Below, one piece after another: positions 1-64,000 of a DNA stretch of 64,000 nt; positions within the stretch are counted from its first letter, which is position 1; the number at the start of each line of letters is the position of its first letter. The translations under genes were made by a program, and so were the position numbers. The notes under the pieces are model-generated. The model ran no database searches. It had not been told where the DNA came from and saw only the letters and a program-made list of their open reading frames with translations. The stretch is from NCBI GenBank assembly GCA_963762215.1, contig CAVXKB010000013.1, positions 34,141-98,140 on the forward strand, written 5' to 3'. Source of the stretch: an uncultured Actinomycetota bacterium. Its GTDB lineage: Bacteria > Actinomycetota > Thermoleophilia > Gaiellales > Gaiellaceae.

Positions 1-759
1 CTCGTGGGGCTGTACGCCGCGCTCGCCGGGGGTAGAGCGCTCGGTCGCTACGCCGCCGGGCTGGTTCCCGGTGTCGCGCTACTCGGCCTCTATGACCGGC
101 TCGCGTTCGGCTCTCCCTTTCACCTCTCCTACCGGTACGTGTCGAAGCAGTTCGCCGTGCAGCAGGCGGGCGGGTTCTTCGGCATCCATGCCCCGTCGTG
201 GCATGCGGCGCGGCTCGTTCTCGTCGGCAACCGCGGACTGTTCGTCGTCGCGCCGGTGCTGCTCCTCGCCGCAGCCGGGCTGGTGCTGCTCTGGCGCCGA
301 GGCGCGCGGGCCGAGTCGCTCCTCTGCGGCGCCGTCTCGGTCGCGTTCCTCGTCCTCGAGCTCGGCTACTACGACCCCTACGGCGGCGACTCTCCCGGCC
401 CGCGGTTCTTCATCCCCGCGCTTCCGTTCCTGGCGCTCGGGCTCGCGCCCGCGTTCGCGCGCTGGCGGGTCGTGACCGCTCTCTTCGCGGCGGCGTCCGT
501 GCTCGCTTCGACCGCCGTGCTGCTCACCTGGCCCGCCGCCGTGAACGCCGCCGCGGTCTACCGCTGGAGCGTCTGGCGCGAGCTCGCGCTGTTCCTGAGG
601 CACGGATCGTCGTCCGAGCTCGCGCAGTGGGCACAGAAGACCGTTGCGAGCTGGCTCGGCGCAGGGAGGCTCGGCGGCGCTGCGATCGTGCTCACGGCCG
701 CGCTCGGTGCGCTTTTCCTCGCGCTGAGCGACGGGTGGCGCACGGACCGCCGAAGCTAG
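1..759 (+). CDS. Polytopic membrane protein, C-terminal part (5' end outside the window)
   Basis: ORF 4..759, frame open to position 1. Several long hydrophobic segments (LFVVAPVLLLAAAGLVLLW, FFIPALPFLALGLAPAF, AAIVLTAALGALFLAL). Sits next to a GT4 gene, so possibly a membrane glycosyltransferase tail, but no diagnostic motif seen. Confidence 0.45.
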   Translation, partial: LVGLYAALAGGRALGRYAAGLVPGVALLGLYDRLAFGSPFHLSYRYVSKQFAVQQAGGFFGIHAPSWHAARLVLVGNRGLFVVAPVLLLAAAGLVLLWRRGARAESLLCGAVSVAFLVLELGYYDPYGGDSPGPRFFIPALPFLALGLAPAFARWRVVTALFAAASVLASTAVLLTWPAAVNAAAVYRWSVWRELALFLRHGSSSELAQWAQKTVASWLGAGRLGGAAIVLTAALGALFLALSDGWRTDRRS

Positions 760-768
760 GCTCTCTCT

Positions 769-1786
769 GTGCGTGTCTGCCTGGTGACACCGTTTGCATG
801 GTCTCAGCCCCACGACGTCAACGAGCACGTCGCCGGGATCGCGACCGCGCTCCGTGCGCTCGAGCACGACGTCACGGTTCTCGCACCCTCGACCCGCGCA
901 GGCGAGCTGCGGGCGGGCCGGCGCGTCGTGCACGGCCATGCTCCCGCGCGCGACGTCGTCGCGATCGGGCCTGCCGTGCCGATCTCCCGCCGCTCGCAGA
1001 TGGGCGTCCCGGTCGGCGTGCGGGCGAACCTACGGCTCGCTCTCGCGCACGGGCAGTTCGACCTCGTCCACGGCTTCGAGCCGGGGCTTCCGTCGATCTC
1101 CTACCTCGCGCTTCGCGAGACATCCGCACTCTCGGTCGCGACGTTCTGCTCGACTCACCGGCTCGGCTACCCACCGGCGCGCTCGCAGCGCGAGAAGCTG
1201 CTCGCCCGGATCGACGCGCTGCTCGCGCTGTCCGAGCCGATCCGCGCCGCTGCGGAGGAACGCTTCCCGGGCGATTACGAGTTGATGTCTCCCGGCGTCT
1301 CGCTCGAGCTCTTCGAGCCGGGGCCGAAGCGGAACCTGATCACCGTCGAGCTACGGCCGAACGAGCGCCCCGGCGCCCGCGGCGTCCTGCACGCGTTGCG
1401 CGAGCTCCACGACTGGGAGGCCGTCCTCCTGCGCACGACGCCGCTGATCGCGCGGCCAGCGATTCCGCGCGACCTGGCCGGCCGCGTGTCGGTCCGAACC
1501 GCACGCGACGGCGCGGCGCGCGCGCCGCTCTTCGCCGAGACGGCGATCTTCGTCCCCGGGATCGAAGGCCGCCCCCGCGTGCTGCTCGAAGCGAAGGCGG
1601 CGGGTTGCGCGATCGCGGCGCCCGCTCGGCGTCGAGGAGCAGCCCGAGCTCGCAGCGGCAGCCGCAGCGCGCCTGGCCGAGGACCCGGACCTTCGTGCGC
1701 GAGATCAGAAGGCCTCCCGGGCCGAAGCGGCAAGCGGCTCGTTCGAGCACGTCGCGGCTCAGCTCGACGACCTGTACGGCCGGCTG
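769..1786 (+). CDS. Glycosyltransferase family 4-like protein, reading frame broken near 1615-1625
   Basis: Starts MRVCLVTPFAWSQPHDVNEHV. GT-B C-domain FVPGIEGRPRVLLEAKAAGCAIAAP is in frame 1, which then becomes Arg/Ala-rich nonsense. The sensible continuation PLGVEEQPELAAAAAARLAEDPDLRA...AAQLDDLYGRL is in frame 2, which is open 1286-2506 with no ATG/GTG/TTG before 1787. Confidence 0.7.
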
Positions 1787-2506
1787 ATGAAACGCCGCCG
1801 CACGACCGCCCGCCGCGCGGCGGCCGACCCGCTCGCCGACCGGCCGTGGATCGTCGCCGACCTCCACATGCACACCACGTGGTCGTTCGACTGCACCGTC
1901 AACCCGGCCGAGCTCGTCGACCACGCCGAGGCGGAGGGGCTCGGCGCGATCGCGGTCACGGACCACAACGTCTTCGGCGGCGCGCTCGAGGTCTTCGACG
2001 AGGCTCGCGATCGCGAGCTGATCGTCATCCCCGGCGAAGAGATCAAGACCGACGCGCAGGGTGAGGTGATCGGCCTCTTCCTGGAGCGCGAGATCCCGCG
2101 CGGCATGCCGTTCACCGACACGATCGCCGCGATCCGCGAGCAGAACGGCCTCGTCTATCTCCCCCACCCCTTCGACCGGATGCACACGATCCCCGATCCC
2201 GCGACGCTCCACCGACACCTCGCGGACATCGACGTGCTCGAGGTCTACAACGCTCGGCTGCTGTTCGACGCGCAGAACGACGAGGCGCTCCGGTTCGCAC
2301 GCAAGTACGACCTGACCATGGGCGCCGGCTCCGACGCGCACGTGCTCCAGGGAGTCGGGACGGGCGCGCTGCGGATGCGCTCGTTCAACGATCCCGAGGA
2401 GTTCATGATCTCGCTCAGGAGCGCCGAGATCCTGCGCCGGCCGAAGTCGCTCGCGTACCTCCAGAGCCTCAAGTGGATGGCGCAGGTCAAGGAAAAGGTC
2501 CGCTAG
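1787..2506 (+). CDS. PHP-domain metal-dependent phosphoesterase
   Basis: ADLHMHTTWSFDC, AVTDHN, IPGEEIKT, LPHPFD and GAGSDAH: the His/Asp metal-ligand series of the PHP (polymerase/histidinol-phosphatase) fold. In the same open frame as the GT4 tail upstream. Confidence 0.85.
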   Translation: MKRRRTTARRAAADPLADRPWIVADLHMHTTWSFDCTVNPAELVDHAEAEGLGAIAVTDHNVFGGALEVFDEARDRELIVIPGEEIKTDAQGEVIGLFLEREIPRGMPFTDTIAAIREQNGLVYLPHPFDRMHTIPDPATLHRHLADIDVLEVYNARLLFDAQNDEALRFARKYDLTMGAGSDAHVLQGVGTGALRMRSFNDPEEFMISLRSAEILRRPKSLAYLQSLKWMAQVKEKVR

Positions 2507-2528
2507 GCGAGAAAGGACCGGATGCTCC

Positions 2529-3116
2529 GTGTCCGCCGCCGTGACCACAGACGACATCTACAAGCGGTACCTCGACAAGGCGATCAGGGAGATCCTTCGC
2601 CTGGAACACGAGGTAGCCGAAGCCGCCGCGGGAGCACCCGTCGCGCAGCCGACCGGGCACCCGCTCGGCACGATCTTCCTGGTCAAGTACGGGCCGCAGG
2701 CGCCGGAGCTGCAGGAAGGGGTGGCCTTTCACGGCCGCGCAGGACACGCGATCAAGCGGTCACTCGAGCGGCTGGACGTCGACCCGGCGGAGGTGTACGG
2801 CACGAATTGCGTGAAGTTCGCGGGCGCCGGCGAGGTCGCGTGCAACGACTGGTTCGCACGAGAGCTCCGGATCGTCCAGCCGAGGCTCATGGTCGTGATG
2901 GGAGACGACACGCTCGAGTTCGTGAACCGGAGCGAGTTCCCACTCTCCCAACCCCTCGAAGCTAGGCTGGGCGAGCTGCAGCAGTTCACTCCGACGATCG
3001 AAGCCCTCGTCGTTCCGGACATCGACCTCTCACTCGACGACCAGCCTTCGAAAACACGCTTTTGGAACGCCTTCAAGTCTCTCGGCCCCTGGTGGGCCGC
3101 GCTGCCGCCTTACTGA
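2529..3116 (+). CDS. Uracil-DNA glycosylase superfamily protein (divergent)
   Basis: GTIFLVKYGPQAPELQEG ... FHGRAGHAIKRSLERL ... VYGTNCVKF ... RLMVVMGDDTL follows the family 4/5 UDG layout. The canonical GE(A/G)PG and HPS motifs are not intact, so the call is superfamily level only. Confidence 0.5.
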   Translation: MSAAVTTDDIYKRYLDKAIREILRLEHEVAEAAAGAPVAQPTGHPLGTIFLVKYGPQAPELQEGVAFHGRAGHAIKRSLERLDVDPAEVYGTNCVKFAGAGEVACNDWFARELRIVQPRLMVVMGDDTLEFVNRSEFPLSQPLEARLGELQQFTPTIEALVVPDIDLSLDDQPSKTRFWNAFKSLGPWWAALPPY

Positions 3117-3814
3117 TCGTCTCGCTCGCGCTCCTCGCGTGGTTCGAGGTCGCTCCGCACCTGTCGTCGCTCTCGACCTGGTCGAGCGTCGGGATCGTCT
3201 CGCTGCTCCTGATGCCGGCGATGTTCAGCCTGGCCTGGCTCTCGGTGCCGGTCTGGCGGCATCCGCGCCAGCTGGCGATCGGCGTCGCCCTGTTGACGAT
3301 CGCAACGCTGCTCCTGTCGGTGCTCGATGCACCGGTGCTCGCGAACTTCGCCAAGTTCGCAGCGGTCACGGGCGTGGGCCTGCTGTTCCTGTCGGCGTTC
3401 GAAGTCCTGTGGTGGGCGGTGCTCGTCGCGGTGATCATCCCGTTCGTCGACGCCTACTCCGTCTGGAGGGGCCCGACGCATTCGATCACCGAGCACCATC
3501 CGGCCACGTTCAGCAAGCTGTCGATCGCTTTCGTCGTGCCCGGGGGGAGCGCAGCCCGACTCGGGCTGCCGGACGTGATGTTCTTCGCGCTCTTCCTGGG
3601 CGCGAGCGTGCGCTGGGACCTGCGCCCATTCTGGACCTGGTTGGGAATGACGATCGGGCTCGGGGCGACGTTCGCCCTGACGACCGTCTGGAGCGTCAGC
3701 GGCCTGCCCGCGCTACCGGGGATCGCCCTCGGCTTCCTGCTCCCGAACGTGGACATCATCTGGCGCCGGCTGTTCTCCGAGAAAGCCTGGAAGCCGGGGA
3801 ACGAGAGTCTCTAG
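3092..3814 (+). CDS. Polytopic membrane protein with presenilin/signal-peptide-peptidase-like motifs
   Basis: ORF 3062..3814 trimmed to GTG 3092 (VGRAAALLIVSL). About 7 hydrophobic helices. Motifs FVDAYSVWRGP (Asp codon 3449), LGLPDVMFF (Asp codon 3572) and GLPALPG (3707-3715). Confidence 0.6.
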   Translation: MGRAAALLIVSLALLAWFEVAPHLSSLSTWSSVGIVSLLLMPAMFSLAWLSVPVWRHPRQLAIGVALLTIATLLLSVLDAPVLANFAKFAAVTGVGLLFLSAFEVLWWAVLVAVIIPFVDAYSVWRGPTHSITEHHPATFSKLSIAFVVPGGSAARLGLPDVMFFALFLGASVRWDLRPFWTWLGMTIGLGATFALTTVWSVSGLPALPGIALGFLLPNVDIIWRRLFSEKAWKPGNESL

Positions 3815-5181
3815 CCGCGCTCGAGCAGCGACACGGACTCGACGTGCGGCGTGTGCGGGAACATGTCCACGGGCCGCGTCCGGACGAGCCGGTAGCCGTA
3901 CTCCTCGACCAGGCGCTTGGTGTCGCCCGCGAGCGTGGTCGGGTTGCACGAGACATAGACGACGCGTGGAGCGGCCAGCTCGCCGAGCCGCTTGAGCGCC
4001 TTGCCGGCGAGGCCGGCGCGCGGCGGGTCGACGACGACGACATCGGGCTCGCCCGCACGTTCGCGCAGGTCGCGCAGCACCTGGCCGACGTTCCCGGCGA
4101 AGAACGCGGCGTTGCCGACCGAGTTCAGCTCGGCGTTCTCGATCGCGCAGGCGACCGACTCCTCGGAGATCTCGATCCCCCACACCGTCAGAGCGTCCCC
4201 GGCGAGCGAGAGCCCGATCGTGCCGATGCCGCAATAGAGGTCGTACACGGTCTCCTTCCCGGTCAGGGCGGCCTCGGCGCGGGCGAGCTCGTAAAGGCGC
4301 TCAGCCATTCGCGTGTTCGTCTGCAGGAAGGCGTTCGGACGGACGCGGAACCGGAGGTCGCCGAACTTCTCCTCGATCGCCTCCTCACCCCAGAGGAGCT
4401 GCGTCGGCAGGTTCGTGACCTCGGCCTCGGTGTCGTTCACGGTCCACTGGATCGAGCGCACCTCGGGATGGGCGACGAGCACCTCGATCAGGCGCTCGCG
4501 GTCGAAGCGCTCGCGCTCGTGCGTCACGAGCTGCACGAGGGCCTGGCCCGTGTTGCGGCCCTCGCGGATGATCAGGTGCCTGAGGTATCCCTTGTGGTTC
4601 GCCTGGTCGTAGGCGGGGAGGCGCTCTTCGCGCGCCCAATCTCTGATCGTGTTCCGGATCCGGTTCCCGAGCTCGGTCGTGAGGTGGCAGTCGTCGATTC
4701 CGAGGACCTCGTCCCAGCGGCCGGCGCGGTGAAGCCCGAGGATCGGGGGGCCGCCGTCCGGGCCGGGCGCGAAGGAGTACTCCATCTTGTTGCGGTAGCC
4801 GAAGAGCTCCTCGGCCGCGACGATCGACTCGACCGGCGGGTCGACGATGCCCGCGATCCGGCGGAGCGAGTCCTCGACCCACGCCTGCTTGGCGGCGAGC
4901 TGCGCGTCGTAGGCGAGATCCTGGAACCGGCAGCCGCCGCAGGCCGGGTAGTGCGCGCATGGCGCCTTCACCCGCTGCGGGCCCGCCTCCAGCACCTCGG
5001 TGGTGATCGCCTCGGCGTGGCGCCGCTGAACCTTGGTCACGCGGGCGCGCACGGTGTCGCCCGGAAGGCCCGCTCGCACGAAGACGACGAACCCGTCGAG
5101 CCGCGCAACCCCGTTCCCGCCAAAAGCGAGCGAGTCGACGTGGAGCTCGAGCTCCTCGTCCCGTTGCACCGGCGCGGCCAT
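3811..5181 (-). CDS. 23S rRNA (uracil-C5)-methyltransferase, RlmD/RumA family
   Basis: TRAM-like N-terminus (GLPGDTVRARVTKV). Fe-S Cys cluster CAHYPACGGCRFQ. SAM-binding VYDLYCGIGTIGL. Catalytic region VVYVSCNPTTLAGD. Confidence 0.9.
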   Translation of the reverse strand: MAAPVQRDEELELHVDSLAFGGNGVARLDGFVVFVRAGLPGDTVRARVTKVQRRHAEAITTEVLEAGPQRVKAPCAHYPACGGCRFQDLAYDAQLAAKQAWVEDSLRRIAGIVDPPVESIVAAEELFGYRNKMEYSFAPGPDGGPPILGLHRAGRWDEVLGIDDCHLTTELGNRIRNTIRDWAREERLPAYDQANHKGYLRHLIIREGRNTGQALVQLVTHERERFDRERLIEVLVAHPEVRSIQWTVNDTEAEVTNLPTQLLWGEEAIEEKFGDLRFRVRPNAFLQTNTRMAERLYELARAEAALTGKETVYDLYCGIGTIGLSLAGDALTVWGIEISEESVACAIENAELNSVGNAAFFAGNVGQVLRDLRERAGEPDVVVVDPPRAGLAGKALKRLGELAAPRVVYVSCNPTTLAGDTKRLVEEYGYRLVRTRPVDMFPHTPHVESVSLLERG

Positions 5182-5318
5182 CGGGCCAGCGTAGTGACTT
5201 CGGCCGGCGTCGCGAGCTGATGAACGTGCTCCGCTCGATCTTCGAGCGCGTCGATCCGCTTCCTGGGGGTCTCCGAGTTCGCCAAGACCGCACCGATCGA
5301 GACGAGCTGGTTCTCCGT

Positions 5319-5927
5319 CTAGAGCCCGAACAGCGCCAGGGAAGATTCCAGCCCTTCGAGCACGACCGGGATTCGCTCCGACGCGGCCCAGCGATCGCGG
5401 GACAGCTCGAGCGTGAAGTGGCGAATCGGATATCCCCGCGGCTCGACGAACCCCTCGCCGGCGGCTTCGTAGCCGAGCTTCTCGGAGACGCGCATCGACT
5501 GCGTGTTCCCTTCTGCGTGGCCTGAGGCGGCGACGTCGGCCCCGAGGCCCGCGAAGGCCAGCTCGAGCACGGCGGCCCGCATCTCGGTGCCGTAGCCGTG
5601 ACCCTGGTAACGCTGACCGAGCCAGGAGCCGGTCACGACGCGGCGCGTCTCGATGAACCGCTCGGCTCTCATGCCCTGACAGCCCACCGGCTTGCCGTCT
5701 GCGAAGACGCCCAGATCGAGCGACCAGGCCTCCGGCGTCCAGGCCTCCCGCAAGCCCAGATGGAAGCCGGTGAACGCATCGGCGAAGCCCGGCTTCCCGA
5801 TCCCGTCCGTCCAGGCGACCTCGAACGGCATCTCCTCCGGCGGATGAACGCCCGCCTCCGCAACAGCCACGAGAGCCTGCAGCTCGGCCTCGTCCGGCAG
5901 CCGAAGCTCGAGCCGCTCCGTTCGCAC
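5319..5927 (-). CDS. GNAT family N-acetyltransferase (RimJ/RimL-like)
   Basis: RTERLELRLP N-terminus. Acetyl-CoA core LGQRYQGHGYGTEMRAAVLELAF. ORF 5319..6008 trimmed to GTG 5927 to remove a 55-nt overlap with yjbQ. Confidence 0.8.
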   Translation of the reverse strand: MRTERLELRLPDEAELQALVAVAEAGVHPPEEMPFEVAWTDGIGKPGFADAFTGFHLGLREAWTPEAWSLDLGVFADGKPVGCQGMRAERFIETRRVVTGSWLGQRYQGHGYGTEMRAAVLELAFAGLGADVAASGHAEGNTQSMRVSEKLGYEAAGEGFVEPRGYPIRHFTLELSRDRWAASERIPVVLEGLESSLALFGL

Positions 5928-5953
5928 CCGCAGGTCGAGGAGCGGCGAGACGT

Positions 5954-6349
5954 CTATTGCAGGACCGTCACGTAGATCGAGCGCGCCTTCGGCCCGTCGA
6001 ACTCGCACAGGAAGACCGCCTGGTAGCGACCGAGCGCGGGCTCACCGTCCCTGAGCGGGATCAGCACCTGCGCGCCCGCAACGGAGGCGCGGCCGTGCGA
6101 CGGCCCGTTCGGCCCGTCGGCGTCGTCGTGAACCCAGCCCCAGTCGTCACCGACGACCTTCTCGAAAGCCCGCTCGAGGTCGGCGACGAGGTCCGGGTCG
6201 ATCTTCTCGTTGATCGTGATCGCGGCCGTCGTGTGTGGGACGTAGACGAGAACTGCCGACCCCTCCGCGCCCGCGACAGCGGCCCGGACCCGGTCGGTGA
6301 TGTCGATCAACTGAGTGCGGCGTTCGCTAGTGAGACTGATCTCGTGCAC
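5954..6349 (-). CDS. yjbQ: YjbQ/UPF0047 family protein (secondary thiamine-phosphate synthase-like)
   Basis: MHEISLTSERRTQLIDITDRV ... VLVYVPHTTAAITINEKIDPDLVADL ... GPSHGRAS: characteristic YjbQ sequence. 131 aa. Confidence 0.88.
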   Translation of the reverse strand: MHEISLTSERRTQLIDITDRVRAAVAGAEGSAVLVYVPHTTAAITINEKIDPDLVADLERAFEKVVGDDWGWVHDDADGPNGPSHGRASVAGAQVLIPLRDGEPALGRYQAVFLCEFDGPKARSIYVTVLQ

Positions 6350-6371
6350 GGGCGCCTAGGATAGACAGCCG

Positions 6372-7845
6372 ATGGCGACTGACCTGACCACCACCGAGCT
6401 CGACGCGTTCCGTGACGACGCCGACCGCTTCATCGCGGAGCTCGACGAGGAGTACTACCTCCATCTCGCCGGCCACAAGGAGACGCTCGACCTCGAGCAG
6501 ATCTACGAGGCGCACGAGCAGCTGACGAAGCTCGACACGGCGCAGCGGCTCGAAGGCGCGCCCCACCGAGCTGTGGCGCTTCGCCTGCGAGGGCTTTCTC
6601 GGCGGCCTCACCCGCGAGCACGCCGAGAAGCTCGCCGATGTCGAGGCCGAGCTCGAGGCGACGGTGGACGGCGAGCAGGTCCCCTACCGGATGATCCGGG
6701 TCGCGATGTCGAACGAGCCCGACCGCGACCGGCGCGAGCGGCTCGAGCGCGCCAGGCTCGAGCTGCTCGACGAGCGCCTGAACCCGGTGTACCTCGACGC
6801 GGCGCGGATCGATCGCGAGGCGGTTACGAGACTCGGGTCGCCGAACTACTACGAGCTGTACAAGCGCTTCGGCTTCGAGCTGGACGAGCTCGCCGCGCAA
6901 TGCACCTCGCTCCTCGACGAGACCGAGCGGATGTGGGAGCAGGCCGGCGACCGCCTCTTCCGCGAGCGTCTTGGGATCGGCCTCTCCGATGCGCGCCCCT
7001 CCGACGTCGCCCGGCTCTTCCGCGCCCCCGAGCTGGACACGAGCTACCCGGCCGATCGGATGCTTCCCGCGCTCGAAGCGACCCTGGGCGAGCTCGGGAT
7101 CGACCTGCGCGCGCAGGGCAACGTCCACCTCGACCTCGAGTCGCGCCCCGGCAAGAGCCCGCGGGCGTTCTGCTCGCCGATCGAGATCCCGGGGAAGGTG
7201 ATGCTCGTGATCCAGCCGATCGGCGGTCACGACGACTGGCGCGCGCTCTTCCACGAGGCCGGACACACCGAGCACTACGCGAACACCTCCGGCGACCTGC
7301 CGATGGAGGCGAAGCGCCTCGGCGACATGGCTGTGACCGAAGGCTGGGCGGCGCTCTTCGAGCGTCTCGTCGACGAGCCCGCCTGGCTGAACCGCCGCCT
7401 CGATGTCCCCGACATCTCGAAGATCACCTACGACGGCGCGGTCTCGACGGTGTACTTCCTGCGCCGCTACAGCGCGAAGCTCCTCTACGAGATCGAGTTC
7501 TTCCAGGCGGACGACCCCGAGTCGATGCGGGCGCGTTACGCGGAGCTGCTGACCGACGCGCTGAAGCTCCCGGCCAATCCCGAGAGCTATCTCGACGACA
7601 TCGACGGCTCGTTCTATGTCACCGGCTACCTCCGGTCGTGGGCCTTCGAGGCGCAGCTCCGGGACTACCTCCGCTCCGAGCTCGGAAACGAGTGGTTCGC
7701 CCGGCGCGAGGCCGGCGACCTCCTGCGCGAGCTGTGGTCGCTGGGCCAGGGCCCGAGCGCCGAGGAGCTTCTGCGCGACGTCACCGGCGCCCGCCTCGAG
7801 ATGGCGTCGATCGCCGAGCGGGCGCGCGAAGGCCTCGGCGCCTAG
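6372..7845 (+). CDS. M3-like zinc metallopeptidase (oligoendopeptidase F-like), frame broken near 6555-6565
   Basis: Coherent N-terminus in frame 0 (MATDLTTTELDAFRDDADRFIAELDEEYYLHLAGHKETLDLEQIY...RLEGAP). It continues in frame 1 (TELWRFACEGFLGGLTREHAEKL...). The switch is at a C-run (gcgccccacc). HExxH = FHEAGHTEH, with downstream Glu in AVTEGWA. Confidence 0.75.
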
Positions 7846-8122
7846 CGCGCGACCGTTACCGCCCGCGGTTTCCTTCCACGGCGAGTGGGGAACCAGGCCT
7901 CTGAGGCCCGGGTCCAACTACGTGTGCCTCACGATCGTCTCACCTCACGAGTCGATCATCTTCATTGTTCCCGTACAAGATTGTAACCAGAAGCAGAACA
8001 AAATCTAAGTCTGTCCTTATCAAGTGTGCTACAGTTAGACGCGGATCCACATACCCGGAGCCGTCGCCAAGGGAAGAGCCCAGGACGGGAATCCCGAGAT
8101 GGTAAGGAGCGTTCTAAGAGAT

Positions 8123-8365
8123 ATGCGAAACCTGCAGGACATCAAAAAGGAAATCGACTCGCTCTCCGACCGGCGTGCGGACGTGCTGCACAGGCTGTCC
8201 GACGGCCATAACGCGGAGCTTGCGGCCGAGCACAAGCAGCTCGACGAGAAGATCGCGCAGCTCTGGGATGAGCAGCGCAGCGTTCGTGCCTCGATTCGCT
8301 TCGGTGATCGCGACCTGATCATCCAGCGCGCACGGCACGAAGAGCGGCTTTCGCGCGCGGCCTAG
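8123..8365 (+). CDS. Small coiled-coil protein, DUF2630-like (tentative)
   Basis: 80-aa charged helical ORF (MRNLQDIKKEIDSLSDRRADVLHRL...QLWDEQRSVRASIRFGD). AAGGAG lies 13 nt upstream of ATG 8123. Preceded by the only AT-rich intergenic stretch of the window. Confidence 0.5.
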   Translation: MRNLQDIKKEIDSLSDRRADVLHRLSDGHNAELAAEHKQLDEKIAQLWDEQRSVRASIRFGDRDLIIQRARHEERLSRAA

Positions 8366-8436
8366 GGGCCGCGTCGCGCACGGGGCGCTCCCGGGAGACC
8401 GGGGGCGCCTTTGATGCGTCTCACCTTTGATGCGTC

Positions 8437-9627
8437 TCACATTCGATCCACTTGCCGCCGCGGCCAGGCGACGACGACGAGGATCGCCACCAGCAGAAGG
8501 TTCCGGCTCAGCACGAGCGGCGCGTACCGGTAGCCGCCGATGTACTCGGCATAGCGTGCCGACGTGAACCAGAACTGCGTCACCAGCATGGCGAGCGCGA
8601 GCAGCCCCGAGGCGGCGAGACCGCGGCGGCCCCGCACGAGGGGGACGAGCGGCACGAGCCAGATCAGGTATTGCGGTGAGAGCACCTTGCCGAACGCGAC
8701 GAAGGCCGCGACACACCCAGCCGAATAGCGAACGAAACGATCCGCGTCGGCGGGGCCTCGGGCGAACCCGATCCAGAGCGCGACGAGACAGGCGAGCTCG
8801 ACCGTCGTCGTGAGCGCTGCGAGCCAGCCGTACCCGACGATCCCGACCGAGTTGTGCGAGACCGCGTCGCGCGGGCTCCCGAAGGTGGTCAGCAGCGAGG
8901 CGACGAGGCTCTCGACCTGGATCGGCCGCGAGAACTGCCCCCAGAGGCCGTCCCACAGCCCGTGAGGCGCGACGATCGCGAACGGCGCGAAGACAGCCGC
9001 GACGGCGACGAGCCAGATGGCGATGCCCTTCGCGAGCTCGTTCTTCCCCCGCCTCCGCAGCGTCCAGAGGATCGCGAGGGGGATGAGCACGACGGCATAG
9101 AGCTTCGCCACGAACGCAAGTGCCAGCGCGAGCCAGCCGAGCCGGTGCCGGTCGTGCAGGAACGCCGCGACCGCCGCGGCGACGAACGCCGCCGGCCAGA
9201 GGTCGAACCGGCTCAGCATCACCTGCCCGACGAGCAGCGGCGAGAGCGCAACGAAGATGATCGCCGGCCTCGAGGGCCGCGAGAGCAAGACGAATGCGAG
9301 GCACGCGAGCCCGCAGGCCGCCATCAGCCGCGCGAACCAGCGTTGGTAGTCGGACGGCACCGTCGGCTGCCCGAAGTACGTCGGTGCCACGAACACCGGC
9401 AGCGCCCCGGGCGGATACTCGACCGAGAAGTCGCGATACGGCAGAAGGCCGTTGCGCATCTGCAGCCCATAGCCCTGGTAGATCGGCGTGTCGACGATCC
9501 GCCCGTGTGCGTACCACCCGTGGTCGAGGCTGACCCACGCCCCCAGGAAGAGCGCCGCCGCGATCGCGGCCCAGAGCACGCGCCGGCCACGGAGCCCCGC
9601 CCCCGCCTGCGCTCCGGCCACCGTCAC
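8437..9627 (-). CDS. Polytopic membrane glycosyltransferase, GT87/DUF2029-like
   Basis: 396 aa, about 10 TM helices. Early loop motif YRDFSVEYPPGALPVF is typical of DUF2029/mannosyltransferase-type membrane GTs. Confidence 0.6.
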   Translation of the reverse strand: MTVAGAQAGAGLRGRRVLWAAIAAALFLGAWVSLDHGWYAHGRIVDTPIYQGYGLQMRNGLLPYRDFSVEYPPGALPVFVAPTYFGQPTVPSDYQRWFARLMAACGLACLAFVLLSRPSRPAIIFVALSPLLVGQVMLSRFDLWPAAFVAAAVAAFLHDRHRLGWLALALAFVAKLYAVVLIPLAILWTLRRRGKNELAKGIAIWLVAVAAVFAPFAIVAPHGLWDGLWGQFSRPIQVESLVASLLTTFGSPRDAVSHNSVGIVGYGWLAALTTTVELACLVALWIGFARGPADADRFVRYSAGCVAAFVAFGKVLSPQYLIWLVPLVPLVRGRRGLAASGLLALAMLVTQFWFTSARYAEYIGGYRYAPLVLSRNLLLVAILVVVAWPRRQVDRM

Positions 9628-9673
9628 CCACGCGACCCTAACAGCGCACCCGGAAGCTAGACTCGGCCCGTAC

Positions 9674-9746
9674 GGGGCGTTAGCTCAGCTGGGAGAGCGC
9701 CAGCTTTGCAAGCTGGAGGTCATCGGTTCGATCCCGATACGCTCCA
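9674..9746 (+). tRNA. tRNA-Ala: tRNA-Ala (anticodon UGC)
   Basis: Hand-folded 73-nt cloverleaf: acceptor GGGGCGT/ACGCTCC with the G3:U70 alanine identity pair, D arm GCTC-AGCTGGGA-GAGC, anticodon arm CCAGC-TTTGCAA-GCTGG, T arm ATCGG-TTCGATC-CCGAT. CCA is not encoded. Confidence 0.93.
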
Positions 9747-9893
9747 CTTCGAAAGGCCTTGGAAACAGGGTCTTTCTTATGCTCAAAGCCCGTGCGACAT
9801 ACGCGGAGTAGGGTCGTTGGCAAGTCCAGAGACGGGAAGGTCCAACCCAGTTCCTGAACCAAAGTCTCGGCAGACACTCGTACTGAAGGGGTC

Positions 9894-9950
9894 CGCGGTT
9901 CGAATCCGCGCGTCGGCTCTTCTAAGAGCCCGGCTCGGTTTTGTTTGTTT
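9894..9950 (+). other. Orphan tRNA 3'-half-like element (T arm + acceptor-like strand) followed by a hairpin and T-tract
   Basis: CGCGG-TTCGAAT-CCGCG is a perfect T arm with G53/C61, followed by CGTCGGC-T. No matching 5' acceptor, D arm or anticodon arm could be folded upstream. Next come GGCTCT-tcta-AGAGCC (9915-9930) and GGTTTTGTTTGTTT. Confidence 0.25.
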
Positions 9951-10017
9951 GTGAGGCGGCTACGACGGCGCCAAAGCAGACGAGTCGATGAAGGAGGGTT
10001 CTTGGCAGGCCCTCCGT

Positions 10018-10443
10018 CTAGGTTATTTTCAGGATGCCCTTCATCCCGCCTGCCGCGTGGCCGGGCACGGTGCAGAGGTACTCGTAGCTCCCGGGCTTCG
10101 CGACGGTCACGGATAGCGTCGCCGACTGGCCCTTCCCGAGCGCCGTTGTTCCCTTGCCGGTGCATGCGTTGGCGAGCGCGCCGGCCGAAGTCGCCTTCGT
10201 GGCGGTTGTGCAAAGCTTGAAATCGTGGGCGAGGCCCGACGCGCTTGCGTTAGTGACCTTGAATGTGATCGTGCCGTGCGGAACGGTCTTGGTCGAGAGG
10301 GTGAATGCGAACTCGGAGGGCTTGCCCGCCGAGACCGTGACCGTCTTTCCGGCCGCTTGACTGATATGGGCAAGAGCGGCAGGGGCCGTGCCGACCGCTG
10401 AGGCGGCAACGAATACGATCATCATGAAGGACCGGCGCGTCAT
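10018..10443 (-). CDS. Secreted type-1 (blue) copper protein, plastocyanin/azurin-like cupredoxin
   Basis: ORF trimmed to MTRRSFMMIVFVAASAVGTAPAALA (signal peptide). Upstream His in LAHDFKL. C-terminal ligand loop YLCTVPGHAAGGMKGIL (Cys-x4-His-x4-Met). Confidence 0.85.
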   Translation of the reverse strand: MTRRSFMMIVFVAASAVGTAPAALAHISQAAGKTVTVSAGKPSEFAFTLSTKTVPHGTITFKVTNASASGLAHDFKLCTTATKATSAGALANACTGKGTTALGKGQSATLSVTVAKPGSYEYLCTVPGHAAGGMKGILKIT

Positions 10444-10605
10444 CGGAACTCCCTTTCGTCGGTTTCTATGTGGATTGGGCTCCGCGCGGACCGTCTGGAT
10501 CGCCCCCTCGGGACCGCGCCCACAGGTCGGGGAGTGTCGCAAAGGCCCGCGATGTTCGCAAGGGGCACCTCGCCCCACAAGGTTAAGCGGCTGGTCGAGG
10601 AGCCT

Positions 10606-11721
10606 TCACTCGACTACTCTCACTTCGGGTGCCGGCCGGGCCTCGACACCGCCCGGAGTGCCCGGCGCTTGCACCGCTGCATACGGACGGGGGCCTGGCT
10701 CCTGTCCGTCTGCGGCGGTCAGCTTTGCGCGGCCGCCGGTCAGGGTCTTCACCCTTCCTTCGGCGAGCAGGAGGAGAAGCGGCACGAGAGCCGCGAGGGC
10801 CGCATACGGCGCGAGCGCCCGCGTGCTGATGCTGAGCGCGCCGAGCTTTTCCGGTCCAGTCCCGAGCGCTGCGCGGACCGCGCGCGCGGCCGCGCCCAAC
10901 TCGTCCGTGCGGAACGTCCTACCCCCCGTCGCCTGAGCCAGTCCTGCCAGAGTCTGTCCGCTCGAAGGGTCCGGGTGATACGCCGATTCCACGCGCCCTC
11001 CCGGATCGAACACTGCCTCTCGCGGCGAGGAGACATCGATGAAAATCGGCGTCACTTGCGGGGCGTGGGCGAGCGCGCGGGTCGTTTGGCGAACGTCGAA
11101 GGGGCGCGACTCGCCATCGGTGAGCACGATCGCTACGCGTCGCTTCGCTGTGGGCGAGAAGAAGCTCTGGGTGCCGAGTGCGCCGAGCGCGCCGAGGTCG
11201 GTGGCGGTCACGGCGTCGGTTGCAGGCGGTGGCTGATCCACCTGGACGGTGCGCCGGACCGTCTGGTCGAAGGCCTCTCGGTCGGCGACCGGCATCAGGT
11301 GGGGGAGTACCTGGTCGGTCAACGTCGCGACCCCGGAAGGGATGTCGATGAGCGCGTCACGAACCCGGACGGCGTCGTCGCGCGCTCGTGCAATTCGTGT
11401 GCTCGCTCCCGGCGCTCGAGAGGCCAGCATCGAACGCGAGATGTCGATCACATAAAGCGCCTCGGCGTCCGTCCTGACGCCGATCGACGTCGTCGAGCGA
11501 AGTACGGGCTGCGCCGCCGCGACCCCCAGCAATCCGGCGACCGCGATCACCGCAAGGGTCGTGTACCAACGCCGGCCGCGGCCCGGTAAAGGAAGGCGGA
11601 GGACTTCCTGCGCTCGGCGCTCGCGTCGCGACGCAAGCTCAAGCGCCGCGAGTGGCACCGCCGCGGTGAACGCCAGGAGCGCGCCACGTGGCGTCAGGAA
11701 CGTCAGAGTCGCGGCGATCAA
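10606..11721 (-). CDS. VWA domain-containing membrane protein (BatA/BatB-like)
   Basis: N-terminal TM pair. MIDAS-type start ALYVIDISRSMLA, then VAIVLTDGESRP. Last gene of the MoxR operon; its ATG overlaps the upstream stop (ATGA at 11718-11721). Confidence 0.8.
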   Translation of the reverse strand: MIAATLTFLTPRGALLAFTAAVPLAALELASRRERRAQEVLRLPLPGRGRRWYTTLAVIAVAGLLGVAAAQPVLRSTTSIGVRTDAEALYVIDISRSMLASRAPGASTRIARARDDAVRVRDALIDIPSGVATLTDQVLPHLMPVADREAFDQTVRRTVQVDQPPPATDAVTATDLGALGALGTQSFFSPTAKRRVAIVLTDGESRPFDVRQTTRALAHAPQVTPIFIDVSSPREAVFDPGGRVESAYHPDPSSGQTLAGLAQATGGRTFRTDELGAAARAVRAALGTGPEKLGALSISTRALAPYAALAALVPLLLLLAEGRVKTLTGGRAKLTAADGQEPGPRPYAAVQAPGTPGGVEARPAPEVRVVE

Positions 11722-12341
11722 TATCCTCTTCCCGGCAGACCGCCGCCCGCCCCCCGATTGCCGGTTGCAGGCCCGCCCGCACTGTTACTCGGACCGGGCC
11801 GGATGCCCTTGGCAAGGAGTTGGCGCAACAGAAGCTCGAGGTTGAACTTTGCGTCCGTGTTGGTCGAATCGAGGCGGATCGCCGCTTGGAAGTCGGCGAC
11901 GCTCTGGTCGATAGGTGCCGGAGCGGCCGGCCCGGTCGGCGTCGAGTCGGCAAAAGCTAGGATCCCGAGCAAGTTGAGTGCCTCGGAGGCTATGACGTGA
12001 TCGCGGCTCTCTGCTAGTTGGGCGAGCTCGGACTCGAGCTCACCCCGGGTCAGTGCTTCGGACAATCCGTTGTCATAGCCCTGTCCCGCGGTCTGGACCG
12101 CCGCGAAGCTCTGTTCGGCGCTTCGAAATCGAAGGGGAACATCGAGCCCCAGCAGATCGCGTGCGACGTTCGAAGGCAAGACGGTGCCTGCCTTCCACTC
12201 CGCGTTTGCGGGGCGAAGCGCGAACTCGCTGTCTCCCGTCCGGATCGCGTCACGCGAGCTGATCACGTCAGACGCCAACACGGCCAGGATCGCAGCCGCC
12301 GCGAGGAATGCAGCAGCGGCGGCGATGCGAGGAGCACTCAT
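11718..12341 (-). CDS. Membrane-anchored helical-repeat (TPR-like) protein of the MoxR/VWA operon
   Basis: MSAPRIAAAAAFLAAAAILAVLA anchor. Helical repeat-like body (ALNLLGILAF...FQAAIRLDSTNTDAKFNLELLL) resembling BatC. ATGA overlaps at both ends. Confidence 0.55.
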   Translation of the reverse strand: MSAPRIAAAAAFLAAAAILAVLASDVISSRDAIRTGDSEFALRPANAEWKAGTVLPSNVARDLLGLDVPLRFRSAEQSFAAVQTAGQGYDNGLSEALTRGELESELAQLAESRDHVIASEALNLLGILAFADSTPTGPAAPAPIDQSVADFQAAIRLDSTNTDAKFNLELLLRQLLAKGIRPGPSNSAGGPATGNRGAGGGLPGRGY

Positions 12342-13168
12342 CAGCTCTCGCCCACGGTGCCCCATCGCAACCGTGCCGACCAGAGGTCGTAGAACGAGAG
12401 TGCGAACAGGGTCGCGACGATCGATACGACGAGCGCGATCGGCAGAGCGCTCGGCGGAATCCTCGGCGGTGGCGCCGGTTTCGCCGGGGCGGCCGTCGCG
12501 TCGCTGATTGCCGCGCCGGCGATGCGCGCGAAGAACGCCTCGTCACTCGGCGTCGCGTTCAACGCGACGACTCCGAGCGGCGTACGGCCGCGACCGTATT
12601 CGGCGGTCGTGACCTGGTTGAGGCGCTGAATGTCTTCGGGATCGTCTGCGAGATCGCTGATCAGGACGACTCGCGATCGCGAAAGGTGGTCCGCGACGAG
12701 GATCCGGTGAGCGAGGTCGAGGCCGGCTGAGATCCGCGTGCCGCGGCTGAACGAGAGCGTCCAGGGATTCATCGGTAACGCGGCGGCCGTGTTCGTTGCC
12801 GCCGGAACCGTGAAGTAACGGATCAGTGGCTGGAGCGCCGAGGCCGGCGTCCCAGGGGGCAGCGCCTCGTACGGAACGCTCGAGAAGACGACGAGCCCGT
12901 AACGACCGCCCGTCGCGACGAGCTTCCGCAGCGTCTCGCCGATCCGGCTGAACGTGTCGGACGAGATGCTCGCAGAGAGGTCGAGCACGATCATGTCTCC
13001 GGAACGGACCGGGAGTGAGCTCGGTTCGCGGACTCCGGGATGCCTGCTCGTCGCGGCGACGAGGAGCACGAGCAGGATCACAGAGAGTGCGAGTGCGCCT
13101 CGGACCAGAGTGGTCCGTCTCGCGATCCGCGAGAAGCCGCCTGCTCCGGGGACGGGAATGGCTTTCAT
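12341..13168 (-). CDS. VWA domain-containing membrane protein
   Basis: MKAIPVPGAGG start (ATGA overlap at 13165-13168). TM segment, then GDMIVLDLSASISSD (MIDAS-like DxSxS) and YGLVVFSS. Confidence 0.75.
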   Translation of the reverse strand: MKAIPVPGAGGFSRIARRTTLVRGALALSVILLVLLVAATSRHPGVREPSSLPVRSGDMIVLDLSASISSDTFSRIGETLRKLVATGGRYGLVVFSSVPYEALPPGTPASALQPLIRYFTVPAATNTAAALPMNPWTLSFSRGTRISAGLDLAHRILVADHLSRSRVVLISDLADDPEDIQRLNQVTTAEYGRGRTPLGVVALNATPSDEAFFARIAGAAISDATAAPAKPAPPPRIPPSALPIALVVSIVATLFALSFYDLWSARLRWGTVGES

Positions 13169-14016
13169 TCCGTTCCCCCGTCGAGGCCCCCTGCGCGATC
13201 GGCGAGCTTTTCGGCCGCCGCCGGCGTCGGGGGCGACTTCGACCACGCCGTGTCGGAGGCTGCGGCCGCGAGGGTCGAGTCATCCCGGTCGTCAACGGCG
13301 TCGGCCAGGAAACCGAGCGCGCGTCGCCGGTCAGGTTCCGGTCTCCTTGCCGAATCTCGAACGTAAGCGATCGCGAGCTCCAGGGGTGGGAGGCTCGTGG
13401 CTCGCGCACGCCGGACGCGCCCGGTGAGGGCAGCGAGGGCGAGAATCATGGCGGCGAGAGTGAAGAGCGCTGCAGCGCCGATCAATCCGGCGGCCAGCGG
13501 TCCGGGAGCCAAGCGGTACGCGGGAGACGGCGGGGAGATCGGCCTCCGGAAGCGGATTCGCGTCAGGTCGGAGGGGCTCAGCCTGGAGTAGATACGGAGC
13601 GTCGGCCACGCCGCCGTCGCCGTCAGCGTACGGGTGCCCGCCAGCCCGGTGACCGTCACGGGCTCGAGGTGCAGGACGCGTGCGCCTCTCGTCGGGAGGC
13701 AGCCGTCCGTGACGCAGAGGAGCGAGTAGCGGAAGCGAACAGCACCGGCGTCCCGACTTTCGACGACGGGAGGCGAGCTCACCACGTAGGGAACGAAGCT
13801 GGGCCGGACGCGGATGGTGGCGGGCGAGACCGTCCGCGGGTCGTAGTCGACTTCGACCTGGGCCGTAACCGGGTCGCCGTAGAGCACTGAAACGGAGTTG
13901 AGCGCCGCGACCGCCCGAAGGGGTTTGACGGGGGCTGTGCCGATGCGGGCCTCGGCGCGCACGCCGACCCAGGCGCAGACCGCGAACACAGCCGCGACAC
14001 CGGCGATCCTCCTCAT
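13165..14016 (-). CDS. Hypothetical exported/membrane protein of the MoxR operon (BatD-position)
   Basis: ORF 13165..14337 trimmed to MRRIAGVAAVFAVCAWVGVRA (ATGA overlap with the DUF58 stop at 14013-14016). C-terminal TM AAGLIGAAALFTLAAMILALAAL. Confidence 0.6.
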   Translation of the reverse strand: MRRIAGVAAVFAVCAWVGVRAEARIGTAPVKPLRAVAALNSVSVLYGDPVTAQVEVDYDPRTVSPATIRVRPSFVPYVVSSPPVVESRDAGAVRFRYSLLCVTDGCLPTRGARVLHLEPVTVTGLAGTRTLTATAAWPTLRIYSRLSPSDLTRIRFRRPISPPSPAYRLAPGPLAAGLIGAAALFTLAAMILALAALTGRVRRARATSLPPLELAIAYVRDSARRPEPDRRRALGFLADAVDDRDDSTLAAAASDTAWSKSPPTPAAAEKLADRAGGLDGGTE

Positions 14017-14948
14017 CTGCGCATCCAGAGCCGCCGCCGGCGTTCCGCCCACTGCAAGAACGCCTGGTGGACGCTGTCCGGCTCGCTCCGGTCGATGAGT
14101 ACGGGATCGAGCCCGAGCGACGCCAACGATCTGAGCAAGTCCGACCGGGCTACCTCGCGGCGCTTCCGCTCGGCCCGAGCCTCCGACCGCTTGAACCGCA
14201 CCTCGAGAATGGCGCCGTCGCGCGGGTCGGCGACCGGTAGCACGACGGGGCCGACTGACGGGAAGCTCTGCTCCCAGACCGGATCCTGGATCACCACAGG
14301 CACGAATTCCCAACGCCGTGCGAGCCCTGTGAGCCACAGCGTGTCCGGTTGCCTGTCCAGGAAGTCGGAGACCACGAAGACGAACGATCCCGGCCCGAGA
14401 GAGCTGGCAGAGCGGGCGAGGAATTCGATGCCGCGCAAGAGCGAGTCGCCGTCTGCGTCGAAGCGAGCCGTACGGACGCGCGCCTCGATCAGCTCAAGGG
14501 GAGACCGGCCGCGCGGCGAGATCCAGAATGGCCGGGCGCTCCCGCCCCGTGGCGAAGCGCTGTCGAGATACCCGACGGCGCCGCGCGCTGCGATCGCGCT
14601 CGTGACGATGGCCTCGGCCGCCACACGGGCGGCCCGCGGCTTTGCGAGCCACGGCGACCAGTCGGGGTAGAGGCCCATCGAGGGCCGCCGATCGAGGATG
14701 ACGACGACAGACGGCGCCTCATCGGCGAAACGCTCTCGGACGACGAACACGTCATCCGCACGAGCGGACGAGAGCCGAGCGCTCGCGCGCCAGTCGATCG
14801 TCGAGATTGGATCCCCGGGAACGTACGGACGAAACCCCGCAAGATCGCTTCCGCGTCCTCGCCTCGTGCTTCGGACCGAGCCGAACGGAAACCCGGTGAT
14901 TCGGTACCTGGGGACGAGTGGGAAGACAGTGCGGCCGGCAAGCTCCAC
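14013..14948 (-). CDS. DUF58 domain-containing protein
   Basis: GFPFGSVRSTRRGRGSDLAGFRPYVPGDPISTIDWRASARL is the DUF58 signature. Canonical partner directly downstream of MoxR. Confidence 0.88.
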   Translation of the reverse strand: MELAGRTVFPLVPRYRITGFPFGSVRSTRRGRGSDLAGFRPYVPGDPISTIDWRASARLSSARADDVFVVRERFADEAPSVVVILDRRPSMGLYPDWSPWLAKPRAARVAAEAIVTSAIAARGAVGYLDSASPRGGSARPFWISPRGRSPLELIEARVRTARFDADGDSLLRGIEFLARSASSLGPGSFVFVVSDFLDRQPDTLWLTGLARRWEFVPVVIQDPVWEQSFPSVGPVVLPVADPRDGAILEVRFKRSEARAERKRREVARSDLLRSLASLGLDPVLIDRSEPDSVHQAFLQWAERRRRLWMRR

Positions 14949-14957
14949 GGTTTGCCC

Positions 14958-16019
14958 CTAGGCAGGACTCGAACCCGTGACCGTCCAGTTCGGACGCGGT
15001 GGCGGCACACGTTCGAGGCAGAGGTCGCGCAAGAGCTCGAGCGCCGCGCCGTAGGACAGATCACGTGTCTCGGCGAGAAACGCCGATCTGAGCACGAGCC
15101 GATGGCCCAGCACCGGGATGAAGAGCGTCACGACGTCCGCGGGGAGAACGTGGTCGCGTTTGTGGAGGAGCGCCCAGGCTCGCGCGGTCTTCGCGAGTGC
15201 GAGTGAGCCTCGCACCGACGAGCCGACTTCGACCTGTTCGAGGGCACGTGTGCTGCGGACGAGCTTGACGATCCATTCCTCGAGGAGTTCGTCCAGATAG
15301 ATGTCCTCGCATGCGCGACGCAACCCGACGAATTCACCCAGGCTCAGAACGGGCGCCAAAGTGTCGAGCGGGTGCCCGTGGTGCTGCTCGCGCACCACTT
15401 GAAGCTCCGCGTCCTCACCGGGATAGCCGAGCGTTGCGCGCACGAAGAACCGGTCGAGTTGTGCTTCGGGCAGCGGAAAAGTTCCCTCGTACTCGATTGG
15501 GTTCTCGGTCGCGATCAGGAGGAACGGATCTGGAAGCGGGCGCGTGACACCGTCAGCAGTTACCTGGTGCTCGGCCATCGCCTCGAGCATCGCCGACTGC
15601 GTCTTGGGCGTCGCACGATTGATCTCGTCCACCAGCAGCACATTCGCGAACAGCGGCCCCGGTTGGAACACGAACGATCGGCTCTGCTGGTCGAAGATCG
15701 AGAGCCCGGTGACGTCGGTCGGCTGGAGGTCGGGTGTGCACTGGATCCTTGAGAACTCGATCCCGTCGACGCTCGCCGCGATCGCGCGGGCCAGGATCGT
15801 CTTCGCGGTTCCCGGTACGTCCTCGAGTAGCACGTGGCCGCCCGCGACGAGCGCGGACAGCACGAGGTCGATCTCCTCGCTCTTACCGTGTACGACCTTC
15901 TCGAGGTTGTCGATCAATCGCTGCGCGATCTCGGCGGCGGCGAGCAAGTCGTTTTCGCCTGGTTGCGTCGGAGCCTGTGACGTCACGCTGGCGCGAACCC
16001 TAGCGCCCATGCCGGGCAA
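14958..16019 (-). CDS. MoxR-family AAA+ ATPase
   Basis: Walker A LLEDVPGTAKT. RIQCTPDLQPTDVTG. Walker B/sensor ANVLLVDEINRATPKTQSAMLEAMAEHQVT. Start is either TTG 16019 or ATG 16010. Confidence 0.92.
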   Translation of the reverse strand: MPGMGARVRASVTSQAPTQPGENDLLAAAEIAQRLIDNLEKVVHGKSEEIDLVLSALVAGGHVLLEDVPGTAKTILARAIAASVDGIEFSRIQCTPDLQPTDVTGLSIFDQQSRSFVFQPGPLFANVLLVDEINRATPKTQSAMLEAMAEHQVTADGVTRPLPDPFLLIATENPIEYEGTFPLPEAQLDRFFVRATLGYPGEDAELQVVREQHHGHPLDTLAPVLSLGEFVGLRRACEDIYLDELLEEWIVKLVRSTRALEQVEVGSSVRGSLALAKTARAWALLHKRDHVLPADVVTLFIPVLGHRLVLRSAFLAETRDLSYGAALELLRDLCLERVPPPRPNWTVTGSSPA

Positions 16020-16091
16020 TCGGCGGCCGACATTCCGGCAACCGCTCTTCGATTTTCGGCCCGGATCCCCTATGATGGCGCTACGCGAATC

Positions 16092-18884
16092 TTGTCCCCC
16101 CGCCTAACACTTGCGCGGGCGGCCGGGCTCCTTGCCCTCGTCGCTTTGAGCGTGTTGAACGGCGCGTCGGCAGCGCACCGTAGCGACGCGCCGCCTGTCA
16201 ACTGGCTCGACTTCGGGAACACGCCCAACGAGAACCGGTATTCACCGCTGACGCAGATCACGCCGGACAACGCCTCGCAGCTCGGCCGCGTCTTCACCTT
16301 CGACCTGAACAAGGCCGAGCCGGGAATCAAGAAGGGACAGCAGTCGTACCCGATCGTCGTCAACGGCACGATCTACATCACCTCCGGCGACGACCAGGTG
16401 TTCGCCGTGAACGGCGTTACCGGCTCGTTGATCTGGCAATACGCCCCGTACAACGTCGGAACCTTCAAGAACTACGGGATCGTCGCCAACCGCGGCGTCA
16501 CCTACTGCGACGGCAAGCTCTTCCTGCTCACGCTGGACATGACGATCGTGGCGCTCGACCCGTCGACGGGCTCGCAGCTCGCCCGGGTCCCGATTGCACG
16601 CGCAGTCCCCGGGGCGTACTCGAACTACGGATACTCCGAGACGAGCGCCCCGATCTGCGCGAATCACACCGTGGTGATCGGGGCCGCCGGCTCCGACTAC
16701 GGCGTCCGTGGCTTCGTGATGGCGTACCACACGGATCTGACCCCGGCCTGGGCGAATCCGTTCTGGACGATTCCGCCGACGGGCACCGAGTGGCGAAGCA
16801 AAGCCCTGCTCGTTGGGGGCGCCACGAACTGGACTCCGGAAACCGTCGATGTGACGACCAACACGCTCTACTTCGGTACGGCGGGAGCGACGCCGGCTTA
16901 CTACCCATCGCTCCGGCCCGGCTCAGATCCGCGCGAGGACTCGCTGATCGCCGTGGATCTCGCCACCGGGAAGCTGAAGTGGTGGCAGCAGCAGCTTGCG
17001 TTCAACGAGTGGGCGTATGACACGTCCCAGCCGCCGCTCGTGTACACGGCCAAGATCGGCGGGAAGAGCCGGCGGATCGTCTCGGTCGCGACGATGGAGG
17101 GAATGTGGTTCGCCTACGACGCTGCAACGGGGGCCCCGATCTACCAGCGGATTAAGGTGCTGGACAACGTCGAGCACCCGGCGCTCGTGCCGGGCACGCC
17201 GGTGGCGGTGTACCCGTCCTCCCTCGGCGGATTCAACTACTCGCCGGCCTCCTACGACCCGGAGACGAACTACGTGTACAACGCCGCGGCTGAAACCGCC
17301 TCGGTGCTGCAACAGCAGACCCCGGCGCAGGAGCAGATCCAGCAGCTCCTACTCGGCAACACGTTCCTCGGGCTTGCCAACGGTGACTTCGGCTCGTATC
17401 TCAAGTCGGGCTGGAAGGACTACGGCTCTGTGAGCGCAATCGACGTAGCCACCGGAAAGGTCGTCTGGAAGTTCAACACCCCGCAGCCTGAGCGCGGCGG
17501 GGTAACGACGACCGCCTCGGGTGTCGGCTTCGCCGGCGGAGGCGACGGCAACCTGAGGGCGTTTGACGCCAAGACGGGAAACGTCCTGTGGAAGTTCCAG
17601 ACCGGGGCCCAGATCGCGTCGGGCGCGTCGATCTATTCGGTCAACGGCGTCGAGTTCGTCGCGATCACCGTCGGCGGAACGACGACCTCGTCGAACGGCG
17701 GCACCGTCGCAAGCCAGCTTCAGGTTTTTGGCCTCGGTGGCAGCTCGTCGCAGTCGACGAGCCCGGCGTTGCCCGAGTTGCAGCTGAACACCGGCTTCCA
17801 CGCTCGTGCAGCCGCGACCTCAACAGCCAAGAAAACAGCAGGGCGAAGGGCAGGTTCGGCGAGGATCGTCACGCCCGGGCCGGTGCTGATCCAGGCCTGG
17901 GACCCGAACACGTCGAACACCCAGGACGTGGAGGGCCACGTCATGCTTGCCGGCAAGCCGGTCGCCGGAGTTGCCGTGAGTGTCAACGGTTGGGTTGCCC
18001 CTGCTACCGACAAGGGCGGCATGTTCACCTACCCGGCCGACAACACCATGCCCGCGCGGCACGTCGTGAAGGTCATGAGCGCAACGGGCGCAACGGTTGA
18101 CGGGCGTGCTTTGACCGCGGCCGAGCAGCAGGAGGTGCTGGCGGCGAAGAGCGGGATCAGCGTCGGGTATTCGATCTCGGACGTGTCCACTCGGTCCGGG
18201 CCCGAGGGAACGATCGTAGTGTCCGGCCGCATCAGCTACGCAAAGGGGCTCGCACCCCATCCGGCCCAGCTGTACAGCTACGAGCTGACCGGCACGGTTA
18301 CGGATCCGAGTGGGAGCCCGGTGAAGGGCGCGATCGTCACCACTCGAACTGCCGACCACAAATTCTGGACATTCTCGCGTCCGACGGGAGCCAACGGGAA
18401 GTACACGTCCTTTCTCGTCGCTGCGGATCAGGAAGGCGACGACCCGGTTCCGATGACGGTCGCTGTCTCCGTCGGGGCGAACGCCTATACCGAGCCGATT
18501 GTCGACTCGGTCAACTTCTCGGCGCTGAAGAGCGCGAGGCTCGACATCCAGCTTCCGGCGAATCCAGGGGCCACGCTCGTCAAGACGTCGCTCAATCCCC
18601 AGGCAGTCGGGGGTGCGATCTACCGAGGCCTCGTCGTCGGCGTTGTGGGGCGGGGAGGCGTGATCAAGCCGCTGAGCGCGACGTGGCCGGACGCGAACGG
18701 CAGATTCGTACTCGTCCTTCCGTCATCGGCTCGCGGCAGTGTTGCGACGTTCTGGGAGTCCGATCGCCAGTTCTTCTCCACGGCGGAAGCCAAGCCGGGC
18801 GGCAAGGTCGACCCTTCCGTCTACCCGAAGTCGCTCGCCGATGACGTTCCGCGAGCGCTTGCAACAGTCAAGCTACCCGGTTGA
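16092..18884 (+). CDS. PQQ-dependent dehydrogenase-type 8-bladed propeller with ~370-aa C-terminal beta-sandwich extension
   Basis: TTG start with signal peptide. Quinoprotein N-terminus NWLDFGNTPNENRYSPLTQITPDNASQLGRVFTF...SYPIVVNGTIYITSGDDQVFAVNGVTGSLIWQY and repeated A-x-D-x-x-TG-x-x-W blades up to about aa 560. Residues ~600-930 resemble carboxypeptidase-regulatory-like domains (VEGHVMLAGKPVAGVAVSVNGW, LTGTVTDPSGSPVKGAIVTT). Confidence 0.85.
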   Translation: MSPRLTLARAAGLLALVALSVLNGASAAHRSDAPPVNWLDFGNTPNENRYSPLTQITPDNASQLGRVFTFDLNKAEPGIKKGQQSYPIVVNGTIYITSGDDQVFAVNGVTGSLIWQYAPYNVGTFKNYGIVANRGVTYCDGKLFLLTLDMTIVALDPSTGSQLARVPIARAVPGAYSNYGYSETSAPICANHTVVIGAAGSDYGVRGFVMAYHTDLTPAWANPFWTIPPTGTEWRSKALLVGGATNWTPETVDVTTNTLYFGTAGATPAYYPSLRPGSDPREDSLIAVDLATGKLKWWQQQLAFNEWAYDTSQPPLVYTAKIGGKSRRIVSVATMEGMWFAYDAATGAPIYQRIKVLDNVEHPALVPGTPVAVYPSSLGGFNYSPASYDPETNYVYNAAAETASVLQQQTPAQEQIQQLLLGNTFLGLANGDFGSYLKSGWKDYGSVSAIDVATGKVVWKFNTPQPERGGVTTTASGVGFAGGGDGNLRAFDAKTGNVLWKFQTGAQIASGASIYSVNGVEFVAITVGGTTTSSNGGTVASQLQVFGLGGSSSQSTSPALPELQLNTGFHARAAATSTAKKTAGRRAGSARIVTPGPVLIQAWDPNTSNTQDVEGHVMLAGKPVAGVAVSVNGWVAPATDKGGMFTYPADNTMPARHVVKVMSATGATVDGRALTAAEQQEVLAAKSGISVGYSISDVSTRSGPEGTIVVSGRISYAKGLAPHPAQLYSYELTGTVTDPSGSPVKGAIVTTRTADHKFWTFSRPTGANGKYTSFLVAADQEGDDPVPMTVAVSVGANAYTEPIVDSVNFSALKSARLDIQLPANPGATLVKTSLNPQAVGGAIYRGLVVGVVGRGGVIKPLSATWPDANGRFVLVLPSSARGSVATFWESDRQFFSTAEAKPGGKVDPSVYPKSLADDVPRALATVKLPG

Positions 18885-20387
18885 GCTCGTCGCGAACGCG
18901 GTCAGCTCGACCTGATCTCGGCGGCCCATCGGAACGCCCGCTCCCACGAGCAGGAAGCGCGACGCGAGCGCCGGGCAGGCGTTGACGCCCGCTCCCAGGG
19001 TCGCGCTCCACAGGACGCGACCATCGCCGGAGTCGACGCCGTACACCTTCCCGTCGAGCGTCGAGGTGAAGACGACGCCGTTCGCCGCCGTTGCGCACCC
19101 GAAGTCGGGTTGTGGAAGGCGCAACGTCCAGATTCTCCGGCCGGTCGCGGCATCGAGGGCGACCAGCTCGCCTCGGCCGCGCCGTGAAACATTGACGTGG
19201 TCGAGCTGCTCGTAGCCGACTGAGCTTCCGCGCATGCAGAGATTGACAACCGGAACGTAGAGTCGGCCGCCGGCGCTCGCCATCGGTGTCTCGACACCTC
19301 CGAGCAGTCCGGGGCAGACCGACACGGACCGTAGCGGCAATGGCCCGCGGTCGTTGCGGTGGATGCCCACCTCGGTCTGCCAGAGGCGCTCGTGGGTCGA
19401 CCGGTCCCAGGCGACGACGAGACCGGCCTTGCCCGCGCCGAACACGACCGAGCGGCCGGCTACAGATCCGATGATCGGCGGAGCCTGGAAGTCGTAGTCG
19501 CGCACGTCATGCCGCGTCACCTGGTCGTACCAAGCGATCTTGCCCGTGTGTGCGTTCACCACGACGAGCGAATCCGTGAAGAGGTCGGCGCCGGCATGCG
19601 CGCCGCCGTTCGGATAGGCGCGACTGCCCCCGTACGGATAGGGATTCGCAATCCCCCAGAAAACGTCGCCGCCTACGACGCTGGGCGTCTGCCACGCCCC
19701 GCCGCCGCCGGCCTCGCTCGGTACGTGCCAGGCGCCTCTGATCGTCGACAACTGCCAGCGGATCGATCCAGTGTCGGCGTCAAGCGCAAAGAGGGTTCCG
19801 CGGCCGTTTGGCGGGAGCCCGATCGTGCTCAGATACACCAGCCCGTTCGCAATCTGCGGGGCCATGTCGACATAGCGCGCCGTCGGCGTGACGAGGAAGC
19901 GCCGCCAGAGCGGACGCCCGGTCTTCGCGTCGAGCGCGAAGGCGCTCGCATCGGTCGCGCCATATACCCGCCCGCCGCTGACGGCGAGGCCGTTCGGGCC
20001 GGGGTTCCTGTCACCGAACAGGCGCCGCCAGAGCACCTTCCCGGTGTTGAGGTCGAGCGCATAGACGTTGCTCCGCATGTCCTGCACGTATACGGACTGA
20101 CCGGCCACGACCGGAGTTGCCGTAAAGGCTCCGCTCGTACCCGGTGGAGCACGGAAGCGGAAGCGCCAGGAGACGCGAAGGGCGGCGACGTTGTCGCGGT
20201 CGATGCCGCTGTCGGTGAGCGCGCGGGTCGAGGCGAGATTGAGGTTCGGCAGCGGCCAGTCGCTACCGGCCCTGGAGCCACCGCATCCGGCGACCGCGAC
20301 CATGGAGCCGAGCGCGACGGCAACCGCCGTGATCGTCCGTCCCGAGAATGCGTGGCTGGCGTCGGAGCCGTGCGGTCTGGGCGTCAG
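18873..20387 (-). CDS. PQQ-like beta-propeller repeat lipoprotein (BamB/YxaL-like); probable CTG start
   Basis: Repeats of the type VYALDLNTGKVLWRR, AFALDAKTGRPLWRR, LFALDADTGSIRWQL, LVALDAATGRRIWTL, VYGVDSGDGRVLWSA. The first ATG (20303) falls inside the signal peptide RTITAVAVALGSMVAVAGCGG. The in-frame CTG at 20387 overlaps the upstream stop (CTGA). Confidence 0.75.
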   Translation of the reverse strand: MTPRPHGSDASHAFSGRTITAVAVALGSMVAVAGCGGSRAGSDWPLPNLNLASTRALTDSGIDRDNVAALRVSWRFRFRAPPGTSGAFTATPVVAGQSVYVQDMRSNVYALDLNTGKVLWRRLFGDRNPGPNGLAVSGGRVYGATDASAFALDAKTGRPLWRRFLVTPTARYVDMAPQIANGLVYLSTIGLPPNGRGTLFALDADTGSIRWQLSTIRGAWHVPSEAGGGGAWQTPSVVGGDVFWGIANPYPYGGSRAYPNGGAHAGADLFTDSLVVVNAHTGKIAWYDQVTRHDVRDYDFQAPPIIGSVAGRSVVFGAGKAGLVVAWDRSTHERLWQTEVGIHRNDRGPLPLRSVSVCPGLLGGVETPMASAGGRLYVPVVNLCMRGSSVGYEQLDHVNVSRRGRGELVALDAATGRRIWTLRLPQPDFGCATAANGVVFTSTLDGKVYGVDSGDGRVLWSATLGAGVNACPALASRFLLVGAGVPMGRRDQVELTAFATSSTG

Positions 20388-20992
20388 ACGCAGGGTGAAG
20401 CCTTGGTGCTCTTCTGCCCCTTCTTGCAGAGCGGCAGGTCCGCACCGTACTTCGGCAGCGCCGAGGGGATGTGGTACGGAACCGGCGTCATCCGCTCGAT
20501 GGTGAGGTAGGCGCCGACCATCCCGTGGTAGGTCCAGTACCCGTTGGCGAAGGTCGGATCGAGGCCGGTGGCGGTGAATCTAACGGTCAGGTCTCCGCCC
20601 GCCTGGCACGTGCAGTTCGGCGGACGGATATTTCCGTTGCACTCGATGTTGCCGCTCACGAGCGAGCACTTGCCACCCTCGGTGCTCGTCACCGCGGTGA
20701 TGGTCAGACCGAGAGGAGGGACCCAGCTGAAGGTGTTGATGTAGCCGATGCCGCTCGTGTTCTGAACGTCGAGCTGATAGAGGCCCGGGCTGACCCAGCT
20801 CACGACCGCGACCGCGTCGCCGGCACCTCGCCCGAGCGTGTTGGGGTCGACCGCCACGGCACGTGCCGTATCGACGGCGCGCGTCGAGGCCGCCGCGGCG
20901 TGAACTCCTACCGAGAGCAGCACGGCGGCAACCAGAAATGAGCCAGCTCGCCGCAACGGGAGGGATGACCTCTCGGTGCGCATTCGCCCCAT
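20384..20992 (-). CDS. Secreted protein, family A (four-Cys NTSGIGY domain)
   Basis: Signal peptide MGRMRTERSSLPLRRAGSFLVAAVLLSVGVHAAAA. Domain YQLDVQNTSGIGYINTFSWVPP...KCSL...IECNG...PPNCTCQAGGD...MTPVPYHIP is shared with 26444.. and 31229.. Confidence 0.65.
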   Translation of the reverse strand: MGRMRTERSSLPLRRAGSFLVAAVLLSVGVHAAAASTRAVDTARAVAVDPNTLGRGAGDAVAVVSWVSPGLYQLDVQNTSGIGYINTFSWVPPLGLTITAVTSTEGGKCSLVSGNIECNGNIRPPNCTCQAGGDLTVRFTATGLDPTFANGYWTYHGMVGAYLTIERMTPVPYHIPSALPKYGADLPLCKKGQKSTKASPCV

Positions 20993-21081
20993 GAAACTAT
21001 CCGAAGCGCAGGCGGCGTACAAGTACGGATGTCCTGTTCCGTGGCCGAGCGCCACCGTGCGTCACGGGTAGGCTCTCGCGG

Positions 21082-21456
21082 ATGGATCCCAGGACGGCGG
21101 TTCAGCTCGCGGCTCTGGCCGCAACAGCATCTTTGGTGGTTGGCGTGCCTGTCGTCGCAGCCTCGGGCTCACCGCCCGGCAACGCGGCCACGGGTAAGAC
21201 GCTTTTCTTACGGGCTGGGCTCTTCTGCGGGTCGTGCCACACCTTGAAGGCTGCCAGTAGTAAGGGACGCGACGGTCGGAACCTCGACCAGGCGAAGCCC
21301 GGCTACGCCAAGATCGTCGAGTTCGTCACGAAGGGCAGCAAGCCGTCGAAGCGCTGGCCGACGGGGATGCCGGGCTACGGCGGCCTGCACGGCGAGGTTC
21401 CGAAGGCCGACATTCAGGACATCGCCGCGTTCGTCTACGCGGCAACGCACAGGTGA
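21082..21456 (+). CDS. Secreted class I c-type cytochrome
   Basis: Signal peptide. Single haem motif CGSCH. Distal Met candidate in WPTGMPGYGG. 124 aa. Confidence 0.85.
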   Translation: MDPRTAVQLAALAATASLVVGVPVVAASGSPPGNAATGKTLFLRAGLFCGSCHTLKAASSKGRDGRNLDQAKPGYAKIVEFVTKGSKPSKRWPTGMPGYGGLHGEVPKADIQDIAAFVYAATHR

Positions 21457-21875
21457 ATCGAACGCGCCGGCCGTCGACCGGCTTTGCGGTAGCTCTACTC
21501 TCGGGTGCGCTCGTGGTCGGGGCGCCGGCAGCGACGGGTACGAGCAAGGTGATCGGCCACGGCGCTCGGCTGAAGGGCACCAACCTCTGGTACGCACAGG
21601 GCAAGGCGGTCTCACCGAGGACGATCTCGGCCAGCGTCGTCCCAGTGCCGGAGCAAAGGGTGAAGGTGCAATGGTCGGTTGTCTGCCAGAAGGCCAACAA
21701 AGCCGACCCGGCTGTCCACCTCGCGACGAATCTGAGGTCAGGGCAGGTTTTCATTCGTGCCGCGACCACGGTCACGCTCACGCTGCCCTCCGCGAAGCCG
21801 CCGACCTGCGTCGTGACGGTCTACGCGACGCTCGCGAGGAACGGCGGGCTGATGCTCGAGCTCCGGCAGACGTAG
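21453..21875 (+). CDS. Hypothetical secreted protein
   Basis: GTG start overlaps the cytochrome c stop (GTGA at 21453-21456). Signal peptide FAVALLSGALVVGAPAATG. No recognisable domain. Confidence 0.55.
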   Translation: MNRTRRPSTGFAVALLSGALVVGAPAATGTSKVIGHGARLKGTNLWYAQGKAVSPRTISASVVPVPEQRVKVQWSVVCQKANKADPAVHLATNLRSGQVFIRAATTVTLTLPSAKPPTCVVTVYATLARNGGLMLELRQT

Positions 21876-21932
21876 GCGATGAGTTCCGCGCCGCTATCAT
21901 CCTCGCCGAGGTCGCCCGAGACGGTGAAACCG

Positions 21933-22484
21933 ATGAAAGCCCTGCTTTTGCTGGTCCTGGTCGTGTCCGGGCTGTCCGTGGGAGGGCTGAGCGGGGCCGC
22001 CGATGCGAAGAACAGGCCGCCGACGGTGGCGAATGGGGTGGAGCCCCTCGGCTCGACGGAGTGGCCGAGTGTTGCGGCCCAGCTCGCGAAGAACATTGCG
22101 AAGGCCTCATTTGCGCATCAGTACGACCAGGTCTGGGGTTATCTCCATCCGAGCTACCAGCACGCGGTCTCGCACTCGCAGTGGAACAGGTGCCAGGGCT
22201 CGCATCCGACCGCTCCACGCAGCGTCACGATCAAGAAGGTCTCCGTCGCGAACGCGACCGAGTTGCCGGTGGACCTTTCGCTCATCGGCCGCCGGAACGT
22301 GCAGGAGATCGAGCTGGACGTCCAGTTCACGACACCGGGTATCAGAGGGCTCCAGCTCGCGTCGTTGTACACGTTCTGGCTCAAGCAGGCGAACACGTGG
22401 AGGGCCGTCTGGCTGACTGACGAGTACCGAGCCTACAAGGCTGGGCGCTGCTACCTCACGCCGCAGGGCCCTCCGCTGTACTGA
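21933..22484 (+). CDS. Hypothetical secreted protein
   Basis: MKALLLLVLVVSGLSVGGLSGAADA signal peptide. 183 aa with good GC3 coding pattern. No recognisable domain. Confidence 0.55.
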   Translation: MKALLLLVLVVSGLSVGGLSGAADAKNRPPTVANGVEPLGSTEWPSVAAQLAKNIAKASFAHQYDQVWGYLHPSYQHAVSHSQWNRCQGSHPTAPRSVTIKKVSVANATELPVDLSLIGRRNVQEIELDVQFTTPGIRGLQLASLYTFWLKQANTWRAVWLTDEYRAYKAGRCYLTPQGPPLY

Positions 22485-22607
22485 CCGAACGCCGGCCGCG
22501 CGGTGCCCGCTCTTGTTGCCGAGTACCGGAATGGTTATGATCGCCGCATCGGAGGGATGCTCTCCAAGCCGGTGGGTAGTCCTGAATCCAAGGGAGGGAG
22601 TCGCAGG

Positions 22608-24590
22608 ATGCGTAAGTACCCGCTTCTCGCCGCCGCCGCCATACTCGTCGGAGCGATCGTCGTCGGGTTGGCAGGCGCCTCGCGAAACGCGACAACGGCC
22701 TCGTGGTTGCCTTCGGGCGTAACCGCCGCCGGTGTGAATTGGACGAGCGGCGAGGGCGATGAGTCGAACTCGCGCTTCTCGACGCTCGGGCAGATCAATG
22801 CGGGCAACGTCCAGAACCTGCACGTCGTCTGGAACCAGCAGTTCAACACCCCGGACATTCAGTTCAGCCCCGAGGGTCAGCCGGTGTGCTGCCCGAACAA
22901 CCTGCTTTACCAGGCTTACATCCAGGGCGTCGCTGCCATGGCACCCGATACCGGGCAGATCGCCTGGAATTACGCCGGGCCCTCGAGCCCGCAGCTCACG
23001 CAGCTCGGCCAGCGGCTACGGGTAGACAACACTCGGGACGAGTCGTACAGCCCGACGCTCAACCTCATCTACGCCGGCCAGCAGGACGGTTCGATCGTCG
23101 CGCTGAACGCGAAGACGGGCGCTCCGGTCTGGACGACCTCGGTCATTGGGGCAGGCACCTATGGCGACGTGACGGGTGCCGAGTCGGCTCCGTTCACCCA
23201 GTTCTACGACATCAAGGGCACGAACGGCATCGTCCTGTCGGCGCCGAACGGCGGCGAGAGCCCGTTCCGTGGGCATCTGGACGCGTTCGACGCGAAGACG
23301 GGCAAGTTGCTCTGGCGGTCGTGGAACCTGCCGGATCCGACCCAGGTCCCGTACATCCTCTCCTGGGGCAACCCGGCTGAGGCCGCTACCGGCGGGGCAG
23401 CCGACTGGTCGATCCCATCGGTCGATCCTCAGCTCGGCACGGTGTTCTACGGCACCGGCAACCCGTTCCCGGAGACGAACCGGGCGCCCGGGAAGGATCT
23501 GTGGACCGAATCGATCATGGCCGTCGACTGGAAGACCGGCGCGCTGAATTGGTTCTTCCAGACCACTCACCACGACCAGCTCGATTTCGATGATCCGCAC
23601 CCGACAATGGTGCTTCGGGTCCCGATCGACGGCAAGCAGACCCCCGTGGTCGCAGAAGGAAGCAAGGGCGGGTTCTTCTATGTGCTGAACGCCCGCAACG
23701 GCTCGCAGGTGCCGCACTTCAAGATCACCGAGACGCCGACGTACGATCCGTCGGGGCACGGCATCGCGCAGAACAACCTTTATGCGACGCAGCCGTTCCC
23801 GACCGGCGCCTCGTTCTGCATGGCGGTCGTCGACTACACGCCGGCCGGCCTGGCGCAATGCGGCTGGCCCGGCAACCCGCTGGTGGACGAGTACGGGACA
23901 GGTTTGGGCAATCCGGTCGCCAGCCCGACGCAGGTCAACAACCTGTCGAATAACCTCCCGATCCTCGGCGCTCCGGAGTCCGCTGCGTACAGCGCCCAGC
24001 AATACCTTGTGTACGGCGGCGCCGGTGGAGGCGGCATTTTCGGCTATCCGCCATCGGCGTACAGCCCGGCCACGCATACGTATTACGCGTGTCTGATGAA
24101 CGAGTCGGGCGCTCACACGAACCAGGGGACCTCACCGAACGTCTCGACGATCGGTGCCCCTGTGACGAATGGGCTCCAGGGCTTCATGAGCGCGATCAAC
24201 ATGACGAACAACACGATGCTCTGGCAGTTCGACGGGCAGGCCAACGGCCTGGGGTCTTGCTACAGCGGCTCCCTTGCGACTGCCGGCAACGTGGTGTTCA
24301 CCTGGTTCAAAGGCCGGCTCGACCAGACCAACCTGGCGAACCAGGGAACCACGCAGCAGGGCGCTCAGACGCTCCTGACGCCGGGGGCGCAGCTCGACGC
24401 CTTCGACGCCACCACGGGCAAGATCCTCTGGGTGTGGGGCATCCCGAACGACACGGCCATCTCTCCGACGGTCACCTACATGTACAAGGGGAAGCAGTAC
24501 CTCGCGAGCTACCACGGCGTGGCAATTGCCGGCACCCCCGGTGCCACCCCGACCGGGCAGCGCGATCAGCTGACGGTGTTCTCACTCTGA
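22608..24590 (+). CDS. PQQ-dependent dehydrogenase (methanol/ethanol dehydrogenase-type quinoprotein)
   Basis: GGGAGGG RBS before ATG 22608. Signal/anchor MRKYPLLAAAAILVGAIVVGLAGA. Vicinal Cys pair QPVCCPNN (22887-22892). HHDQLDFDDP (Asp-x-Asp at 23583-23591). Propeller blades IVALNAKTGAPVW, LDAFDAKTGKLLW, IMAVDWKTGALNW, LDAFDATTGKILW. Confidence 0.88.
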   Translation: MRKYPLLAAAAILVGAIVVGLAGASRNATTASWLPSGVTAAGVNWTSGEGDESNSRFSTLGQINAGNVQNLHVVWNQQFNTPDIQFSPEGQPVCCPNNLLYQAYIQGVAAMAPDTGQIAWNYAGPSSPQLTQLGQRLRVDNTRDESYSPTLNLIYAGQQDGSIVALNAKTGAPVWTTSVIGAGTYGDVTGAESAPFTQFYDIKGTNGIVLSAPNGGESPFRGHLDAFDAKTGKLLWRSWNLPDPTQVPYILSWGNPAEAATGGAADWSIPSVDPQLGTVFYGTGNPFPETNRAPGKDLWTESIMAVDWKTGALNWFFQTTHHDQLDFDDPHPTMVLRVPIDGKQTPVVAEGSKGGFFYVLNARNGSQVPHFKITETPTYDPSGHGIAQNNLYATQPFPTGASFCMAVVDYTPAGLAQCGWPGNPLVDEYGTGLGNPVASPTQVNNLSNNLPILGAPESAAYSAQQYLVYGGAGGGGIFGYPPSAYSPATHTYYACLMNESGAHTNQGTSPNVSTIGAPVTNGLQGFMSAINMTNNTMLWQFDGQANGLGSCYSGSLATAGNVVFTWFKGRLDQTNLANQGTTQQGAQTLLTPGAQLDAFDATTGKILWVWGIPNDTAISPTVTYMYKGKQYLASYHGVAIAGTPGATPTGQRDQLTVFSL

Positions 24591-24593
24591 GGC

Positions 24594-24629
24594 GTGTGGG
24601 GGGGAGCCCGTCAGGGCTCCCCCCCACAC
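24594..24629. terminator. Perfect 16-bp hairpin between convergent genes (bidirectional terminator candidate)
   Basis: GTGTGGGGGGGAGCCC-gtca-GGGCTCCCCCCCACAC lies immediately after the PQQ dehydrogenase stop and before the stop of 24643..25179(-). Confidence 0.7.
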
Positions 24630-24642
24630 CTCCCTTCAGGGG

Positions 24643-25179
24643 CTAAGCGAGAAGCAGGAAGTCAATCCGTATCGTGTTCTTACGTGCGGCGAAACCTGAG
24701 GTCAACTGACCGCGCGCTCCGAGGTAGGCGCCGGTCCCGCCGATCACCGCAAGCGTGAATTGACCGGTCAAGAGGTCGGCGGGCCCGGAGCCCGTCATGC
24801 TGCCGTTGTTCAGGTCGAACTGGGCCTCGCACATCGCCTGTTGCGCAAAGTTGAAAGTGCACGAGTAGACGGCGGAACCGACGCGCTTCGTGAGCTCGAG
24901 GTCGGCGTAGACCTTTAGACGGAAGAGCGCGTTGTCGCCAGGTCGAGTTCCTTTTTTCCCGGTGTTCGCTGTCGGGGGCGGCGGCAGCTTCGTGTCCGCG
25001 TTGAACGGGTTCTTGATCGTCCCGCGAGCGCGGTCATCAGCATGGTTGACGAATTGGAACTGCGCCGCCTTGGCGTAGACGATGAGCGAGCGGGTTCGCG
25101 CCCCCGACGCCGGCGTCGAAGCGCACACGAACGCGGCGAGTGCCGCCGCGACGAGGTACAGCTGGAGCTTCGGCCTCAT
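24643..25179 (-). CDS. Secreted protein, family B (dirigent/allene-oxide-cyclase-barrel-like, tentative), copy 3 of tandem triplet
   Basis: Signal peptide MRPKLQLYLVAAALAAFVCASTPASG. FVNHADDRARG...NPF...PGDNALF...GSAVYSCTFNF...MCEAQFDL...VIGGTGAYLGARGQL. Its start overlaps the upstream stop (ATGA at 25176-25179). Confidence 0.7.
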   Translation of the reverse strand: MRPKLQLYLVAAALAAFVCASTPASGARTRSLIVYAKAAQFQFVNHADDRARGTIKNPFNADTKLPPPPTANTGKKGTRPGDNALFRLKVYADLELTKRVGSAVYSCTFNFAQQAMCEAQFDLNNGSMTGSGPADLLTGQFTLAVIGGTGAYLGARGQLTSGFAARKNTIRIDFLLLA

Positions 25180-25721
25180 TTTCCGAGGCCGATCAGCTGC
25201 AGGTCGTACCGTTGCGCTTCCTTGGGGGCGGGCAACGACGTCACCTGTCCGAGTGCCCCGAGGTAGGTCCGCGTCCCGCCGGTGATGCTGAGCACGAACC
25301 GAGGATTGCCGAGCACGACGGATCCCGATCCCAGGATCAACCCGCCGTCGAGGTCGAAGTAGGTATCGCAGATGGCCTGCTTGCCGAAGTTGTAGTAGCA
25401 GGTGAAGATGGCTGACCCGAGACGCTTCCCTTGCGTCGGTTTCGTGTACAGCTGAAAGCTGTAGAGCACGTCGTCGCCTGGAAACGGGCCGGCCTTTTTC
25501 TCATTGGCACCCGAGGCGATCACTTGCCCGTTTGCCGCCGACGCGAACGGATTGGTGGTCATCCCTCTAAGCCTGTCGTCTGCGTGATTCATGAACTGCA
25601 CGGTCGTCGGAACGGCGTACACCGTCAGATTTTCCTTCGGCGTCGCCGATCGCGCTCTGCTGCCGGCACTGGGTGCCGTGACGGCGAGTGCCGCGAGAAT
25701 GGCGACCAGGCCGCTTCGCAT
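25176..25721 (-). CDS. Secreted protein, family B, copy 2
   Basis: ORF trimmed to MRSGLVAILAALAVTAPSAG. Same motif series: FMNHADDRLRG, PGDDVLY, GSAIFTCYYNF, ICDTYFDL, ITGGTRTYLGALGQV. Confidence 0.7.
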   Translation of the reverse strand: MRSGLVAILAALAVTAPSAGSRARSATPKENLTVYAVPTTVQFMNHADDRLRGMTTNPFASAANGQVIASGANEKKAGPFPGDDVLYSFQLYTKPTQGKRLGSAIFTCYYNFGKQAICDTYFDLDGGLILGSGSVVLGNPRFVLSITGGTRTYLGALGQVTSLPAPKEAQRYDLQLIGLGK

Positions 25722-25729
25722 CGCCGCGG

Positions 25730-26260
25730 TCACGTGAGCAGCCGGAAGTCGAGGCGCTGAGCTTTTCTCGCCGCGGGGACGACTACCGCTTCGCCCCTGG
25801 CGCCGAGATACTTTTTGGTACCGCCCGTGACCACGATCGTGAAGCCCTTCAGCTCGAAGTCGATCGGGCCCGAGGCCACGATCGTCCCGGCGCCCTTCAG
25901 AATGTAGTAGGCCTGGCACAAGGCATGCCTCGCGTAGTTGAAATAGCAGGTGTACACGGCTGAGCCGGCGCTTCTGCGGAGCGTCGCCCCTGTATAGAGA
26001 TCGAGGCTGTAGACCACGACATCACCGGGAAACGGACCGTTCCCGGTATCCACGGTCCTCGGCTTGAGCTTATCTGTCGAGCTGTTGAAAGGGTTGTTGA
26101 CCGCCCCTCGCGCCCGGTCGTCCGCCGTGTTGATGAACTGAACGCCGGTCGCAACGCTGTAGACCGTGAGGCTCCGGCCTCCTGCTGCCAGTCCGCGCGG
26201 CGCCGTGACGGCACCGCAAAGGCAGCCGAGCAGGGCGGCGAGCCCTAGTAACCTGATCAT
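25730..26260 (-). CDS. Secreted protein, family B, copy 1
   Basis: ORF trimmed to MIRLLGLAALLGCLCGAVTA. Motifs FINTADDRARG, PGDVVVY, GSAVYTCYFNY, LCQAYYIL, VTGGTKKYLGARGEA. Confidence 0.7.
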   Translation of the reverse strand: MIRLLGLAALLGCLCGAVTAPRGLAAGGRSLTVYSVATGVQFINTADDRARGAVNNPFNSSTDKLKPRTVDTGNGPFPGDVVVYSLDLYTGATLRRSAGSAVYTCYFNYARHALCQAYYILKGAGTIVASGPIDFELKGFTIVVTGGTKKYLGARGEAVVVPAARKAQRLDFRLLT

Positions 26261-26443
26261 CGCCGGAAACCGCGAGACAGGATCAGGCGCCGGTTGGTCG
26301 CGCAGCAACCAGTCCCGGCGGCGTGAAGACCACGACGGTATACGGTGGACACGACCAATATACGATAGCCGCGAATCAGCCGTGGCAAGCAGCGCTCAGG
26401 GCGGCGGTACCATGGCGGCGTGAGGTCCCGCGAGGCTTGGCGT

Positions 26444-27037
26444 ATGCAAAAACTCGCCGTGGTGGGCCTCTTCGTTCTCGCGGTGGGTGGCGTCGTTGTT
26501 GCGTTCGCGCTGATCGGACGAGGCAGCGGCACGAAGGGAGCAGCCCCTCTCCCCACGACCGGTGAATATGCCCCGCTCACCGTCCCCAAGCCGCATCTCA
26601 TCTACCGGGGAAACCTGATCTTGAACGAGCCCGACTCTCCAAACCAAACCTGGATCAGCGCGGTGCTGTCGTCTCTCAGCGGCAATCACCGTTACGTACT
26701 CACGCTCACGAACGCCTCCAATATGGGCTACATCAACTCGCTCGAGTGGTATGCACCCACCGGGGTTCGGATCCTGCGAGTCATCGGCAGCAGTTCCGGT
26801 CATTGCACGAGCTCAGGCTTGACCGGGTTTGGCGGCAACCAGTTCAAGACAGTTGTCTTGTACCCCAACATCCTGTGCGAGAAAGTTGCCCTGAAACCCC
26901 CCAGCTGCACCTGCGCAGGCGATGGAGGGTCGATGACGATCTCGTTCGTATTGGACAAGACAACCAATCTCTCCGGGGCCGCCAGGGTGCTTGCTGCGAC
27001 TCCAGTCCTCAAGGTCATCCCGTCGTACTCGAAATGA
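26444..27037 (+). CDS. Membrane-anchored/secreted protein, family A
   Basis: MQKLAVVGLFVLAVGGVVVAFALIG anchor. Domain YVLTLTNASNMGYINSLEWYAP...GHCTS...ILCEK...PPSCTCAGDGG. Confidence 0.65.
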   Translation: MQKLAVVGLFVLAVGGVVVAFALIGRGSGTKGAAPLPTTGEYAPLTVPKPHLIYRGNLILNEPDSPNQTWISAVLSSLSGNHRYVLTLTNASNMGYINSLEWYAPTGVRILRVIGSSSGHCTSSGLTGFGGNQFKTVVLYPNILCEKVALKPPSCTCAGDGGSMTISFVLDKTTNLSGAARVLAATPVLKVIPSYSK

Positions 27038-27047
27038 CAGGCAGTCG

Positions 27048-27665
27048 GTGCGAGTGAGGCAGCTGAACACCGTCACGGCAGCGTGCGCCGCGGTGGTCGC
27101 AGGAATCGCGGTCCTTGCGGGCTGCGGGGGGACCGCCCCGCGCGATGCGGGGGGACTTACGTCCGCAGATCGAGGCGCGGCTCAAGCTGCGTTGGATGCT
27201 CTCCATGGGTCGAACATCCCGCTGCAGCTCCTCGCGATCTCGGGAGGCGTCCAGGAGGTCCCGGCTGCGTGCAGGGTTCACCTCGTGTCGAGCAACCCCG
27301 AGACATTCAAGGTCTACGTCTTCTGGATCCCGTATCTGGGAGGAGAGGACTACACGTGGCTCAACATGACGATCACCAAGGATTCCAGTCGGGACACCTT
27401 TCATCTCGGTGCTGCCCATCCGGTGCTGCCCAGCGGCCAGCTCAGCGCGAACGGGCGAAGCGTCGTTCCGTTCACGATCGACACGACGCTGCTCTCGCGC
27501 TACGGGCCCCAGCAGGCACGGAAGAGTCACGAGCTCCTCGTGGCACACGCCGGCAACGCCTTCTCCAATCCGGGCGCGCGCTGTCAGGTGCTGATGAGCG
27601 GTGACCTGAGACTCCTCCCAAGCTCAGCGCCGGCTCAGCGCTCCTCGACAGCGTCGAAGCCATGA
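27048..27665 (+). CDS. Hypothetical lipoprotein
   Basis: GTG start, then VRVRQLNTVTAACAAVVAGIAVLAGCGG (lipobox LAGC). No recognisable domain. Confidence 0.55.
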   Translation: MRVRQLNTVTAACAAVVAGIAVLAGCGGTAPRDAGGLTSADRGAAQAALDALHGSNIPLQLLAISGGVQEVPAACRVHLVSSNPETFKVYVFWIPYLGGEDYTWLNMTITKDSSRDTFHLGAAHPVLPSGQLSANGRSVVPFTIDTTLLSRYGPQQARKSHELLVAHAGNAFSNPGARCQVLMSGDLRLLPSSAPAQRSSTASKP

Positions 27666-28000
27666 GGAGGAACCGGTGGTGGCTCCTGATCGGCGTACCC
27701 GTCGTCGCCATCGTCGCGATAGTGGCCGGAGTGACGCTGAAACTCTCGGGCGGCGGTGGGTCGAAGCAACTCACCCACGCCGACTTCGTACGTCTCTGGC
27801 AGGGAACGCGCATCGGCGATCCGAGAGGGGCGGTGCTCGCGCGCTGGCCGAAGAACCCCTACCAGCACTACACCGACAGCCTGAAGAACGATTGCTACGA
27901 GTGGGCGGACGTGCCGGACCCGACGCGCAACAACATGCCGGAGAATCTCTACAATCTCTGCTTCAAGCACGGTGTCGTCAGCTCGAAGGATTTGCTGTGA
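27662..28000 (+). CDS. Small membrane-anchored hypothetical protein
   Basis: ATG overlaps the upstream stop (ATGA). MRRNRWWLLIGVPVVAIVAIVAGV anchor. 112 aa with two Cys (NDCYEW, NLCFKHG). Confidence 0.5.
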   Translation: MRRNRWWLLIGVPVVAIVAIVAGVTLKLSGGGGSKQLTHADFVRLWQGTRIGDPRGAVLARWPKNPYQHYTDSLKNDCYEWADVPDPTRNNMPENLYNLCFKHGVVSSKDLL

Positions 28001-28058
28001 GATCTTGTTTCGGAGGACTTGGCCGGACGACAAAGGCGATCGGTTTCGAGGAGGTTCG

Positions 28059-28475
28059 GTGTCGGTGCTTCGCGCTCGACGACTCGCAACGCTAGGAGCG
28101 GCCACTCTAGGGCTCGCCCTTCTCTGCTCGTCAGCGTCCTTGGCCGGGAACCGCACGACGGCGCCCTCGCAGAACGTGACGGTCTACTTCGTGATCACGG
28201 ACAAGAACATCGCCTACGAGATCCTCCGCGCGACGACAGGCGGCAGCGGTGACCTGACCCTCGAGAAGTACGTCCTCCGCGGCGACTTCGCCAACTTCAT
28301 CGTCATCAACCGCGGAAAGAAACCGCACAGCTTCGACTTCCTCGGGAAGAAGTTCGCGCTGTCGCCGGGCCGCAGGGCGCACTTCTTCCGGTCACTCCTG
28401 GTCAGAGGCAAGTTCCCATACCACAGCACGACCGACCCGGGGAAGGCGTTCAGGGGCGTGTTCCCTGTCTATTGA
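28059..28475 (+). CDS. Secreted cupredoxin-fold-like protein lacking copper ligands
   Basis: GGAGG sits 5 nt before GTG 28059. Signal peptide LATLGAATLGLALLCSSASLAG. Layout parallels the blue-copper paralogs (FIVINRGKKPHSFDF...FPYHSTTDPGKAFRGVF), but Cys and Met positions are replaced. Confidence 0.5.
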   Translation: MSVLRARRLATLGAATLGLALLCSSASLAGNRTTAPSQNVTVYFVITDKNIAYEILRATTGGSGDLTLEKYVLRGDFANFIVINRGKKPHSFDFLGKKFALSPGRRAHFFRSLLVRGKFPYHSTTDPGKAFRGVFPVY

Positions 28476-28591
28476 CCCGCTTGTCTCGGTGAAGCTGCTC
28501 TCGGCGCCCTAGCGGCCGTTGCAGCGCGCCGACAAGGGTGGTAGGTTTCGTCGATCAGCGTTTCTGCGATTCGGTATCTCGTAGCTAGCCG

Positions 28592-29263
28592 ATGTGGAGG
28601 GAGGATCCTGGCGTGAGACGAATCGGTTCGGCCCAGGGGTCGCTCAGAGTTGTCTTTTGCTCTTCAGTGCTGATCGTGCTCGGTCTCATCGCTGCGGCAT
28701 CAGCCGGCGCGGTGACGATCACGAGCTGGGTCGGCGGGAAAGCTTCAGTGCCGCAGGTGATAACGGCCGCCGGCAACTGCCCCGGCACCGTGGTGACGAT
28801 CACCGGAACCGGGTTCGTCAACGACGGCGGTATCGTCGGAGTTTCGATCGCAGGCGCGCCCGCAGGGCAGATCATCGTCGGCTCGGACACGCAGCTCTTC
28901 GCGGTGACCGGCGCGGGCGCATCGACTGGCCCGATCGTCGTCACAACCAAGGCGGGGTCGGCCACGGCCAGCCCCCTTCCGGTCGTCTACCCGTGTCAGT
29001 CCACCGGTGTAGCGCAAGCTGCACCGACGCTCACCTCCGTCAGTCCCCAGCAGGCGAAGAGCGGGAAGAAGCTCAAGCTGATCGGGAGCGGATTCGTCGG
29101 CGTCACGTCGGTGACGGTTGCCGGACATCCCGCCACATATGCAGTCCCGGGGGACACCCTCATGTACGTGATCGTGCCGACCACCGCGAAGGCCGGCTTG
29201 AACACGATTGTGGTCACGAACAACAAGGGAAGCGCGAAAGTGGTGTTCCAGAAGATCGGCTGA
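28592..29263 (+). CDS. Secreted protein with two IPT/TIG domains
   Basis: Two repeats of the IPT/TIG pattern: GTVVTITGTGFVNDGGIVGVSIAGAPAG...GPIVVTTKAGSA and GKKLKLIGSGFVGVTSVTVAGHPA...NTIVVTNNKGSA. Confidence 0.75.
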   Translation: MWREDPGVRRIGSAQGSLRVVFCSSVLIVLGLIAAASAGAVTITSWVGGKASVPQVITAAGNCPGTVVTITGTGFVNDGGIVGVSIAGAPAGQIIVGSDTQLFAVTGAGASTGPIVVTTKAGSATASPLPVVYPCQSTGVAQAAPTLTSVSPQQAKSGKKLKLIGSGFVGVTSVTVAGHPATYAVPGDTLMYVIVPTTAKAGLNTIVVTNNKGSAKVVFQKIG

Positions 29264-29350
29264 GAACCGCGCTTGAACTGCCAATACCGGCCTCCCGCGG
29301 TCACGCCTCGGGAGGCCGGTACGATTGACGCTCATGGGAGGTCAGAAGCA

Positions 29351-30061
29351 ATGAGGCGTTTACGTTGGCGTTTGGCGTTGCCTGCGCTCGGCGGTCTGGG
29401 TGCGACCGCGGCTCTGTTCGTCGCGCTTGGCACCGGGTCCGCTCCGGCGGCGCTCGAGCACTCGGTCCGTCATTCGGTAGCCGTCGAGTCGGCAACGAAC
29501 CAGAAGCTCAGCGTAATCACGGTGATCGCCGGTAAGCCTTCCGAGCTTGCCTTCAAGCTGACGAAGACCTCCCTCGTGCCGGTCGGCACGGTCACGTTCA
29601 AGGTGACGAACCTGGGCGTCGCGTTCCACAACTTCAAGATCTGCACGATTCCGGTGCCGAGCGCCGCAGGCGCCAAGAATTTCTGCATCGGGACGTCGAC
29701 ACGTACGTTGAAGCACGGGCAGTCGCAGACCCTCACGGTCAAGTTCTCGCTGGCCGGCACCTATGAGTTCCTCTGCACCGTGCCCGGGCATGCCGCGGCG
29801 GGGATGAAGGGGATCCTCGGCATCGGCGTCGCGGTTACGGCCGCCGACGAGGCGGCTGCGGCGTCGGCTGGCAAGGTCCTCACGAGCAGCGGCGGCGGCG
29901 AGCCACGACGACGAAGGTCGGCAGCGGCGGTGGCGGGAGCGGCGACACCTCAGGGTGTGCTGCGGGCGTCACAATCAAGTCGTCCGGAGCCGCGGATGCC
30001 GACGGTGACGAGCTCGGAACTGAGCCCGACGATAACGACGGCTGCATCTAGCGCCGCCTGA
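29351..30061 (+). CDS. Secreted type-1 copper protein (paralog of 10018..10443) with uncertain C-terminal tail
   Basis: GGGAGG RBS. Signal peptide. VAFHNFKIC and FLCTVPGHAAAGMKGILGI ligand loop. After ~29900 an alternative frame (stop at 30049-30051) looks more protein-like than the listed one. Confidence 0.8.
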   Translation: MRRLRWRLALPALGGLGATAALFVALGTGSAPAALEHSVRHSVAVESATNQKLSVITVIAGKPSELAFKLTKTSLVPVGTVTFKVTNLGVAFHNFKICTIPVPSAAGAKNFCIGTSTRTLKHGQSQTLTVKFSLAGTYEFLCTVPGHAAAGMKGILGIGVAVTAADEAAAASAGKVLTSSGGGEPRRRRSAAAVAGAATPQGVLRASQSSRPEPRMPTVTSSELSPTITTAASSAA

Positions 30062-30119
30062 TTTCTGTCCAGGGAGAAAAGAATGGTCCGGAGCGGTTCG
30101 CGGCGCGGTGCTGCCGCTG

Positions 30120-31112
30120 TCAGGCGGTTTGGATTCGCGCCCTGACCGTACCCTTGCCGTCGAGGTAGGTATGGCCGCAGATCTGCACGACGACGCGCGG
30201 AGGGCTCAGATTCTGGAGAGAGACAAGCAGGGTCCCTGCTGAGCCCTCACGGCAGGCGGTATCGCTCGACGAACTCACGACGATATGCGCACGGAGGAGC
30301 GAACCGTAGGTGTGCCGGAACTCGATCGGCGCGCCGACGTGTAGCGCCAGCGACTGCTTCTTTCCCTTGCTTGCGAGCTCGAGACGGAAGTCCGTGGCGC
30401 GGAGGTCGCGGATCGTCCCGACCATGCTCCCGGCCGTGTCCGCGGTGGTCTCGAACGAGCCGCTGCTGCTGGCGCTGCTCGTAACTCCTGCGCTCGTGGT
30501 CTGAACATCGAAGCTGAAGGTCCAGAGCGACGTCAGGCTGACCGGCCCGCCGTTGCCAGCAAGCTTGCAATCGTGCGCGAACGGCTGCGCCGCCTTGAGC
30601 ATCGAGTTGGCCATGACCTCGAACCGCGGCACGTCGTTCGTCTCGAGTTGCTTGAGGTTGTCGACGAAGGTAGCGAGGCTCCACGTCTTCGCTCCGACGA
30701 TGCGGTAGACGCGATCGCTGTCGTTCCAGGCCTGCGCCCTCGTCGCGATCGGCTGCTGGCGGCCCAGCGCGGTGCAACCGACGTAGAAGTCGTTCCACGG
30801 GTTGAGGTCGATCGGGAGCGCATAGCGCACGCTCACCTGTAGGTATCTGCCGTCCGTCGTCTTGTAGTCGCAGGTGAGCTCGACGATCGGGGCCCCGAAG
30901 AGCACCGTCGGGTCCAACGCCGAAGCAACAGGTGTCAGAGGCGTCAGAATCGAGCGCCCGCCCTCGCTCTCCGGTGGGTTCGACCAGCCAGCCGGGGCGG
31001 CGGGACACCCGATCGTCTCCGCCTGGTCCCGGTATGGGTCCGGTGAAGCGCCCGCCACTCCGGCGCTGAGGACGAGCGTCAACAGGACTCCGGCAGTCAC
31101 CCAAGCGCGCAT
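30120..31112 (-). CDS. Hypothetical secreted protein
   Basis: ORF trimmed to MRAWVTAGVLLTLVLSAGVAGA. 330 aa with six Cys. No recognisable domain. Confidence 0.55.
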   Translation of the reverse strand: MRAWVTAGVLLTLVLSAGVAGASPDPYRDQAETIGCPAAPAGWSNPPESEGGRSILTPLTPVASALDPTVLFGAPIVELTCDYKTTDGRYLQVSVRYALPIDLNPWNDFYVGCTALGRQQPIATRAQAWNDSDRVYRIVGAKTWSLATFVDNLKQLETNDVPRFEVMANSMLKAAQPFAHDCKLAGNGGPVSLTSLWTFSFDVQTTSAGVTSSASSSGSFETTADTAGSMVGTIRDLRATDFRLELASKGKKQSLALHVGAPIEFRHTYGSLLRAHIVVSSSSDTACREGSAGTLLVSLQNLSPPRVVVQICGHTYLDGKGTVRARIQTA

Positions 31113-31228
31113 GCGCACCCGCACAACTATCGCACATCGAGGCGAGAGAGCAGAAGAGGCGGGGCTATACTCGGGGCTTGGGGACTGCTCGAAGGAACGG
31201 AGCCCCCCTGCGCGGGCCGGGCCAGTCG

Positions 31229-32239
31229 ATGGTGATCTTTCTCGCCATCGGGTTGGTGCTCGCCGTGGCTGGGGGCACGATCTACGTCCTGGTCGGCCGC
31301 TCTTCAACGCCGTCGTCGGCGTCAGCGACGACGCCGATGTCGGCGAACGCGCTGGCGCTGCGGGGACTTCTGGGCCACCCGCTCACCGCTCCCGAGTGCA
31401 CCCCGATCAAGGGGCCTCGCTGGGTCTACCCGATCGGGCCTGCTGTTCCGAGCCTGCCGAATGTCGTCGCGAACATCAGGAGCAACCTGTACGAGGTTTT
31501 CGCGATCAACTACAGCTGCAAACAGGCGTCCGCGTGGATTCAGAAGCTCTCCCGGCTGCACATACCGATCAGGCACTCCGGAAACGTCTCTGTGCTGAAG
31601 GGGCCTCCCGGCTATTACTGCTCCGCGTGGCCAGACGCGAACGGCCAGGCATACGCCGGGGGGTGCCAGTCGAATGGTGGCGGTCGCTGCGAGCCGACGA
31701 AAAACGGCGCCGGCTACCAGTATCCCAACGGGCGCGGCTGCAAGCTGGCGGGCGGCAACAAAGCATTCGGCTGGAACTGGAACGTGGCTAATCGCCGCGT
31801 CGTCTTCGCGCATGACAGCAAGGGTGTCCTTCACCTCATCCACGTCTCTGGATCGGATACGAACGTCGTCTTCAACTATCTGAACGGTTCCTACAAGCTC
31901 GAGGTCATGAACACGAGCGGCATCGGTTACCTCGACGGATTCACGTGGACGCCGTCGCCCGGCTGGACCGTGACACGGATCAAGAACGCGAGTGGCGCCG
32001 CGTGCTCCGTCACACAGGCAGGGAAGATCACCTGCAGCGGCACCGTGCAACCACCGAGCTGCCTCTGCACAGGAGACGGCGGCATCGTTTCCGTCGAGTT
32101 CACCGCCACTCCGACGAAGAAGAACGCCGGTTACCTGTTCGGAGGCTCGGCGACCCAGTTCAAGGTGACGAAGATGACGCCGGTGCCCTACCTCATCCCG
32201 GGCACGCCCGACGAAGCGGCCAAGCGCGCGGGCGTCTAG
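31229..32239 (+). CDS. Membrane-anchored/secreted protein, family A, with extra Cys-rich N-domain
   Basis: MVIFLAIGLVLAVAGGTIYVLV anchor. C-terminal domain YKLEVMNTSGIGYLDGFTWTPSP...AACSV...ITCSG...PPSCLCTGDGG...MTPVPYLIP. Confidence 0.65.
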   Translation: MVIFLAIGLVLAVAGGTIYVLVGRSSTPSSASATTPMSANALALRGLLGHPLTAPECTPIKGPRWVYPIGPAVPSLPNVVANIRSNLYEVFAINYSCKQASAWIQKLSRLHIPIRHSGNVSVLKGPPGYYCSAWPDANGQAYAGGCQSNGGGRCEPTKNGAGYQYPNGRGCKLAGGNKAFGWNWNVANRRVVFAHDSKGVLHLIHVSGSDTNVVFNYLNGSYKLEVMNTSGIGYLDGFTWTPSPGWTVTRIKNASGAACSVTQAGKITCSGTVQPPSCLCTGDGGIVSVEFTATPTKKNAGYLFGGSATQFKVTKMTPVPYLIPGTPDEAAKRAGV

Positions 32240-32300
32240 CCTCGAGTGGCGCTGGGTGCGGCCCGTTCCCCGGAACCGCGTCGGTTCTGTCATCAGCCTG

Positions 32301-33152
32301 ATGTCGCGATCGCTGTTCGCGGCTGCAGCGGCGGTAGTGCTCGCGTGCACGCTTGGCAGCTGCGGGGGGAGCACCGATCCATTGCATGCCGCGGTCGCCG
32401 CGTCGAGTACTGCGATGAGCAAAACGGTGCTGGCGGATGTGACCTTGCAGCGGGTCAACGCGCTCGGCGCGCCGCGCAGGTCCCTTCACGGTCGCGGAGC
32501 GGTCGTCTTCGACAAAGGCGTCGGATACGAAAGGCTCGATCTTCCCGCTTTCAAGCAGCAGCCCGCAGCGCAGGAGTTCGTGGACCTGCTGCCCCAGAGC
32601 GTCTACTTCCTCCGCAGGGTCGCAGCAGGCACGGTGGCCTACAACGGCAAGAGCTGGGTGTCCGCGACGCTCACCGGGTCCGGGTCGGTGGACGGGATCG
32701 TTCCACGGTTCGTGCTCCAGGTCGAGAGTTTGACTCCGCAGTTCCTGCTCGACGAGATCGTCTGGGGCGGCAAGTCCGCCGTGCACGTGGGCAACCCGGT
32801 GATCGACCATGTGCCGCTGTCCGAATATCGCGTGACCATCGACCTTAAGCGAGCCTTGTCGGCGGCGACTGGTCCCTCGGCCGGCGCGATGAGGCTGGCG
32901 ATCAAGGACGAGCTCGCCGCCGCCGGATCGCGCCCCACGATGATCACCGTTTGGGTCGACGGCCCCGGGCGGGCTCATAGGTTGCGTGCCTCGGTGCCGG
33001 GCTCGGGCATCGGAACGACCTCCATGCTTCTGAACGGCTACGGAGCCACGCTCGACGCGAACCTGCCGCCTCCGTCGCAGATCCTCTCGATCGAGGCTCG
33101 GACGCCTGGGGGCAGAGACCAGCTCAGCTCATTCTGGCCCCTGGGCGGCTAG
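32301..33152 (+). CDS. Hypothetical lipoprotein
   Basis: MSRSLFAAAAAVVLACTLGSCGG (lipobox LGSC). 283 aa. No recognisable domain. Confidence 0.55.
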   Translation: MSRSLFAAAAAVVLACTLGSCGGSTDPLHAAVAASSTAMSKTVLADVTLQRVNALGAPRRSLHGRGAVVFDKGVGYERLDLPAFKQQPAAQEFVDLLPQSVYFLRRVAAGTVAYNGKSWVSATLTGSGSVDGIVPRFVLQVESLTPQFLLDEIVWGGKSAVHVGNPVIDHVPLSEYRVTIDLKRALSAATGPSAGAMRLAIKDELAAAGSRPTMITVWVDGPGRAHRLRASVPGSGIGTTSMLLNGYGATLDANLPPPSQILSIEARTPGGRDQLSSFWPLGG

Positions 33153-33161
33153 TACACGCGG

Positions 33162-34184
33162 TCAGAAGAGCCCGATTTGCTCGAGGAGCCGCGCTGCCTT
33201 CTGGTCGTTCCCGAGCTGAGCGGCGCTGAGAGTGGTGTGGGCGATCGAGCCGAGCGGCGGCAACGCGCTGTTGGGCGCGACGTCCGCTCGAGCCGGGTAT
33301 TCGAAATCGGCGCTGTTCGCGATGATCCGCTGGCCGGCCGCGCTGACGAGAAACCTGACGAACCGATCAGCGTCGGCGCGGTGGCTGCTCGAGGCGAGCA
33401 CGGCTGCCCCGGAGATGTTCGTGATCGATCCCGCATCGCCACGCCGAAAGTAGTGGAGGGTGCTGTGCATCGCGCTCCGCCCGACCTCGAGCTGAAGGCG
33501 GTACCAGTAGTACTGGTTGATCAGGCCCGAAGCAACGTCGCCTCGGTTGACCGCCGCCACGACGGCCTCGTCGTCCTGGTAGAGGTCGGCGTTTCGTTTC
33601 AGCCCCTGAAGCCAGGCCGTTGCGGCTGTGGCGCCGTACTTGGCGATGACGGCACCCACGAGAGGGGGGAAGTCGGAGTCGGTCGGGGCGATCGCGATCT
33701 TCCCCTTCCACTGCGGCCGGGCCAGGTCGAGGATCGACGCGGGCAGCCGAGACGACGAGAGCAGCGTCGGATCGTAGGAGAGGCTGCTGACACGCAACGC
33801 CATCCCTACCCACCTGCCCGCGCTCGAGCTGTCGCGGGCCGGAACCCGGCGGAGGGTCGATCTGCCGAGCTTGGCCAGCAACCCGTGCTGTTCGAGCATC
33901 GTCAGCTCGGGGGAGTTCTCGGAGATGTAGACGTCCGCGGGAGAATGGCTCCCTTCCTGGAGGATCTGGTCGGCGAGGACGACGCTGTCGGTCGTCCGCA
34001 TGCGAACCGCGATTCCCGTCTGCTTCTCGAACGCGGCCACGAGTTCCTGGGTCAGCTGAGGATGCTGACCGTTGTAGAGGACGATCGAAGGCTTGCCACC
34101 GCTACCACCGCAGCCGCTCAGCGCCGCTGCCAGTGGCGTTACGAGCACCACCAGCACCGCTATTTTCACGCGAGCGATGGTCAC
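33162..34184 (-). CDS. ABC transporter substrate-binding lipoprotein, Fe(III)-type (FbpA/AfuA-like)
   Basis: Lipobox LSGCGG. IVLYNGQHPQLTQELVAAFEKQTGIAVRMR is typical of iron(III)/thiamine-type SBPs. GTGA overlap with the ATPase stop. Confidence 0.8.
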   Translation of the reverse strand: MTIARVKIAVLVVLVTPLAAALSGCGGSGGKPSIVLYNGQHPQLTQELVAAFEKQTGIAVRMRTTDSVVLADQILQEGSHSPADVYISENSPELTMLEQHGLLAKLGRSTLRRVPARDSSSAGRWVGMALRVSSLSYDPTLLSSSRLPASILDLARPQWKGKIAIAPTDSDFPPLVGAVIAKYGATAATAWLQGLKRNADLYQDDEAVVAAVNRGDVASGLINQYYWYRLQLEVGRSAMHSTLHYFRRGDAGSITNISGAAVLASSSHRADADRFVRFLVSAAGQRIIANSADFEYPARADVAPNSALPPLGSIAHTTLSAAQLGNDQKAARLLEQIGLF

Positions 34185-35218
34185 GGAGGGAAGATAGCCA
34201 CCGTCCCGAAGACGGTGACATGTGCGAGCTCCCCCGGAGCGGGGGCGTTCTGGTCGAACGTCTTCGCAGCGATCTGGGTCTGGGAGCCGTCGGTCAGGAC
34301 CAGCCGCACCAGCGTCTCCGGGCCGTAGTAGACGGAGCCGGTCACCGAGGCCGCGAGGCCCCCTTCCTCGGATGACACGAGCCGGATCTGCTCAGGCCGG
34401 ATCATCACCTGAACCGGCCCCTCATGGACGGGGCCTCCGGCCTCGAGCCGCCCGAGGACACATTCGACCTTTCCGTCGGCGATTTGCCCTGGCACGATGA
34501 CCGCCTCGCCGAGGAAGCGTGCGACGTCGAGATCGACCGGAGCCGTGTAGAGCTCAGCGGGCGTCCCGGTCTGGACGAGCCGGCCAGCTCGCAGTAGCGC
34601 GACCTCGCGTCCCATCGACAACGCCTCGGCCTGGTCGTGGGTGACGAGTACGGCTGTCGTTCCCGCTTGCGAGAGTGCCGCGAGGACCGCTTCGCGAGTC
34701 TCGGCGCGGAGAGCAGCGTCGAGACCGGAAAAGGGCTCGTCGAGGAGCACGACCCGAGGCCGCGGAGCGAGCGCTCTGGCGAGAGCCACGCGGCGTTGCT
34801 CTCCGCCCGAGAGCTCGTGCGGGTTGCGTTCTGCATACTCGCGGCCGAGCCCGACCAGGTCGAGCATCTCCCCGATCCGCGGGCTCTTCCGCTCCGAGCG
34901 GGGCAGGCCGAAGGCGACGTTCTCGGCGACGTTGAGATGGGGGAACAGGGCCCCTTCCTGGGCGACATAGCCGACCCCACGTTTGTCGGGTGCAGCGTGC
35001 ACTCGACCCGCGTCGGCTACGACGGTCCCGCCCAGCGTGACGGCCCCTCGATCGGCCGTGATGAACCCGATGATCAGACGAAGAAGCGTCGTCTTGCCGC
35101 TTCCCGAGGCGCCCAGGATCGCGGTGAGCGTGCCGGACGGGACGACGAGGTCGAGGTCGGTGAGCACCGCGCGCGGCCCGTATGACTTGGCAAGGCCGAT
35201 GCAGCGCAGCTCCGCCAT
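34181..35218 (-). CDS. ABC transporter ATP-binding protein (FbpC-like, with C-terminal TOBE-like domain)
   Basis: Walker A GASGSGKTT, signature LSGGEQRRVALARAL, Walker B VVLLDEPFS. Confidence 0.92.
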   Translation of the reverse strand: MAELRCIGLAKSYGPRAVLTDLDLVVPSGTLTAILGASGSGKTTLLRLIIGFITADRGAVTLGGTVVADAGRVHAAPDKRGVGYVAQEGALFPHLNVAENVAFGLPRSERKSPRIGEMLDLVGLGREYAERNPHELSGGEQRRVALARALAPRPRVVLLDEPFSGLDAALRAETREAVLAALSQAGTTAVLVTHDQAEALSMGREVALLRAGRLVQTGTPAELYTAPVDLDVARFLGEAVIVPGQIADGKVECVLGRLEAGGPVHEGPVQVMIRPEQIRLVSSEEGGLAASVTGSVYYGPETLVRLVLTDGSQTQIAAKTFDQNAPAPGELAHVTVFGTVAIFPP

Positions 35219-35220
35219 CC

Positions 35221-36804
35221 TCAGGCCTCCCCGAACGCGCGAACCTTGCCGAAGCGGCTCATGAGAACGTACGCGGCCGCCATCGCCAGCGCGATCAGCA
35301 CTGCTGCGAACGGTGCGGCGGCCGCGAACGCCACCGTCGAGCTGTTGGCCTGGAACTCGGTTCCCAACGTGTACAGGTTGAGCGGTAGCAGCACCTGCGC
35401 AGTCGCGAGATCACCGAGCACGAACGTGAAGACGAGAACCGCGGCGGCCACGAACCCGGGTCGCGCCAGCGGCATCGTGACCCGCCAAAGGGCTCGCAGA
35501 GGACCCGAGCCGAGCGACCGCGCAGAGTCCTCGAGCGCAGGCTCGATCTGTCCCAGCGTGGCACGGATAGCGACCACTGCGAACGGCACGAAGAGGACCG
35601 CCTCGGCGACGACGAGCAGGGTAAAGCTGCCGTAGAGGAACCGCGCCCAGCGGCTCGCCGCATATGAGAGGGCGATTGCAGCCACGAGGTCGGGGAGAGC
35701 GAAGGAGAGATAGGTCGCGCGCTCGAGGAGCGTCACCCTCCGCCCTTTGTAGCGAACAGCGAGGATCGCGACGGGGAAGGCGAGGAGGAGCGCGACCGCG
35801 GCCGAGCAGGCCCCGAGGAGGACCGATGTGTAACTCGCCGGCAGCAGATATTGCGTGTTCGCTGCGGCCATCGACAGCGCGGCATGACTGCTCTGGGAAA
35901 ACCAGTCCACCAGCATCGCGATCGGGATGCCGACACTCACCGCCACGACAGCCGCGAAGCCGGCGAGGACCGGCACCGTTGCCCGCCCGAGGTCGTAGCG
36001 AGTGGTCGCCCGCCGTGCGCCCTGACTGACGCGTGTGTAGTTGGCGTTGCCCCTCAGCCGAGCCTCACCGAAGAGGAGCATCAGGCACAGCGCGATCGAG
36101 AAGAACGACAGAGCCGCAGCGCCCGACGTGCTGAACCCGAGCCGGTACTGGGCGTAGACATTCGATGAGAACGTCCGGAACCGCAGCGCGACGAACGCGT
36201 CGAACTCGACGAGGGCATCCAACGCCACCAAGAGCAAGCCGCCGAGGAGTGCCGGGCGAAGCTGCGGCAGCACGACACGAAAGAACGTTCGGCGAGCGCT
36301 GAGTCCCAGTGACCGCGCGGACTCCTCGAGTGCCGGATCGAGGCCCCGTAGCGCAACGGCGACGAGCAGGTAGACGATCGGGTAGTACGAGAACGCGACG
36401 ATCCCCGCGGCGCCCCAAAATCCCTGGAGCGGCTGCCCGAGCGTCGCCCAGGCGTAACTCGTCACGAACAGCGGCACCGTCAACGGGGCGACAAGGAGTA
36501 CGGCCCAGATCCGGCGACCCGGTAGCCGTGTCCGCTCGACGAACCAGGCGCCGGCCACGCCGATCACTCCCGCGACCGGCGTCGCCACCAATGCCAGTAA
36601 CACGGTATGCGTCAGCAGCGTTACCGATGAGGAGGCTTGGAGTGCGCTGCGGATCGCCGAGAGCCCACCCTCGAAAGCTTGGTCGACGGCCACCACGACA
36701 GGGAGGGCCACGATGATCGCGACCGCGGTGCAGACCGCGAGGAGCCCGCGAGGGATCACCTCGCGCGAAGTGGAAATCGAGTGATGCCTTACGTTCCGTC
36801 CCAC
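35221..36804 (-). CDS. ABC transporter permease, duplicated FbpB-type (two MetI-like halves)
   Basis: 527 aa, about 12 TM. Two EAA-like loops (LEESARSLGLSARRTFFRVVLPQLRP and LEDSARSLGSGPLRALWRVTMPLARP). Confidence 0.88.
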   Translation of the reverse strand: MGRNVRHHSISTSREVIPRGLLAVCTAVAIIVALPVVVAVDQAFEGGLSAIRSALQASSSVTLLTHTVLLALVATPVAGVIGVAGAWFVERTRLPGRRIWAVLLVAPLTVPLFVTSYAWATLGQPLQGFWGAAGIVAFSYYPIVYLLVAVALRGLDPALEESARSLGLSARRTFFRVVLPQLRPALLGGLLLVALDALVEFDAFVALRFRTFSSNVYAQYRLGFSTSGAAALSFFSIALCLMLLFGEARLRGNANYTRVSQGARRATTRYDLGRATVPVLAGFAAVVAVSVGIPIAMLVDWFSQSSHAALSMAAANTQYLLPASYTSVLLGACSAAVALLLAFPVAILAVRYKGRRVTLLERATYLSFALPDLVAAIALSYAASRWARFLYGSFTLLVVAEAVLFVPFAVVAIRATLGQIEPALEDSARSLGSGPLRALWRVTMPLARPGFVAAAVLVFTFVLGDLATAQVLLPLNLYTLGTEFQANSSTVAFAAAAPFAAVLIALAMAAAYVLMSRFGKVRAFGEA

Positions 36805-36973
36805 CGTCGCATTCTGAACGTCACCAACTCGATTGGTCCAAGGGAGCGATCGGGACTACCTTCCGAATTGTGTGTCCGCGGCAAGACCGGTTCGCTGTTC
36901 GCGTTCAAGTAAGCGCTGGCCGGCTCCGTTCGTCGTCGGCAGCTGCGCTCGCTATACGTCTCACTTGTGACCA

Positions 36974-37002
36974 TTGAAACTTGCCGATGTCGTGGGTAGT
37001 GT
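36974..37002 (+). promoter_or_regulatory. Candidate sigma-70-type promoter of iorA1B1 (TTGAAA-N17-TAGTGT), preceded by a conserved box
   Basis: -35 at 36974-36979 and -10 at 36997-37002. The 21-nt box ACGTCTCACTTGTGACCATTG (36956-36976) is identical upstream of the second iorA copy. Confidence 0.45.
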
Positions 37003-37093
37003 CCGCCCTGTCGCGGTTCGGGCTGGCTACTTGGCGCCGCGACGAGCTCCAGTGCGTTTCACCACCAATGAAACCTCAATGGAGGGTGGGCAT

Positions 37094-37606
37094 ATGGCTT
37101 CGAGCATCAAGATCAAGGTGAACGGGCTCACGCATGGCGTGACGGCCAGCCTCGACACTCCTCTCCTTTACGTCCTGCACAACGAGCTCCACCTGCATGG
37201 CCCGCGCTTCGGTTGCGGCCTAGCGCAGTGTGGCGCCTGCTCGGTGCTGCTCGACGGCAAGGAGATCCGCTCCTGCGTCACACCTGTGGCGGCAGTGAGC
37301 GGCAAGAACATCACGACCCTGGAAGGGCTGCCGGCATTGTGGGCGGCGCAGCGCGGTACCTCGGCTGCTGCCCCGGCTCTGCATCCGTTGCAGCAGGCGT
37401 GGATCGACGTTCAGGTGCCGCATTGCGGCTATTGCCAGAACGGCATGATGATTCAGGCTGCTGACCTGCTCGCGACGACGAAGAATCCGTCCGAGGACCA
37501 GATCCGCACGGCGATGAACGGGCATCTGTGCCGCTGCGGTACGTATCCGAGAATCCTGACCGCGATCCAGAAGGCCGCGGCAGTGATGGCAAAGGCAGGT
37601 GCGTGA
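37094..37606 (+). CDS. [2Fe-2S]-binding small subunit of an IorAB/aldehyde-oxidase-type molybdenum hydroxylase, copy 1
   Basis: GGAGGGTGGG RBS. Plant-type cluster GCGLAQCGACSV...C. Second cluster HCGYCQNG...CRCGTY. 170 aa. Confidence 0.9.
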   Translation: MASSIKIKVNGLTHGVTASLDTPLLYVLHNELHLHGPRFGCGLAQCGACSVLLDGKEIRSCVTPVAAVSGKNITTLEGLPALWAAQRGTSAAAPALHPLQQAWIDVQVPHCGYCQNGMMIQAADLLATTKNPSEDQIRTAMNGHLCRCGTYPRILTAIQKAAAVMAKAGA

Positions 37607-40017
37607 TGACAGGCCTCATCCCCGAGAAGGAATTCTCACGGAAGAGCTTCCTGAAGGGCGGCGGCGCGCTGATCGTCGGTATCAGCCTCGCCGGCAACGT
37701 CGGGAGCGCGAAGGCGGCGACAGGTATCGACCCGTTCGCGAGCCCTGGACCGGCCGACCCGAACTCGGTCGACTCGTTCATCTCGATTCATGCTGACAAC
37801 TCCGCCTCGCTCAACTCGGGCCGGATCAACCTCGGTCAGCAGTCCACGACCGGCCTCATGTTGATCGCAGCCGAAGAGCTCGACATGGACTTCAGCCAGT
37901 TCCGCCACATCGAGTTCGACACCGGCGGGGCTAATCCGTCCCCGAACACCGGCAACACCGGCGGCTCCACGTCGATCTCGCAGGCGGGCCCGCTGGTCCG
38001 CCGCGCGGCGGCCGAGGGGAAGCAGGCCCTGCTCGCGATGGCGTCGACAACCCTCGGCGTCCCGGTCGCGAACCTGTCGGTGGCCAAGGGCGTCGTCTCC
38101 GGCGGCGGCAAGACGATCACCTATGGGCAGCTCGTCGGCGACAAGCTGATGAAGGTCACGTTCGCGACGACCACCCTGAACACGGGTGTGTTCCCGGCGA
38201 AGAACCCGAGCCAGTACAAGCTGGTCGGGATCGCCCGCGTCCAGCACTACGACATCCCCGAGATCGTCACGGGCGTGCACACGTACGCGGCCAACGTCCG
38301 CGTGCCCGGCATGGTGCACGGCCGCGTCGTGCGGCCGCGCGGGCAGGGCGCGTACGGCGACGGCACGAACCCGGTTCCGCTCACGATCGACGCCGACTCC
38401 GTGAAGCACATCCCGGGCGTGCAGATCGTGCGTGTCGGCAACTTCGTCGCGGTCGTCGCGCCGAAGGAGTACGACGCGATCCAGGCCGCTTCGATCCTGA
38501 AGGTCAAGTGGTCGGATCCGCCGAAGATCGACCCGGTCGGCAACCTCTGGCTCGGCATGCGTCAACGTGACTCTGCGGGCCTCGCGCCGGCACGGATCGC
38601 GGCGCAGGGACCGACCACGCCGGGCCTCGCCGGTCAGCTCTCGAGCGTCGACGCCGCGATGGCGACGGCCGCGAAGACGTACGCCGGCACGTTCAAGTAC
38701 CACTACCAGATGCACGCCCCGATCGGGCCGAACGTCTCGGTCGCCGACGTGACCGCCAACAGCGCGATCATCTTCGGGCACGTGAAGAACGGCTATGGCG
38801 TCACGCGCTCGCAGGTCGCTGCAGCGCTGAACTCGGCAGCGCAGAAGCTCGGGCTGCCGAACACCTACGACCTGAGCCGTGTCCGCGTCGTCTACTACGA
38901 GGGCTCGAGCACGTTCGGCGGCGGTGCCGCACACGTCGACAACGACGAATGTGCAGCGGTCTGCTCGCTCGTCGTCGGCAAGCCCGTCCGCTTGCAGTGG
39001 ATGCGCTGGGACGAGCACGGTTGGGACAATTACGGCCCGGCCACGATGTGGGACGTCAAAGGCGGCATCGACGCCAACGGCAAGCTGGTCGCCTGGGACG
39101 CCACGAGCACCGGCATGGCGGCGTACGCGAAAACACCGACCGAGCAGCAGGTCGGACAGCCGATGTCCACCCCGGGCGCGGGTCCCGCCGACACCACCTA
39201 CTCGGGCACCCAGTACGACATCCCGAACCGGCGGATCATCGGCAAGACCGTGAACGTCCTGAACGGGTACTTCAAGACGAGCACGCTGCGGGCGCCCAAC
39301 GCGCCGCAGACCGTCTTCGCGAACGAGCAGGTGATCGACCAGCTCGCGTTCCTCGCCGGCCAGGATCCCTACCAGTTCCGGCTGAACAACATCAGCACGG
39401 CCCCGCTAGGGACAGGGGTTGGCACGCAGACCGCGAATGCGCTCCCCGGCCAGTGGCAGTGGCGCGACTCGCTCATCGCTGTTGCGAAAGCCGCCAACTG
39501 GACCCCGAGGGTCGCCAACTCGGTGAAGCAGACCGGCTCGATCCGCACCGGTCGCGGCATCGCGATGGGCGGGTTCGCCAACTCGCAGGCGGCGAACGTG
39601 GCCGACATCGAGGTCAACATCAAGACCGGCAAGATCACCGTCAAGCACACGTACGTCGCGGTGGTCGCCGGACTGATGGCCGCACTGAACCAGGCCGAGA
39701 GCAACATGACCGGCGCCCTGATCATGGGCGTCAGCCGGGCGCTGTACGAAGAGGTCACGTTCGACAGCGGCCGCGTCACGAGCCTCGACTGGGTGACCTA
39801 CCCGTTGCTGCGCTTCAAGGACCACCCCACCGCGACCACGGTGGTTGTTCAGCGGTTCGACCTCCAGTCGACCGGCAACGGGGAGCCGCCCACGGCGGCG
39901 GTCGCGGCGACGATCGCGAACGCGTTCTTCGACGCCACCGGCGTCCGTATCCACGAGGCGCCGATGACGCCGGCGAGGGTCCGGGCGACGCTTGCAGCTG
40001 CGGGCTTCACCGCGTAG
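37606..40017 (+). CDS. Molybdopterin-binding large subunit (IorB/aldehyde dehydrogenase beta-like) with Tat-like signal, copy 1
   Basis: ATG shares one nt with the iorA1 stop. N-terminus MTGLIPEKEFSRKSFLKGGGALIVG is a twin-Arg-like motif with R-K. C-terminus GNGEPPTAAVAATIANAFFDATGVRIHEAPMTP is typical of this subunit family. Confidence 0.88.
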   Translation: MTGLIPEKEFSRKSFLKGGGALIVGISLAGNVGSAKAATGIDPFASPGPADPNSVDSFISIHADNSASLNSGRINLGQQSTTGLMLIAAEELDMDFSQFRHIEFDTGGANPSPNTGNTGGSTSISQAGPLVRRAAAEGKQALLAMASTTLGVPVANLSVAKGVVSGGGKTITYGQLVGDKLMKVTFATTTLNTGVFPAKNPSQYKLVGIARVQHYDIPEIVTGVHTYAANVRVPGMVHGRVVRPRGQGAYGDGTNPVPLTIDADSVKHIPGVQIVRVGNFVAVVAPKEYDAIQAASILKVKWSDPPKIDPVGNLWLGMRQRDSAGLAPARIAAQGPTTPGLAGQLSSVDAAMATAAKTYAGTFKYHYQMHAPIGPNVSVADVTANSAIIFGHVKNGYGVTRSQVAAALNSAAQKLGLPNTYDLSRVRVVYYEGSSTFGGGAAHVDNDECAAVCSLVVGKPVRLQWMRWDEHGWDNYGPATMWDVKGGIDANGKLVAWDATSTGMAAYAKTPTEQQVGQPMSTPGAGPADTTYSGTQYDIPNRRIIGKTVNVLNGYFKTSTLRAPNAPQTVFANEQVIDQLAFLAGQDPYQFRLNNISTAPLGTGVGTQTANALPGQWQWRDSLIAVAKAANWTPRVANSVKQTGSIRTGRGIAMGGFANSQAANVADIEVNIKTGKITVKHTYVAVVAGLMAALNQAESNMTGALIMGVSRALYEEVTFDSGRVTSLDWVTYPLLRFKDHPTATTVVVQRFDLQSTGNGEPPTAAVAATIANAFFDATGVRIHEAPMTPARVRATLAAAGFTA

Positions 40018-40020
40018 TCG

Positions 40021-41129
40021 ATGAGGGTGCTGGCTGGGGGGACCTCCGGGTCCCCCCAAACCCTCATCTCCCTCGACTCCGATCAGGTCGCGCCCGAGCT
40101 TCTACCGGTCGAGGAGCTCGCCGACTGCGCACAGGCCGCGTTCGCGCACGACGGGAAGACAATCCTCTCCTACGGCTCCGGCGCCGGCTACGCAGCCTCT
40201 GCGGGAGCTGATCGGCGAGTGGTTCCGCGTCGATCCGTCGCGGGTGGTGCTGACACACGGGCAGCTTCACGGGCTCGCGACTGCTTGCCGGCCGCGTCGC
40301 GCGTGGACGCGGCGTGATGGTCGAGTACCCGATCCACGACCGGGCCGAGCGGGCGCTGCTCGCCGCAGGTGCGTCCCTGATCAGCACCCCGATCGGCGAG
40401 GACGGGATCGTCGTCGAGGAGCTCCAGGGCACGCTCGGCCAGTACGTGCGGCCGGCGATGGTCTACGTCGTTCCGAGCTTCCACAACCCGACCGGGTGGA
40501 CAACGCCGGGGGCCTCGCGCAAGCGTGTGGTCGACCTCGTGATCACTCAGAACCAGATCCAGACCGAGCAGATCCTGCTCGTCGAGGACGAGACATACGC
40601 GCTCACGCGCTTCGAGGGCGAGCGCATCCCCGCCATCTTCGACTACTCGGCCGGCCGGAGCGTGCACAGCTCTTCCTTCTCGGCCACGGTCGCTCCGGGG
40701 CTGCGTGTGGGCTATCTCATCCTGCCCGAGCCGCTCGCCGAGGAACTGACAGCCATCGCATCCGATAGCTACATCACCCCGGTGCTACTCGCACAGGCGA
40801 CCGTCTACGAGTTTCTCGCGCGCGGGGCGTTCGAGCCGCACCTGCTGCGGCTTCGGGACGGGCTGCGAGTTCGGCGTGACGCACTGCTCGCGGCACTCGC
40901 CAGGCACCTCCCCGATGCGACGTGGTCGGAGCCGGAGGGCGGTCTTTTCGTCTGGGTACAGCTTCCCGGCTCGCCCGACGGGCGCGAGGTGCTCAGCCGT
41001 GCGGAGGGGGTCGTCGCCGTCGACGGGACGCGCTTCGGCTCGGTCTCGAGCTCGCTGCGGCTCTCGTTCGGATACGCCGCCCCCGACGAGCTGGAAGCGG
41101 GAGTCGAAAGGCTCGCGGCGGCCCTGTAG
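40021..41129 (+). pseudogene. PLP-dependent aminotransferase (class I/II, MocR-C-terminal-like) with two frame breaks
   Basis: Frame 1 gives LISLDSDQVAPELLPVEELADCAQAAFAHDGKTILSYGSGAGY. Frame 2 gives PLRELIGEWFRVDPSRVVLTHGQLHGL. Frame 0 gives LLAGRVARGRGVMVEYPIHDRA...VVPSFHNPTGWT...SSSFSATVAPGLRVGYL. Breaks are near 40190-40199 and 40278-40281. Confidence 0.7.
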
Positions 41130-41894
41130 ATGGTGCGCAACGGCCTCATCGCCGGCATCGTCGCGGCTCTCGCTCTCGCCGCCGGCGCGCAAGGGGTGGT
41201 GTCGCAGACGATCTACGCCTACTTCGACGTCGACGGCGGCCTCCAGATCAGCTACGCCGACAGCTCGAAGGTCGGCAGCAATGTCCCACCGGGCACGTAC
41301 ACGATCAACCTGAACAACAACGGCGCCGACGACCTCGGCGTCGACCACATCTTCCACCTCTCCGGCCCCGGTGTCGACTACAAGGCCGCGAATGTCGACA
41401 CGACCGCGGTCTTCAGCGTCACGTTCCAGGCAGGCGCGACCTACCGCTTCTTCGACGACCTCAACCCGAAGATCAGCCAGACGATCCTCGCCACGACCGC
41501 TCCCTCGTCGACGCCAACCAATCCGCTGCCGCCCACGCCGGTCACCAGCTCGACAAAGGCGACTGCAGGCGGGATCGTGGGCTCACAGGCCGCGCCGCCC
41601 GCCCGACTTTCACGGGGAACGTTGACGGCGACCGTGAGCGCGTCCGGCAAGGTCACGCTCAGCTACCACGGTAAGGTCGTGAGCTCGCTCAAGTCCGGCC
41701 TCTACACCGTGTCCGTCACCGACTCGAGCAAGAACAGCGGCTTCGTCATCCAGCAGAGCCACAAGCTGGCGACCTCGGTCAGCACTGCGCCCTTCACCGG
41801 CAAGAAAAGCAAGAAACTCGATCTGACCAAGGGACAATGGTTCTTCTACCCGTCGTTCATCGGGCAGAAGACCTATTTCGTCGTCACGGGCTGA
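41130..41894 (+). CDS. Secreted tandem cupredoxin-like protein, family C (C1)
   Basis: Signal peptide. N-domain PPGTYTINLNNNGADDLGVDHIFHLSGPGVD...GATYRFFDD. Pro/Ser/Thr linker. C-domain GLYTVSVTDSSKNSGFVIQQ...KGQWFFYPSFIGQKTYFVVTG. Confidence 0.7.
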   Translation: MVRNGLIAGIVAALALAAGAQGVVSQTIYAYFDVDGGLQISYADSSKVGSNVPPGTYTINLNNNGADDLGVDHIFHLSGPGVDYKAANVDTTAVFSVTFQAGATYRFFDDLNPKISQTILATTAPSSTPTNPLPPTPVTSSTKATAGGIVGSQAAPPARLSRGTLTATVSASGKVTLSYHGKVVSSLKSGLYTVSVTDSSKNSGFVIQQSHKLATSVSTAPFTGKKSKKLDLTKGQWFFYPSFIGQKTYFVVTG

Positions 41895-41909
41895 GGGAAT
41901 AACCCGACA

Positions 41910-42707
41910 TCAGCCGACGACGGGCACCGTGTAGGTGCTCTTCGAGGCGCTCGGACCGAACGACCAGCGGCCGGCGGTCAGGTTCAGGGTCACGGTGCGC
42001 TTACCCACGAACGCCATCCCGGTGACGCTCACCGTCGCGCGCTTCCCCTTCACCGCGAACCCGCTCGACGAGCTGCGGTCGACGACCGAGATCGCGTATC
42101 GGCCGGCATTCAGGCTCGAAACGCTCTTGCCCTTGAAGGCGATCCTGAGCGAGCCCGCGGGCGTCACGACCCCTGTGAGCGTGCCGCGGAAGGGAGGAAT
42201 CGCCGAGCCGACGACGTCTTGCGAGGTCGGCTTCGTGCCGCTCTTCGAGGACGTCGACGACGAGCCGGTCGGGGTCGCGGCCCCGACGACGTCGGACGAC
42301 GTCCGGAATGTGTAGACGATCGACTGGGCGCGATCGATGTGCCAGGTGTAGGTCGCGTTCGGCAGGAAGTACGTCGGCAGCGAGTGCGTGTCGACCTCAC
42401 CGCCGAGCATGTCGTCCTGGATGTCCACGCCCGGGCCGCTAAGCTCGAACAGCGGCAGGTTGATGCACTCGCCCGGGCCGTTCAAGAGCACCGAGTAGTA
42501 GCCACCCGGGATCACGGTCGGTGCGCCACTCGTCGTTCCGAGCGGCACGCCGTTGAGCGCCGCCGTGACGACGCCGTTGGTGTTGAAGGTAACGACGATC
42601 GTCTGGGTCGCGGCAAGCCGCGACTCGGCGGCCGGGGCGATCAATGCACCTGCGACGAGGGCGCCTGCAACAGCCAGCAGCAGGGCCCGCGAAACCCTTA
42701 TCTCCAC
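41910..42707 (-). CDS. Secreted tandem cupredoxin-like protein, family C (C2)
   Basis: ORF trimmed to GTG 42707 (VEIRVSRALLLAVAGALVAGALIAPAAES). FELSGPGVD...ATYTWHID. Ser/Thr linker. GRYAISVVDRSSSSGFAV...AGRWSFGPS. Confidence 0.65.
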   Translation of the reverse strand: MEIRVSRALLLAVAGALVAGALIAPAAESRLAATQTIVVTFNTNGVVTAALNGVPLGTTSGAPTVIPGGYYSVLLNGPGECINLPLFELSGPGVDIQDDMLGGEVDTHSLPTYFLPNATYTWHIDRAQSIVYTFRTSSDVVGAATPTGSSSTSSKSGTKPTSQDVVGSAIPPFRGTLTGVVTPAGSLRIAFKGKSVSSLNAGRYAISVVDRSSSSGFAVKGKRATVSVTGMAFVGKRTVTLNLTAGRWSFGPSASKSTYTVPVVG

Positions 42708-42883
42708 CTGCCGAGGATAGCGCAGCCGGAGCCTTGCTCGAACAATTCGACACCCCTTGCGCATATCGCGACGGCCCGATGCGGCTCTTCGAAACGACCA
42801 TAGAGGGATGTCGAATCCCCAAATTCGTAACAACTGGCCGAACTTGGCTTGTCTAAACGGCCGAAACGTCTCACTTGTGACCA

Positions 42884-42912
42884 TTGCAACGGGCCGATGC
42901 CGTTTGTACAGT
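42884..42912 (+). promoter_or_regulatory. Candidate promoter of iorA2B2 (TTGCAA-N17-TACAGT), preceded by the same conserved box
   Basis: -35 at 42884-42889 and -10 at 42907-42912. The box ACGTCTCACTTGTGACCATTG at 42866-42886 is identical to the copy at 36956-36976. Confidence 0.45.
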
Positions 42913-43003
42913 CCCCAAGGTCGTCTCGGAAGAGGCTCATCGCCCAGTGCCGCGGCGACCTGCAGTGCACTGCACAAGCAAGCACTCCAATGGAGGGTGG
43001 AAT

Positions 43004-43516
43004 ATGGCAAACAGCATCAAGATCAAGGTGAACGGGCTCACGCACGGCGTGACCGCGAGCCTCGATACTCCGCTCCTGTACGTTCTGCACAACGAGCTCC
43101 ATCTGCATGGCCCGCGGTTCGGTTGCGGTCTGGCGCAGTGTGGCGCATGCTCGGTGCTGCTGGACGGGAAGGAGATCCGCTCGTGCGTGACCCCGGTCGC
43201 GGCGGTTAGCGGGAAGAACATCACTACCTTGGAAGGGCTGCCGGCATTGTGGGCGGCGCAGCGCGGTACCTCGGCTGCTGCTCCGGCCTTGCATCCGTTG
43301 CAGCAGGCATGGATCGACGTTCAGGTGCCGCATTGCGGCTACTGCCAGAACGGGATGATGATCCAGGCCGCCGACCTGCTCGCGACGACGAAGAACCCGT
43401 CCGAGGATCAGATCCGCACGGCAATGAACGGGCACCTCTGCCGTTGCGGGACCTATCCGAGAATCCTGACCGCGATCCAGAAGGCCGCGGCCGTGATGGC
43501 AAAGGCGGGTGCATAA
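43004..43516 (+). CDS. [2Fe-2S]-binding small subunit, copy 2 (protein identical to copy 1 except residue 3)
   Basis: Same RBS context (AATGGAGGGTGG). Same 170-aa sequence (MANSIK vs MASSIK). About 45 synonymous codon differences by hand count. Confidence 0.9.
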   Translation: MANSIKIKVNGLTHGVTASLDTPLLYVLHNELHLHGPRFGCGLAQCGACSVLLDGKEIRSCVTPVAAVSGKNITTLEGLPALWAAQRGTSAAAPALHPLQQAWIDVQVPHCGYCQNGMMIQAADLLATTKNPSEDQIRTAMNGHLCRCGTYPRILTAIQKAAAVMAKAGA

Positions 43517-43518
43517 CG

Positions 43519-45955
43519 ATGACCGGTCTGATGCATGAAAAGGAGTTCTCACGCAAGAGCTTCGTGAAGGCAGGCGGCGCACTCATCGTCGGCTTCAGCG
43601 CTCTTGGCGCTCTTGGAGCCGGCAAGGCCCAGGGCGCGACCGGCAACACGCCGTTCGCGTTGCGCGGCCCCGGCGACTTCCTGCCCGACCTGCAACGCGG
43701 TCGACTCATGGATCGCGGTGCGGGCGGACAACTCGATCATCGTCACGCACGGCGAGACGGAGCTCGGTCACGGCACCCCGACCGGCATCCTCATGCTCGT
43801 CGCCGAAGAGATGAACACGAACATGGATCAGATGATCTATGCGCACCCGGAGACGTGGCTCAACGCGACCGGCGGCGGCGGCGGCTCAGGCGGTATCTCG
43901 AGCCGCTCGACGCAGACCCGTGCGGCGGCTGCATACGCGAAGCAGGTGCTGCTCGGCCTCGCCTCGACGAAGCTCGGCGTCCCCGTTGCGAACCTCTCGG
44001 TCTCGGGCGGTGTCGTCACCGGCGGATCCGGCAGCGTGAAGTACGGCGACCTGCTCGGCGGGAAGCTGTTCAACTTCGAGATGCCGCTCGTTGCAGCCAG
44101 CACCTCGACAACGGCGACACAGCTTATTCCCGGCACGGGCATCACGAAGCCCGTCAGCCAGTACAGCGCTCGTCGGCAAGTCGGTCCAGCGGATCGACAT
44201 CCCGGCGAAGGTCAACGGCACCTACACCTACATCCACAACGTCCGCATCCCGAACATGCTCCATGCTCGTTCGGTGCGGCCGCGTGGCGCAGGCGCCAAC
44301 ACCTCGGTGAACCATCAGCCGCAGAGCGTCGACGCGACCTCGATCGCCCATATCCCGGGCGCTCAGGTCGTTCAGATCGCCAACTTCCTCGCCGTCGTCG
44401 CTCCTCGCGAGTACGACGCGATCCAGGCTGCAGCGCAGCTCAAGGTCGTGTGGAAGAACGATCCGAAGTTCACGCCCTCCGGGAACTACTGGTCGTGGAT
44501 GCGCCAGGCCGGCGACACGAACACCGTCAACCCGGCCCGGTACACCGCGGATACGGGCGGCGTCCCCGCCGCGCTCGCCTCGGCAGCGCACAAGGTGACG
44601 GCGACCTACCGCTACCACTACAACAACTTCGTCCCGATCGGCCCGCACGCGGCTGTCGCGGACATCAAGTCGAATAGTGGAATCGTCTACGTGCAGGGTC
44701 AGTCACTGCAGGGTCTCCCCCCGAACTTCGCCACCATGCTCGGCTCGCAGTTCACGCCGGGCTCGGTGCGCGTGATCTGGTACGAGGGTGCGAGCTCCTT
44801 CGGCGGCGGCCAGCAGGGTGAGGCCGGCGAGCAGGCTGCGATCATCTCGCAGTCGATCGGCAAGCCGGTGCGCCTCCAGTGGATGCGCTGGGATCAGCAC
44901 GGCTGGGACAGCTACGGCCCGTCCCACCAGTACGACGTAACGATGGGCTGCGATGCGAACGGCAAGATCACGGTCGCCGACTGGACTGCTTACGGCCAGG
45001 CCGGCTCCACGATCGACACCACCAAGGAGCTCCTTGGTACCGCCGTTTGGCCCGCAGCACCGGCAGCAGGCGGCCCGACGCCGTCCGACACCGGTGTCTA
45101 CGGTGCGACCGGCTACGGCCCGTCGTACATCTACCAGCGCGGGTTCTGGCCAAGACGCAGCCGCTGTACGGCGGCTCGCTGAAGATCAGTGCCCTTCGTG
45201 CTCCGAACGCTCCGCAGTCCTACTTCGCCAGCGAGCAGGTCGTGGACGAGCTCGCACACGCCGCGGGGATGGATCCGGTCGCGTTCCGCAGGCTGAACAT
45301 CGACGGCACGAGCACGCTCGGAGCCCGTTGGCTGGCGGCGCTGGACGCCGCCACGATCGCTGCAGGCTGGAAGCCGAAGGTGGCTGCCTCGAACCTGCAG
45401 AGCGGGAACGTCGTCACCGGACGCGGCCTCGGTATCGGGACGTTCGCGTCCAGCCAGTCGGTCGTCGTCGCCGACATCCAGGTGACGAAGAGCACCGGCA
45501 AGATCCTCGTCAAGCACCTCTACATCTCCCAGAACAACGGGATCACGATCAGCCCGTCGCTCGTCACGAACCAGATGAGCGGCGCGGCGATCCAGGGTCT
45601 CTCGCGGGCGATGTGGGAGATGCCGACCTGGAACAAGGACCGGGTGACGAGCCTCGACTGGGTCTCGTATCCGATCCTGCGCTTCGTCGAGGCCCCGAAG
45701 GTGACGCTGATCAACGCGCACCCGGGCGAGTACGTCACGGTGCCTCCGGGAGATATGAAACCGGACGTGAGCCAGGGCAACACGAACGCGTTCAACCAGG
45801 GCTGGTTGCTGACCGGTTCCGGCGAGCCGCCGTCCACGGCGGTCGGCTCGGCAGTCGCGAACGCCTTCTTCGACGCCACGGGTGCCCGCATCCGCCAGGC
45901 GCCGATGAGGCCTCCGGTTGTCAAGGGCGCGCTCGAGGCGGCAGGCGTCAAGTAA
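43519..45955 (+). pseudogene. Molybdopterin-binding large subunit, copy 2, interrupted by three 1-nt frame breaks
   Basis: Homology to copy 1 can be followed through four frames: frame 1 MTGLMHEKEFSRKSFVKAGGALIVG...GDFLPDL; frame 2 NAVDSWIAVRADNS...PVSQY; frame 0 ALVGKSVQRIDIPAKV...GPSYIYQR; frame 2 VLAKTQPLYGGSLKISALRAPNAPQ...GSGEPPSTAVGSAVANAFFDATGARIRQAPM. Breaks are near 43693, 44163-44166 and 45137-45141. Confidence 0.75.
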
Positions 45956-45983
45956 ATCCGGACGCTCTGCTTCGACGTAATCG

Positions 45984-46017
45984 GGGAAGGGCCTGGAAAC
46001 AGGCCCTTCCCACTTTT
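45984..46017 (+). terminator. Rho-independent terminator after iorB2
   Basis: GGGAAGGGCCTG-gaaa-CAGGCCCTTCCC followed by ACTTTTC, 29 nt after the stop at 45955. Confidence 0.75.
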
Positions 46018-46048
46018 CGAGACATATGGCAGGATGGGGGGTGTCCCG

Positions 46049-46891
46049 ATGGCTGTTCGTACCAGGCGTTATTCGGTTCTGATCGCTGTGTTTGCCTTCG
46101 CCGCGGTGGTATTGCCGAGCGGCTATGCAGCGCGGGCTGCGGGCGGCCTCCCGACGCTCTACGTGAGCTACAACATGAACTGCATGTTCGCCGTGACCGA
46201 CGACAGCGGCAAGTCGGTCACGACGATCCCGCCCGGCACCTACCAGGTTCAGATCACGACGCCGGTCGTCTTCGCCGACGTCGACCTGTCCGGGATCTAC
46301 GACATGACGGCGTGCCAGAGCTTCGTGCAGTTCCAGATCACCGGGCCCGGAGTCAACATCTCGACGACGCTGCAGGACGGGGACGAGGACTACGGCGTGT
46401 ACAGCGCGACGTTCAAGCCCGGCTCGACCTACACCGCATCCGATCTCAATCAGCCGTCGGTCGCAAAGCTCGTGTTCCAGACCGCCGCGTCGGGCTCTCC
46501 GGTGATCCCGACGAGCCCGGTCACGGGCAGCACGACGGGGAAGGGCTCGTCACAGTCGGACCTGATCGGCTCCAAGAGCAACACCGGTTCCTCGGCCGCG
46601 ACGCTCTCGCGGGGGACGCTGACGGCGTCCGTAAGCGCGGTGGGCAAGGTCACGCTGAGCTACCAGGGCCGGCTCGTGAGCTCGCTCAAGGCCGGTCTCT
46701 ACACGGTGTCCGTCACCGACTCGAGCAAGAAGAGCGGCTTCGTCATCCAGCAGAGCCACAAGCTGGCGACCTCGGTCAGCACGGCGCCGTTCACGGGCAA
46801 GAAAAGCAAGACCCTCGATTTGAGCAAGGGCCAATGGTTCTTCTACCCGTCATTCATCGGGCAGAAGACGTATTTCATCGTCACGGGATGA
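46049..46891 (+). CDS. Secreted tandem cupredoxin-like protein, family C (C3)
   Basis: Signal peptide MAVRTRRYSVLIAVFAFAAVVLPSGYAARA. FQITGPGVN...GSTYTASDLNQPS. Linker. The C-domain is nearly identical to C1 (GLYTVSVTDSSKKSGFVIQQSHKLATSVSTAPFTGKKSK...GQWFFYPSFIGQKTYFIVTG). Confidence 0.7.
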   Translation: MAVRTRRYSVLIAVFAFAAVVLPSGYAARAAGGLPTLYVSYNMNCMFAVTDDSGKSVTTIPPGTYQVQITTPVVFADVDLSGIYDMTACQSFVQFQITGPGVNISTTLQDGDEDYGVYSATFKPGSTYTASDLNQPSVAKLVFQTAASGSPVIPTSPVTGSTTGKGSSQSDLIGSKSNTGSSAATLSRGTLTASVSAVGKVTLSYQGRLVSSLKAGLYTVSVTDSSKKSGFVIQQSHKLATSVSTAPFTGKKSKTLDLSKGQWFFYPSFIGQKTYFIVTG

Positions 46892-46969
46892 GGAAAAGAG
46901 TCCCCTCCGGGCGCAGACATCGACGCCCGCCAGAGCTACAATCGAAGAGATTCTGACAGGGAGGTTGTC

Positions 46970-47803
46970 GTGAGGTCGTTTCGCATTCGCAGTCTGTGGG
47001 GCCTGGTAGCAGCGCTGGCGGTAGCAGCGATCCTTGTGCCCATCGGAAGCTCGAAGACGGCGATGCATGCGGGGGTTCCGACGATCTACGTGCAGTACGC
47101 GATGAACTGCACGTTCTCGTTCGTCGACGACAGCGGCCACCCGATCACGTCGATCGCGCCCGGCACCTACGAGGTCGAGGTCTCGACGCCGATCATGTTC
47201 AAGCTCGTCGACACGCTCAATCAGGCTCCGGGCGACTTCACCGGCTGCAGGGGCTGGGTCCAGTTCCAGATGACGGGCCCCGGCGTCAACCTCTCGACCA
47301 CGCTCGACACGGGCTGCGACAGCAATTACCTGCTCCCGGAGACGACCTTCAAGGCCGGTCAGACCTACAACGCGGTCGACCTGAACCAGCCGAGCGTCGC
47401 GCACGCCACGCTCACCGTCCTGAACGCGGGGCAGCTGCCGAGCCCGACGAGCCCGTACGGCACCGGCACCGGCAAGGGCTCGACCTCGCAGGACATCGTC
47501 GGGTCGCTGCAGCCGAAGACGAAGGTCAAGGCGACGCTGACGGGCTCCCTGAGCTCCACCGGCGCCCTCGTCCTGAAGACCGGCGGGAAGACGATCTCGA
47601 CGCTCACGCCGGGTCGCTACCGGTTCGTGATCACCGACAAGGATCCGAAGGCAGGGTTCATGCTCGCCGGCGGCAAGGTGACCAAGACGCTGTCGGCCTC
47701 GGGCTTCGTCGGCAGGCACACGACGCTCGTTACGCTGACGGCAGGACACTGGACGTATTCCGCCAGTCCTGGCAAGGGATACTCCTTCACCGTCTCCGGC
47801 TGA
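46970..47803 (+). CDS. Secreted tandem cupredoxin-like protein, family C (C4)
   Basis: GTG start with signal peptide. FQMTGPGVN...GQTYNAVDLNQPS. Linker. GRYRFVITDKDPKAGFML...AGHWTYSASPGKGYSFTVSG. Confidence 0.7.
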   Translation: MRSFRIRSLWGLVAALAVAAILVPIGSSKTAMHAGVPTIYVQYAMNCTFSFVDDSGHPITSIAPGTYEVEVSTPIMFKLVDTLNQAPGDFTGCRGWVQFQMTGPGVNLSTTLDTGCDSNYLLPETTFKAGQTYNAVDLNQPSVAHATLTVLNAGQLPSPTSPYGTGTGKGSTSQDIVGSLQPKTKVKATLTGSLSSTGALVLKTGGKTISTLTPGRYRFVITDKDPKAGFMLAGGKVTKTLSASGFVGRHTTLVTLTAGHWTYSASPGKGYSFTVSG

Positions 47804-47870
47804 CGCGGCCGGTCTTCCCGGCCTCCGTCTGCCCTGGAACGGATCGGCTCGATTGGAGGTAAGGGAGAAA

Positions 47871-48047
47871 ATGGAGAACACCGAAGGGACAGTGCGTCGG
47901 GTGGTCCCGAAGACGCTCCGGAAGCACCTGTTCCTGACCGCGTTCGTCGTGCTCGCCCTGATCGGCGGCGCGATCCGCCTGCTCCCGACGAGCTTGGCTG
48001 CCGCCGCGCCGGGCTCCAGTAACTCGACGGCCTGCTCGGCGAAATGA
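47871..48047 (+). CDS. Small single-TM protein, first gene of the YedE-desulfurase operon
   Basis: GGAGGTAAGGGAGA precedes ATG 47871. MENTEGTVRRVVPKTLRKHLFLTAFVVLALIGGAIRLL...STACSAK. Its stop overlaps the next start (ATGA at 48044-48047). Confidence 0.5.
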   Translation: MENTEGTVRRVVPKTLRKHLFLTAFVVLALIGGAIRLLPTSLAAAAPGSSNSTACSAK

Positions 48048-48574
48048 CCGCCGGCACCGTGACACCGCCGCGCGCGAGCGTCGGCCCGAGCCTGCGCACC
48101 TGGTTCGGCCGGCTCCCCCGCTCGCCCATCTTCTACGGCATCGCCGTCGCCGTGATCGCCGGCGTCGCGGGCCAGTGGCTCTCGATCTCGCCGCCCGCCG
48201 CGTACGGCATCTGCTCGGCGTGCCACGGGCGCGATCTCGTCGACTGGACGCTGAACCACATCGAGGGCACCAAGCTGTACGTGACCGCAGCGGGTGCGAA
48301 CTGGCCCGTGCTGACCGTGATCGGGCTGGTGCTCGGCTCGTTCGCCGCCTCCAAGCGCAACGGCGAGTTCGCCTCGATCGACCTCGGTGGGAACGCGCGC
48401 CAGTTCGTGCTCGGCTTCATCGTCATGGGCGCCTGCCTGTTCGTCGGCGGCTGCCCGACCCGGATCATCATCCGCACCGGCTACGGCGACGTCGCTGCTG
48501 CACTGACCCTTGCCGGGATCGCCGGGGGCGTCGTGATCGCGACCCTCTCGATGCGGTGGGTGGCGCGGCGATGA
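48044..48574 (+). CDS. YeeE/YedE-family (sulfur/selenium transport-type) membrane protein, N-terminal-half homolog
   Basis: 176 aa, about 4 TM. Cys motifs AYGICSACHGRD and LFVGGCPTRIIIR are typical of the two re-entrant Cys loops of YeeE/YedE halves. Confidence 0.7.
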   Translation: MTAGTVTPPRASVGPSLRTWFGRLPRSPIFYGIAVAVIAGVAGQWLSISPPAAYGICSACHGRDLVDWTLNHIEGTKLYVTAAGANWPVLTVIGLVLGSFAASKRNGEFASIDLGGNARQFVLGFIVMGACLFVGGCPTRIIIRTGYGDVAAALTLAGIAGGVVIATLSMRWVARR

Positions 48575-49008
48575 TCGTCTCGATCTCCTCGCTCGGCGTC
48601 GGCCTGATCATCGGCTACCTCGGCCAGCGCTCCCGGATGTGCTCGATCGGCGGCCTCCGCGACTGGGTGCTCGTCCGCGACACGGCCCTCCTGAAAGGCG
48701 TAGCCGCGATGCTCGTTGCGTCGTGGGTCGTCTTCGGGGTCATCCGCCAGATCTCGGGCTCGAGCGCCGGACGCGGGCTGCTCGCCGCCGCGACCACGCC
48801 GAGCGGGCTCCGCGCGGTCGCCGCGATCCTCATCGGCGGCCTGCTGCTCGGCTTCTTCACGACGCTCTCGGGTGCCTGCCCGCTGCGCCAGCACGTGCTG
48901 GCCGGTCAGGGCCGAGTCGGTGCCTGGTCCTTCCTCGGCGGCTTCTACATCGCCGCGGTCGTCTACACGAGCTGGATCTCGCCGCACATCGGCGGGTGGA
49001 TCCTGTGA
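48571..49008 (+). CDS. YeeE/YedE-family membrane protein, C-terminal-half homolog
   Basis: ATGA overlap at 48571-48574. 145 aa. Matching Cys motifs GQRSRMCSIGGLRD and TLSGACPLRQHV. Confidence 0.7.
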   Translation: MIVSISSLGVGLIIGYLGQRSRMCSIGGLRDWVLVRDTALLKGVAAMLVASWVVFGVIRQISGSSAGRGLLAAATTPSGLRAVAAILIGGLLLGFFTTLSGACPLRQHVLAGQGRVGAWSFLGGFYIAAVVYTSWISPHIGGWIL

Positions 49009-50192
49009 GGGACGTGTACCTCGACAACGCCGCGACCTCGTGGCCGAAGCCGCCGGGCGTCCTCGAGGCGATCACCGACTTCTTCCAGCATGCGGGCGGC
49101 AACACCGGCCGGTCCGGGCACCGCCGCTCGATCGCCTCGTCGCGCGCCGTCAGCCTCGCCCGTGAGCGCCTTGCCGACCTGCTGGGCGCCGAGACCCCCG
49201 ACGACCTGGTCTTCACGAAGAACGCGACCGAGGCGCTGAACCTGGCGATCCTCGGCCTCGCGGCCGGCGTCACCCGGGCGGTGACGACCTCACTCGAGCA
49301 CAACTCGGTGATGCGCCCGCTTCGCGAGCTCGAGCGCCAGGGCCGCTGCTCGATCGACATCGTCCGCGCCGACGGGAACACCGGCGAGATCGACCTCGAC
49401 GAGTGGGCTGCACGGCTCGACGGGCCCGACGCGTGCCTGGCGATCGCGACGCACGCATCGAACGTGACCGGCGTGTTGCTCCCTGTCGGCGAGCTTGCAG
49501 CGATCGCCGCCGAGCGGAATCGCCCCTTCGTCGTCGACGCCTCGCAGAGCGCGGGGCACATCCCGCTCGACGTTACGGCGCTCGGCGCCTCGGCGGTGGC
49601 GATGCCCGGGCACAAGGGCCTCCTTGGGCCGTCCGGCACCGGGCTGCTCCACCTCTCGCCGGGCATCGACATCGAGCCGCTGATCCGCGGCGGCACGGGC
49701 AGCCAGTCCGAGCTCGAGGTGCAGCCGGACTTCGCACCGGACAAGTACGAGAGCGGGACTCTGAACGCGATCGGGATCGTCGGTCTCGGGGCCGCGGCGG
49801 AGTATCTGGCCGAGGTCGGCGTCGCGAGCGTCCAGGCCCGGCTCACGGAGCTCAGCCGCCGCTTCGTCGACGGGCTTTCGGACATTCCCGGCGTCACGAT
49901 CTACGGCCCCGCCGACCCCGGCGACAGCGTCGGGATCGTCTCCCTGAACCTCGAGGCCATCCCCTGCGCGACCGTCGCTCGTCTGATCGACGACGAATGG
50001 GGCGTGATGACGCGCGCCGGGCTGCACTGCTCTCCTGCTGCGCACAGGAGCCTCGGGACGGCCCCGGACGGGACACTGCGCTTCTCCTGGGGCTTCGACA
50101 CGAGCGACGAGGACATCGACATCGCGGTCGAGGCACTCCGCACGGTCGCCGACCGGAACCGGAACGCGACGCCCGCGGGGAGCGTCGCTTGA
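49005..50192 (+). CDS. Class V PLP-dependent cysteine desulfurase / selenocysteine lyase-like enzyme
   Basis: GTGA overlap at 49005-49008. VYLDNAATSWPKP start. THASNVTG. DASQSAGH. PLP-Lys in AMPGHKGLLGPSGTG. Active-site Cys in TRAGLHCSPAAH. Confidence 0.85.
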   Translation: MRDVYLDNAATSWPKPPGVLEAITDFFQHAGGNTGRSGHRRSIASSRAVSLARERLADLLGAETPDDLVFTKNATEALNLAILGLAAGVTRAVTTSLEHNSVMRPLRELERQGRCSIDIVRADGNTGEIDLDEWAARLDGPDACLAIATHASNVTGVLLPVGELAAIAAERNRPFVVDASQSAGHIPLDVTALGASAVAMPGHKGLLGPSGTGLLHLSPGIDIEPLIRGGTGSQSELEVQPDFAPDKYESGTLNAIGIVGLGAAAEYLAEVGVASVQARLTELSRRFVDGLSDIPGVTIYGPADPGDSVGIVSLNLEAIPCATVARLIDDEWGVMTRAGLHCSPAAHRSLGTAPDGTLRFSWGFDTSDEDIDIAVEALRTVADRNRNATPAGSVA

Positions 50193-50449
50193 TCTGGGGT
50201 GGTGTGGTGTCCTTCTTCGCATCGGAGCACGCAATGAGGTCGGAGCGCCTGATGCAGAGGGCCGGCATCCAGGCGAGGCTCGTTCCCGGGCCGCGGGAGG
50301 TCAGCCCGAACTGCGGCGTCGCGGTTGCGTTCCGGTGGGAGGACGAGCCCGAGGTCGAGCAGTTGCTGAAGGACGCCAAGATCCGGTACGAGGCAGTCCA
50401 CCATTTCGATCTAGACGACGGCCTGACGGCCGAGGAGGCGGCATCGTGA
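50189..50449 (+). CDS. DUF3343-family small protein (putative S/Se carrier-like)
   Basis: TTG 50189 overlaps the desulfurase stop (TTGA); alternative GTG starts at 50204/50207. VVSFFASEHAMRSERLMQRAGIQARLVPGPREVSPNCGVAVAF matches the DUF3343 pattern with its conserved Cys-Gly. Confidence 0.7.
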   Translation: MIWGGVVSFFASEHAMRSERLMQRAGIQARLVPGPREVSPNCGVAVAFRWEDEPEVEQLLKDAKIRYEAVHHFDLDDGLTAEEAAS

Positions 50450-51405
50450 ACCGTAAGCGCGTAACAATTCTCGTGATCGTCCTGGTGGTGATCGGAGCGA
50501 TCGTGGGGATCGGAGCCATCTCGCGCTCGACCGGCTCGGACACCACCGCGAGTGCGAGCACCGGTGCTGTAACAGGCGCCGCCGTGCCGTCGTCGCTCTG
50601 GTACTGGACGATGGCCGTCTCCCCCACGGACCCGAACGCGCTCGTGGTCGGAACCGCGAACGGCCTCTACCGCTCGACCGACGGCGGCAAGACGTGGACG
50701 CCGACCGGTCCGAAGAACTTCAACGCGACGAGCGTCGTGCAGGTCGGAAGCTCGCTCTACGCCGGCGGCGCGCACGCGACCCCGACGACGAGCCCGGTCG
50801 TCAAGACCGGCGCGACCAGGGCCGCCACGAGCGGCGCCGCCGTCTTCGCCGTCAGCACCGACGGCGGCCAGACCTGGAAGGTCCAGCACCCCGCCGGCCT
50901 TCCGAACGCGGCCGTGCAGGCGTTCGCGGTCGACCCGGCCAACACCCAGAACTTCTATGCGGTCCTCACGAGCGGCAAGGTGTACCTCTCGTCGAACGGC
51001 GCGAAGTCGTTCAAGCTCTCGTCGCCGAAGATCGGGATCCCGCCCTGGGCGGTCGCGATCATGAAGGGCGGCCAGTTCGCCGGCGGCGACATGGACACGG
51101 GCCCGTATCTCAGCTCGAACGGCACGACCTGGAAGAAGACGACCTACACCGACTCGCGCGGAACCAAGATGGTCATGGAGTACGCCGTCGACCCGACCGA
51201 CACGACGAAGGTGCTGATGACGAGCTTCGGGATCGAGATCTCGACGGACAGCGGCAAGACCTGGCACACGGCACTCAAGTCGTCGACGATGTTCGGGCCG
51301 ATCGCCTACTCGGCATCCAAGCCGGACGTTGCCTACGCGATCGGGTTCGACAGCTCGATCTGGCGCTCCGACGACGGCGGCAAGAGCTGGACGCAGGTGA
51401 AGTGA
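50446..51405 (+). CDS. Membrane-anchored BNR/Asp-box repeat beta-propeller protein
   Basis: GTGA overlap at 50446-50449. Anchor VTILVIVLVVIGAIVGIGAI. Asp-boxes STDGGKTW, STDGGQTW, STDSGKTW and SDDGGKSW. Confidence 0.75.
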   Translation: MNRKRVTILVIVLVVIGAIVGIGAISRSTGSDTTASASTGAVTGAAVPSSLWYWTMAVSPTDPNALVVGTANGLYRSTDGGKTWTPTGPKNFNATSVVQVGSSLYAGGAHATPTTSPVVKTGATRAATSGAAVFAVSTDGGQTWKVQHPAGLPNAAVQAFAVDPANTQNFYAVLTSGKVYLSSNGAKSFKLSSPKIGIPPWAVAIMKGGQFAGGDMDTGPYLSSNGTTWKKTTYTDSRGTKMVMEYAVDPTDTTKVLMTSFGIEISTDSGKTWHTALKSSTMFGPIAYSASKPDVAYAIGFDSSIWRSDDGGKSWTQVK

Positions 51406-51481
51406 GGCAAACCGCGCGGGTTGCTGGAGCGGAATAGCGGAGGTAGGCTCATTCGAGCGAACGGATCGAGGAGGGCGTGAG

Positions 51482-52114
51482 ATGGAGCTTCGAGCTCTGA
51501 AGGTTCGCTTGGTCGCGATCATGGTCGTGACCGGCTTCTGTGTGGCGACGGCGGTCGCCACGGCAGCACTCGTGTCGGTGCGGAGCTCCCAGAACGGCTC
51601 CCTCGGCGCGATCCTGGTCAGCTCGAGCGGCCGGACGCTCTACCACCTGTCGTCCGAGAAAGGCACGATCAAGTGCACCGGCACGTGCGCGGCCGAGTGG
51701 CCGCCGCTCCTGATCGGAGCGGGCGCGAAGCCGATCGCGCAGCCTGGCGTGACCGCGAAGCTGCTCGGGACGATCAAGCGCCCCGACGGCAAGACCCAGG
51801 TCACCTACCGCGGCCTGGCTCTCTACACGTACGCCGGCGACAAGAAGGCCGGCGACGTGAAGGGGCAGGGCGAAGGCGGCATCTGGCATGCGATCGCACC
51901 TTCCGGGGTGATCATCACCAAGGCTGTCAGCACGTCGACGTCGACCGGGACCACCTCGGGCTCCAACACGAGCGCAGGCTCCGGGTCGGGATCGGGCTCC
52001 GGCAGCGGCTCGAGTGGAAGCTCCGGCTCGAACTCCGGCGGCAGCAGCGGCGGCGGCACCTCTACGCTGCCGGCCGGCTGCGACACGAACCCCGGCGGCT
52101 ACGGCTGCATGTAG
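51482..52114 (+). CDS. Secreted protein with Yx(FWY)xxD repeat (COG4315-type) and Gly/Ser-rich Cys-terminated tail
   Basis: GRTLYHLSSEKGTIKCTGTCAAEWPPL and GLALYTYAGDKKAGDVKGQG are the two family repeats. The tail is SGSGSGSGSGSSGSSGSNSGGSSGGG...PAGCDTNPGGYGCM. Confidence 0.7.
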   Translation: MELRALKVRLVAIMVVTGFCVATAVATAALVSVRSSQNGSLGAILVSSSGRTLYHLSSEKGTIKCTGTCAAEWPPLLIGAGAKPIAQPGVTAKLLGTIKRPDGKTQVTYRGLALYTYAGDKKAGDVKGQGEGGIWHAIAPSGVIITKAVSTSTSTGTTSGSNTSAGSGSGSGSGSGSSGSSGSNSGGSSGGGTSTLPAGCDTNPGGYGCM

Positions 52115-52142
52115 CGCCGACGCGGGCAAGCGCGGTACTCGC

Positions 52143-52171
52143 GGGCCGGGACGACATCGTCGTCCCGGCCC
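52143..52171. terminator. 13-bp hairpin between convergent genes
   Basis: GGGCCGGGACGAC-atc-GTCGTCCCGGCCC lies between the stops at 52114 (+) and 52181 (-). Confidence 0.65.
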
Positions 52172-52180
52172 GTCTCACCT

Positions 52181-53389
52181 CTAGGCGATGCGCTTCCCGG
52201 GGCAGCCGGTGTGGACCGCGGCGTCGCACGTGCGCCCATTCACCATCGTCACCGAGTTCGAGCCGGCGTTCGTGACGTAGACCGTGTTCGTCACCTCGTC
52301 GACGGCGACGCGGCGCGGGCTGATGCCGACCGGTGCGACCGCGGCAGCCTGGCTGCAGCCGGACCGCACGGCCGCGTTGCAGGTCGATCCGTCGATCACG
52401 CTGATCGTGTTCGCGGCGGTGTTCGCGACGTAGATGGTGTCGGTGACCGCGTTGACCGCGATCCCCCGCGCTCCGACGCCGGCGGCAATGCGGGAGGGCG
52501 GTACCCGGCAGCCGCTCCTCACCTTGCCGTTGCAGGTGCGCCCGTCGATCACCGAGACATCGTTCGAGGCCTGGCCGGTGACGTAGATCGTGTCCGTGCG
52601 CGCGTTCACGGCGATGCCGCCGGGGAAGCTGCCGACGCTCACGGTCGCCGGCCGGCGCCCGCAGCCCGTGACGATCTCGGCATTGCAGGCGCGCGAATCG
52701 ATCACCGCGACGGTCGGCGCACCGAGATCGGCGACGTACACCGTGCCGTCGGTGACCGCGACGGCGAACGGCGCCGGCCCGACCGGGATCGAGGCCCGCA
52801 CGTGGTGGCAGCCGCTCCTCACCGTGGCGTTGCAGTGCCGGCCGTCGATCACCGAGACGGTGTTCGAGACACTGTTCGCGACGTAGATCGTGTGCGTCTT
52901 CTCGTCGACCGCGAGGAACTGCGGGTTCACACCGACGCGAACGCTCGCCGGCTCGACGTGGCAGCCGGAGGTATTCGCGGCATTGCAGTGCCGGGCATCG
53001 ACGACCGCGACCGTCCCGGATGCGTTCGCCACGTACACCGTGTCGCTCGTGCGGTCGACGGCGATCCCGATCGGGTCGACGCCCGCGGTGACCGCGGTCA
53101 CATGTCGGTTGCAGCCATGCGCGTTGCCGCCATTGCAGCTCTTGCCGTCGATCAGCGAGAGCGTGCCGGTGGTGCCGTTTCCGACGTAGATGGTGTCGGT
53201 GGCCGTGTCGAGGGCGATCCCGGTCGGGAAGCCGCCGACCTGGATCTCGGGATGCGACAGGGCGGCACGGGTCGCACCCGGGGCGGCCGGCAGCCCGAGA
53301 ACGAGCGCCGCGACCCCGAGCAGCCCGGCGATCGCCCGCGATCGCGCGCGGTGCCGGGTGATCGGGTGAGTGATTGGGCGTGCGCTCAT
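52181..53389 (-). CDS. Secreted YVTN-type seven-bladed beta-propeller protein with one Cys pair per blade
   Basis: Signal peptide. Seven ~43-aa repeats of the form P-x-GIAVD-x-x-TDTIYVAN-x-x-x-NTVSVIDGR-x-CNA-x-x-x-SGC. Confidence 0.8.
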   Translation of the reverse strand: MSARPITHPITRHRARSRAIAGLLGVAALVLGLPAAPGATRAALSHPEIQVGGFPTGIALDTATDTIYVGNGTTGTLSLIDGKSCNGGNAHGCNRHVTAVTAGVDPIGIAVDRTSDTVYVANASGTVAVVDARHCNAANTSGCHVEPASVRVGVNPQFLAVDEKTHTIYVANSVSNTVSVIDGRHCNATVRSGCHHVRASIPVGPAPFAVAVTDGTVYVADLGAPTVAVIDSRACNAEIVTGCGRRPATVSVGSFPGGIAVNARTDTIYVTGQASNDVSVIDGRTCNGKVRSGCRVPPSRIAAGVGARGIAVNAVTDTIYVANTAANTISVIDGSTCNAAVRSGCSQAAAVAPVGISPRRVAVDEVTNTVYVTNAGSNSVTMVNGRTCDAAVHTGCPGKRIA

Positions 53390-53423
53390 CGGCCGGGTTG
53401 CCCCGGCCGCATCTTCGCCGATC

Positions 53424-54263
53424 TCAGGAAACCGTGAAGACGTGCTTGCCCGACGGCGTGATGAACGTCCACTTGCCGGTGGTCAGCTTCAGGTTGACCG
53501 TGTGCTTGCCGACGAACGAGGCGCTCGTGATCGTGACGGTGGCGTGCGTCGGCTTCTGAACCGCGAAGCCGGTCTTCTTGCTGCCGTCGAGCACCGAGAT
53601 CTTGTACGTCCCGGTCTTGAGCGCCGTGACGGTCTTCCCCTTGAAGGTGAAGGTCACGCCGCCGCCGGAAGTGATCGTCGCGGCCAGAGTCCCCGCAGTC
53701 TTGATGCCGGTGCTGAGGCCGCCGCCGTTCGAGGTCGTTCCGCCGCCACCGTTCGAGGTCGTCCCGCCGCCGCCGCTCGAGGTTGTCCCGCCGCCGCCGC
53801 TCGAGGTGCCTCCGCCGCCGGCTGCCGTCCCGGACGTCTGGAACGTGCCCCACATGAAGTCGGGGTGATTGTCGCACTGGAACCTGTAGCTCTGTCCCGG
53901 CTGGAGCGTCACGGACCAGGTCGGTGTCGACACACCACCGATGTCCGTCGACTGGTCGACCCCGGGCCCGGAAAGGTGGAAGTTGTGCTCGGTCGCGTCG
54001 TCGAGCACGCTGATCGAGTACGTGCCGGGCGGGATGACGAGCGGCACTGCCGTCTGGCCGCCGACCGCGGAGCCGTCGGCGAACTTGAGCCCGATCGAGT
54101 CGTCCTCGTGGACGAACGCGTTCATGTTCTGCGAGACAGCCGCATGCCCCCGACCGGCGATCACCAGGCCTGCCGTCAATCCGAGAACGACGACGCTCGC
54201 AAACAAGGCTACAAGGCTGTTTCCCGGGATTCTGCGCTGGATCGACGACATATTTGCTGACAC
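53424..54263 (-). CDS. Secreted tandem cupredoxin-like protein, family C (C5), with intact type-1 copper ligand set
   Basis: Anchor/signal LVALFASVVVLGLTAGLVIAG. TEHNFHLSGPGVD...SYRFQCDNHPDFMWGTF (Cys-x2-His-x4-Met at 53853-53876). Gly-rich repeat linker. C-domain GTYKISVLDGSKKTGFAV...TGKWTFITPSGKHVFTVS. Confidence 0.75.
   Translation of the reverse strand: MSANMSSIQRRIPGNSLVALFASVVVLGLTAGLVIAGRGHAAVSQNMNAFVHEDDSIGLKFADGSAVGGQTAVPLVIPPGTYSISVLDDATEHNFHLSGPGVDQSTDIGGVSTPTWSVTLQPGQSYRFQCDNHPDFMWGTFQTSGTAAGGGGTSSGGGGTTSSGGGGTTSNGGGGTTSNGGGLSTGIKTAGTLAATITSGGGVTFTFKGKTVTALKTGTYKISVLDGSKKTGFAVQKPTHATVTITSASFVGKHTVNLKLTTGKWTFITPSGKHVFTVS
53718..53813 (-). repeat. Four tandem 24-nt units inside the C5 linker
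   Basis: On the + strand: GCCGCCGCCGTTCGAGGTCGTTCC / GCCGCCACCGTTCGAGGTCGTCCC / GCCGCCGCCGCTCGAGGTTGTCCC / GCCGCCGCCGCTCGAGGTGCCTCC. These encode GGGGT(T/S)S(S/N) units on the - strand. Confidence 0.85.
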
Positions 54264-54392
54264 GGCCGCACTCGCTCCTGCTCTGCCTACCTACGTGAGG
54301 GTACTCCGGTACTACGCCGCCAGGCGAGTTTTGGATTCCGCTCGAGCAGGTTCGGGGCTTGTTCGATCGCCGTCTCCTTGTACGATCGCACG

Positions 54393-54965
54393 ATGAAGGC
54401 CACCGTTGTCTGCATCTCCCACACCGACGGCGCCCAGGGCCTCGATGTCGGCGAGGCCGTTGCCGACCGGCTCGGCTTCAGGCTCGCCGACGACGCGATC
54501 ATCCTCGACGCTGCCCGGACCGAGCACCTGCTCCCCGAATCGGTCTCCCGGGCCGAGAGCCCGGGCGCCGGCAGGACGCTGGAGGTCGATTTCGGGCGGT
54601 TCGAGAAGACCGAGTCGATCCGCGACCTGATTCGCGTCGCGGTCATCCGGACAGCCGACGAGGGGTCTGTCGTGATCGTCTCGCACGCGGCGTCGTATGC
54701 GCTGGCCAAGCGCGACGGGGTGCTACGGGTGATGGTCACGGCCTCGGACGAGACGCGAACGGGCCGGATCGCCGAGACCGTCGGCATCGACGAGAAGAAG
54801 GCCGCCAAGCGGCTCGACGAGTCCGACAAGGCGCGCGCCGATTACCTGCACCGCTTCTACGGCGTCAAGAACGAGCTGCCGACGGACTACGACCTCGTGA
54901 TCAGCACGGACAAGCTCTCAACCGACGAGGCCGCCGCGGTCGTCGCCGGCGCCGCGGCCGCATAG
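54393..54965 (+). CDS. Cytidylate kinase-like family protein
   Basis: MKATVVCISHTDGAQGLDVGEAVADRLGF ... KARADYLHRFYGVKNELPTDYDLVISTDKLS is the typical layout of the cytidylate-kinase-like (non-Cmk) family. Confidence 0.65.
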   Translation: MKATVVCISHTDGAQGLDVGEAVADRLGFRLADDAIILDAARTEHLLPESVSRAESPGAGRTLEVDFGRFEKTESIRDLIRVAVIRTADEGSVVIVSHAASYALAKRDGVLRVMVTASDETRTGRIAETVGIDEKKAAKRLDESDKARADYLHRFYGVKNELPTDYDLVISTDKLSTDEAAAVVAGAAAA

Positions 54966-54972
54966 GCTCGCG

Positions 54973-57900
54973 ATGATCACCTGCTCGGCCTGCGGAGGCG
55001 AGGTTCCGGACCAGTTCCGGTTCTGCGGCTGGTGCGGTGTGGCGCTCGTAGCGGCGGAGCCGGCCGGCCCCTCCCACGAGACGCTCAGGTCGGTCACGAT
55101 CGTCTTCTCCGACCTCAAGGGCTCGACGAGCCTCGGCGAGCAACTCGACTCCGAGGCGCTCCGGGAGGTGATGACGCGGTACTTCGACGAGATGAGCCTG
55201 GCGCTCGAGAAGCACGGCGGCACGATCGAGAAGTTCATCGGCGACGCGATCATGGCCGTGTTCGGGATGCCGATCGCGCACGAGGACGACGCGCTTCGGG
55301 CGGTTCGCGCCGCGCACGAGATGAAGGAACGGCTCGCCGTCCTCAACGTCGAGCTCGAGCAGCGCTACGGCGTGACGCTCGCCAACAGGACCGGCGTCAA
55401 CACCGGGCCCGTCATTGCGTCCGGCGAGACCGCCTCACGGCAGCGGCTCGTGACGGGCGACACGGTCAACGTCGCGGCCCGCCTCGAGCAAGCGGCGCCG
55501 GCCTACGAGGTGCTGATCGGCGAGGCGACCTACCGGCTCGTGCGAGACGCTGTCGAGGTCGAGGTGGTCGAGCCGCTCGAGCTGAAGGGCAAGGCTGAGC
55601 GCGTTCCCGCCTACCGGCTGCTCTCGGTCGGCCGGGTCGGCATCCCCGAGCGCCGCCACGATCTGCCGCTCGTGGGCCGGGAGGAGGAGCTCGCCGTCCT
55701 CACGGGCGCCCTCGAGGGCGCAATCGCCGATCGGGCCTGCCGGCTCGTCACGGTCATCGCCGACGCCGGCACCGGGAAATCGCGCCTGCTGGAGGAGCTG
55801 ATGGCCCAGACCGCCGAGCGTGGCGGACGCGCGCTCCGCGGCCGGTGCCTCCCGTACGGGCGGGGCATCACCTTCTGGCCGTTGATCGAGATCGTCCGCG
55901 ATGCCTCCGGCATCGCCGAGGACGACTCGCCGGATACTGCGCTGGCAAAGGTCGGCACCCTCGCCGGAGATCCGGACGTCGCCGCGCGCGTCGCGGCGGC
56001 AATCGGCCTGTCCGGCGAGCGCTTCCCGCTCGACGAGCTCTTCTGGGGCGCGCGCAAGCTGCTGGAGAACGTCGCGGCCGAGCAGCCGCTCGTTGCGGTG
56101 TTCGAGGATGTCCACTGGGCGGAGACGGGGCTGCTCGACCTGCTCGACCACATCGCCACGGCGACGGCAGGGGTCCCTCTCGTCGTCATCTGCACGGCCC
56201 GCCCGGAGCTCGCGGAGCGCCACCCCGACTGGCCGGAGATCGAGGGAGCCGCCGAGCTTCAACTCGGCCCGCTCAGTGACGATGCCGTGGGCCGCCTGGT
56301 CGCCGACGTGCTCGCCGGCGAGCCTCCGGCGGACGCGCTCGCCGAGATCGCCAAGGCCGCCGAGGGCAACCCGCTCTTCGTCGAGCAGGTGACGACGATG
56401 CTCGTCGACGAGGGAGCGCTCCGGCAGGTGGACGGCGCGTGGGTCGCGACCGCCGACTTCTCGGCGGGCGTCGCGCTTCCGGCCTCGATCGACGCGCTGC
56501 TCGCTGCCCGCCTCGACCTCCTGCCGAACGACGAGCTCCTCGTCGCCGAATCGGCGTCCGTGATCGGCCTCACCTTCGCCACCGAGCCGGTCGGCGAGCT
56601 CCTTCCCGACGCAGCCGGAGAGATCGACGAGCGGCTCGCCCGGATCGAGGCACGCCGGCTCGTCCACCGGGTCGTAATGGACGCGACCGACATGTTCCGC
56701 TTCCAGCACATCCTCGTCCGTGACTCGGCCTACAACCGTGTCCCCAAGCGAACACGGTCGGGCCTCCATTCGCGGTTCGCCAACTGGGCCGAGCGCGTCA
56801 ACCGCGAACGCGGCCGCGAGCTCGAGTTCCAGGAGATCGTCGGCTACCACCTGGAGCAGGCGCGGCGCTACCTGCTCGAGCTTGCCCCGCTCGACGACGA
56901 GGGACGCGAGCTCGGCCGCCGCGCGGCAGGGCACCTCGGCCCAGCGGGTCGCCGAGCCTTCGCGCGCGGAGACATGCCGGCAGCGTCGAGCCTCCTTCGC
57001 CGGACGGTCGATCTCCTGCCGGAGGGGTCACGCGAGCGCACAGAGTTGCTTCCGGACCTCGGCGAGGCTCTGATGCAGATCGGGGAGTTCGACCAGGCCG
57101 AGATCTATCTCGACGAGGCAACGGCATCTGCCGTTGCGCTCGGCGATACGGCACTCGAGGCCGACGCCATCCTCACGCGGCTACTCGTGACCCAGCACAC
57201 GACAGAAGACCTCGACGCCCTTCGCGCCGAGGTCCAATCTGAGACGGATCGATGGATCCCACTGTTGGAGGAGATCGACGCGCCGGCGGCTCTCGCGAAG
57301 GCGTGGCGTATGGTTGCGTTCGTTCACGGCACGGTGTGCCGGTGGCAGGAGACCGCGGACGCGCTCGAGCGTGCAATCCACTACGCTCGTATCGCAGGCG
57401 ACGCGCGCCAAACCGCCCGCCTCTCGGGCTCATATGTGATGGCGCTGAGCGAGGGACCAACACCTGCTCCCGAGGCGATCGCGCGGGCTGAAGAGGCACT
57501 CCGCCTCGGGCTCGTCGACCGTCAGGCCCATGCGCTCGTCCTGCTTCAGCTCGCCCCGCTTCACGCGATGTCGCGGGACTTGGCCCGCGCCCGAGAGCTC
57601 ATCGCTCAAGCCGGCGAGCTCTTGAGAGATCTAGGTGCCACGGTTCTCGCGGCCAGGACGTCAGACGCATCGTCGCGGGTCGAGCTGATGGCCGGTGAGC
57701 CGGAAGAAGCCGAGTCGAAGCTCCGCACCGACTACGACACGCTCACGGCAATGGACGACCACTACTTCCGGCCGAATATCGCTGCGCTCCTCTCGAAGAC
57801 GCTTTACGACCTCGGGCGTTTCGAGGAGGCTGAGTCGCTTCGCCGACATCGCTTCGGAGCTCGCAAGCTCGGACGACATCGAGGCGCGCGCTCTGGTGGG

Positions 57901-58165
57901 GTCGGTGCGCGCACGTCTGCTCGCGTCTCGCGGCTACCCGGCGGAGGCTCGCGAACTGGCACACGAGGTTTGCGATCTGATTCGTGAGACCGATGCGCCG
58001 GTCTTGCGTGCCGATACGCTCGTTGACCTGGCCGAAGCCCTCGAGGCGTCGCCCGAGGAGCGGACAGCAGCGCTGGAGGAGGCACGTGCCCTCTACGCGC
58101 AAAAGCAGCACCTGTTCGGCGTCGCTCGCGTCGAGGCCGAACTCGCGGAGCCTGCCGCGCTGTGA
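54973..58165 (+). CDS. Zinc-ribbon / class III adenylate cyclase / AAA(STAND) ATPase / TPR multidomain protein, frame broken near 57836-57842
   Basis: CSACGGEVPDQFRFCGWCG. Cyclase core TIVFSDLKGSTSLGE...IGDAIMAVFG...NTGPVIAS. P-loop ADAGTGKSRLLEEL. Long helical repeat region. The tail continues in another frame (RFADIASELASSDDIEARALVGSVRARLLAS...ALYAQKQHLFGVARVEAEL, stop 58165). Confidence 0.8.
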
Positions 58166-58221
58166 TGGCGTGCGCGGTCGCAGCGCCGTGGCGCCGCGAC
58201 CACCGAGGTCACTGACAGCCG

Positions 58222-59226
58222 TCAGGCCACGTAGCGGGGGTCGCCGAAGCCGGCACCCTGAACGAGCAGCGTGATGTAGCCCTGGTCGAAGTCGTCATTC
58301 GGGCCGTTGCCCGTATCGGTGGCGATCACCTTGAGGATGCACGAGTGCCACCCTTGAGGGAACTGGTTCCCGGCGTTACAGCGCGGAACGACGAACTTCT
58401 TCCCGGTATCCGGGTAGTAGATCCACAGCGGGTTCGGGTTGTCCATGCTCGGGCGCCTGCCCGCCGGGAGGTTGTCGATCATGCTCTCGTCGGGAAGCGT
58501 CTCGTTCCCGAACGTCAGCTTCACGATCGCGGGCTTCACCAGCTTGGGCAGTCCGACGCTCGCGATATTCGTGTTGTAGCCCTGGCCGCGCGGCGCCGGC
58601 GTGACGGCGACTGAAAGCGGCGTGCACGGCACGTTCAGCGACGGGTCGGCCTTCGGCGGCGCGGGAAGCGCGGTCACCTGGGCGCCGAGGGTCGCCGAGA
58701 TCGGGCGCGGCGTGAGCAGGCAGCTGCCGCGGTTCGCACCGTCGGTCGACGCGAGAACCTGCGCCGAGGCACCCGTGAGGATCGGCTTGGGCCGGCCCGG
58801 TCCGACACGGAGAGCGAACTGGACGTTGACATTCTCGCCCTGCTGAAGGTTGCGGTCGACGACGGCGATCACGCTCGCGTTCTTGCTGGCGCCGCTCGGG
58901 ATGTCGCCGAGGGTGCAGTCGACGTCGACCTTCGAGCCGGGGACCGCCGTGCAGGCCTCGGCGTTCTTGATCGTGAAGCCCTTGGGGAAGTGGAGGCTGA
59001 CGACGACGTTCGGAAGCGGCGCCGCGCCGACGTTGTGGAACGCCGCAACAGCGAGCGCGGGCTGTCCGGCGGACACTGTCCCCGGCACGAGCCGCACCGT
59101 CAAGATCAGGTTCGGACGTGAGTCGGCGGAGGCGCCGACCGGGAGCAGAAGTGCCGCTCCGAGCGCAAATACAACGAGAATTCGGCGTACGGTGAGCACG
59201 CCTTGCCTGCCAGAGCCCGGTTCCAT
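58222..59226 (-). CDS. Secreted protein with DUF11-like (conserved repeat) domain
   Basis: Signal peptide ILVVFALGAALLLPVGASA. LTVRLVPGTVSAGQPALAVAAFHNVGAAPLPNVVVSLHFPKGF...DCTLGDIPSGASKNASV resembles the DUF11/CARDB-type fold. Confidence 0.55.
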   Translation of the reverse strand: MEPGSGRQGVLTVRRILVVFALGAALLLPVGASADSRPNLILTVRLVPGTVSAGQPALAVAAFHNVGAAPLPNVVVSLHFPKGFTIKNAEACTAVPGSKVDVDCTLGDIPSGASKNASVIAVVDRNLQQGENVNVQFALRVGPGRPKPILTGASAQVLASTDGANRGSCLLTPRPISATLGAQVTALPAPPKADPSLNVPCTPLSVAVTPAPRGQGYNTNIASVGLPKLVKPAIVKLTFGNETLPDESMIDNLPAGRRPSMDNPNPLWIYYPDTGKKFVVPRCNAGNQFPQGWHSCILKVIATDTGNGPNDDFDQGYITLLVQGAGFGDPRYVA

Positions 59227-59329
59227 GACGCTACCCCTCTCCCCTTGATTCATAACTGCCCCGTTCCCGGGGCTCAACCCACTTAAAAGCCTAATACAGT
59301 TCGCTGTGAGCGCAAGAGGGAACGGCGAA

Positions 59330-59710
59330 TCAGGATTGATTTGCGGTCTCGCGCCGGAGCCGGTTCGCCATCACGCGCATCACGATCTCGGCGAAGTACG
59401 GCGTCTCCTGCACGAGGAACCAGAATCGGCGCTTGTCGATTCCGACGAGCACCGTGTCGGATTCGGCTACGGCGGAGCCGGATCGAGCCTCACGGTCGAT
59501 GACGGCGATCTCGCCGAACAGGCCGCCGGGGCCGACCGTCTCGACGATGCGGTCGCCGATCGAGAGCGCGACGCTGCCGCTCTGCACGACGTACATGCGG
59601 TCGGCCGGATCGCCCTCGGTGAAGATGACCGTTCCCGCCGCGTGCTCCTCGGGCTCGCCGCTTCTCAGCAGCAGCGCGATATATCGGTCCTGGGTCTCGA
59701 CGTCGGTCAT
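59330..59710 (-). CDS. Stand-alone cyclic-nucleotide-binding domain protein
   Basis: ORF trimmed to MTDVETQDRY. GTVIFTEGDPADRMYVVQSGSVAL...GGLFGEIAVIDREARSGSAVA is the cNMP-binding beta-roll with its phosphate-binding cassette (FGE...R.A). No HTH domain. Confidence 0.8.
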   Translation of the reverse strand: MTDVETQDRYIALLLRSGEPEEHAAGTVIFTEGDPADRMYVVQSGSVALSIGDRIVETVGPGGLFGEIAVIDREARSGSAVAESDTVLVGIDKRRFWFLVQETPYFAEIVMRVMANRLRRETANQS

Positions 59711-59825
59711 GGCTCGGCACCACCTTCTGGAAGGTCGGACAGGCGAAAGCGTAGGCATACGCACAACGGCGTGTGAGTCGAACTGGTGAACGCGACGCGT
59801 CGGTTTGGTTGACGCCGACCCGTCA

Positions 59826-59845
59826 GGGGACAGTCCCCAGACACG
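59826..59845. repeat. 20-nt direct repeat copy 1, containing the palindrome GGGGACAGTCCCC
   Basis: GGGGACAGTCCCCAGACACG. The 6-1-6 perfect palindrome is at 59826-59838. Lies in the divergent intergenic region between the cNMP-binding gene and the DUF1345 gene. Confidence 0.8.
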
Positions 59846-59878
59846 CCCAGACCCGACACGTCCGTTCGAGCCACCACC

Positions 59879-59898
59879 GGGGACAGTCCCCAGACACG
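59879..59898. repeat. 20-nt direct repeat copy 2
   Basis: Identical 20-mer, 53 nt downstream of copy 1 (start to start). It ends 52 nt before ATG 59951. Confidence 0.8.
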
Positions 59899-59950
59899 TC
59901 CACAAAGGCCGCCAAGGGGCCGGGCGCCCGGCGGCGAACTCGTCGGGGTC

Positions 59951-60655
59951 GTGCATGCCGAAGCGACGAGCGGAGCCTCAGCGGCCGCCGAGCCACGCCA
60001 GGACATCGAGCCGCGCTGGCCCGCGGTCGTTTGCATCCTGATCGCGATGGCGCTCTACGTCTCGCTCCCGAGCGAGATCATCTCCGGCTCCCACGCGACC
60101 ACGGTCTTCCGGATCCTCGTGCCATTGCTCGAGCTGGCCCTCCTGATCCCGCTCGCAGTGACGGCGCCGCACCGGCACGTCTACGAGTCGGGAAAGCGGC
60201 GCATGGCCTCGATCGCGCTGACCGCGATCGTGACGCTCGCGAACATCGCGGCGCTCTGCTTCCTGATCCACTTCCTCGTCACCGGCGGCTCCTCGGTGCA
60301 CGGCAAGCAGCTGCTGCTCGGCGGCGCGCAGATCTGGTGGACGAACGTGATCGTGTTCGCGCTCTGGTTCTGGGAGCTCGACGGCGGCGGGCCACCCGCG
60401 CGGCTCCGTGAGCCAAAGGCGGATCGCGACTTCGCGTTCATCCAGATGACCGACCCCGAGGTGTCGAAGAAGCGCTGGCGCCCGCACTTCTTCGACTACT
60501 TCTACGTCTCGTTCACGAACGCGAGCGCGTTCAGCCCGACCGACACGATGCCGCTGACGCGGACCGCCAAGCAGCTGATGCTCATCGAGTCGACGATCTC
60601 GCTGCTCACGCTGCTCCTCGTCGCTGCCCGGGCGGTCAACATCCTCAACGGCTAG
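59951..60655 (+). CDS. DUF1345 domain-containing membrane protein
   Basis: WWTNVIVFALWFWELDGGGP...FAFIQMTDP...FFDYFYVSFTNASAFSPTDTMPLT...LMLIESTISLLTLLLVAARAVN is the characteristic DUF1345 sequence. Confidence 0.8.
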   Translation: MHAEATSGASAAAEPRQDIEPRWPAVVCILIAMALYVSLPSEIISGSHATTVFRILVPLLELALLIPLAVTAPHRHVYESGKRRMASIALTAIVTLANIAALCFLIHFLVTGGSSVHGKQLLLGGAQIWWTNVIVFALWFWELDGGGPPARLREPKADRDFAFIQMTDPEVSKKRWRPHFFDYFYVSFTNASAFSPTDTMPLTRTAKQLMLIESTISLLTLLLVAARAVNILNG

Positions 60656-60705
60656 ACGGACGGTTCCCGGGAAGCCTCGCGCCGCGCATTGCTAGATTCG
60701 CCGCG

Positions 60706-61725
60706 ATGAGGATCGGCATGCTCACGGGCGGCGGCGACTGCCCCGGACTGAACCCGGTGATCCGGGCCGTGTGCCGGCGGCTCTGGGAGGACGGCCACGA
60801 GACGGTCGGCGTCCTGAACGGCTGGCGCGGGATGATCGACGGGAACCTGAAGCCGCTCGGCTGGGACGAGATCTCGGGGATCCTGCCCAAGGGCGGCACG
60901 ATCATCGGCACCTCGCGCACGAACCCGCACAAGCTCGAGGGTGGCGTCGAAGGCGTCAAGAAGACCTTCGAGCAGATCGACGCGCTCGTCGCGATCGGCG
61001 GCGAGGACACGCTCGGCGTCGCGGCCAAGCTCTTCGCCGAGGACGGCCTGCCCGTCGTCGGCGTGCCGAAGACGATCGACAACGATCTCAACGGCACCGA
61101 CTACACCTTCGGCTTCGACACCGCGGTCTACGTCGCGACCGACGCCATCGACCGCTGCCACTCGACCGCCGAGTCGCACAACCGGATCATCGTCGTCGAG
61201 ACGATGGGCCGCCATGCCGGCTGGATCGCGCTGATGAGCGGGATCGCCGGCGGCGCCGACTACATCCTGATCCCGGAGCAGGAGGTGGTCTACGACGATG
61301 TCGCAGCCGCCGTCGAGCGCCGGCGCTCACGCGGGAAGAACTTCTCGGTGATCGTCGCGAGCGAGGGCTCCGAGCTTCCCGGCGTCAGCGACGACGGCGA
61401 GCTCGACGAGTTCGGCCACGCCCGCGTCGAGAACCGCAACGTCGGCGAGACCGTCGCGCAGGAGATCGAGGCCCGCACCGGCATGCAGGCGAGGGCAACC
61501 GTCCTCGGCTACATCCAGCGCGGTGGCAGCCCGACGCCCCGCGACCGCGTGCTCGGGCTCCGCTTCGGGCTCGAGGCAGCCGACCTCGTCGTCGGCGGCA
61601 AGTGGGGCCAGATGGCTGCGCTTCACGGCGACGAGGTTCTCTCGGTGCCGCTCACCGAGGCGACCGCCGAGCTCAAGCTCGTACCGGACTCCTGGTACGA
61701 GACTGCTAAGACCTTTTTTGGCTGA
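60706..61725 (+). CDS. pfkA: 6-phosphofructokinase (actinobacterial PfkA type; phosphoryl donor not assignable here)
   Basis: MRIGMLTGGGDCPGLNPVIRAV, IGGEDTLGVA, VGVPKTIDNDL, VVETMGRHAGWIA and LGYIQRGG motifs. Confidence 0.92.
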   Translation: MRIGMLTGGGDCPGLNPVIRAVCRRLWEDGHETVGVLNGWRGMIDGNLKPLGWDEISGILPKGGTIIGTSRTNPHKLEGGVEGVKKTFEQIDALVAIGGEDTLGVAAKLFAEDGLPVVGVPKTIDNDLNGTDYTFGFDTAVYVATDAIDRCHSTAESHNRIIVVETMGRHAGWIALMSGIAGGADYILIPEQEVVYDDVAAAVERRRSRGKNFSVIVASEGSELPGVSDDGELDEFGHARVENRNVGETVAQEIEARTGMQARATVLGYIQRGGSPTPRDRVLGLRFGLEAADLVVGGKWGQMAALHGDEVLSVPLTEATAELKLVPDSWYETAKTFFG

Positions 61726-61874
61726 GAAGCCGCGCCCGAAGCCGGGCGAGCAGAGACGGCCCCGCGGTCGCGCGCAGCTCCCGTTCACGCTCGAGCTCGC
61801 GTCTCGCGAACGCGCGCTCACGCATGACGCGCGTCGGGTAGGTCGGTTTCCAGTAGACGGGCCGCGGGCGGCGG

Positions 61875-62360
61875 TCAGCCACAGGGCGCGTCGCCGTGCT
61901 CAACGGTGCAATCCTTGCCGCGCAGCGGCAGGCGCCCGAGCAGCTCGGCGAGCGACTCGAGCTCGGCGTCGGAGTAGCGGCCGACGAACAGCTCCTCCAC
62001 TCCACCCAGGTGCGTGGTCGCGGCGTCCTTCAGCTTCTGGTGACCGGTGACGGTCAGCTTGGCGTAGGAGACGCGCAGGTCGGTCGGGCAGGCGTCCTTC
62101 TCGACGTATCCGGCACGCTCGAGCCCGTCGAGGAGCCGCGTGATCCCCGAGGCGGTCAGAACGACCGTCTGGGCGAGGTCGACGCGGCGCATCCGCCCAC
62201 CGTCTGCCCGCGCGAGCATCAACAGCACCTCGTAGTCGTTCAGCGTCAGTCCGTGCTCGTTCAGCAGGTCGGCGTTCAGCTGGCGCGTGATCGCCGAATG
62301 CGCCCTGATGAAGGACACCCAGGCCTGAAGCCGATCGGTGCTGATCACGGTCTGCGACAT
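61875..62360 (-). CDS. MarR family transcriptional regulator
   Basis: Winged-helix core LTLNDYEVLLMLARADGGRMRRVDLAQTVVLTASGITRLLDGLERAGYVEK. 161 aa. Confidence 0.85.
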   Translation of the reverse strand: MSQTVISTDRLQAWVSFIRAHSAITRQLNADLLNEHGLTLNDYEVLLMLARADGGRMRRVDLAQTVVLTASGITRLLDGLERAGYVEKDACPTDLRVSYAKLTVTGHQKLKDAATTHLGGVEELFVGRYSDAELESLAELLGRLPLRGKDCTVEHGDAPCG

Positions 62361-62507
62361 CGCTCACAAAGTGTAACGCGGCAGGCGGCAGAAGCGTTCC
62401 CGTGACCGCTTTGACGCGGTTCTTCCACCGGTACTTATTTGACGTATGAGACTTCCTCATGGTAGAAGTCCATCAAGTCGGTGGACAAACTAGGAGAAGG
62501 GGATTAC

Positions 62508-63560
62508 ATGAGCTTCGAAGACGACGCCCGGAAATTCGACCGGGCCGCAATGATCCGCCGCGGCGTGGCCGGCGGCGCCGCGCTTGCGGGCCTCAACCTG
62601 ATGCCGGGCCTCGCCCGCGCAGCAAGCACGCACAGCACCGGGGGCACGCTGAATCTCATCGCGTACTCGACACCGAAGCCCGTGATGGCGAAGATCATCT
62701 CCGACTTCCAGGCGACGCCGCAGGGCTCCGGCGTGAACTTCACGCAGTCGTATGGCCCCTCGACGAGCCAGGCCAAGGCTGTCATCGCGGGTCAGCCCGC
62801 CGACATCGTCTTCCTCTCCGCCGGCGACGACGTCAACCTGCTCGTCGACGCCGGGCTCGTCGACGCGAAGTGGGATCACCAGGGCTACAACGGGATCGCC
62901 GCCGACACGGTCGTCGTCTTCGCCCTTCGGGACGGGAACCCGAAGAAGATCAAGGGCTGGGACGACCTGGTCAAGCCGGGCGTGCAGATCGTGACGCCGA
63001 ACCCGTTCAGCTCCGGATCGGCGAAGTGGAACATCCTCGCCGCCTACGGAGCACAGCGCCACCTCGGGAAGACCGATGCGCAGGCGCAGGCCTACGTCGC
63101 CAAGCTGTTCAAGAACGTCGTCGCGCAGGACACGTCGGGCTCGAACGCGACCAACACGTTCCTCTCCGGCAAGGGCGACGTCCTGATCACCTACGAGAGC
63201 GAGGCGATCAACGCCCGCCTCAAGGGCCAGAACATCCAGTACATCATCCCGCGGCAGACGATGCTGATCGAGCTCCCGATCGCGGTGCTCAAGAACAGCC
63301 CCAACAAGGACCTCGCGAACAAGTTCATCCAGTTCACGCGCTCGAACAGCGAGCAGCAGGTCTTCGGCCAGAACGGCTTCCGGCCGGTCGTCCCGGCTGT
63401 CGCCAAGGAGTTCAAGCAGTATCCGATCCGGCCGGGCCAGTTCACGGTCAACGACAAGACGATCGGCGGCTGGCGTGCGGCCGACGCGAAGTGGTTCGAT
63501 CCGAACAAGGGCCTGATGGTCAAGATCGAAGGCGCTGTCGGAGGGCCCACCTCTGGCTAG
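62508..63560 (+). CDS. Sulfate/thiosulfate ABC transporter substrate-binding protein with Tat-type signal
   Basis: AGGAGAAGGGG RBS. MIRRGVAGGAALAGL signal. LNLIAYSTPKPV...FTQSYGPSTSQAKAVIAGQPADIVFLS...VTPNPFSSGSAKWNILAAYGA is typical of Sbp/CysP. Confidence 0.85.
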   Translation: MSFEDDARKFDRAAMIRRGVAGGAALAGLNLMPGLARAASTHSTGGTLNLIAYSTPKPVMAKIISDFQATPQGSGVNFTQSYGPSTSQAKAVIAGQPADIVFLSAGDDVNLLVDAGLVDAKWDHQGYNGIAADTVVVFALRDGNPKKIKGWDDLVKPGVQIVTPNPFSSGSAKWNILAAYGAQRHLGKTDAQAQAYVAKLFKNVVAQDTSGSNATNTFLSGKGDVLITYESEAINARLKGQNIQYIIPRQTMLIELPIAVLKNSPNKDLANKFIQFTRSNSEQQVFGQNGFRPVVPAVAKEFKQYPIRPGQFTVNDKTIGGWRAADAKWFDPNKGLMVKIEGAVGGPTSG

Positions 63561-64000
63561 CGTCGCGGAAGCCTCGCGCCCGCCGCGAGGCCGCGCAACC
63601 CGCATCACGAGCGGGAGGGTCGCCTCGGCCCTCCCGCTCGGCTTTGTGGCCACCTATCTCGGGGTGGTCGTCGTTCTTCCGCTCGCGGCGCTGATCGCGT
63701 CGTCGACCCACGGCGGCTGGTCCGGCTTCTGGGACACCGTGACGACGACCGAGTCGCTCGACGCGCTGAAGCTGACCCTCTCGCTCGCCGCCGTCGCTGC
63801 GCTGATCAACGCCGTGGTGGGGACGATGATCGCGTGGGTGCTCGTCCGCGACGACTTCCGCGGCAAGTCGCTCGTGAACAGCGTGATCGACCTGCCGTTC
63901 GCGCTGCCGACAATCGTTGCGGGCCTCGTGCTGCTCGCGCTCTACGGGCCGAAGTCGCCGGTCGGCGTCCATCTCGCCTTCACCAGGACGGCGATCCTCT
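63553..64000 (+). CDS. cysT: Sulfate ABC transporter permease CysT-like (3' end outside the window; start uncertain)
   Basis: Frame 1 reads ...ALPLGFVATYLGVVVVLPLAALIASST...LKLTLSLAAVAALINAVVGTMIAWVLVRDDFRGKSLVNSVIDLPFALPTIVAGLVLLALYGP. The only in-frame starts are CTG 63553 (8-nt overlap with the SBP gene) or GTG 63646 (inside TM1). Confidence 0.75.
   Translation, partial: MASVAEASRPPRGRATRITSGRVASALPLGFVATYLGVVVVLPLAALIASSTHGGWSGFWDTVTTTESLDALKLTLSLAAVAALINAVVGTMIAWVLVRDDFRGKSLVNSVIDLPFALPTIVAGLVLLALYGPKSPVGVHLAFTRTAIL

Follow-up and report, generated by a model that had tools for sequence, protein, structure and literature searches.

Concerted evolution of a small-subunit gene beside divergent large subunits in IorAB-type operons of Gaiellaceae-type soil actinobacteria

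Two IorAB-type operons and their neighbours

The window, that is, the whole stretch of 64,000 nucleotides that was analysed, carries two operons in which a gene for a [2Fe-2S] small subunit (iorA) is followed by one for a molybdopterin-binding large subunit (iorB), with genes of an uncharacterised family of secreted proteins (family C) downstream. The features are as follows:

36956-37093, plus strand: upstream block of operon 1, with the motif CTCACTTGTGACCATTG, a 5' UTR and a GGAGG ribosome-binding site
36974-36979 and 36997-37002: putative promoter of operon 1, proposed from conservation (-35 TTGAAA, spacer of 17 nt, -10 TAGTGT)
37094-37606, plus strand: iorA1, [2Fe-2S] small subunit of 170 aa (Pfam Fer2_2, Fer2), from an enzyme of the aldehyde-oxidase/xanthine-dehydrogenase family
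37606-40017, plus strand: iorB1, intact molybdopterin-binding large subunit (803 aa; Pfam MoCoBD_1, MoCoBD_2), its start overlapping the iorA1 stop codon
40021-41129, plus strand: PLP-dependent aminotransferase-like gene, in operon 1 only, split into the frames 40021-40317 and 40314-41129 (Pfam Aminotran_1_2)
41130-41894, plus strand: C1, secreted protein of the uncharacterised two-domain family C, its last ~96 codons (41607-41894) lying in a second high-identity block (block 2)
41910-42705, minus strand: fourth family C member, recognised from its translation, convergent with C1 and with an ortholog at 88% nucleotide identity in the relative L003
42866-43003, plus strand: upstream block of operon 2, in which TTGCAA (42884-42889) and TACAGT (42907-42912) are the putative -35 and -10 elements
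43004-43516, plus strand: iorA2, [2Fe-2S] small subunit, also of 170 aa, with N3 where iorA1 has S3
43519-45955, plus strand: iorB2, large subunit of a different, old paralog type, its frame interrupted by three 1-nt indels
46034-46891, plus strand: C2, family C protein whose 3' terminus (46604-46891) probably donated the 3' block of C1
46970-47803, plus strand: C3, family C paralog, its N-terminal domain about 50% identical to that of C2

Judged from sequence, both operons are best explained as encoding IorAB-type periplasmic or extracytoplasmic molybdoenzymes of a very large Gaiellaceae-type paralog family. IorA has two [2Fe-2S] domains (PF01799, E 6.6e-25, and PF00111) with the motifs CGLAQCGACSV...C and CGYCQNG...CRCG, IorB matches the molybdopterin-cofactor-binding domains MoCoBD_1 and MoCoBD_2 above cut-off, and the best solved relative is 8GY3 (small subunit 8GY3_B, E 2.5e-43; large subunit 8GY3_C, E about 2.2e-43). 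Because the NCBIfam matches of IorAB all fall under their equivalog cut-offs, a specific enzyme name is inapplicable. No FAD-binding domain was matched by the ORFs that lie between or follow iorA and iorB (aminotransferase-like, family C). The membrane-bound aldehyde dehydrogenase AldFGH (8GY3) and the isoquinoline 1-oxidoreductase type of IorAB likewise combine a two-[2Fe-2S] small subunit with a molybdopterin large subunit and have no FAD subunit; unlike AldFGH, the operons here are without a cytochrome c subunit, the neighbour being the gene for an uncharacterised secreted protein. PaoABC of E. coli (5G5G) is of the same xanthine-oxidase family, and its iron-sulfur and molybdenum subunits both match, but it has a FAD subunit (the third 5G5G chain is named FAD-binding). 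PaoABC is periplasmic, is exported folded by the Tat pathway and carries its Tat signal on the small subunit, whereas here it is the large subunit that bears the Tat-like signal, mostly with a lysine in place of the second arginine. Both IorB proteins indeed begin with FSRKSF(L/V)K, having R-K as first described (FSRKSFLK in iorB1), followed by GGGALIVG and AKA/AQG; among 52 intact family members this position reads R-K in 31 and R-R in 13, the remainder being R-T, R-Q, R-G or R-S.

The upstream block of operon 1 recurs at 42866-42923 with 79% identity, and its motif is kept before most of 92 iorA copies. The -35 and -10 elements assigned in the two blocks are thus candidate promoters by conservation; a simple sigma-70 scan left the conserved block unflagged. 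The possibility that this 5' block holds a riboswitch or another known RNA was rejected, an Rfam search giving zero matches.

The two iorA genes, both of 513 nt, encode proteins whose sole difference is S3N, exactly as the initial annotation stated, and its count of some 45 synonymously different codons is close to the 47 codons found here to be hit by 49 nucleotide changes (44 at third positions) along the whole gene. By NG86, the pair has dS 0.495, dN 0.0059 and omega 0.012. Identity between the operons is ~90% from about 37089 (block 1) and remains high up to about 37685, where it falls sharply to 50-65%. This end takes in the first ~27 codons of iorB, which are alike because the signal peptide is conserved, synonymous divergence there being already high (pS 0.58).

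The large subunits are far more distant: IorB1 and IorB2 are 40-44% identical in local alignments and 49.5% globally, in line with the half of their residues they were estimated to share. IorB1 has orthologs in L047 (81% aa), L053 and L003, and iorB2 has intact ones in L019, L028, L022 and L005 (73-76% nucleotide identity). Set against these four, the three frame breaks noticed earlier in iorB2 are exactly three 1-nt indels, +1 near 43693, +1 near 44166 and -1 near 45139 (CGGCGGG to CGCGGG), and correcting them gives an 811-aa ORF with no internal stop. They are private to the window where this can be judged (L082 is without the one near 44166), and other blocks of the window have about 0.6 private indels per kb of a length not divisible by three; frameshifts were counted here as private indels against three relatives, GC3-based frame plotting being too noisy. 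Since similar private indels occur elsewhere in the window, the breaks are probably long-read assembly noise, and the description of a broken core stands for the frame but does not by itself make iorB2 a pseudogene. The aminotransferase-like gene, which has an NCBIfam match to the MocR-type aminotransferase domain, also carries window-private +1 indels (at about 40194 and 40280), and its ortholog in L003 is an intact ORF of 383 aa. Weighing on the side of a pseudogene, operon 2 is deleted in L003 and L078, which retain just the last ~35 codons of C3. A 27-kb insertion lies beside tRNA-Ala; no convincing att direct repeat was found for it, and an integrase was absent from ten ORFs scanned.

IorA in Gaiellaceae-type genomes

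The family was sampled through 100 iorA matches in 26 MAGs and the window, with up to 13 in one genome among the loci retrieved; the genomes are mostly Nanopore MAGs, and some of the iorAB operons are arranged in tandem arrays. The evidence consists of sequence statistics, topological discordance, sharp tract boundaries and the pattern across the family, nearest-neighbour and permutation tests standing in for formal recombination tests. In same-genome pairs with IorB 45-55% identical, IorA is 98.2% identical and iorA differs at 0.27 of 4-fold sites (range 0.00-0.57), against 91.2% and 0.45 where pairs at this level of IorB identity come from different genomes; iorB has no such contrast (0.455 same-genome vs 0.486 different-genome), and 0 of 2000 label shuffles reached the observed values. 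Different-genome operons that are orthologous by IorB (75-85%) have IorA just 94.7% identical, with a 4-fold difference of 0.456. Of 44 iorA copies, 28 have their nearest iorA in their own genome (chance expectation 4.5); for IorB this holds for 15 of 44, and the two nearest neighbours disagree in 36 of the 44. In this family, IorA follows the genome and not the operon.

The within-genome excess of third-position identity extends over the entire iorA gene but stops some 30 alignment columns into iorB, beyond which within-genome and between-genome values are equal. CAVWUL shows a recent event: the iorA CDS (about 9995-10513) is 100% identical between L023 and L021, with flanks at 35-50% and IorB at 46%; three further pairs combine IorB at about 50% with iorA 4-fold differences of 0.11-0.12. 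Short-read MAGs (13 pairs) point in the same direction with a weaker 4-fold signal (4 vs 19 aa differences; 4-fold 0.40 vs 0.49). Codon preference specific to a lineage could add slightly to within-genome similarity, the effect in iorB being 0.03.

The pair in the window is not special by the refuting condition set out initially, that IorA pairs of this kind be common among ordinary paralogs: such pairs are the rule in this family. The contig collection contains the exact IorA1 protein in 56 blocks and the exact IorA2 protein in 41, and in the six places listed for each, the neighbouring genes differ from place to place. Exact look-ups of the IorB1 and C2 proteins found neither recorded. The iorA genes beside IorB1 orthologs (L047, L053) are 87-98 nt and 15-20 aa away from iorA1 and iorA2, and those beside IorB2 orthologs (L019, L028, L022) are 58-78 nt and 6-8 aa away. 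In L082, L078 and L003, the ortholog at the iorA1 position lies 25-30 nt from iorA1, closer than iorA2 (49 nt), so conversion has not occurred since those splits, and the last homogenisation of the pair is old (dS about 0.5). At 4-fold sites, iorA1 and iorA2 differ at 35 of 95 (0.37), as against 125 of 231 in the iorB core (Fisher p = 0.005); the iorA value is marginally, not significantly, under the empirical ceiling of 0.43-0.45 for iorA between genomes. With its depth near this ceiling, the case for conversion in the window pair rests on replacement differences, total nucleotide differences and the family-wide pattern rather than on dS alone.

Gene conversion weighed against other readings

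We propose that gene conversion confined to iorA, together with very strong purifying selection, explains the pattern, and we put the probability of this reading at about 0.8. IorA, the electron-transfer subunit, is under very strong purifying selection, with an omega of about 0.01 in the clade, and conversion between operons would homogenise iorA inside each genome, homologous recombination or gene conversion being the mechanism that we infer. The tracts would not extend beyond about the iorA coding sequence plus the initial codons of iorB; deeper in iorB, the paralogs may be too divergent for pairing, their distinctness probably being maintained for substrate specificity. The outcome is iorA evolving in concert in each genome, with iorB and the downstream genes persisting as old independent lineages, and in the window pair a single replacement would have survived since the last homogenisation.

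A separate conversion patch between neighbouring operons would account for the likeness of C1 and C2 at their 3' ends. This second block is as real as the initial annotation held, its extent being 41607-41899 vs 46604-46896 (293 nt, gap-free) and covering about 96 codons at 89.1% identity rather than ~85 at ~91%. The two flanks had both been called protein-identical, which is right for the first but for its one change and not for the second, where 85 of 95 residues are the same (dN 0.065, dS 0.38, omega 0.17, 4-fold 0.34). Because this omega is ordinary, the similarity of block 2 is due to recency, dS in the C gene outside the block being 0.87. Up to 41606, C1 is about 90% identical to its orthologs in L003 and L078, its N-terminal part being 85% identical to that of L003, and beyond that point the C-terminal domain is unrelated there; the C-terminal domains of the C1 orthologs in L003 and L047 differ from that of the window and from one another. 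For the C2 C-terminal domain, the nearest cross-genome relatives include L028, in the same gene as a C2-type N-terminal domain. Block 2 is thus probably a C2-to-C1 conversion, a direction that we infer only from the match of the C2 C-terminus to the L028 C2 ortholog, the outgroups (L003, L047) having given no polarity. The family C protein itself has two beta-sandwich domains; cupredoxin-fold matches raised the idea of a copper protein, which is ruled out by zero conserved histidines.

One of the two explanations offered initially was near-absolute selection on IorA, perhaps from docking of both copies to one shared partner. Taken without any exchange, this would make the iorA pair as old as the iorB pair, its silent sites lying at a low ceiling limited by codon bias. 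The omega of the pair and its 4-fold difference, not significantly under the ceiling, both agree with such a history, as does a comparison of the 13 distinct iorA DNAs that lie at most 3 aa from IorA1: in 22 pairs of them the protein is identical although the DNA differs at 14-53 nt. What selection by itself fails to reproduce is the topology: it predicts that IorA1 is nearer to the IorA of IorB1 orthologs, yet IorA1 is 1 aa and 49 nt from IorA2 and 15-19 aa and 89-98 nt from those, and IorA2 is 6-7 aa from the IorA of IorB2 orthologs. In the family at large, iorA clusters by genome at replacement as well as 4-fold sites and iorB does not, identical iorA DNA adjoins IorB at 46% identity, and block 2, with its shallow dS and ordinary omega, is left unexplained. 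Strong selection is supported; selection as the sole cause is very unlikely. The other initial explanation was a cassette-like exchange of cores, in which the operon was duplicated about dS 0.5 ago and the iorB and the 5' part of the C gene of one copy were then swapped for those of a divergent donor through crossovers in the flanks. The two blocks are of similar synonymous depth (4-fold 0.37/0.34, dS 0.49/0.38) and both lie at the edges of the unit, as an exchange of this kind would have it, but the polarity is wrong, since the cores keep their old synteny and iorA groups by genome. The order iorB1, aminotransferase, C1 is old and conserved in L047, L003 and L078, iorB2 is followed by C2-like and C3-like genes in L066, L028 and L019, and in L003 and L078, operon 1 is about 90% identical with another C1 C-terminal domain, meaning that it was the flank that changed and not the core. 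Homogenisation across the family is moreover restricted to iorA, even between contigs without a common right flank, and the repeats are unequally spaced (5910 vs 4997 nt). We regard core exchange as improbable: the flanks were homogenised or overwritten, and the cores were not swapped or imported.

Repeat collapse, chimeric joins or cross-polishing could in principle have produced near-identical iorA copies, the relatives being Nanopore metagenome contigs with many indel errors, assembled with Flye and one round of Medaka polishing (PMC12313526). Neither collapse nor cross-polishing can, however, produce 49 evenly spread and nearly all synonymous differences; the independent contig L082 has the identical two-operon arrangement at 94% identity, and the pattern is repeated in more than 20 independent MAGs, short-read ones included, which leaves an assembly artefact hardly credible. 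Within the preferred reading of conversion plus selection, it is possible, if rather doubtful, that IorA is kept uniform across dozens of functionally different molybdoenzymes of one cell to fit one shared interface (for example a common electron acceptor, or a common assembly and Tat-export route), selection, beyond passive recombination, spreading replacements via short conversion patches. A hint in this direction comes from pairs at 4-fold differences of 0.30-0.45, where the median is 3 aa in the same genome vs 10 aa in different genomes, a comparison confounded by silent-site saturation.

Parallels and significance

Among duplicated bacterial genes that evolve in concert through gene conversion, the classic cases are the tufA/tufB pair of Salmonella and of E. 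coli. The rRNA operons are another classic case (PMC8022953). As here, paralogs within a genome are closer in these systems than orthologs between genomes, tract ends are sharp and the genes are constrained and capable of recombination. Unlike them, the present family has dozens of copies, homogenisation affects just iorA of the two operon genes while the translationally coupled partner iorB diverges to 40-50% identity, and many iorA pairs, that of the window included, have long been unconverted (dS about 0.5). In plants, gene conversion is described in the rbcS multigene family, which encodes a small subunit (PMC4166922, PMC7743682), and it maintains a uniform small subunit that works with another component, as in iorA; that system is eukaryotic and nuclear with one type of large subunit, whereas here each small-subunit copy has a different large subunit. 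The iorA pattern is a fresh example of concerted evolution, instructive yet ordinary as a process, and its striking appearance is accounted for by known processes. Because the boundary of homogenisation coincides with that between a constrained and a diversifying module, it is a clean natural case of concerted evolution below the level of the operon.

In these genomes, iorA-type small subunits are useless for marking operon orthology. A literature search found nothing on IorAB expansion in Gaiellales or on concerted evolution of molybdoenzyme small subunits, and the very large IorAB-type expansion in uncultured Gaiellaceae-like soil actinobacteria is so far undescribed. The diversity of IorB paralogs (40-50% identity) suggests many substrates, and the expansion may indicate that a wide range of oxidations feeds a single electron route, making the docking partner of IorA a concrete target. 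Each enzyme has a uniform electron-transfer module, often with a gene for an uncharacterised secreted protein adjoining.

Two operons with matching small subunits

Two IorAB-type operons lie 5.9 kb apart on the + strand of the window (67% G+C), each pairing a [2Fe-2S] small-subunit gene (iorA) with a molybdopterin large-subunit gene (iorB) and flanked by genes of family C, which encode secreted, uncharacterised proteins.

36956-37093, + strand, upstream block of operon 1
37094-37606, + strand, iorA1 (operon 1)
37606-40017, + strand, iorB1 (operon 1)
40021-41129, + strand, aminotransferase-like gene (operon 1)
41130-41894, + strand, C1, family C (operon 1)
41910-42705, - strand, family C gene after operon 1
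42866-43003, + strand, upstream block of operon 2
43004-43516, + strand, iorA2 (operon 2)
43519-45955, + strand, iorB2 (operon 2)
46034-46891, + strand, C2, family C (operon 2)
46970-47803, + strand, C3, family C (operon 2)

IorA has Fer2 and Fer2_2 domains and IorB MoCoBD_1 and MoCoBD_2; both subunits have their nearest solved structure in the membrane aldehyde dehydrogenase AldFGH (PDB 8GY3). Neither subunit reached an NCBIfam equivalog threshold, and neither a FAD subunit nor a cytochrome c gene was found within the two operons. Both IorB proteins begin with S-R-K-S-F-(L/V)-K and a hydrophobic stretch (37633-37656 and 43546-43569), the R-K motif described in the initial annotation, which resembles a Tat signal; among 52 intact IorB relatives the second arginine position holds K in 31 and R in only 13 (where the motif could be scored, K, T, Q, G or S together account for 35). 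Three related loci (L060 349-10510, L010 2101-13664, L059 6905-16867) hold three or four iorAB operons in tandem, at spacings of ~3.2-3.7 kb.

The co-linear iorA genes show 49 differences over 513 nt, affecting 47 codons and falling at third positions in 44 cases, with S3N as the sole protein difference (NG86: dS 0.495, dN 0.0059, omega 0.012), as the initial annotation had it: near-identical proteins with synonymous changes spread along the gene. Identity of ~90% between the operons starts at roughly 37089, stays high to ~37685 and then falls sharply to 50-65%; IorB1 and IorB2 share 40-49% of residues, close to the half estimated earlier. Four-fold sites differ less in the iorA pair (35/95 = 0.37) than in the iorB core (125/231 = 0.54; Fisher p = 0.005).

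Two explanations had been proposed, cassette-like replacement of the cores (the catalytic subunit) and near-absolute purifying selection on IorA. The first is argued against because both cores keep old, conserved synteny in other genomes. The second holds in part: besides the omega of 0.012, a set of 13 different iorA DNAs, whose proteins lie at most 3 aa from IorA1, shows a median difference of 41 nt and 1 aa per pair, with 22 pairs encoding an identical protein, and strong purifying selection on IorA is general in the clade. Exact IorA1 occurs in 56 contig-collection blocks and exact IorA2 in 41, with differing neighbouring genes among the six places listed for each. Selection alone, however, is ruled out as the cause of the likeness because the two window genes cluster together against the iorA genes beside both sets of IorB orthologs (L047, 81% aa, and L053, 75%, by IorB1 protein; L019, L028 and L022, 73-76% nt, for iorB2), opposite to the IorB relationships.

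Differences between iorA genes of the window and of orthologous operons
iorA1 vs iorA2 (window): 49 nt; 1 aa
iorA1 or iorA2 vs iorA beside IorB1 orthologs (L047, L053): 87-98 nt; 15-20 aa
iorA1 or iorA2 vs iorA beside IorB2 orthologs (L019, L028, L022): 58-78 nt; 6-8 aa

The last homogenisation of the pair is old, because its four-fold difference of 0.37 is only marginally under the empirical iorA ceiling between genomes (0.43-0.45). In L082, which is 94% identical to the window in nt, and in L078 and L003 (both ~90%), the positional orthologs of iorA1 are 25-30 nt away from it, closer than iorA2 is, so no conversion postdates those splits; the two proteins have been kept near-identical since homogenisation by purifying selection.

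Probable concerted evolution of iorA within genomes

Scanning species-representative genomes with IorA1 gave 77 loci (86-100% protein identity) in MAGs of Gaiellaceae/Thermoleophilia type, most of them Microflora Danica Nanopore MAGs. Every genome carries many iorA copies, up to 13 among the retrieved loci, some in tandem arrays. Pairs were compared among 78 intact iorA copies, 52 of them with an intact downstream iorB.

Median IorA identity and four-fold differences by class of pair
Same genome, IorB 45-55% identical: IorA 98.2% aa; iorA 0.27 (range 0.00-0.57); iorB 0.455
Different genomes, IorB 45-55% identical: IorA 91.2% aa; iorA 0.45; iorB 0.486
Different genomes, IorB 75-85% identical (orthologous operons): IorA 94.7% aa; iorA 0.456; iorB 0.432

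The within-genome similarity of iorA was reached in none of 2000 genome-label permutations. Of 44 copies, 28 have their nearest iorA in the same genome (4.5 expected by chance), and for 36 the nearest iorA is not the copy with the nearest IorB. At third positions the within-genome excess extends over the whole of iorA but reaches no further than roughly the first 30 alignment columns of iorB, past which identity within genomes equals that between them. Loci L023 and L021 of MAG CAVWUL are 100% identical in DNA across exactly the iorA coding sequence, with flanks 35-50% identical and IorB proteins 46% identical; three further pairs have iorA four-fold differences of 0.11-0.12 beside IorB ~50% identical. 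Short-read MAGs (13 pairs) agree in direction, with 4 vs 19 aa differences and four-fold sites differing by 0.40 vs 0.49. This pattern is the hallmark of concerted evolution through gene conversion limited to iorA; the window pair is a single case of it.

Gene conversion is a well-documented process among bacterial paralogs, for example the tuf duplicates. Another case, that of rRNA operons, is treated in PMC8022953. The homogenisation of iorA is a fresh instance of this known process; unlike tuf and rRNA, it involves dozens of copies, stops below the operon level and leaves a uniform electron-transfer subunit paired with strongly diversified catalytic subunits. A literature search found no paper on IorAB family expansion or on this iorA pattern. 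Replacements are fewer within than between genomes at equal silent divergence, a comparison confounded by saturation, which gives a weak hint in favour of the initial annotation's idea of a shared IorA partner.

Family C genes and their 3' ends

The 188 database relatives of the family C proteins are all unnamed or 'hypothetical' and without a Pfam domain. An AlphaFold model (mean pLDDT 75) has two beta-sandwich domains with a disordered Ser/Thr/Pro linker between them; top Foldseek matches are two-domain laccases (cupredoxin fold) at low TM-scores (0.22-0.28), and a copper site is unlikely because no histidine is conserved. A weak relative also lies at 53862-54191 (-), and by tblastn family C genes directly precede or follow iorAB in many related loci.

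The 3' ends of C1 and C2 form a second block of high identity (41607-41899 vs 46604-46896, 89%). This flank had also been called protein-identical, but only 85 of 95 residues match, the one exception among otherwise correct initial observations. The last 97 codons of C1 and C2 (dS 0.38, dN 0.065, omega 0.17, against dS 0.87 in the remainder of the gene) combine ordinary constraint with shallow silent divergence, so recency accounts for the block's similarity. Between orthologs the C-terminal domain seems either to be exchanged or to diverge very rapidly. The most likely event is a conversion from C2 to C1 in the shared ancestor of the window and L082, because the C1 ortholog in L003/L078 is ~90% identical up to window position 41606 and then has an unrelated C-terminal domain, C1 of L082 has the C2-like version, and the nearest relatives of the C2 domain elsewhere include L028, where it shares a gene with a C2-type N-terminal domain. 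Alternatively, this C1 end may have been replaced in the L003 lineage.

Frame breaks, operon loss and flanking DNA

The three frame breaks reported in iorB2 were found again, as single-base indels relative to four intact orthologs (near 43693, +1; 44166, +1; 45139, -1), and we estimate a chance of about two in three that assembly noise explains them. Decay of operon 2 in the window would fit its loss in the L003/L078 lineage, which lacks window 42727-46903 and 46976-47701, yet the evidence points the other way: corrected for the indels, iorB2 is an 811-aa ORF free of stop codons, and L082, where it can be judged, does not share them. Private indels of a length not divisible by three run at ~0.6 per kb where two or three relatives allow the test, and also lie outside iorB2 (aminotransferase-like gene, 40194 and 40280; also 6561), suggesting a general background of frameshift-type error. 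L003 has an intact aminotransferase gene and a broken iorB1, and similar indels abound in all kinds of genes on related Nanopore contigs, whose source study used Flye assembly with one Medaka polishing round (PMC12313526). A further private coding indel of 1-2 nt lies at about 50189, and the GC3 frame signal switches near 6561 too.

Operon 2 itself is ancestral and was deleted in the L003/L078 lineage, because remnants of the surrounding sequence remain there. In L003, at 14810-15720, and in L078 the deletion has taken iorA2-iorB2-C2 together with the main part of C3; what is left is the stretch between C2 and C3 and C3's final ~35 codons.

ARAGORN called a 92-nt tRNA-Ala (cgc) at 32627-32718, which is probably spurious or else an unusual gene; at the gathering threshold an Rfam scan reported only the tRNA at 9674-9746, and none at 32627-32718. 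About 27 kb (9714-36955) is missing from L082, L078 and L003, in which a gap of only 1.3-2 kb separates the DNA ending at this tRNA-Ala (9674-9747) from the upstream block of iorA1. No integrase turned up among ten ORFs scanned, and no convincing att repeat was found. The insert carries three PQQ-dependent dehydrogenases, a MoxR AAA ATPase, a VWA protein and ABC transporter parts, and its right end (36955/36956) adjoins the conserved iorA upstream motif.

Follow-up and report, generated by a model that had tools for sequence, protein, structure and literature searches.

The 64,000-nucleotide stretch of Actinomycetota DNA analyzed here (the 64-kb window) contains six plus-strand genes, g1 to g6, which span positions 47871-51405 and are linked by five 4-nt start/stop overlaps, each found exactly where the original prediction had placed it. 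The first gene, g1 (47871-48047), encodes a small membrane protein of 58 aa counted from an ATG that is preceded by AGGGAG 5 nt upstream; an alternative TTG start at 47853 would give 64 aa. It is followed by g2 (48044-48574, 176 aa) and g3 (48571-49008, 145 aa), the putative halves of a split YedE-type channel, by g4 (49005-50192, 395 aa) for a predicted EF2568/SclA-type class V PLP enzyme, by g5 (50189-50449, 86 aa) for a DUF3343/Se_S_carrier protein, and by g6 (50446-51405, 319 aa) for a predicted TM anchor joined to a BNR/Asp-box beta-propeller. Successive genes share ATGA at 48044-48047 (g1/g2) and 48571-48574 (g2/g3), GTGA at 49005-49008 (g3/g4), TTGA at 50189-50192 (g4/g5), and GTGA at 50446-50449 (g5/g6). 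GC3 in the six reading frames amounts to 0.86-0.94 versus an overall GC of 0.67, and no promoter or terminator was predicted around the operon. Within orthologous loci of 60-98% identity, the 4-nt overlaps were kept in 13/13 (g1/g2), 24/25 (g2/g3), 20/25 (g3/g4), 17/18 (g4/g5), and 11/14 (g5/g6) cases, with the exceptions mostly residing on contigs with evident frameshift errors. Because the same overlaps recur in orthologues, the pattern is more than chance. NTGA overlaps are a mark of a tight operon and no oddity in themselves; they are ordinary in the source genome, where iorA1/iorB1 are likewise joined by GTGA.

Profile searches confirmed the YedE assignment of g2 and g3 as two halves. On the Se-type YedE model TIGR04112, g2 aligned to positions 5-133 (59 bits) and g3 to positions 186-305 (68 bits), in the order of the fused protein, and both pass PF04143 (36 and 49 bits, cutoff 27). 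The predicted motifs GICSACHG and GGCPTR in g2 and RMCSIGG and GACPLR in g3 are present, and the conserved loop cysteines (Cys57 and Cys137 of g2, Cys24 and Cys103 of g3) form four columns that are conserved in split as well as fused YedE. Judged by sequence, g2 represents the N-terminal and g3 the C-terminal half of a YedE-type channel, each with two conserved Cys loops. The split is fixed in the nearest homologues: all of the top 120 g2 homologues are half-size (176-191 aa), as are the nearest g3 relatives in an exhaustive search of 1.84 billion proteins. A Dehalococcoidia MAG likewise contains half-size relatives. Full-length relatives of g3 appear at 35-43% identity, the nearest full-length ones passing TIGR04112 at 218-457 bits. 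The concatenated g2 and g3 reach 115 bits, below the cutoff of 200; therefore, they may carry another substrate than bona fide YedE does. The split transporter had not been recognized from any described version, but a YedE split in archaea, likewise into two adjacent half-genes with 4-5 TM segments each, was published in 2015 (PMC5322559), and an archaeal-looking contig (L047) shows the same 4-nt overlap between the YedE halves.

The TsuA(YeeE)-TsuB(YeeD) system (structures 6LEO and 8K1R) shares the PF04143 superfamily, the internally duplicated fold and the conserved pore cysteines, and there, too, the species transported by the channel is accepted by a small Cys-bearing protein in the cytoplasm. 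An operon for ordinary sulfur assimilation, in which g2/g3 would transport thiosulfate or a related ion like TsuA-TsuB and the desulfurase and DUF3343 protein would be generic neighbors, is compatible with both halves passing PF04143, with the match of a profile built from g3 relatives to the YeeE structure 6LEO (E = 2e-7), and with a sulfate-binding protein gene 11 kb downstream of the operon (TIGR00971, 178 bits versus cutoff 155). We nevertheless regard this reading as very unlikely. TsuA models score g2 and g3 at only 13-27 bits (cutoffs 400-645), the operon has no TusA-like YeeD/TsuB partner but a DUF3343 protein that is not TusA-fold, and its channel consists of two polypeptides. Furthermore, a PLP enzyme and outer-face proteins belong to the unit here, and such tight coupling of a TIGR01977 enzyme, DUF3343, and an anchored outer protein is not a tsuAB trait.

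The class V PLP assignment of g4 was substantiated by TIGR01977 (395.1 bits, cutoff 377) and PF00266 (267 bits). Its PLP lysine lies in PGHKG and its catalytic Cys loop contains RAGLHCS, a group-II-type motif (RAGLHCSP, as predicted); the closest solved structures are SufS-type. It is a candidate cysteine desulfurase or selenocysteine lyase of the EF2568/SclA-type class V, scoring below the SclA-specific model (308 versus cutoff 525); SclA is the selenocysteine lyase of E. faecalis (bioRxiv 10.1101/2020.02.07.939272). Haft and Self, who found TIGR01977 to co-profile with selD and SDMH genes, interpreted the family as selenocysteine lyase (PMC2276186). The DUF3343 assignment of g5 likewise stands, its PF11823 match (67.8 bits) being well over the cutoff of 25. 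This protein contains the predicted SPNCGVAV and only one cysteine, Cys42, and LVPGPREVSPNCGVAVAF is invariant across the window copy and eight orthologues. A functional study of DUF3343 was not found in the literature searched.

Linkage of YedE, Sec lyase, and DUF3343 was described by Lin et al. 2015, in several genomes clustered with selD, and a YedE-type channel, a TIGR01977-type enzyme, and DUF3343/PF11823 are common to that neighborhood and the present operon (PMC5322559). Selenium uptake and recycling could thus be considered, with g2/g3 importing Se species, g4 acting as selenocysteine lyase and g5 delivering to SelD, which in the model of Lin et al. feeds selenoprotein, selenouridine, or Se-cofactor synthesis. 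The higher scores of g2 and g3 on the Se-type YedE model (59 and 68 bits) than on TsuA models (13-27 bits), their nearest full-length relatives passing TIGR04112, and g4 passing the selD-co-profiling family TIGR01977 are in line with such a role. However, g2/g3 remain under the TIGR04112 cutoff, g4 fails the SclA model, and DUF3343 is not Se-specific (PMC5322559). Unlike the published neighborhood, the present case is bacterial (Actinomycetota), has neither a YedF/SirA-like gene nor selD nearby, and includes in g1 and g6 two extra conserved components that are translationally coupled to the core. A check for selD, yqeB, yqeC, xdhC, and mocA found none of them in the 64-kb window, and selA and selB were not found there either; selD, yqeB/C, and xdhC did not turn up in any region examined. 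In 141 neighbors of distant cassettes, the 25 most frequent Pfam families did not include the AIRS domains of SelD. In addition, the lineage seems to belong to the aerobic soil actinobacteria, in which selenium use is uncommon. Selenium uptake therefore seems rather unlikely to us, though it deserves some weight.

The two remaining genes encode membrane-anchored proteins. For g1, no Pfam or NCBIfam family was matched; it comprises a basic N-terminus, one TM helix (approximately residues 20-38), an Ala/Ser/Gly linker and the C-terminus ...STAC-SAK, with Cys55 at position -4. Its orthologues share an overall identity of only 36-50%, and all 19 of 19 end in TAC-x-x-x and all retain the ATGA overlap with g2. 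The single-TM peptide predicted to lead the operon is a real protein with an invariant Cys motif at its end. Since five K/R face two D/E ahead of the TM helix, we infer an N-in/C-out topology. The anchored Asp-box propeller predicted to close the operon was also recovered: g6 matches BNR, Sortilin-Vps10, and PSII_BNR in Pfam, and its AF2 model (pLDDT 86.5) displays a helix (3-23), a disordered segment (20-43) and then a propeller. With topology judged, as for g1, solely by charge distribution and hydrophobicity, g6 is predicted to be an N-terminal TM anchor with an extracytoplasmic Ycf48-like propeller. It has 873 homologues; four Met positions are invariant, and g6 contains no Cys. The best PDB matches are Ycf48 (TM 0.47-0.49). 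Ycf48/HCF136 (PDB 2XBG, 5OJ3), a PSII assembly factor, and 3B7F, a BNR 'putative glycosyl hydrolase' propeller, represent outer-face BNR/Asp-box propellers of similar size. The likeness to Ycf48 concerns the general fold only (identity 18-19%, TM ~0.48; Ycf48 NCBIfam 27 bits versus cutoff 326), and unlike Ycf48, g6 has its own TM anchor and no photosystem context. Ycf48 binds one member of the pseudo-symmetric homologous pair D1/D2, an appealing analogy to the g2/g3 pair, and the role of g6 could be the assembly of the two channel halves rather than substrate handling. Neither g1 nor g6 was found described as a partner in the literature searched. The claim of novelty fails for the split transporter, as both the YedE/Sec-lyase/DUF3343 linkage and split YedE are already known (PMC5322559).

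The order and overlaps of g1-g6 are conserved in ~28 Gaiellaceae-like loci, and the block is present in every such locus long enough to show it, i.e., it is syntenic in every close relative examined. Immediately upstream of g1, sec47k (46970-47803, plus strand) encodes a secreted two-domain beta-sandwich protein, a homologue of which occupies this position in 18/20 loci with enough flank. It matched no Pfam or NCBIfam family; its low-confidence model (pLDDT 62) gives weak matches to two-domain cupredoxin folds, and no conserved Cu ligands were found. Paralogues lie at 41130-41894, 41910-42644 (minus strand), 46034-46891, and 53424-54263 (minus strand). A Lipoprotein_15/SCO0930-like secreted protein gene (51482-52114, plus strand; PF03640 80.6 bits, SCO0930_lipo 99 bits versus cutoff 275) starts 76 nt past g6; it is a frequent, not constant, neighbor, found after g6 in the window and in L001, L003, L008, L042, L049, L052, L057, and L058.

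Further upstream, two IorAB-type pairs are encoded on the plus strand. The pair iorA2 and iorB2 (42881-45955) consists of a 2Fe-2S subunit ending at 43516 (Fer2_2) and a Mo subunit, the latter being disrupted in the window by three single-base indels (43693, 44168, and 45140) relative to the L001 copy, which is intact. The other, iorA1 and iorB1 (36971-40017), matches Fer2_2, MoCoBD_1, and MoCoBD_2. Describing IorAB as Tat-exported was an overstatement: the N-terminus of IorB1 has a Tat-like motif, SRKSFLK, with RK replacing RR, and no scoring Pfam TAT_signal match was obtained for IorB. Linkage to these genes is partial. Of 11 close relatives whose flanks extend over 4 kb or more, nine have iorAB within 8 kb of the operon, including L049, in which a rearrangement places it downstream instead of upstream, while L004 and L044 possess all six genes without iorAB within 9-10 kb.

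The original prediction took the operon for a chalcogen-delivery module dedicated to IorAB; in this model, the Mo cofactor of IorAB would receive its terminal ligand, sulfido or seleno, in the cytoplasm prior to export. Besides the proximity of iorB in 9/11 relatives, a second, unrelated lineage (L121/L122) has a Mo hydroxylase beside parts of the cassette: one same-strand array consists of a three-subunit XO-family hydroxylase followed by split YedE and a DUF3343 fusion, and the small subunit of this hydroxylase matches the Tat signal below threshold (PF10518, 20.8 bits versus cutoff 22.7). Sulfuration of Moco by dedicated NifS-like enzymes has precedents in R. capsulatus NifS4/XdhC and in eukaryotic Moco sulfurases. 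PMC2276186 cites the hxB/ma-l reference, and the SDMH maturation locus of E. faecalis (EF2563-EF2570), with selD, sclA (EF2568), yqeB/yqeC, and XDH (PMC2276186), resembles the present one in placing a TIGR01977 enzyme gene beside XO-family Mo hydroxylase genes. In contrast to SDMH loci, selD, yqeB (TIGR03309), yqeC (TIGR03172), and ygfJ/mocA are absent from the window, and the Mo enzymes are not cytoplasmic XDH but belong to the IorAB type, having two subunits and a Tat-like signal. Cofactor sulfuration appears improbable, as the whole operon is retained without iorAB nearby in L004 and L044, ~40 distant core cassettes lack an adjoining IorAB, and neither an XdhC-like insertion chaperone in the window nor a Moco riboswitch was found. 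Moreover, a cytoplasmic cysteine route needs no channel or two outward-facing proteins, and the close relatives are non-independent samples. These same loci show that the module is not in general dedicated to IorAB.

Class V enzyme, DUF3343, and split YedE form a core of adjacent genes that is found again in ~40 of ~60 distant contigs with a GC content of 27-71%. In most other lineages, a TM-anchored GerMN protein replaces g1 and g6, its gene lying ahead of the core at 14 distant loci; therefore, an anchored outer-face partner looks integral to the system. Distant cassettes adjoin genes for SCO1, PCuAC, DsbD-like proteins (a DsbD_TM fusion), and propeller-cupredoxin proteins in a census taken without a background control, and in L129, TatC directly follows the g5 homologue. 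These contexts would fit an outward relay, in which sulfane sulfur from g4/g5 passes through the split channel to outer-face partners (the g1 Cys tail and g6 propeller here, GerMN proteins elsewhere) and on to exported metalloenzymes, for instance to renew the labile Mo=S ligand when exported hydroxylases lose it, or for the assembly of Cu-S sites. The operon joins a cytoplasmic sulfur-mobilizing enzyme, a channel, and outward-facing proteins, and in this uncontrolled census the neighbors are consistently genes for extracytoplasmic redox metalloproteins or their maturation, comprising IorAB with its Tat-like motif, the XO-family enzyme with its weak Tat-signal match, TatC, and the copper- and thiol-related genes named above. 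Still, we judge outward transfer to be quite improbable, because the characterized family members, TsuA/YeeE and, by genetics, YedE/FdhT, act in uptake. Tat substrates normally receive their cofactors prior to export, and we know of no extracytoplasmic sulfur acceptor for Mo=S repair. The uptake role of the characterized members is also supported by the structures 6LEO and 8K1R.

Taken together, g1-g6 probably form a translationally coupled operon for a transmembrane chalcogen (S or Se) relay. In this proposed relay, g4 would mobilize the chalcogen of cysteine or selenocysteine, holding it as a persulfide or perselenide on the enzyme. The single Cys of g5 would ferry it between g4 and the g2/g3 heterodimer, at the cytoplasmic opening of the latter, and the four cysteines in the pore would hand the species across the membrane. 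On the outside, the g6 propeller and the flexible tail of g1 with its Cys near the tip would capture it or pass it on. By analogy with TsuA/YeeE and YedE/FdhT, import would be the favored direction. An importer has no obvious need of a PLP desulfurase, which speaks against the relay. The operon usually adjoins iorAB in this lineage, and the IorAB Mo hydroxylases, probably exported, are the most plausible clients here, although the tie to the neighboring Mo enzymes is no more than suggestive. With its core recurring in distant contigs, the operon represents the form that a widespread, uncharacterized gene cassette for S/Se handling takes in the Gaiellaceae lineage.

The six plus-strand genes at 47871-51405 (g1 to g6) form a conserved, translationally coupled operon. 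The sequence check reproduced exactly the six open reading frames and five 4-nt start/stop overlaps of the original prediction, namely ATGA at 48044-48047, ATGA at 48571-48574, GTGA at 49005-49008, TTGA at 50189-50192, and GTGA at 50446-50449 (all +), and every protein motif it had cited was found in the translated g1-g6 sequences. GC3 of the six reading frames amounts to 0.86-0.94 compared with a genome GC of 67%. The start of g1 is most likely the ATG at 47871, yielding 58 aa, because an AGGGAG motif is located 5 nt upstream. Close relatives were drawn both from genome and assembly collections (nine loci) and from metagenomes (nineteen contigs). Among genomes, the nearest matches come from MAGs of uncultured Actinomycetota, including one labelled as Gaiellaceae; their g4 identities are 98-72%, and an exact look-up in the assembly collection returned no identical g4. 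In all close relatives with enough sequence the g1-g6 order is kept, as are most overlaps (g1/g2 13/13, g2/g3 24/25, g3/g4 20/25, g4/g5 17/18, and g5/g6 11/14), the junctions devoid of them being found mostly on contigs rich in frameshifts. A promoter and terminator scan gave counts at shuffle expectation and no site flanking the operon. Likewise, Rfam models revealed no riboswitch, of the Moco class or any other, ahead of the operon or the iorAB genes; the sole gathering-level match in the window was a tRNA gene at 9674-9746 (+).

The first gene, g1, encodes a single-TM protein that matched no family in profile searches. Overall identity among its orthologues is only 36-50%. The basic N-terminus, the single TM helix, and the Ala/Ser/Gly linker are common to all of them, and 19 out of 19 orthologues examined terminate with TAC-x-x-x at the C-terminal end. 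Based on these conserved features, g1 is therefore regarded as a real protein with a tethered Cys. Five K/R versus two D/E residues precede the TM helix, a charge distribution that suggests an outward-facing tail.

Profile searches backed the assignment of g2 and g3 as a YedE-type transporter. g2 matches positions 5-133 (59.1 bits) and g3 positions 186-305 (67.8 bits) of TIGR04112 (seleno_YedE), so that both genes represent the N- and C-terminal halves of a YedE-type protein in the order of the fused form. The TIGR04112 cutoff of 200 bits was reached neither by g2 or g3 nor by an artificial g2+g3 concatenation (115 bits), and the single polypeptide of approximately ten TM segments with internal duplication defined by this model is here divided between two genes, one encoding 176 aa and the other 145 aa. 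Both halves exceed the gathering score of 27 bits of PF04143 (Sulf_transp), with 36.4 bits for g2 and 49.1 bits for g3. Cys57 and Cys137 of g2 as well as Cys24 and Cys103 of g3 align with Cys columns common to split and fused YedE, resulting in one conserved Cys in each of four loops in either form. The TsuA/YeeE models NF041049 and NF052577 scored 13-27 bits against cutoffs of 645 or 400. In contrast to the TsuA/YeeE thiosulfate transporter with its adjacent TusA-like partner, no TusA/SirA-like domain of the kind known from TsuB/YeeD was detected by Pfam in the six operon proteins.

The half-size form is not restricted to the window. All of the 120 best g2 homologues are half-size, and an exhaustive g3 search of 1.84 billion representatives retrieved only 276 relatives, the nearest of which are nearly all 100-225 aa long. 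At 35-43% identity, full-length relatives (350-400 aa) are reached; they align to g3 with their C-terminal half and, with 218-457 bits, lie above the TIGR04112 cutoff. A 301-aa “fused” YedE (P0243) seen in a close relative was rejected as an artefact, since the contig (L049) is frameshift-ridden and the g2 part lies in other frames. Half-size pairs were also observed in a Dehalococcoidia MAG and on an archaeal-looking contig of 40% GC, on which the two YedE halves share a 4-nt overlap and a DUF3343 fusion gene is oriented divergently. On the Dehalococcoidia locus (L046), the gene at 6931-7518 is translationally coupled to the split YedE that follows it. Its 195-aa product has a single TM segment and two CxxC motifs (CPGCHG and CTNCDG), and seems to be a further lineage-specific partner carrying Cys, an analogue of g1 but not a homologue. 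The original prediction did not recognise the split transporter from any described version, but archaeal YedE split over two neighbouring genes was already published, together with a cluster of YedE, Sec-lyase, DUF3343, and YedF (Lin et al. 2015, PMC5322559). Our literature search for split YedE after 2015 returned nothing except one review.

The assignments proposed for the remaining three proteins were likewise supported. g4, predicted to be a NifS-like class V PLP enzyme, passes TIGR01977 (am_tr_V_EF2568) over the whole model length with 395.1 bits versus a cutoff of 377, and carries both the PLP lysine (PGHKG) and the catalytic Cys (RAGLHCS); it misses the SclA model NF040779 (308 versus 525 bits). 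TIGR01977 was described as a selenocysteine lyase co-profiling with selD and SDMH genes (Haft and Self 2008, PMC2276186), and EF2568/SclA has been characterized as a selenocysteine lyase (bioRxiv 10.1101/2020.02.07.939272). g5 belongs to PF11823 (Se_S_carrier, DUF3343; 67.8 bits versus a gathering score of 25), with Cys42 placed within the invariant motif SPNCGVAV. In the literature searched, we found no functional study of DUF3343 and no established mechanism for YedE, DUF3343, and a TIGR01977 enzyme together. g6 (50446-51405) matched BNR, Sortilin-Vps10, and PSII_BNR models, and its AlphaFold model (pLDDT 86.5) shows a TM helix at the N-terminus that is joined to a beta-propeller through a disordered linker, in line with the membrane-anchored BNR propeller expected. 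Ycf48 provided the top Foldseek/PDB matches (TM 0.47-0.49, 18-19% identity). PF14870 was passed barely (31 bits versus 27) and NF010237 reached 26.9 bits versus 326; these matches speak for the Ycf48 fold class and not for orthology. g6 is devoid of Cys; four of its Met (M216, M244, M258, and M282) as well as D217, E245, and Y246 are invariant among 29 sequences with 51-98% identity to it.

Upstream of the operon, the window hosts two IorAB-type Mo-hydroxylase gene sets (36971-40017 and 42881-45955). The second iorB (43513-45955) is spread over three frames by single-base indels at 43693, 44168, and 45140 in comparison to the 93%-identical copy of a close relative (L001, CAVZJA01). As the L001 locus itself has an iorA indel/frameshift, an assembly error is likely for this gene. 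A class I/II aminotransferase at 40314-41129 (region 40021-41129) similarly misses its N-terminal part, found in a different frame. The breaks in both genes are probably due to long-read assembly errors, with pseudogenes being a possible alternative. The N-terminus of IorB, SRKSFLK followed by a hydrophobic stretch, is Tat-like with RK instead of RR, a signal not scored by Pfam. Of the 11 close relatives whose flanks span at least 4 kb, 9 have iorB within 8 kb of the operon, including L049, where it lies downstream. Two loci, L004 and L044, harbor the whole operon with iorAB absent nearby. A scan of approximately 60 ORFs of the 64-kb window against Pfam revealed none of selD, selA/B, yqeB/C, xdhC, and mocA. 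Consequently, the window contains neither the selD, yqeB, and yqeC set beside a Mo hydroxylase that indicates SDMH maturation nor, in terms of XdhC_CoxI and XdhC_C matches, an XdhC/PaoD-type maturation gene. A literature search combining Gaiella and selenophosphate returned nothing.

The most constant neighbour of the operon is a secreted two-domain protein, encoded directly upstream of g1 in 18 of 20 loci. Five paralogues of approximately 250-285 aa are present in the window, always beside iorAB or the operon (41130-41894(+), 41910-42644(-), 46034-46891(+), 46970-47803(+), and 53424-54263(-)). They combine two beta-sandwich domains with a Ser/Thr/Gly linker and match no Pfam or NCBIfam family. 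A model of one paralogue (pLDDT 62) bears a weak likeness to two-domain cupredoxin folds; an assignment as cupredoxin was rejected, the fold matches being weak and the Cu ligands not conserved. These proteins could interact with IorAB as partners or accept its electrons. A 402-aa NHL/YVTN-type (lactonase-like) beta-propeller at 52181-53389 (-), with a C-N-x(5-6)-G-C loop in each of its approximately seven blades, is kept near the operon in L001, L002 (CAVYIB01), L004, and L042 (ERZ25039533:contig_22741). Just upstream of the first iorA (33162-36855, -) are genes for a two-domain permease and for an ABC binding protein (SBP_bac_11), which show only weak PhnS, ModA, and SfuA similarity. At a distance of 11 kb downstream of the operon, a gene at 62508-63560 (+) encodes a sulfate/thiosulfate-binding protein that scores above the TIGR00971 cutoff. 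Exported redox proteins are abundant in the upstream half of the window, which holds three PQQ-type beta-propeller dehydrogenase genes (15981-18884(+), 18873-20579(-), and 22485-24590(+)), two plastocyanin/azurin-type cupredoxin genes (10018-10605(-) and 29264-30061(+)), and a MoxR-DUF58-VWA cluster (12341-16103, -).

Extension of the search to metagenomes, using an alignment of six g3-like halves as query, retrieved approximately 60 distant loci with g3 identities of 34-50% and GC contents of 0.27-0.71. g2-like and g3-like genes are adjacent in all of them but L099, L101, L110, and L066, the contigs of which begin too near the match to show a g2-like gene. In approximately 40 of the 60 loci, a g4-like (35-57% identity) and/or g5-like gene is directly adjacent, usually in the order g4-g5-g2-g3 and in three loci as g2-g3-g4-g5. 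g1, g6, and an adjacent IorAB are absent from all distant loci. Instead of g1 and g6, 14 loci carry a GerMN (PF10646) gene directly upstream of the g4 homologue, in some cases overlapping it by 4 nt or 1 nt. The encoded protein combines a basic N-terminus with a single TM helix, i.e., the topology assumed for g6. At first sight, the size of approximately 320 aa had led to this gene being taken for SelD, an assignment corrected by the GerMN domains found with Pfam. The resulting cassette of GerMN, TIGR01977-like enzyme, DUF3343, YedE-N, and YedE-C (L068, L070, L076, L081, L085, L089-L091, L096, L102, L103, L105, L106, and L125) had no description in the literature searched, and is often flanked by genes for a DsbD_TM fusion, SCO1, PCuAC, and a beta-propeller-cupredoxin protein. 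Congruently, a census of 141 neighbouring ORFs of distant cassettes revealed DsbD_TM fusions, cupredoxin domains, SCO1, and PCuAC as recurrent, and SelD (AIRS) was not among the 25 commonest Pfam families. The cupredoxin-domain neighbours include propeller-cupredoxin proteins of 540-680 aa, for which an identity as NosZ was discarded (57 bits on the L-NosZ model versus a cutoff of 700), as was their homology to the 52181-53389 propeller of the window (pairwise E = 0.048, not significant). In another distant locus (L129), tatC directly follows the g5 homologue.

Two further contigs, L121 (1692-11764) and L122 (2833-13272), carry a same-strand array of genes for a 2Fe-2S subunit, a hammerhead-domain Mo large subunit, an FAD subunit, three unknown genes, split YedE, polyferredoxin, DUF3343-DUF8182, and an NnrD-like Carb_kinase. 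The small 2Fe-2S subunit of this three-subunit, XO-family hydroxylase has a sub-threshold Tat-signal match (20.8 versus 22.7 bits). This is an independent linkage of a Mo hydroxylase and split YedE, and lends some support to the part of the original prediction that connected the operon with the adjacent IorAB enzymes. The proposed dedication to them is challenged by the operons without iorAB in L004 and L044 and by the many distant cassettes that have no Mo enzyme beside them. A dedicated IorAB supply line is possible.

Functional statements on the operon rest on comparative genomics. We infer that g1-g6 probably constitute a transmembrane relay passing sulfur or selenium from Cys to Cys, with g4 and g5 at the cytoplasmic side, g2 and g3 as a putative Cys-lined two-piece channel within the membrane, and the g1 tail together with the g6 propeller at the outer face. 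Candidate relay residues would be Cys55 of g1, Cys57/Cys137 of g2, Cys24/Cys103 of g3, and Cys42 of g5. The outer-face partner looks integral to the system because unrelated lineages carry GerMN in place of g1/g6. In respect to direction, homology to TsuA/YeeE and YedE/FdhT favours uptake. Outward delivery is compatible with the cytoplasmic sulfur-mobilizing enzyme in the operon as well as with the recurrent neighbourhood of extracytoplasmic Mo/Cu proteins and maturation genes. In the full form of such an outward sulfur (or selenium) relay, g4 and g5 would feed the split YedE, and outer proteins (the g1 tail and g6 propeller here, GerMN elsewhere) would receive sulfane sulfur and use it to install or mend labile sulfido or sulfide ligands of metalloenzymes after their export, for instance Mo=S in XO-family hydroxylases or Cu-S centres. 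We consider this complete outward scheme unlikely; if true, it would be the first pathway to sulfurate cofactors outside the cytoplasm.

The split channel has already been published, as have the three core families and the association among them; YedE, DUF3343, and TIGR01977 were tied to Se/S trafficking by comparative genomics between 2008 and 2015 (PMC2276186, PMC5322559). The bacterial range of split YedE, the lack of selD in the immediate surroundings, and the widespread four-to-five-gene unit with an anchored outer-face partner appear new, as do the Gaiellaceae-specific g1 and g6, neither of which the original prediction had recognised from any described version. These data extend YedE, DUF3343, and TIGR01977 as a tightly coupled unit well beyond selD-linked cases, and place the two-gene channel form in bacteria as well as archaea. 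They also show that the cassette regularly recruits an anchored extracytoplasmic partner with a lineage-dependent fold, either GerMN or a BNR propeller plus Cys-tailed peptide. A vague “chaperone” idea thereby gives way to a trans-membrane Cys-relay model that names its residues and can be tested. Its recurrence beside genes for probably exported Mo/Cu redox enzymes raises the question of how exported enzymes get and keep labile sulfur ligands. Gaiellaceae-like bacteria supply many of the soil-metagenome homologues, so the function may be ecologically widespread.
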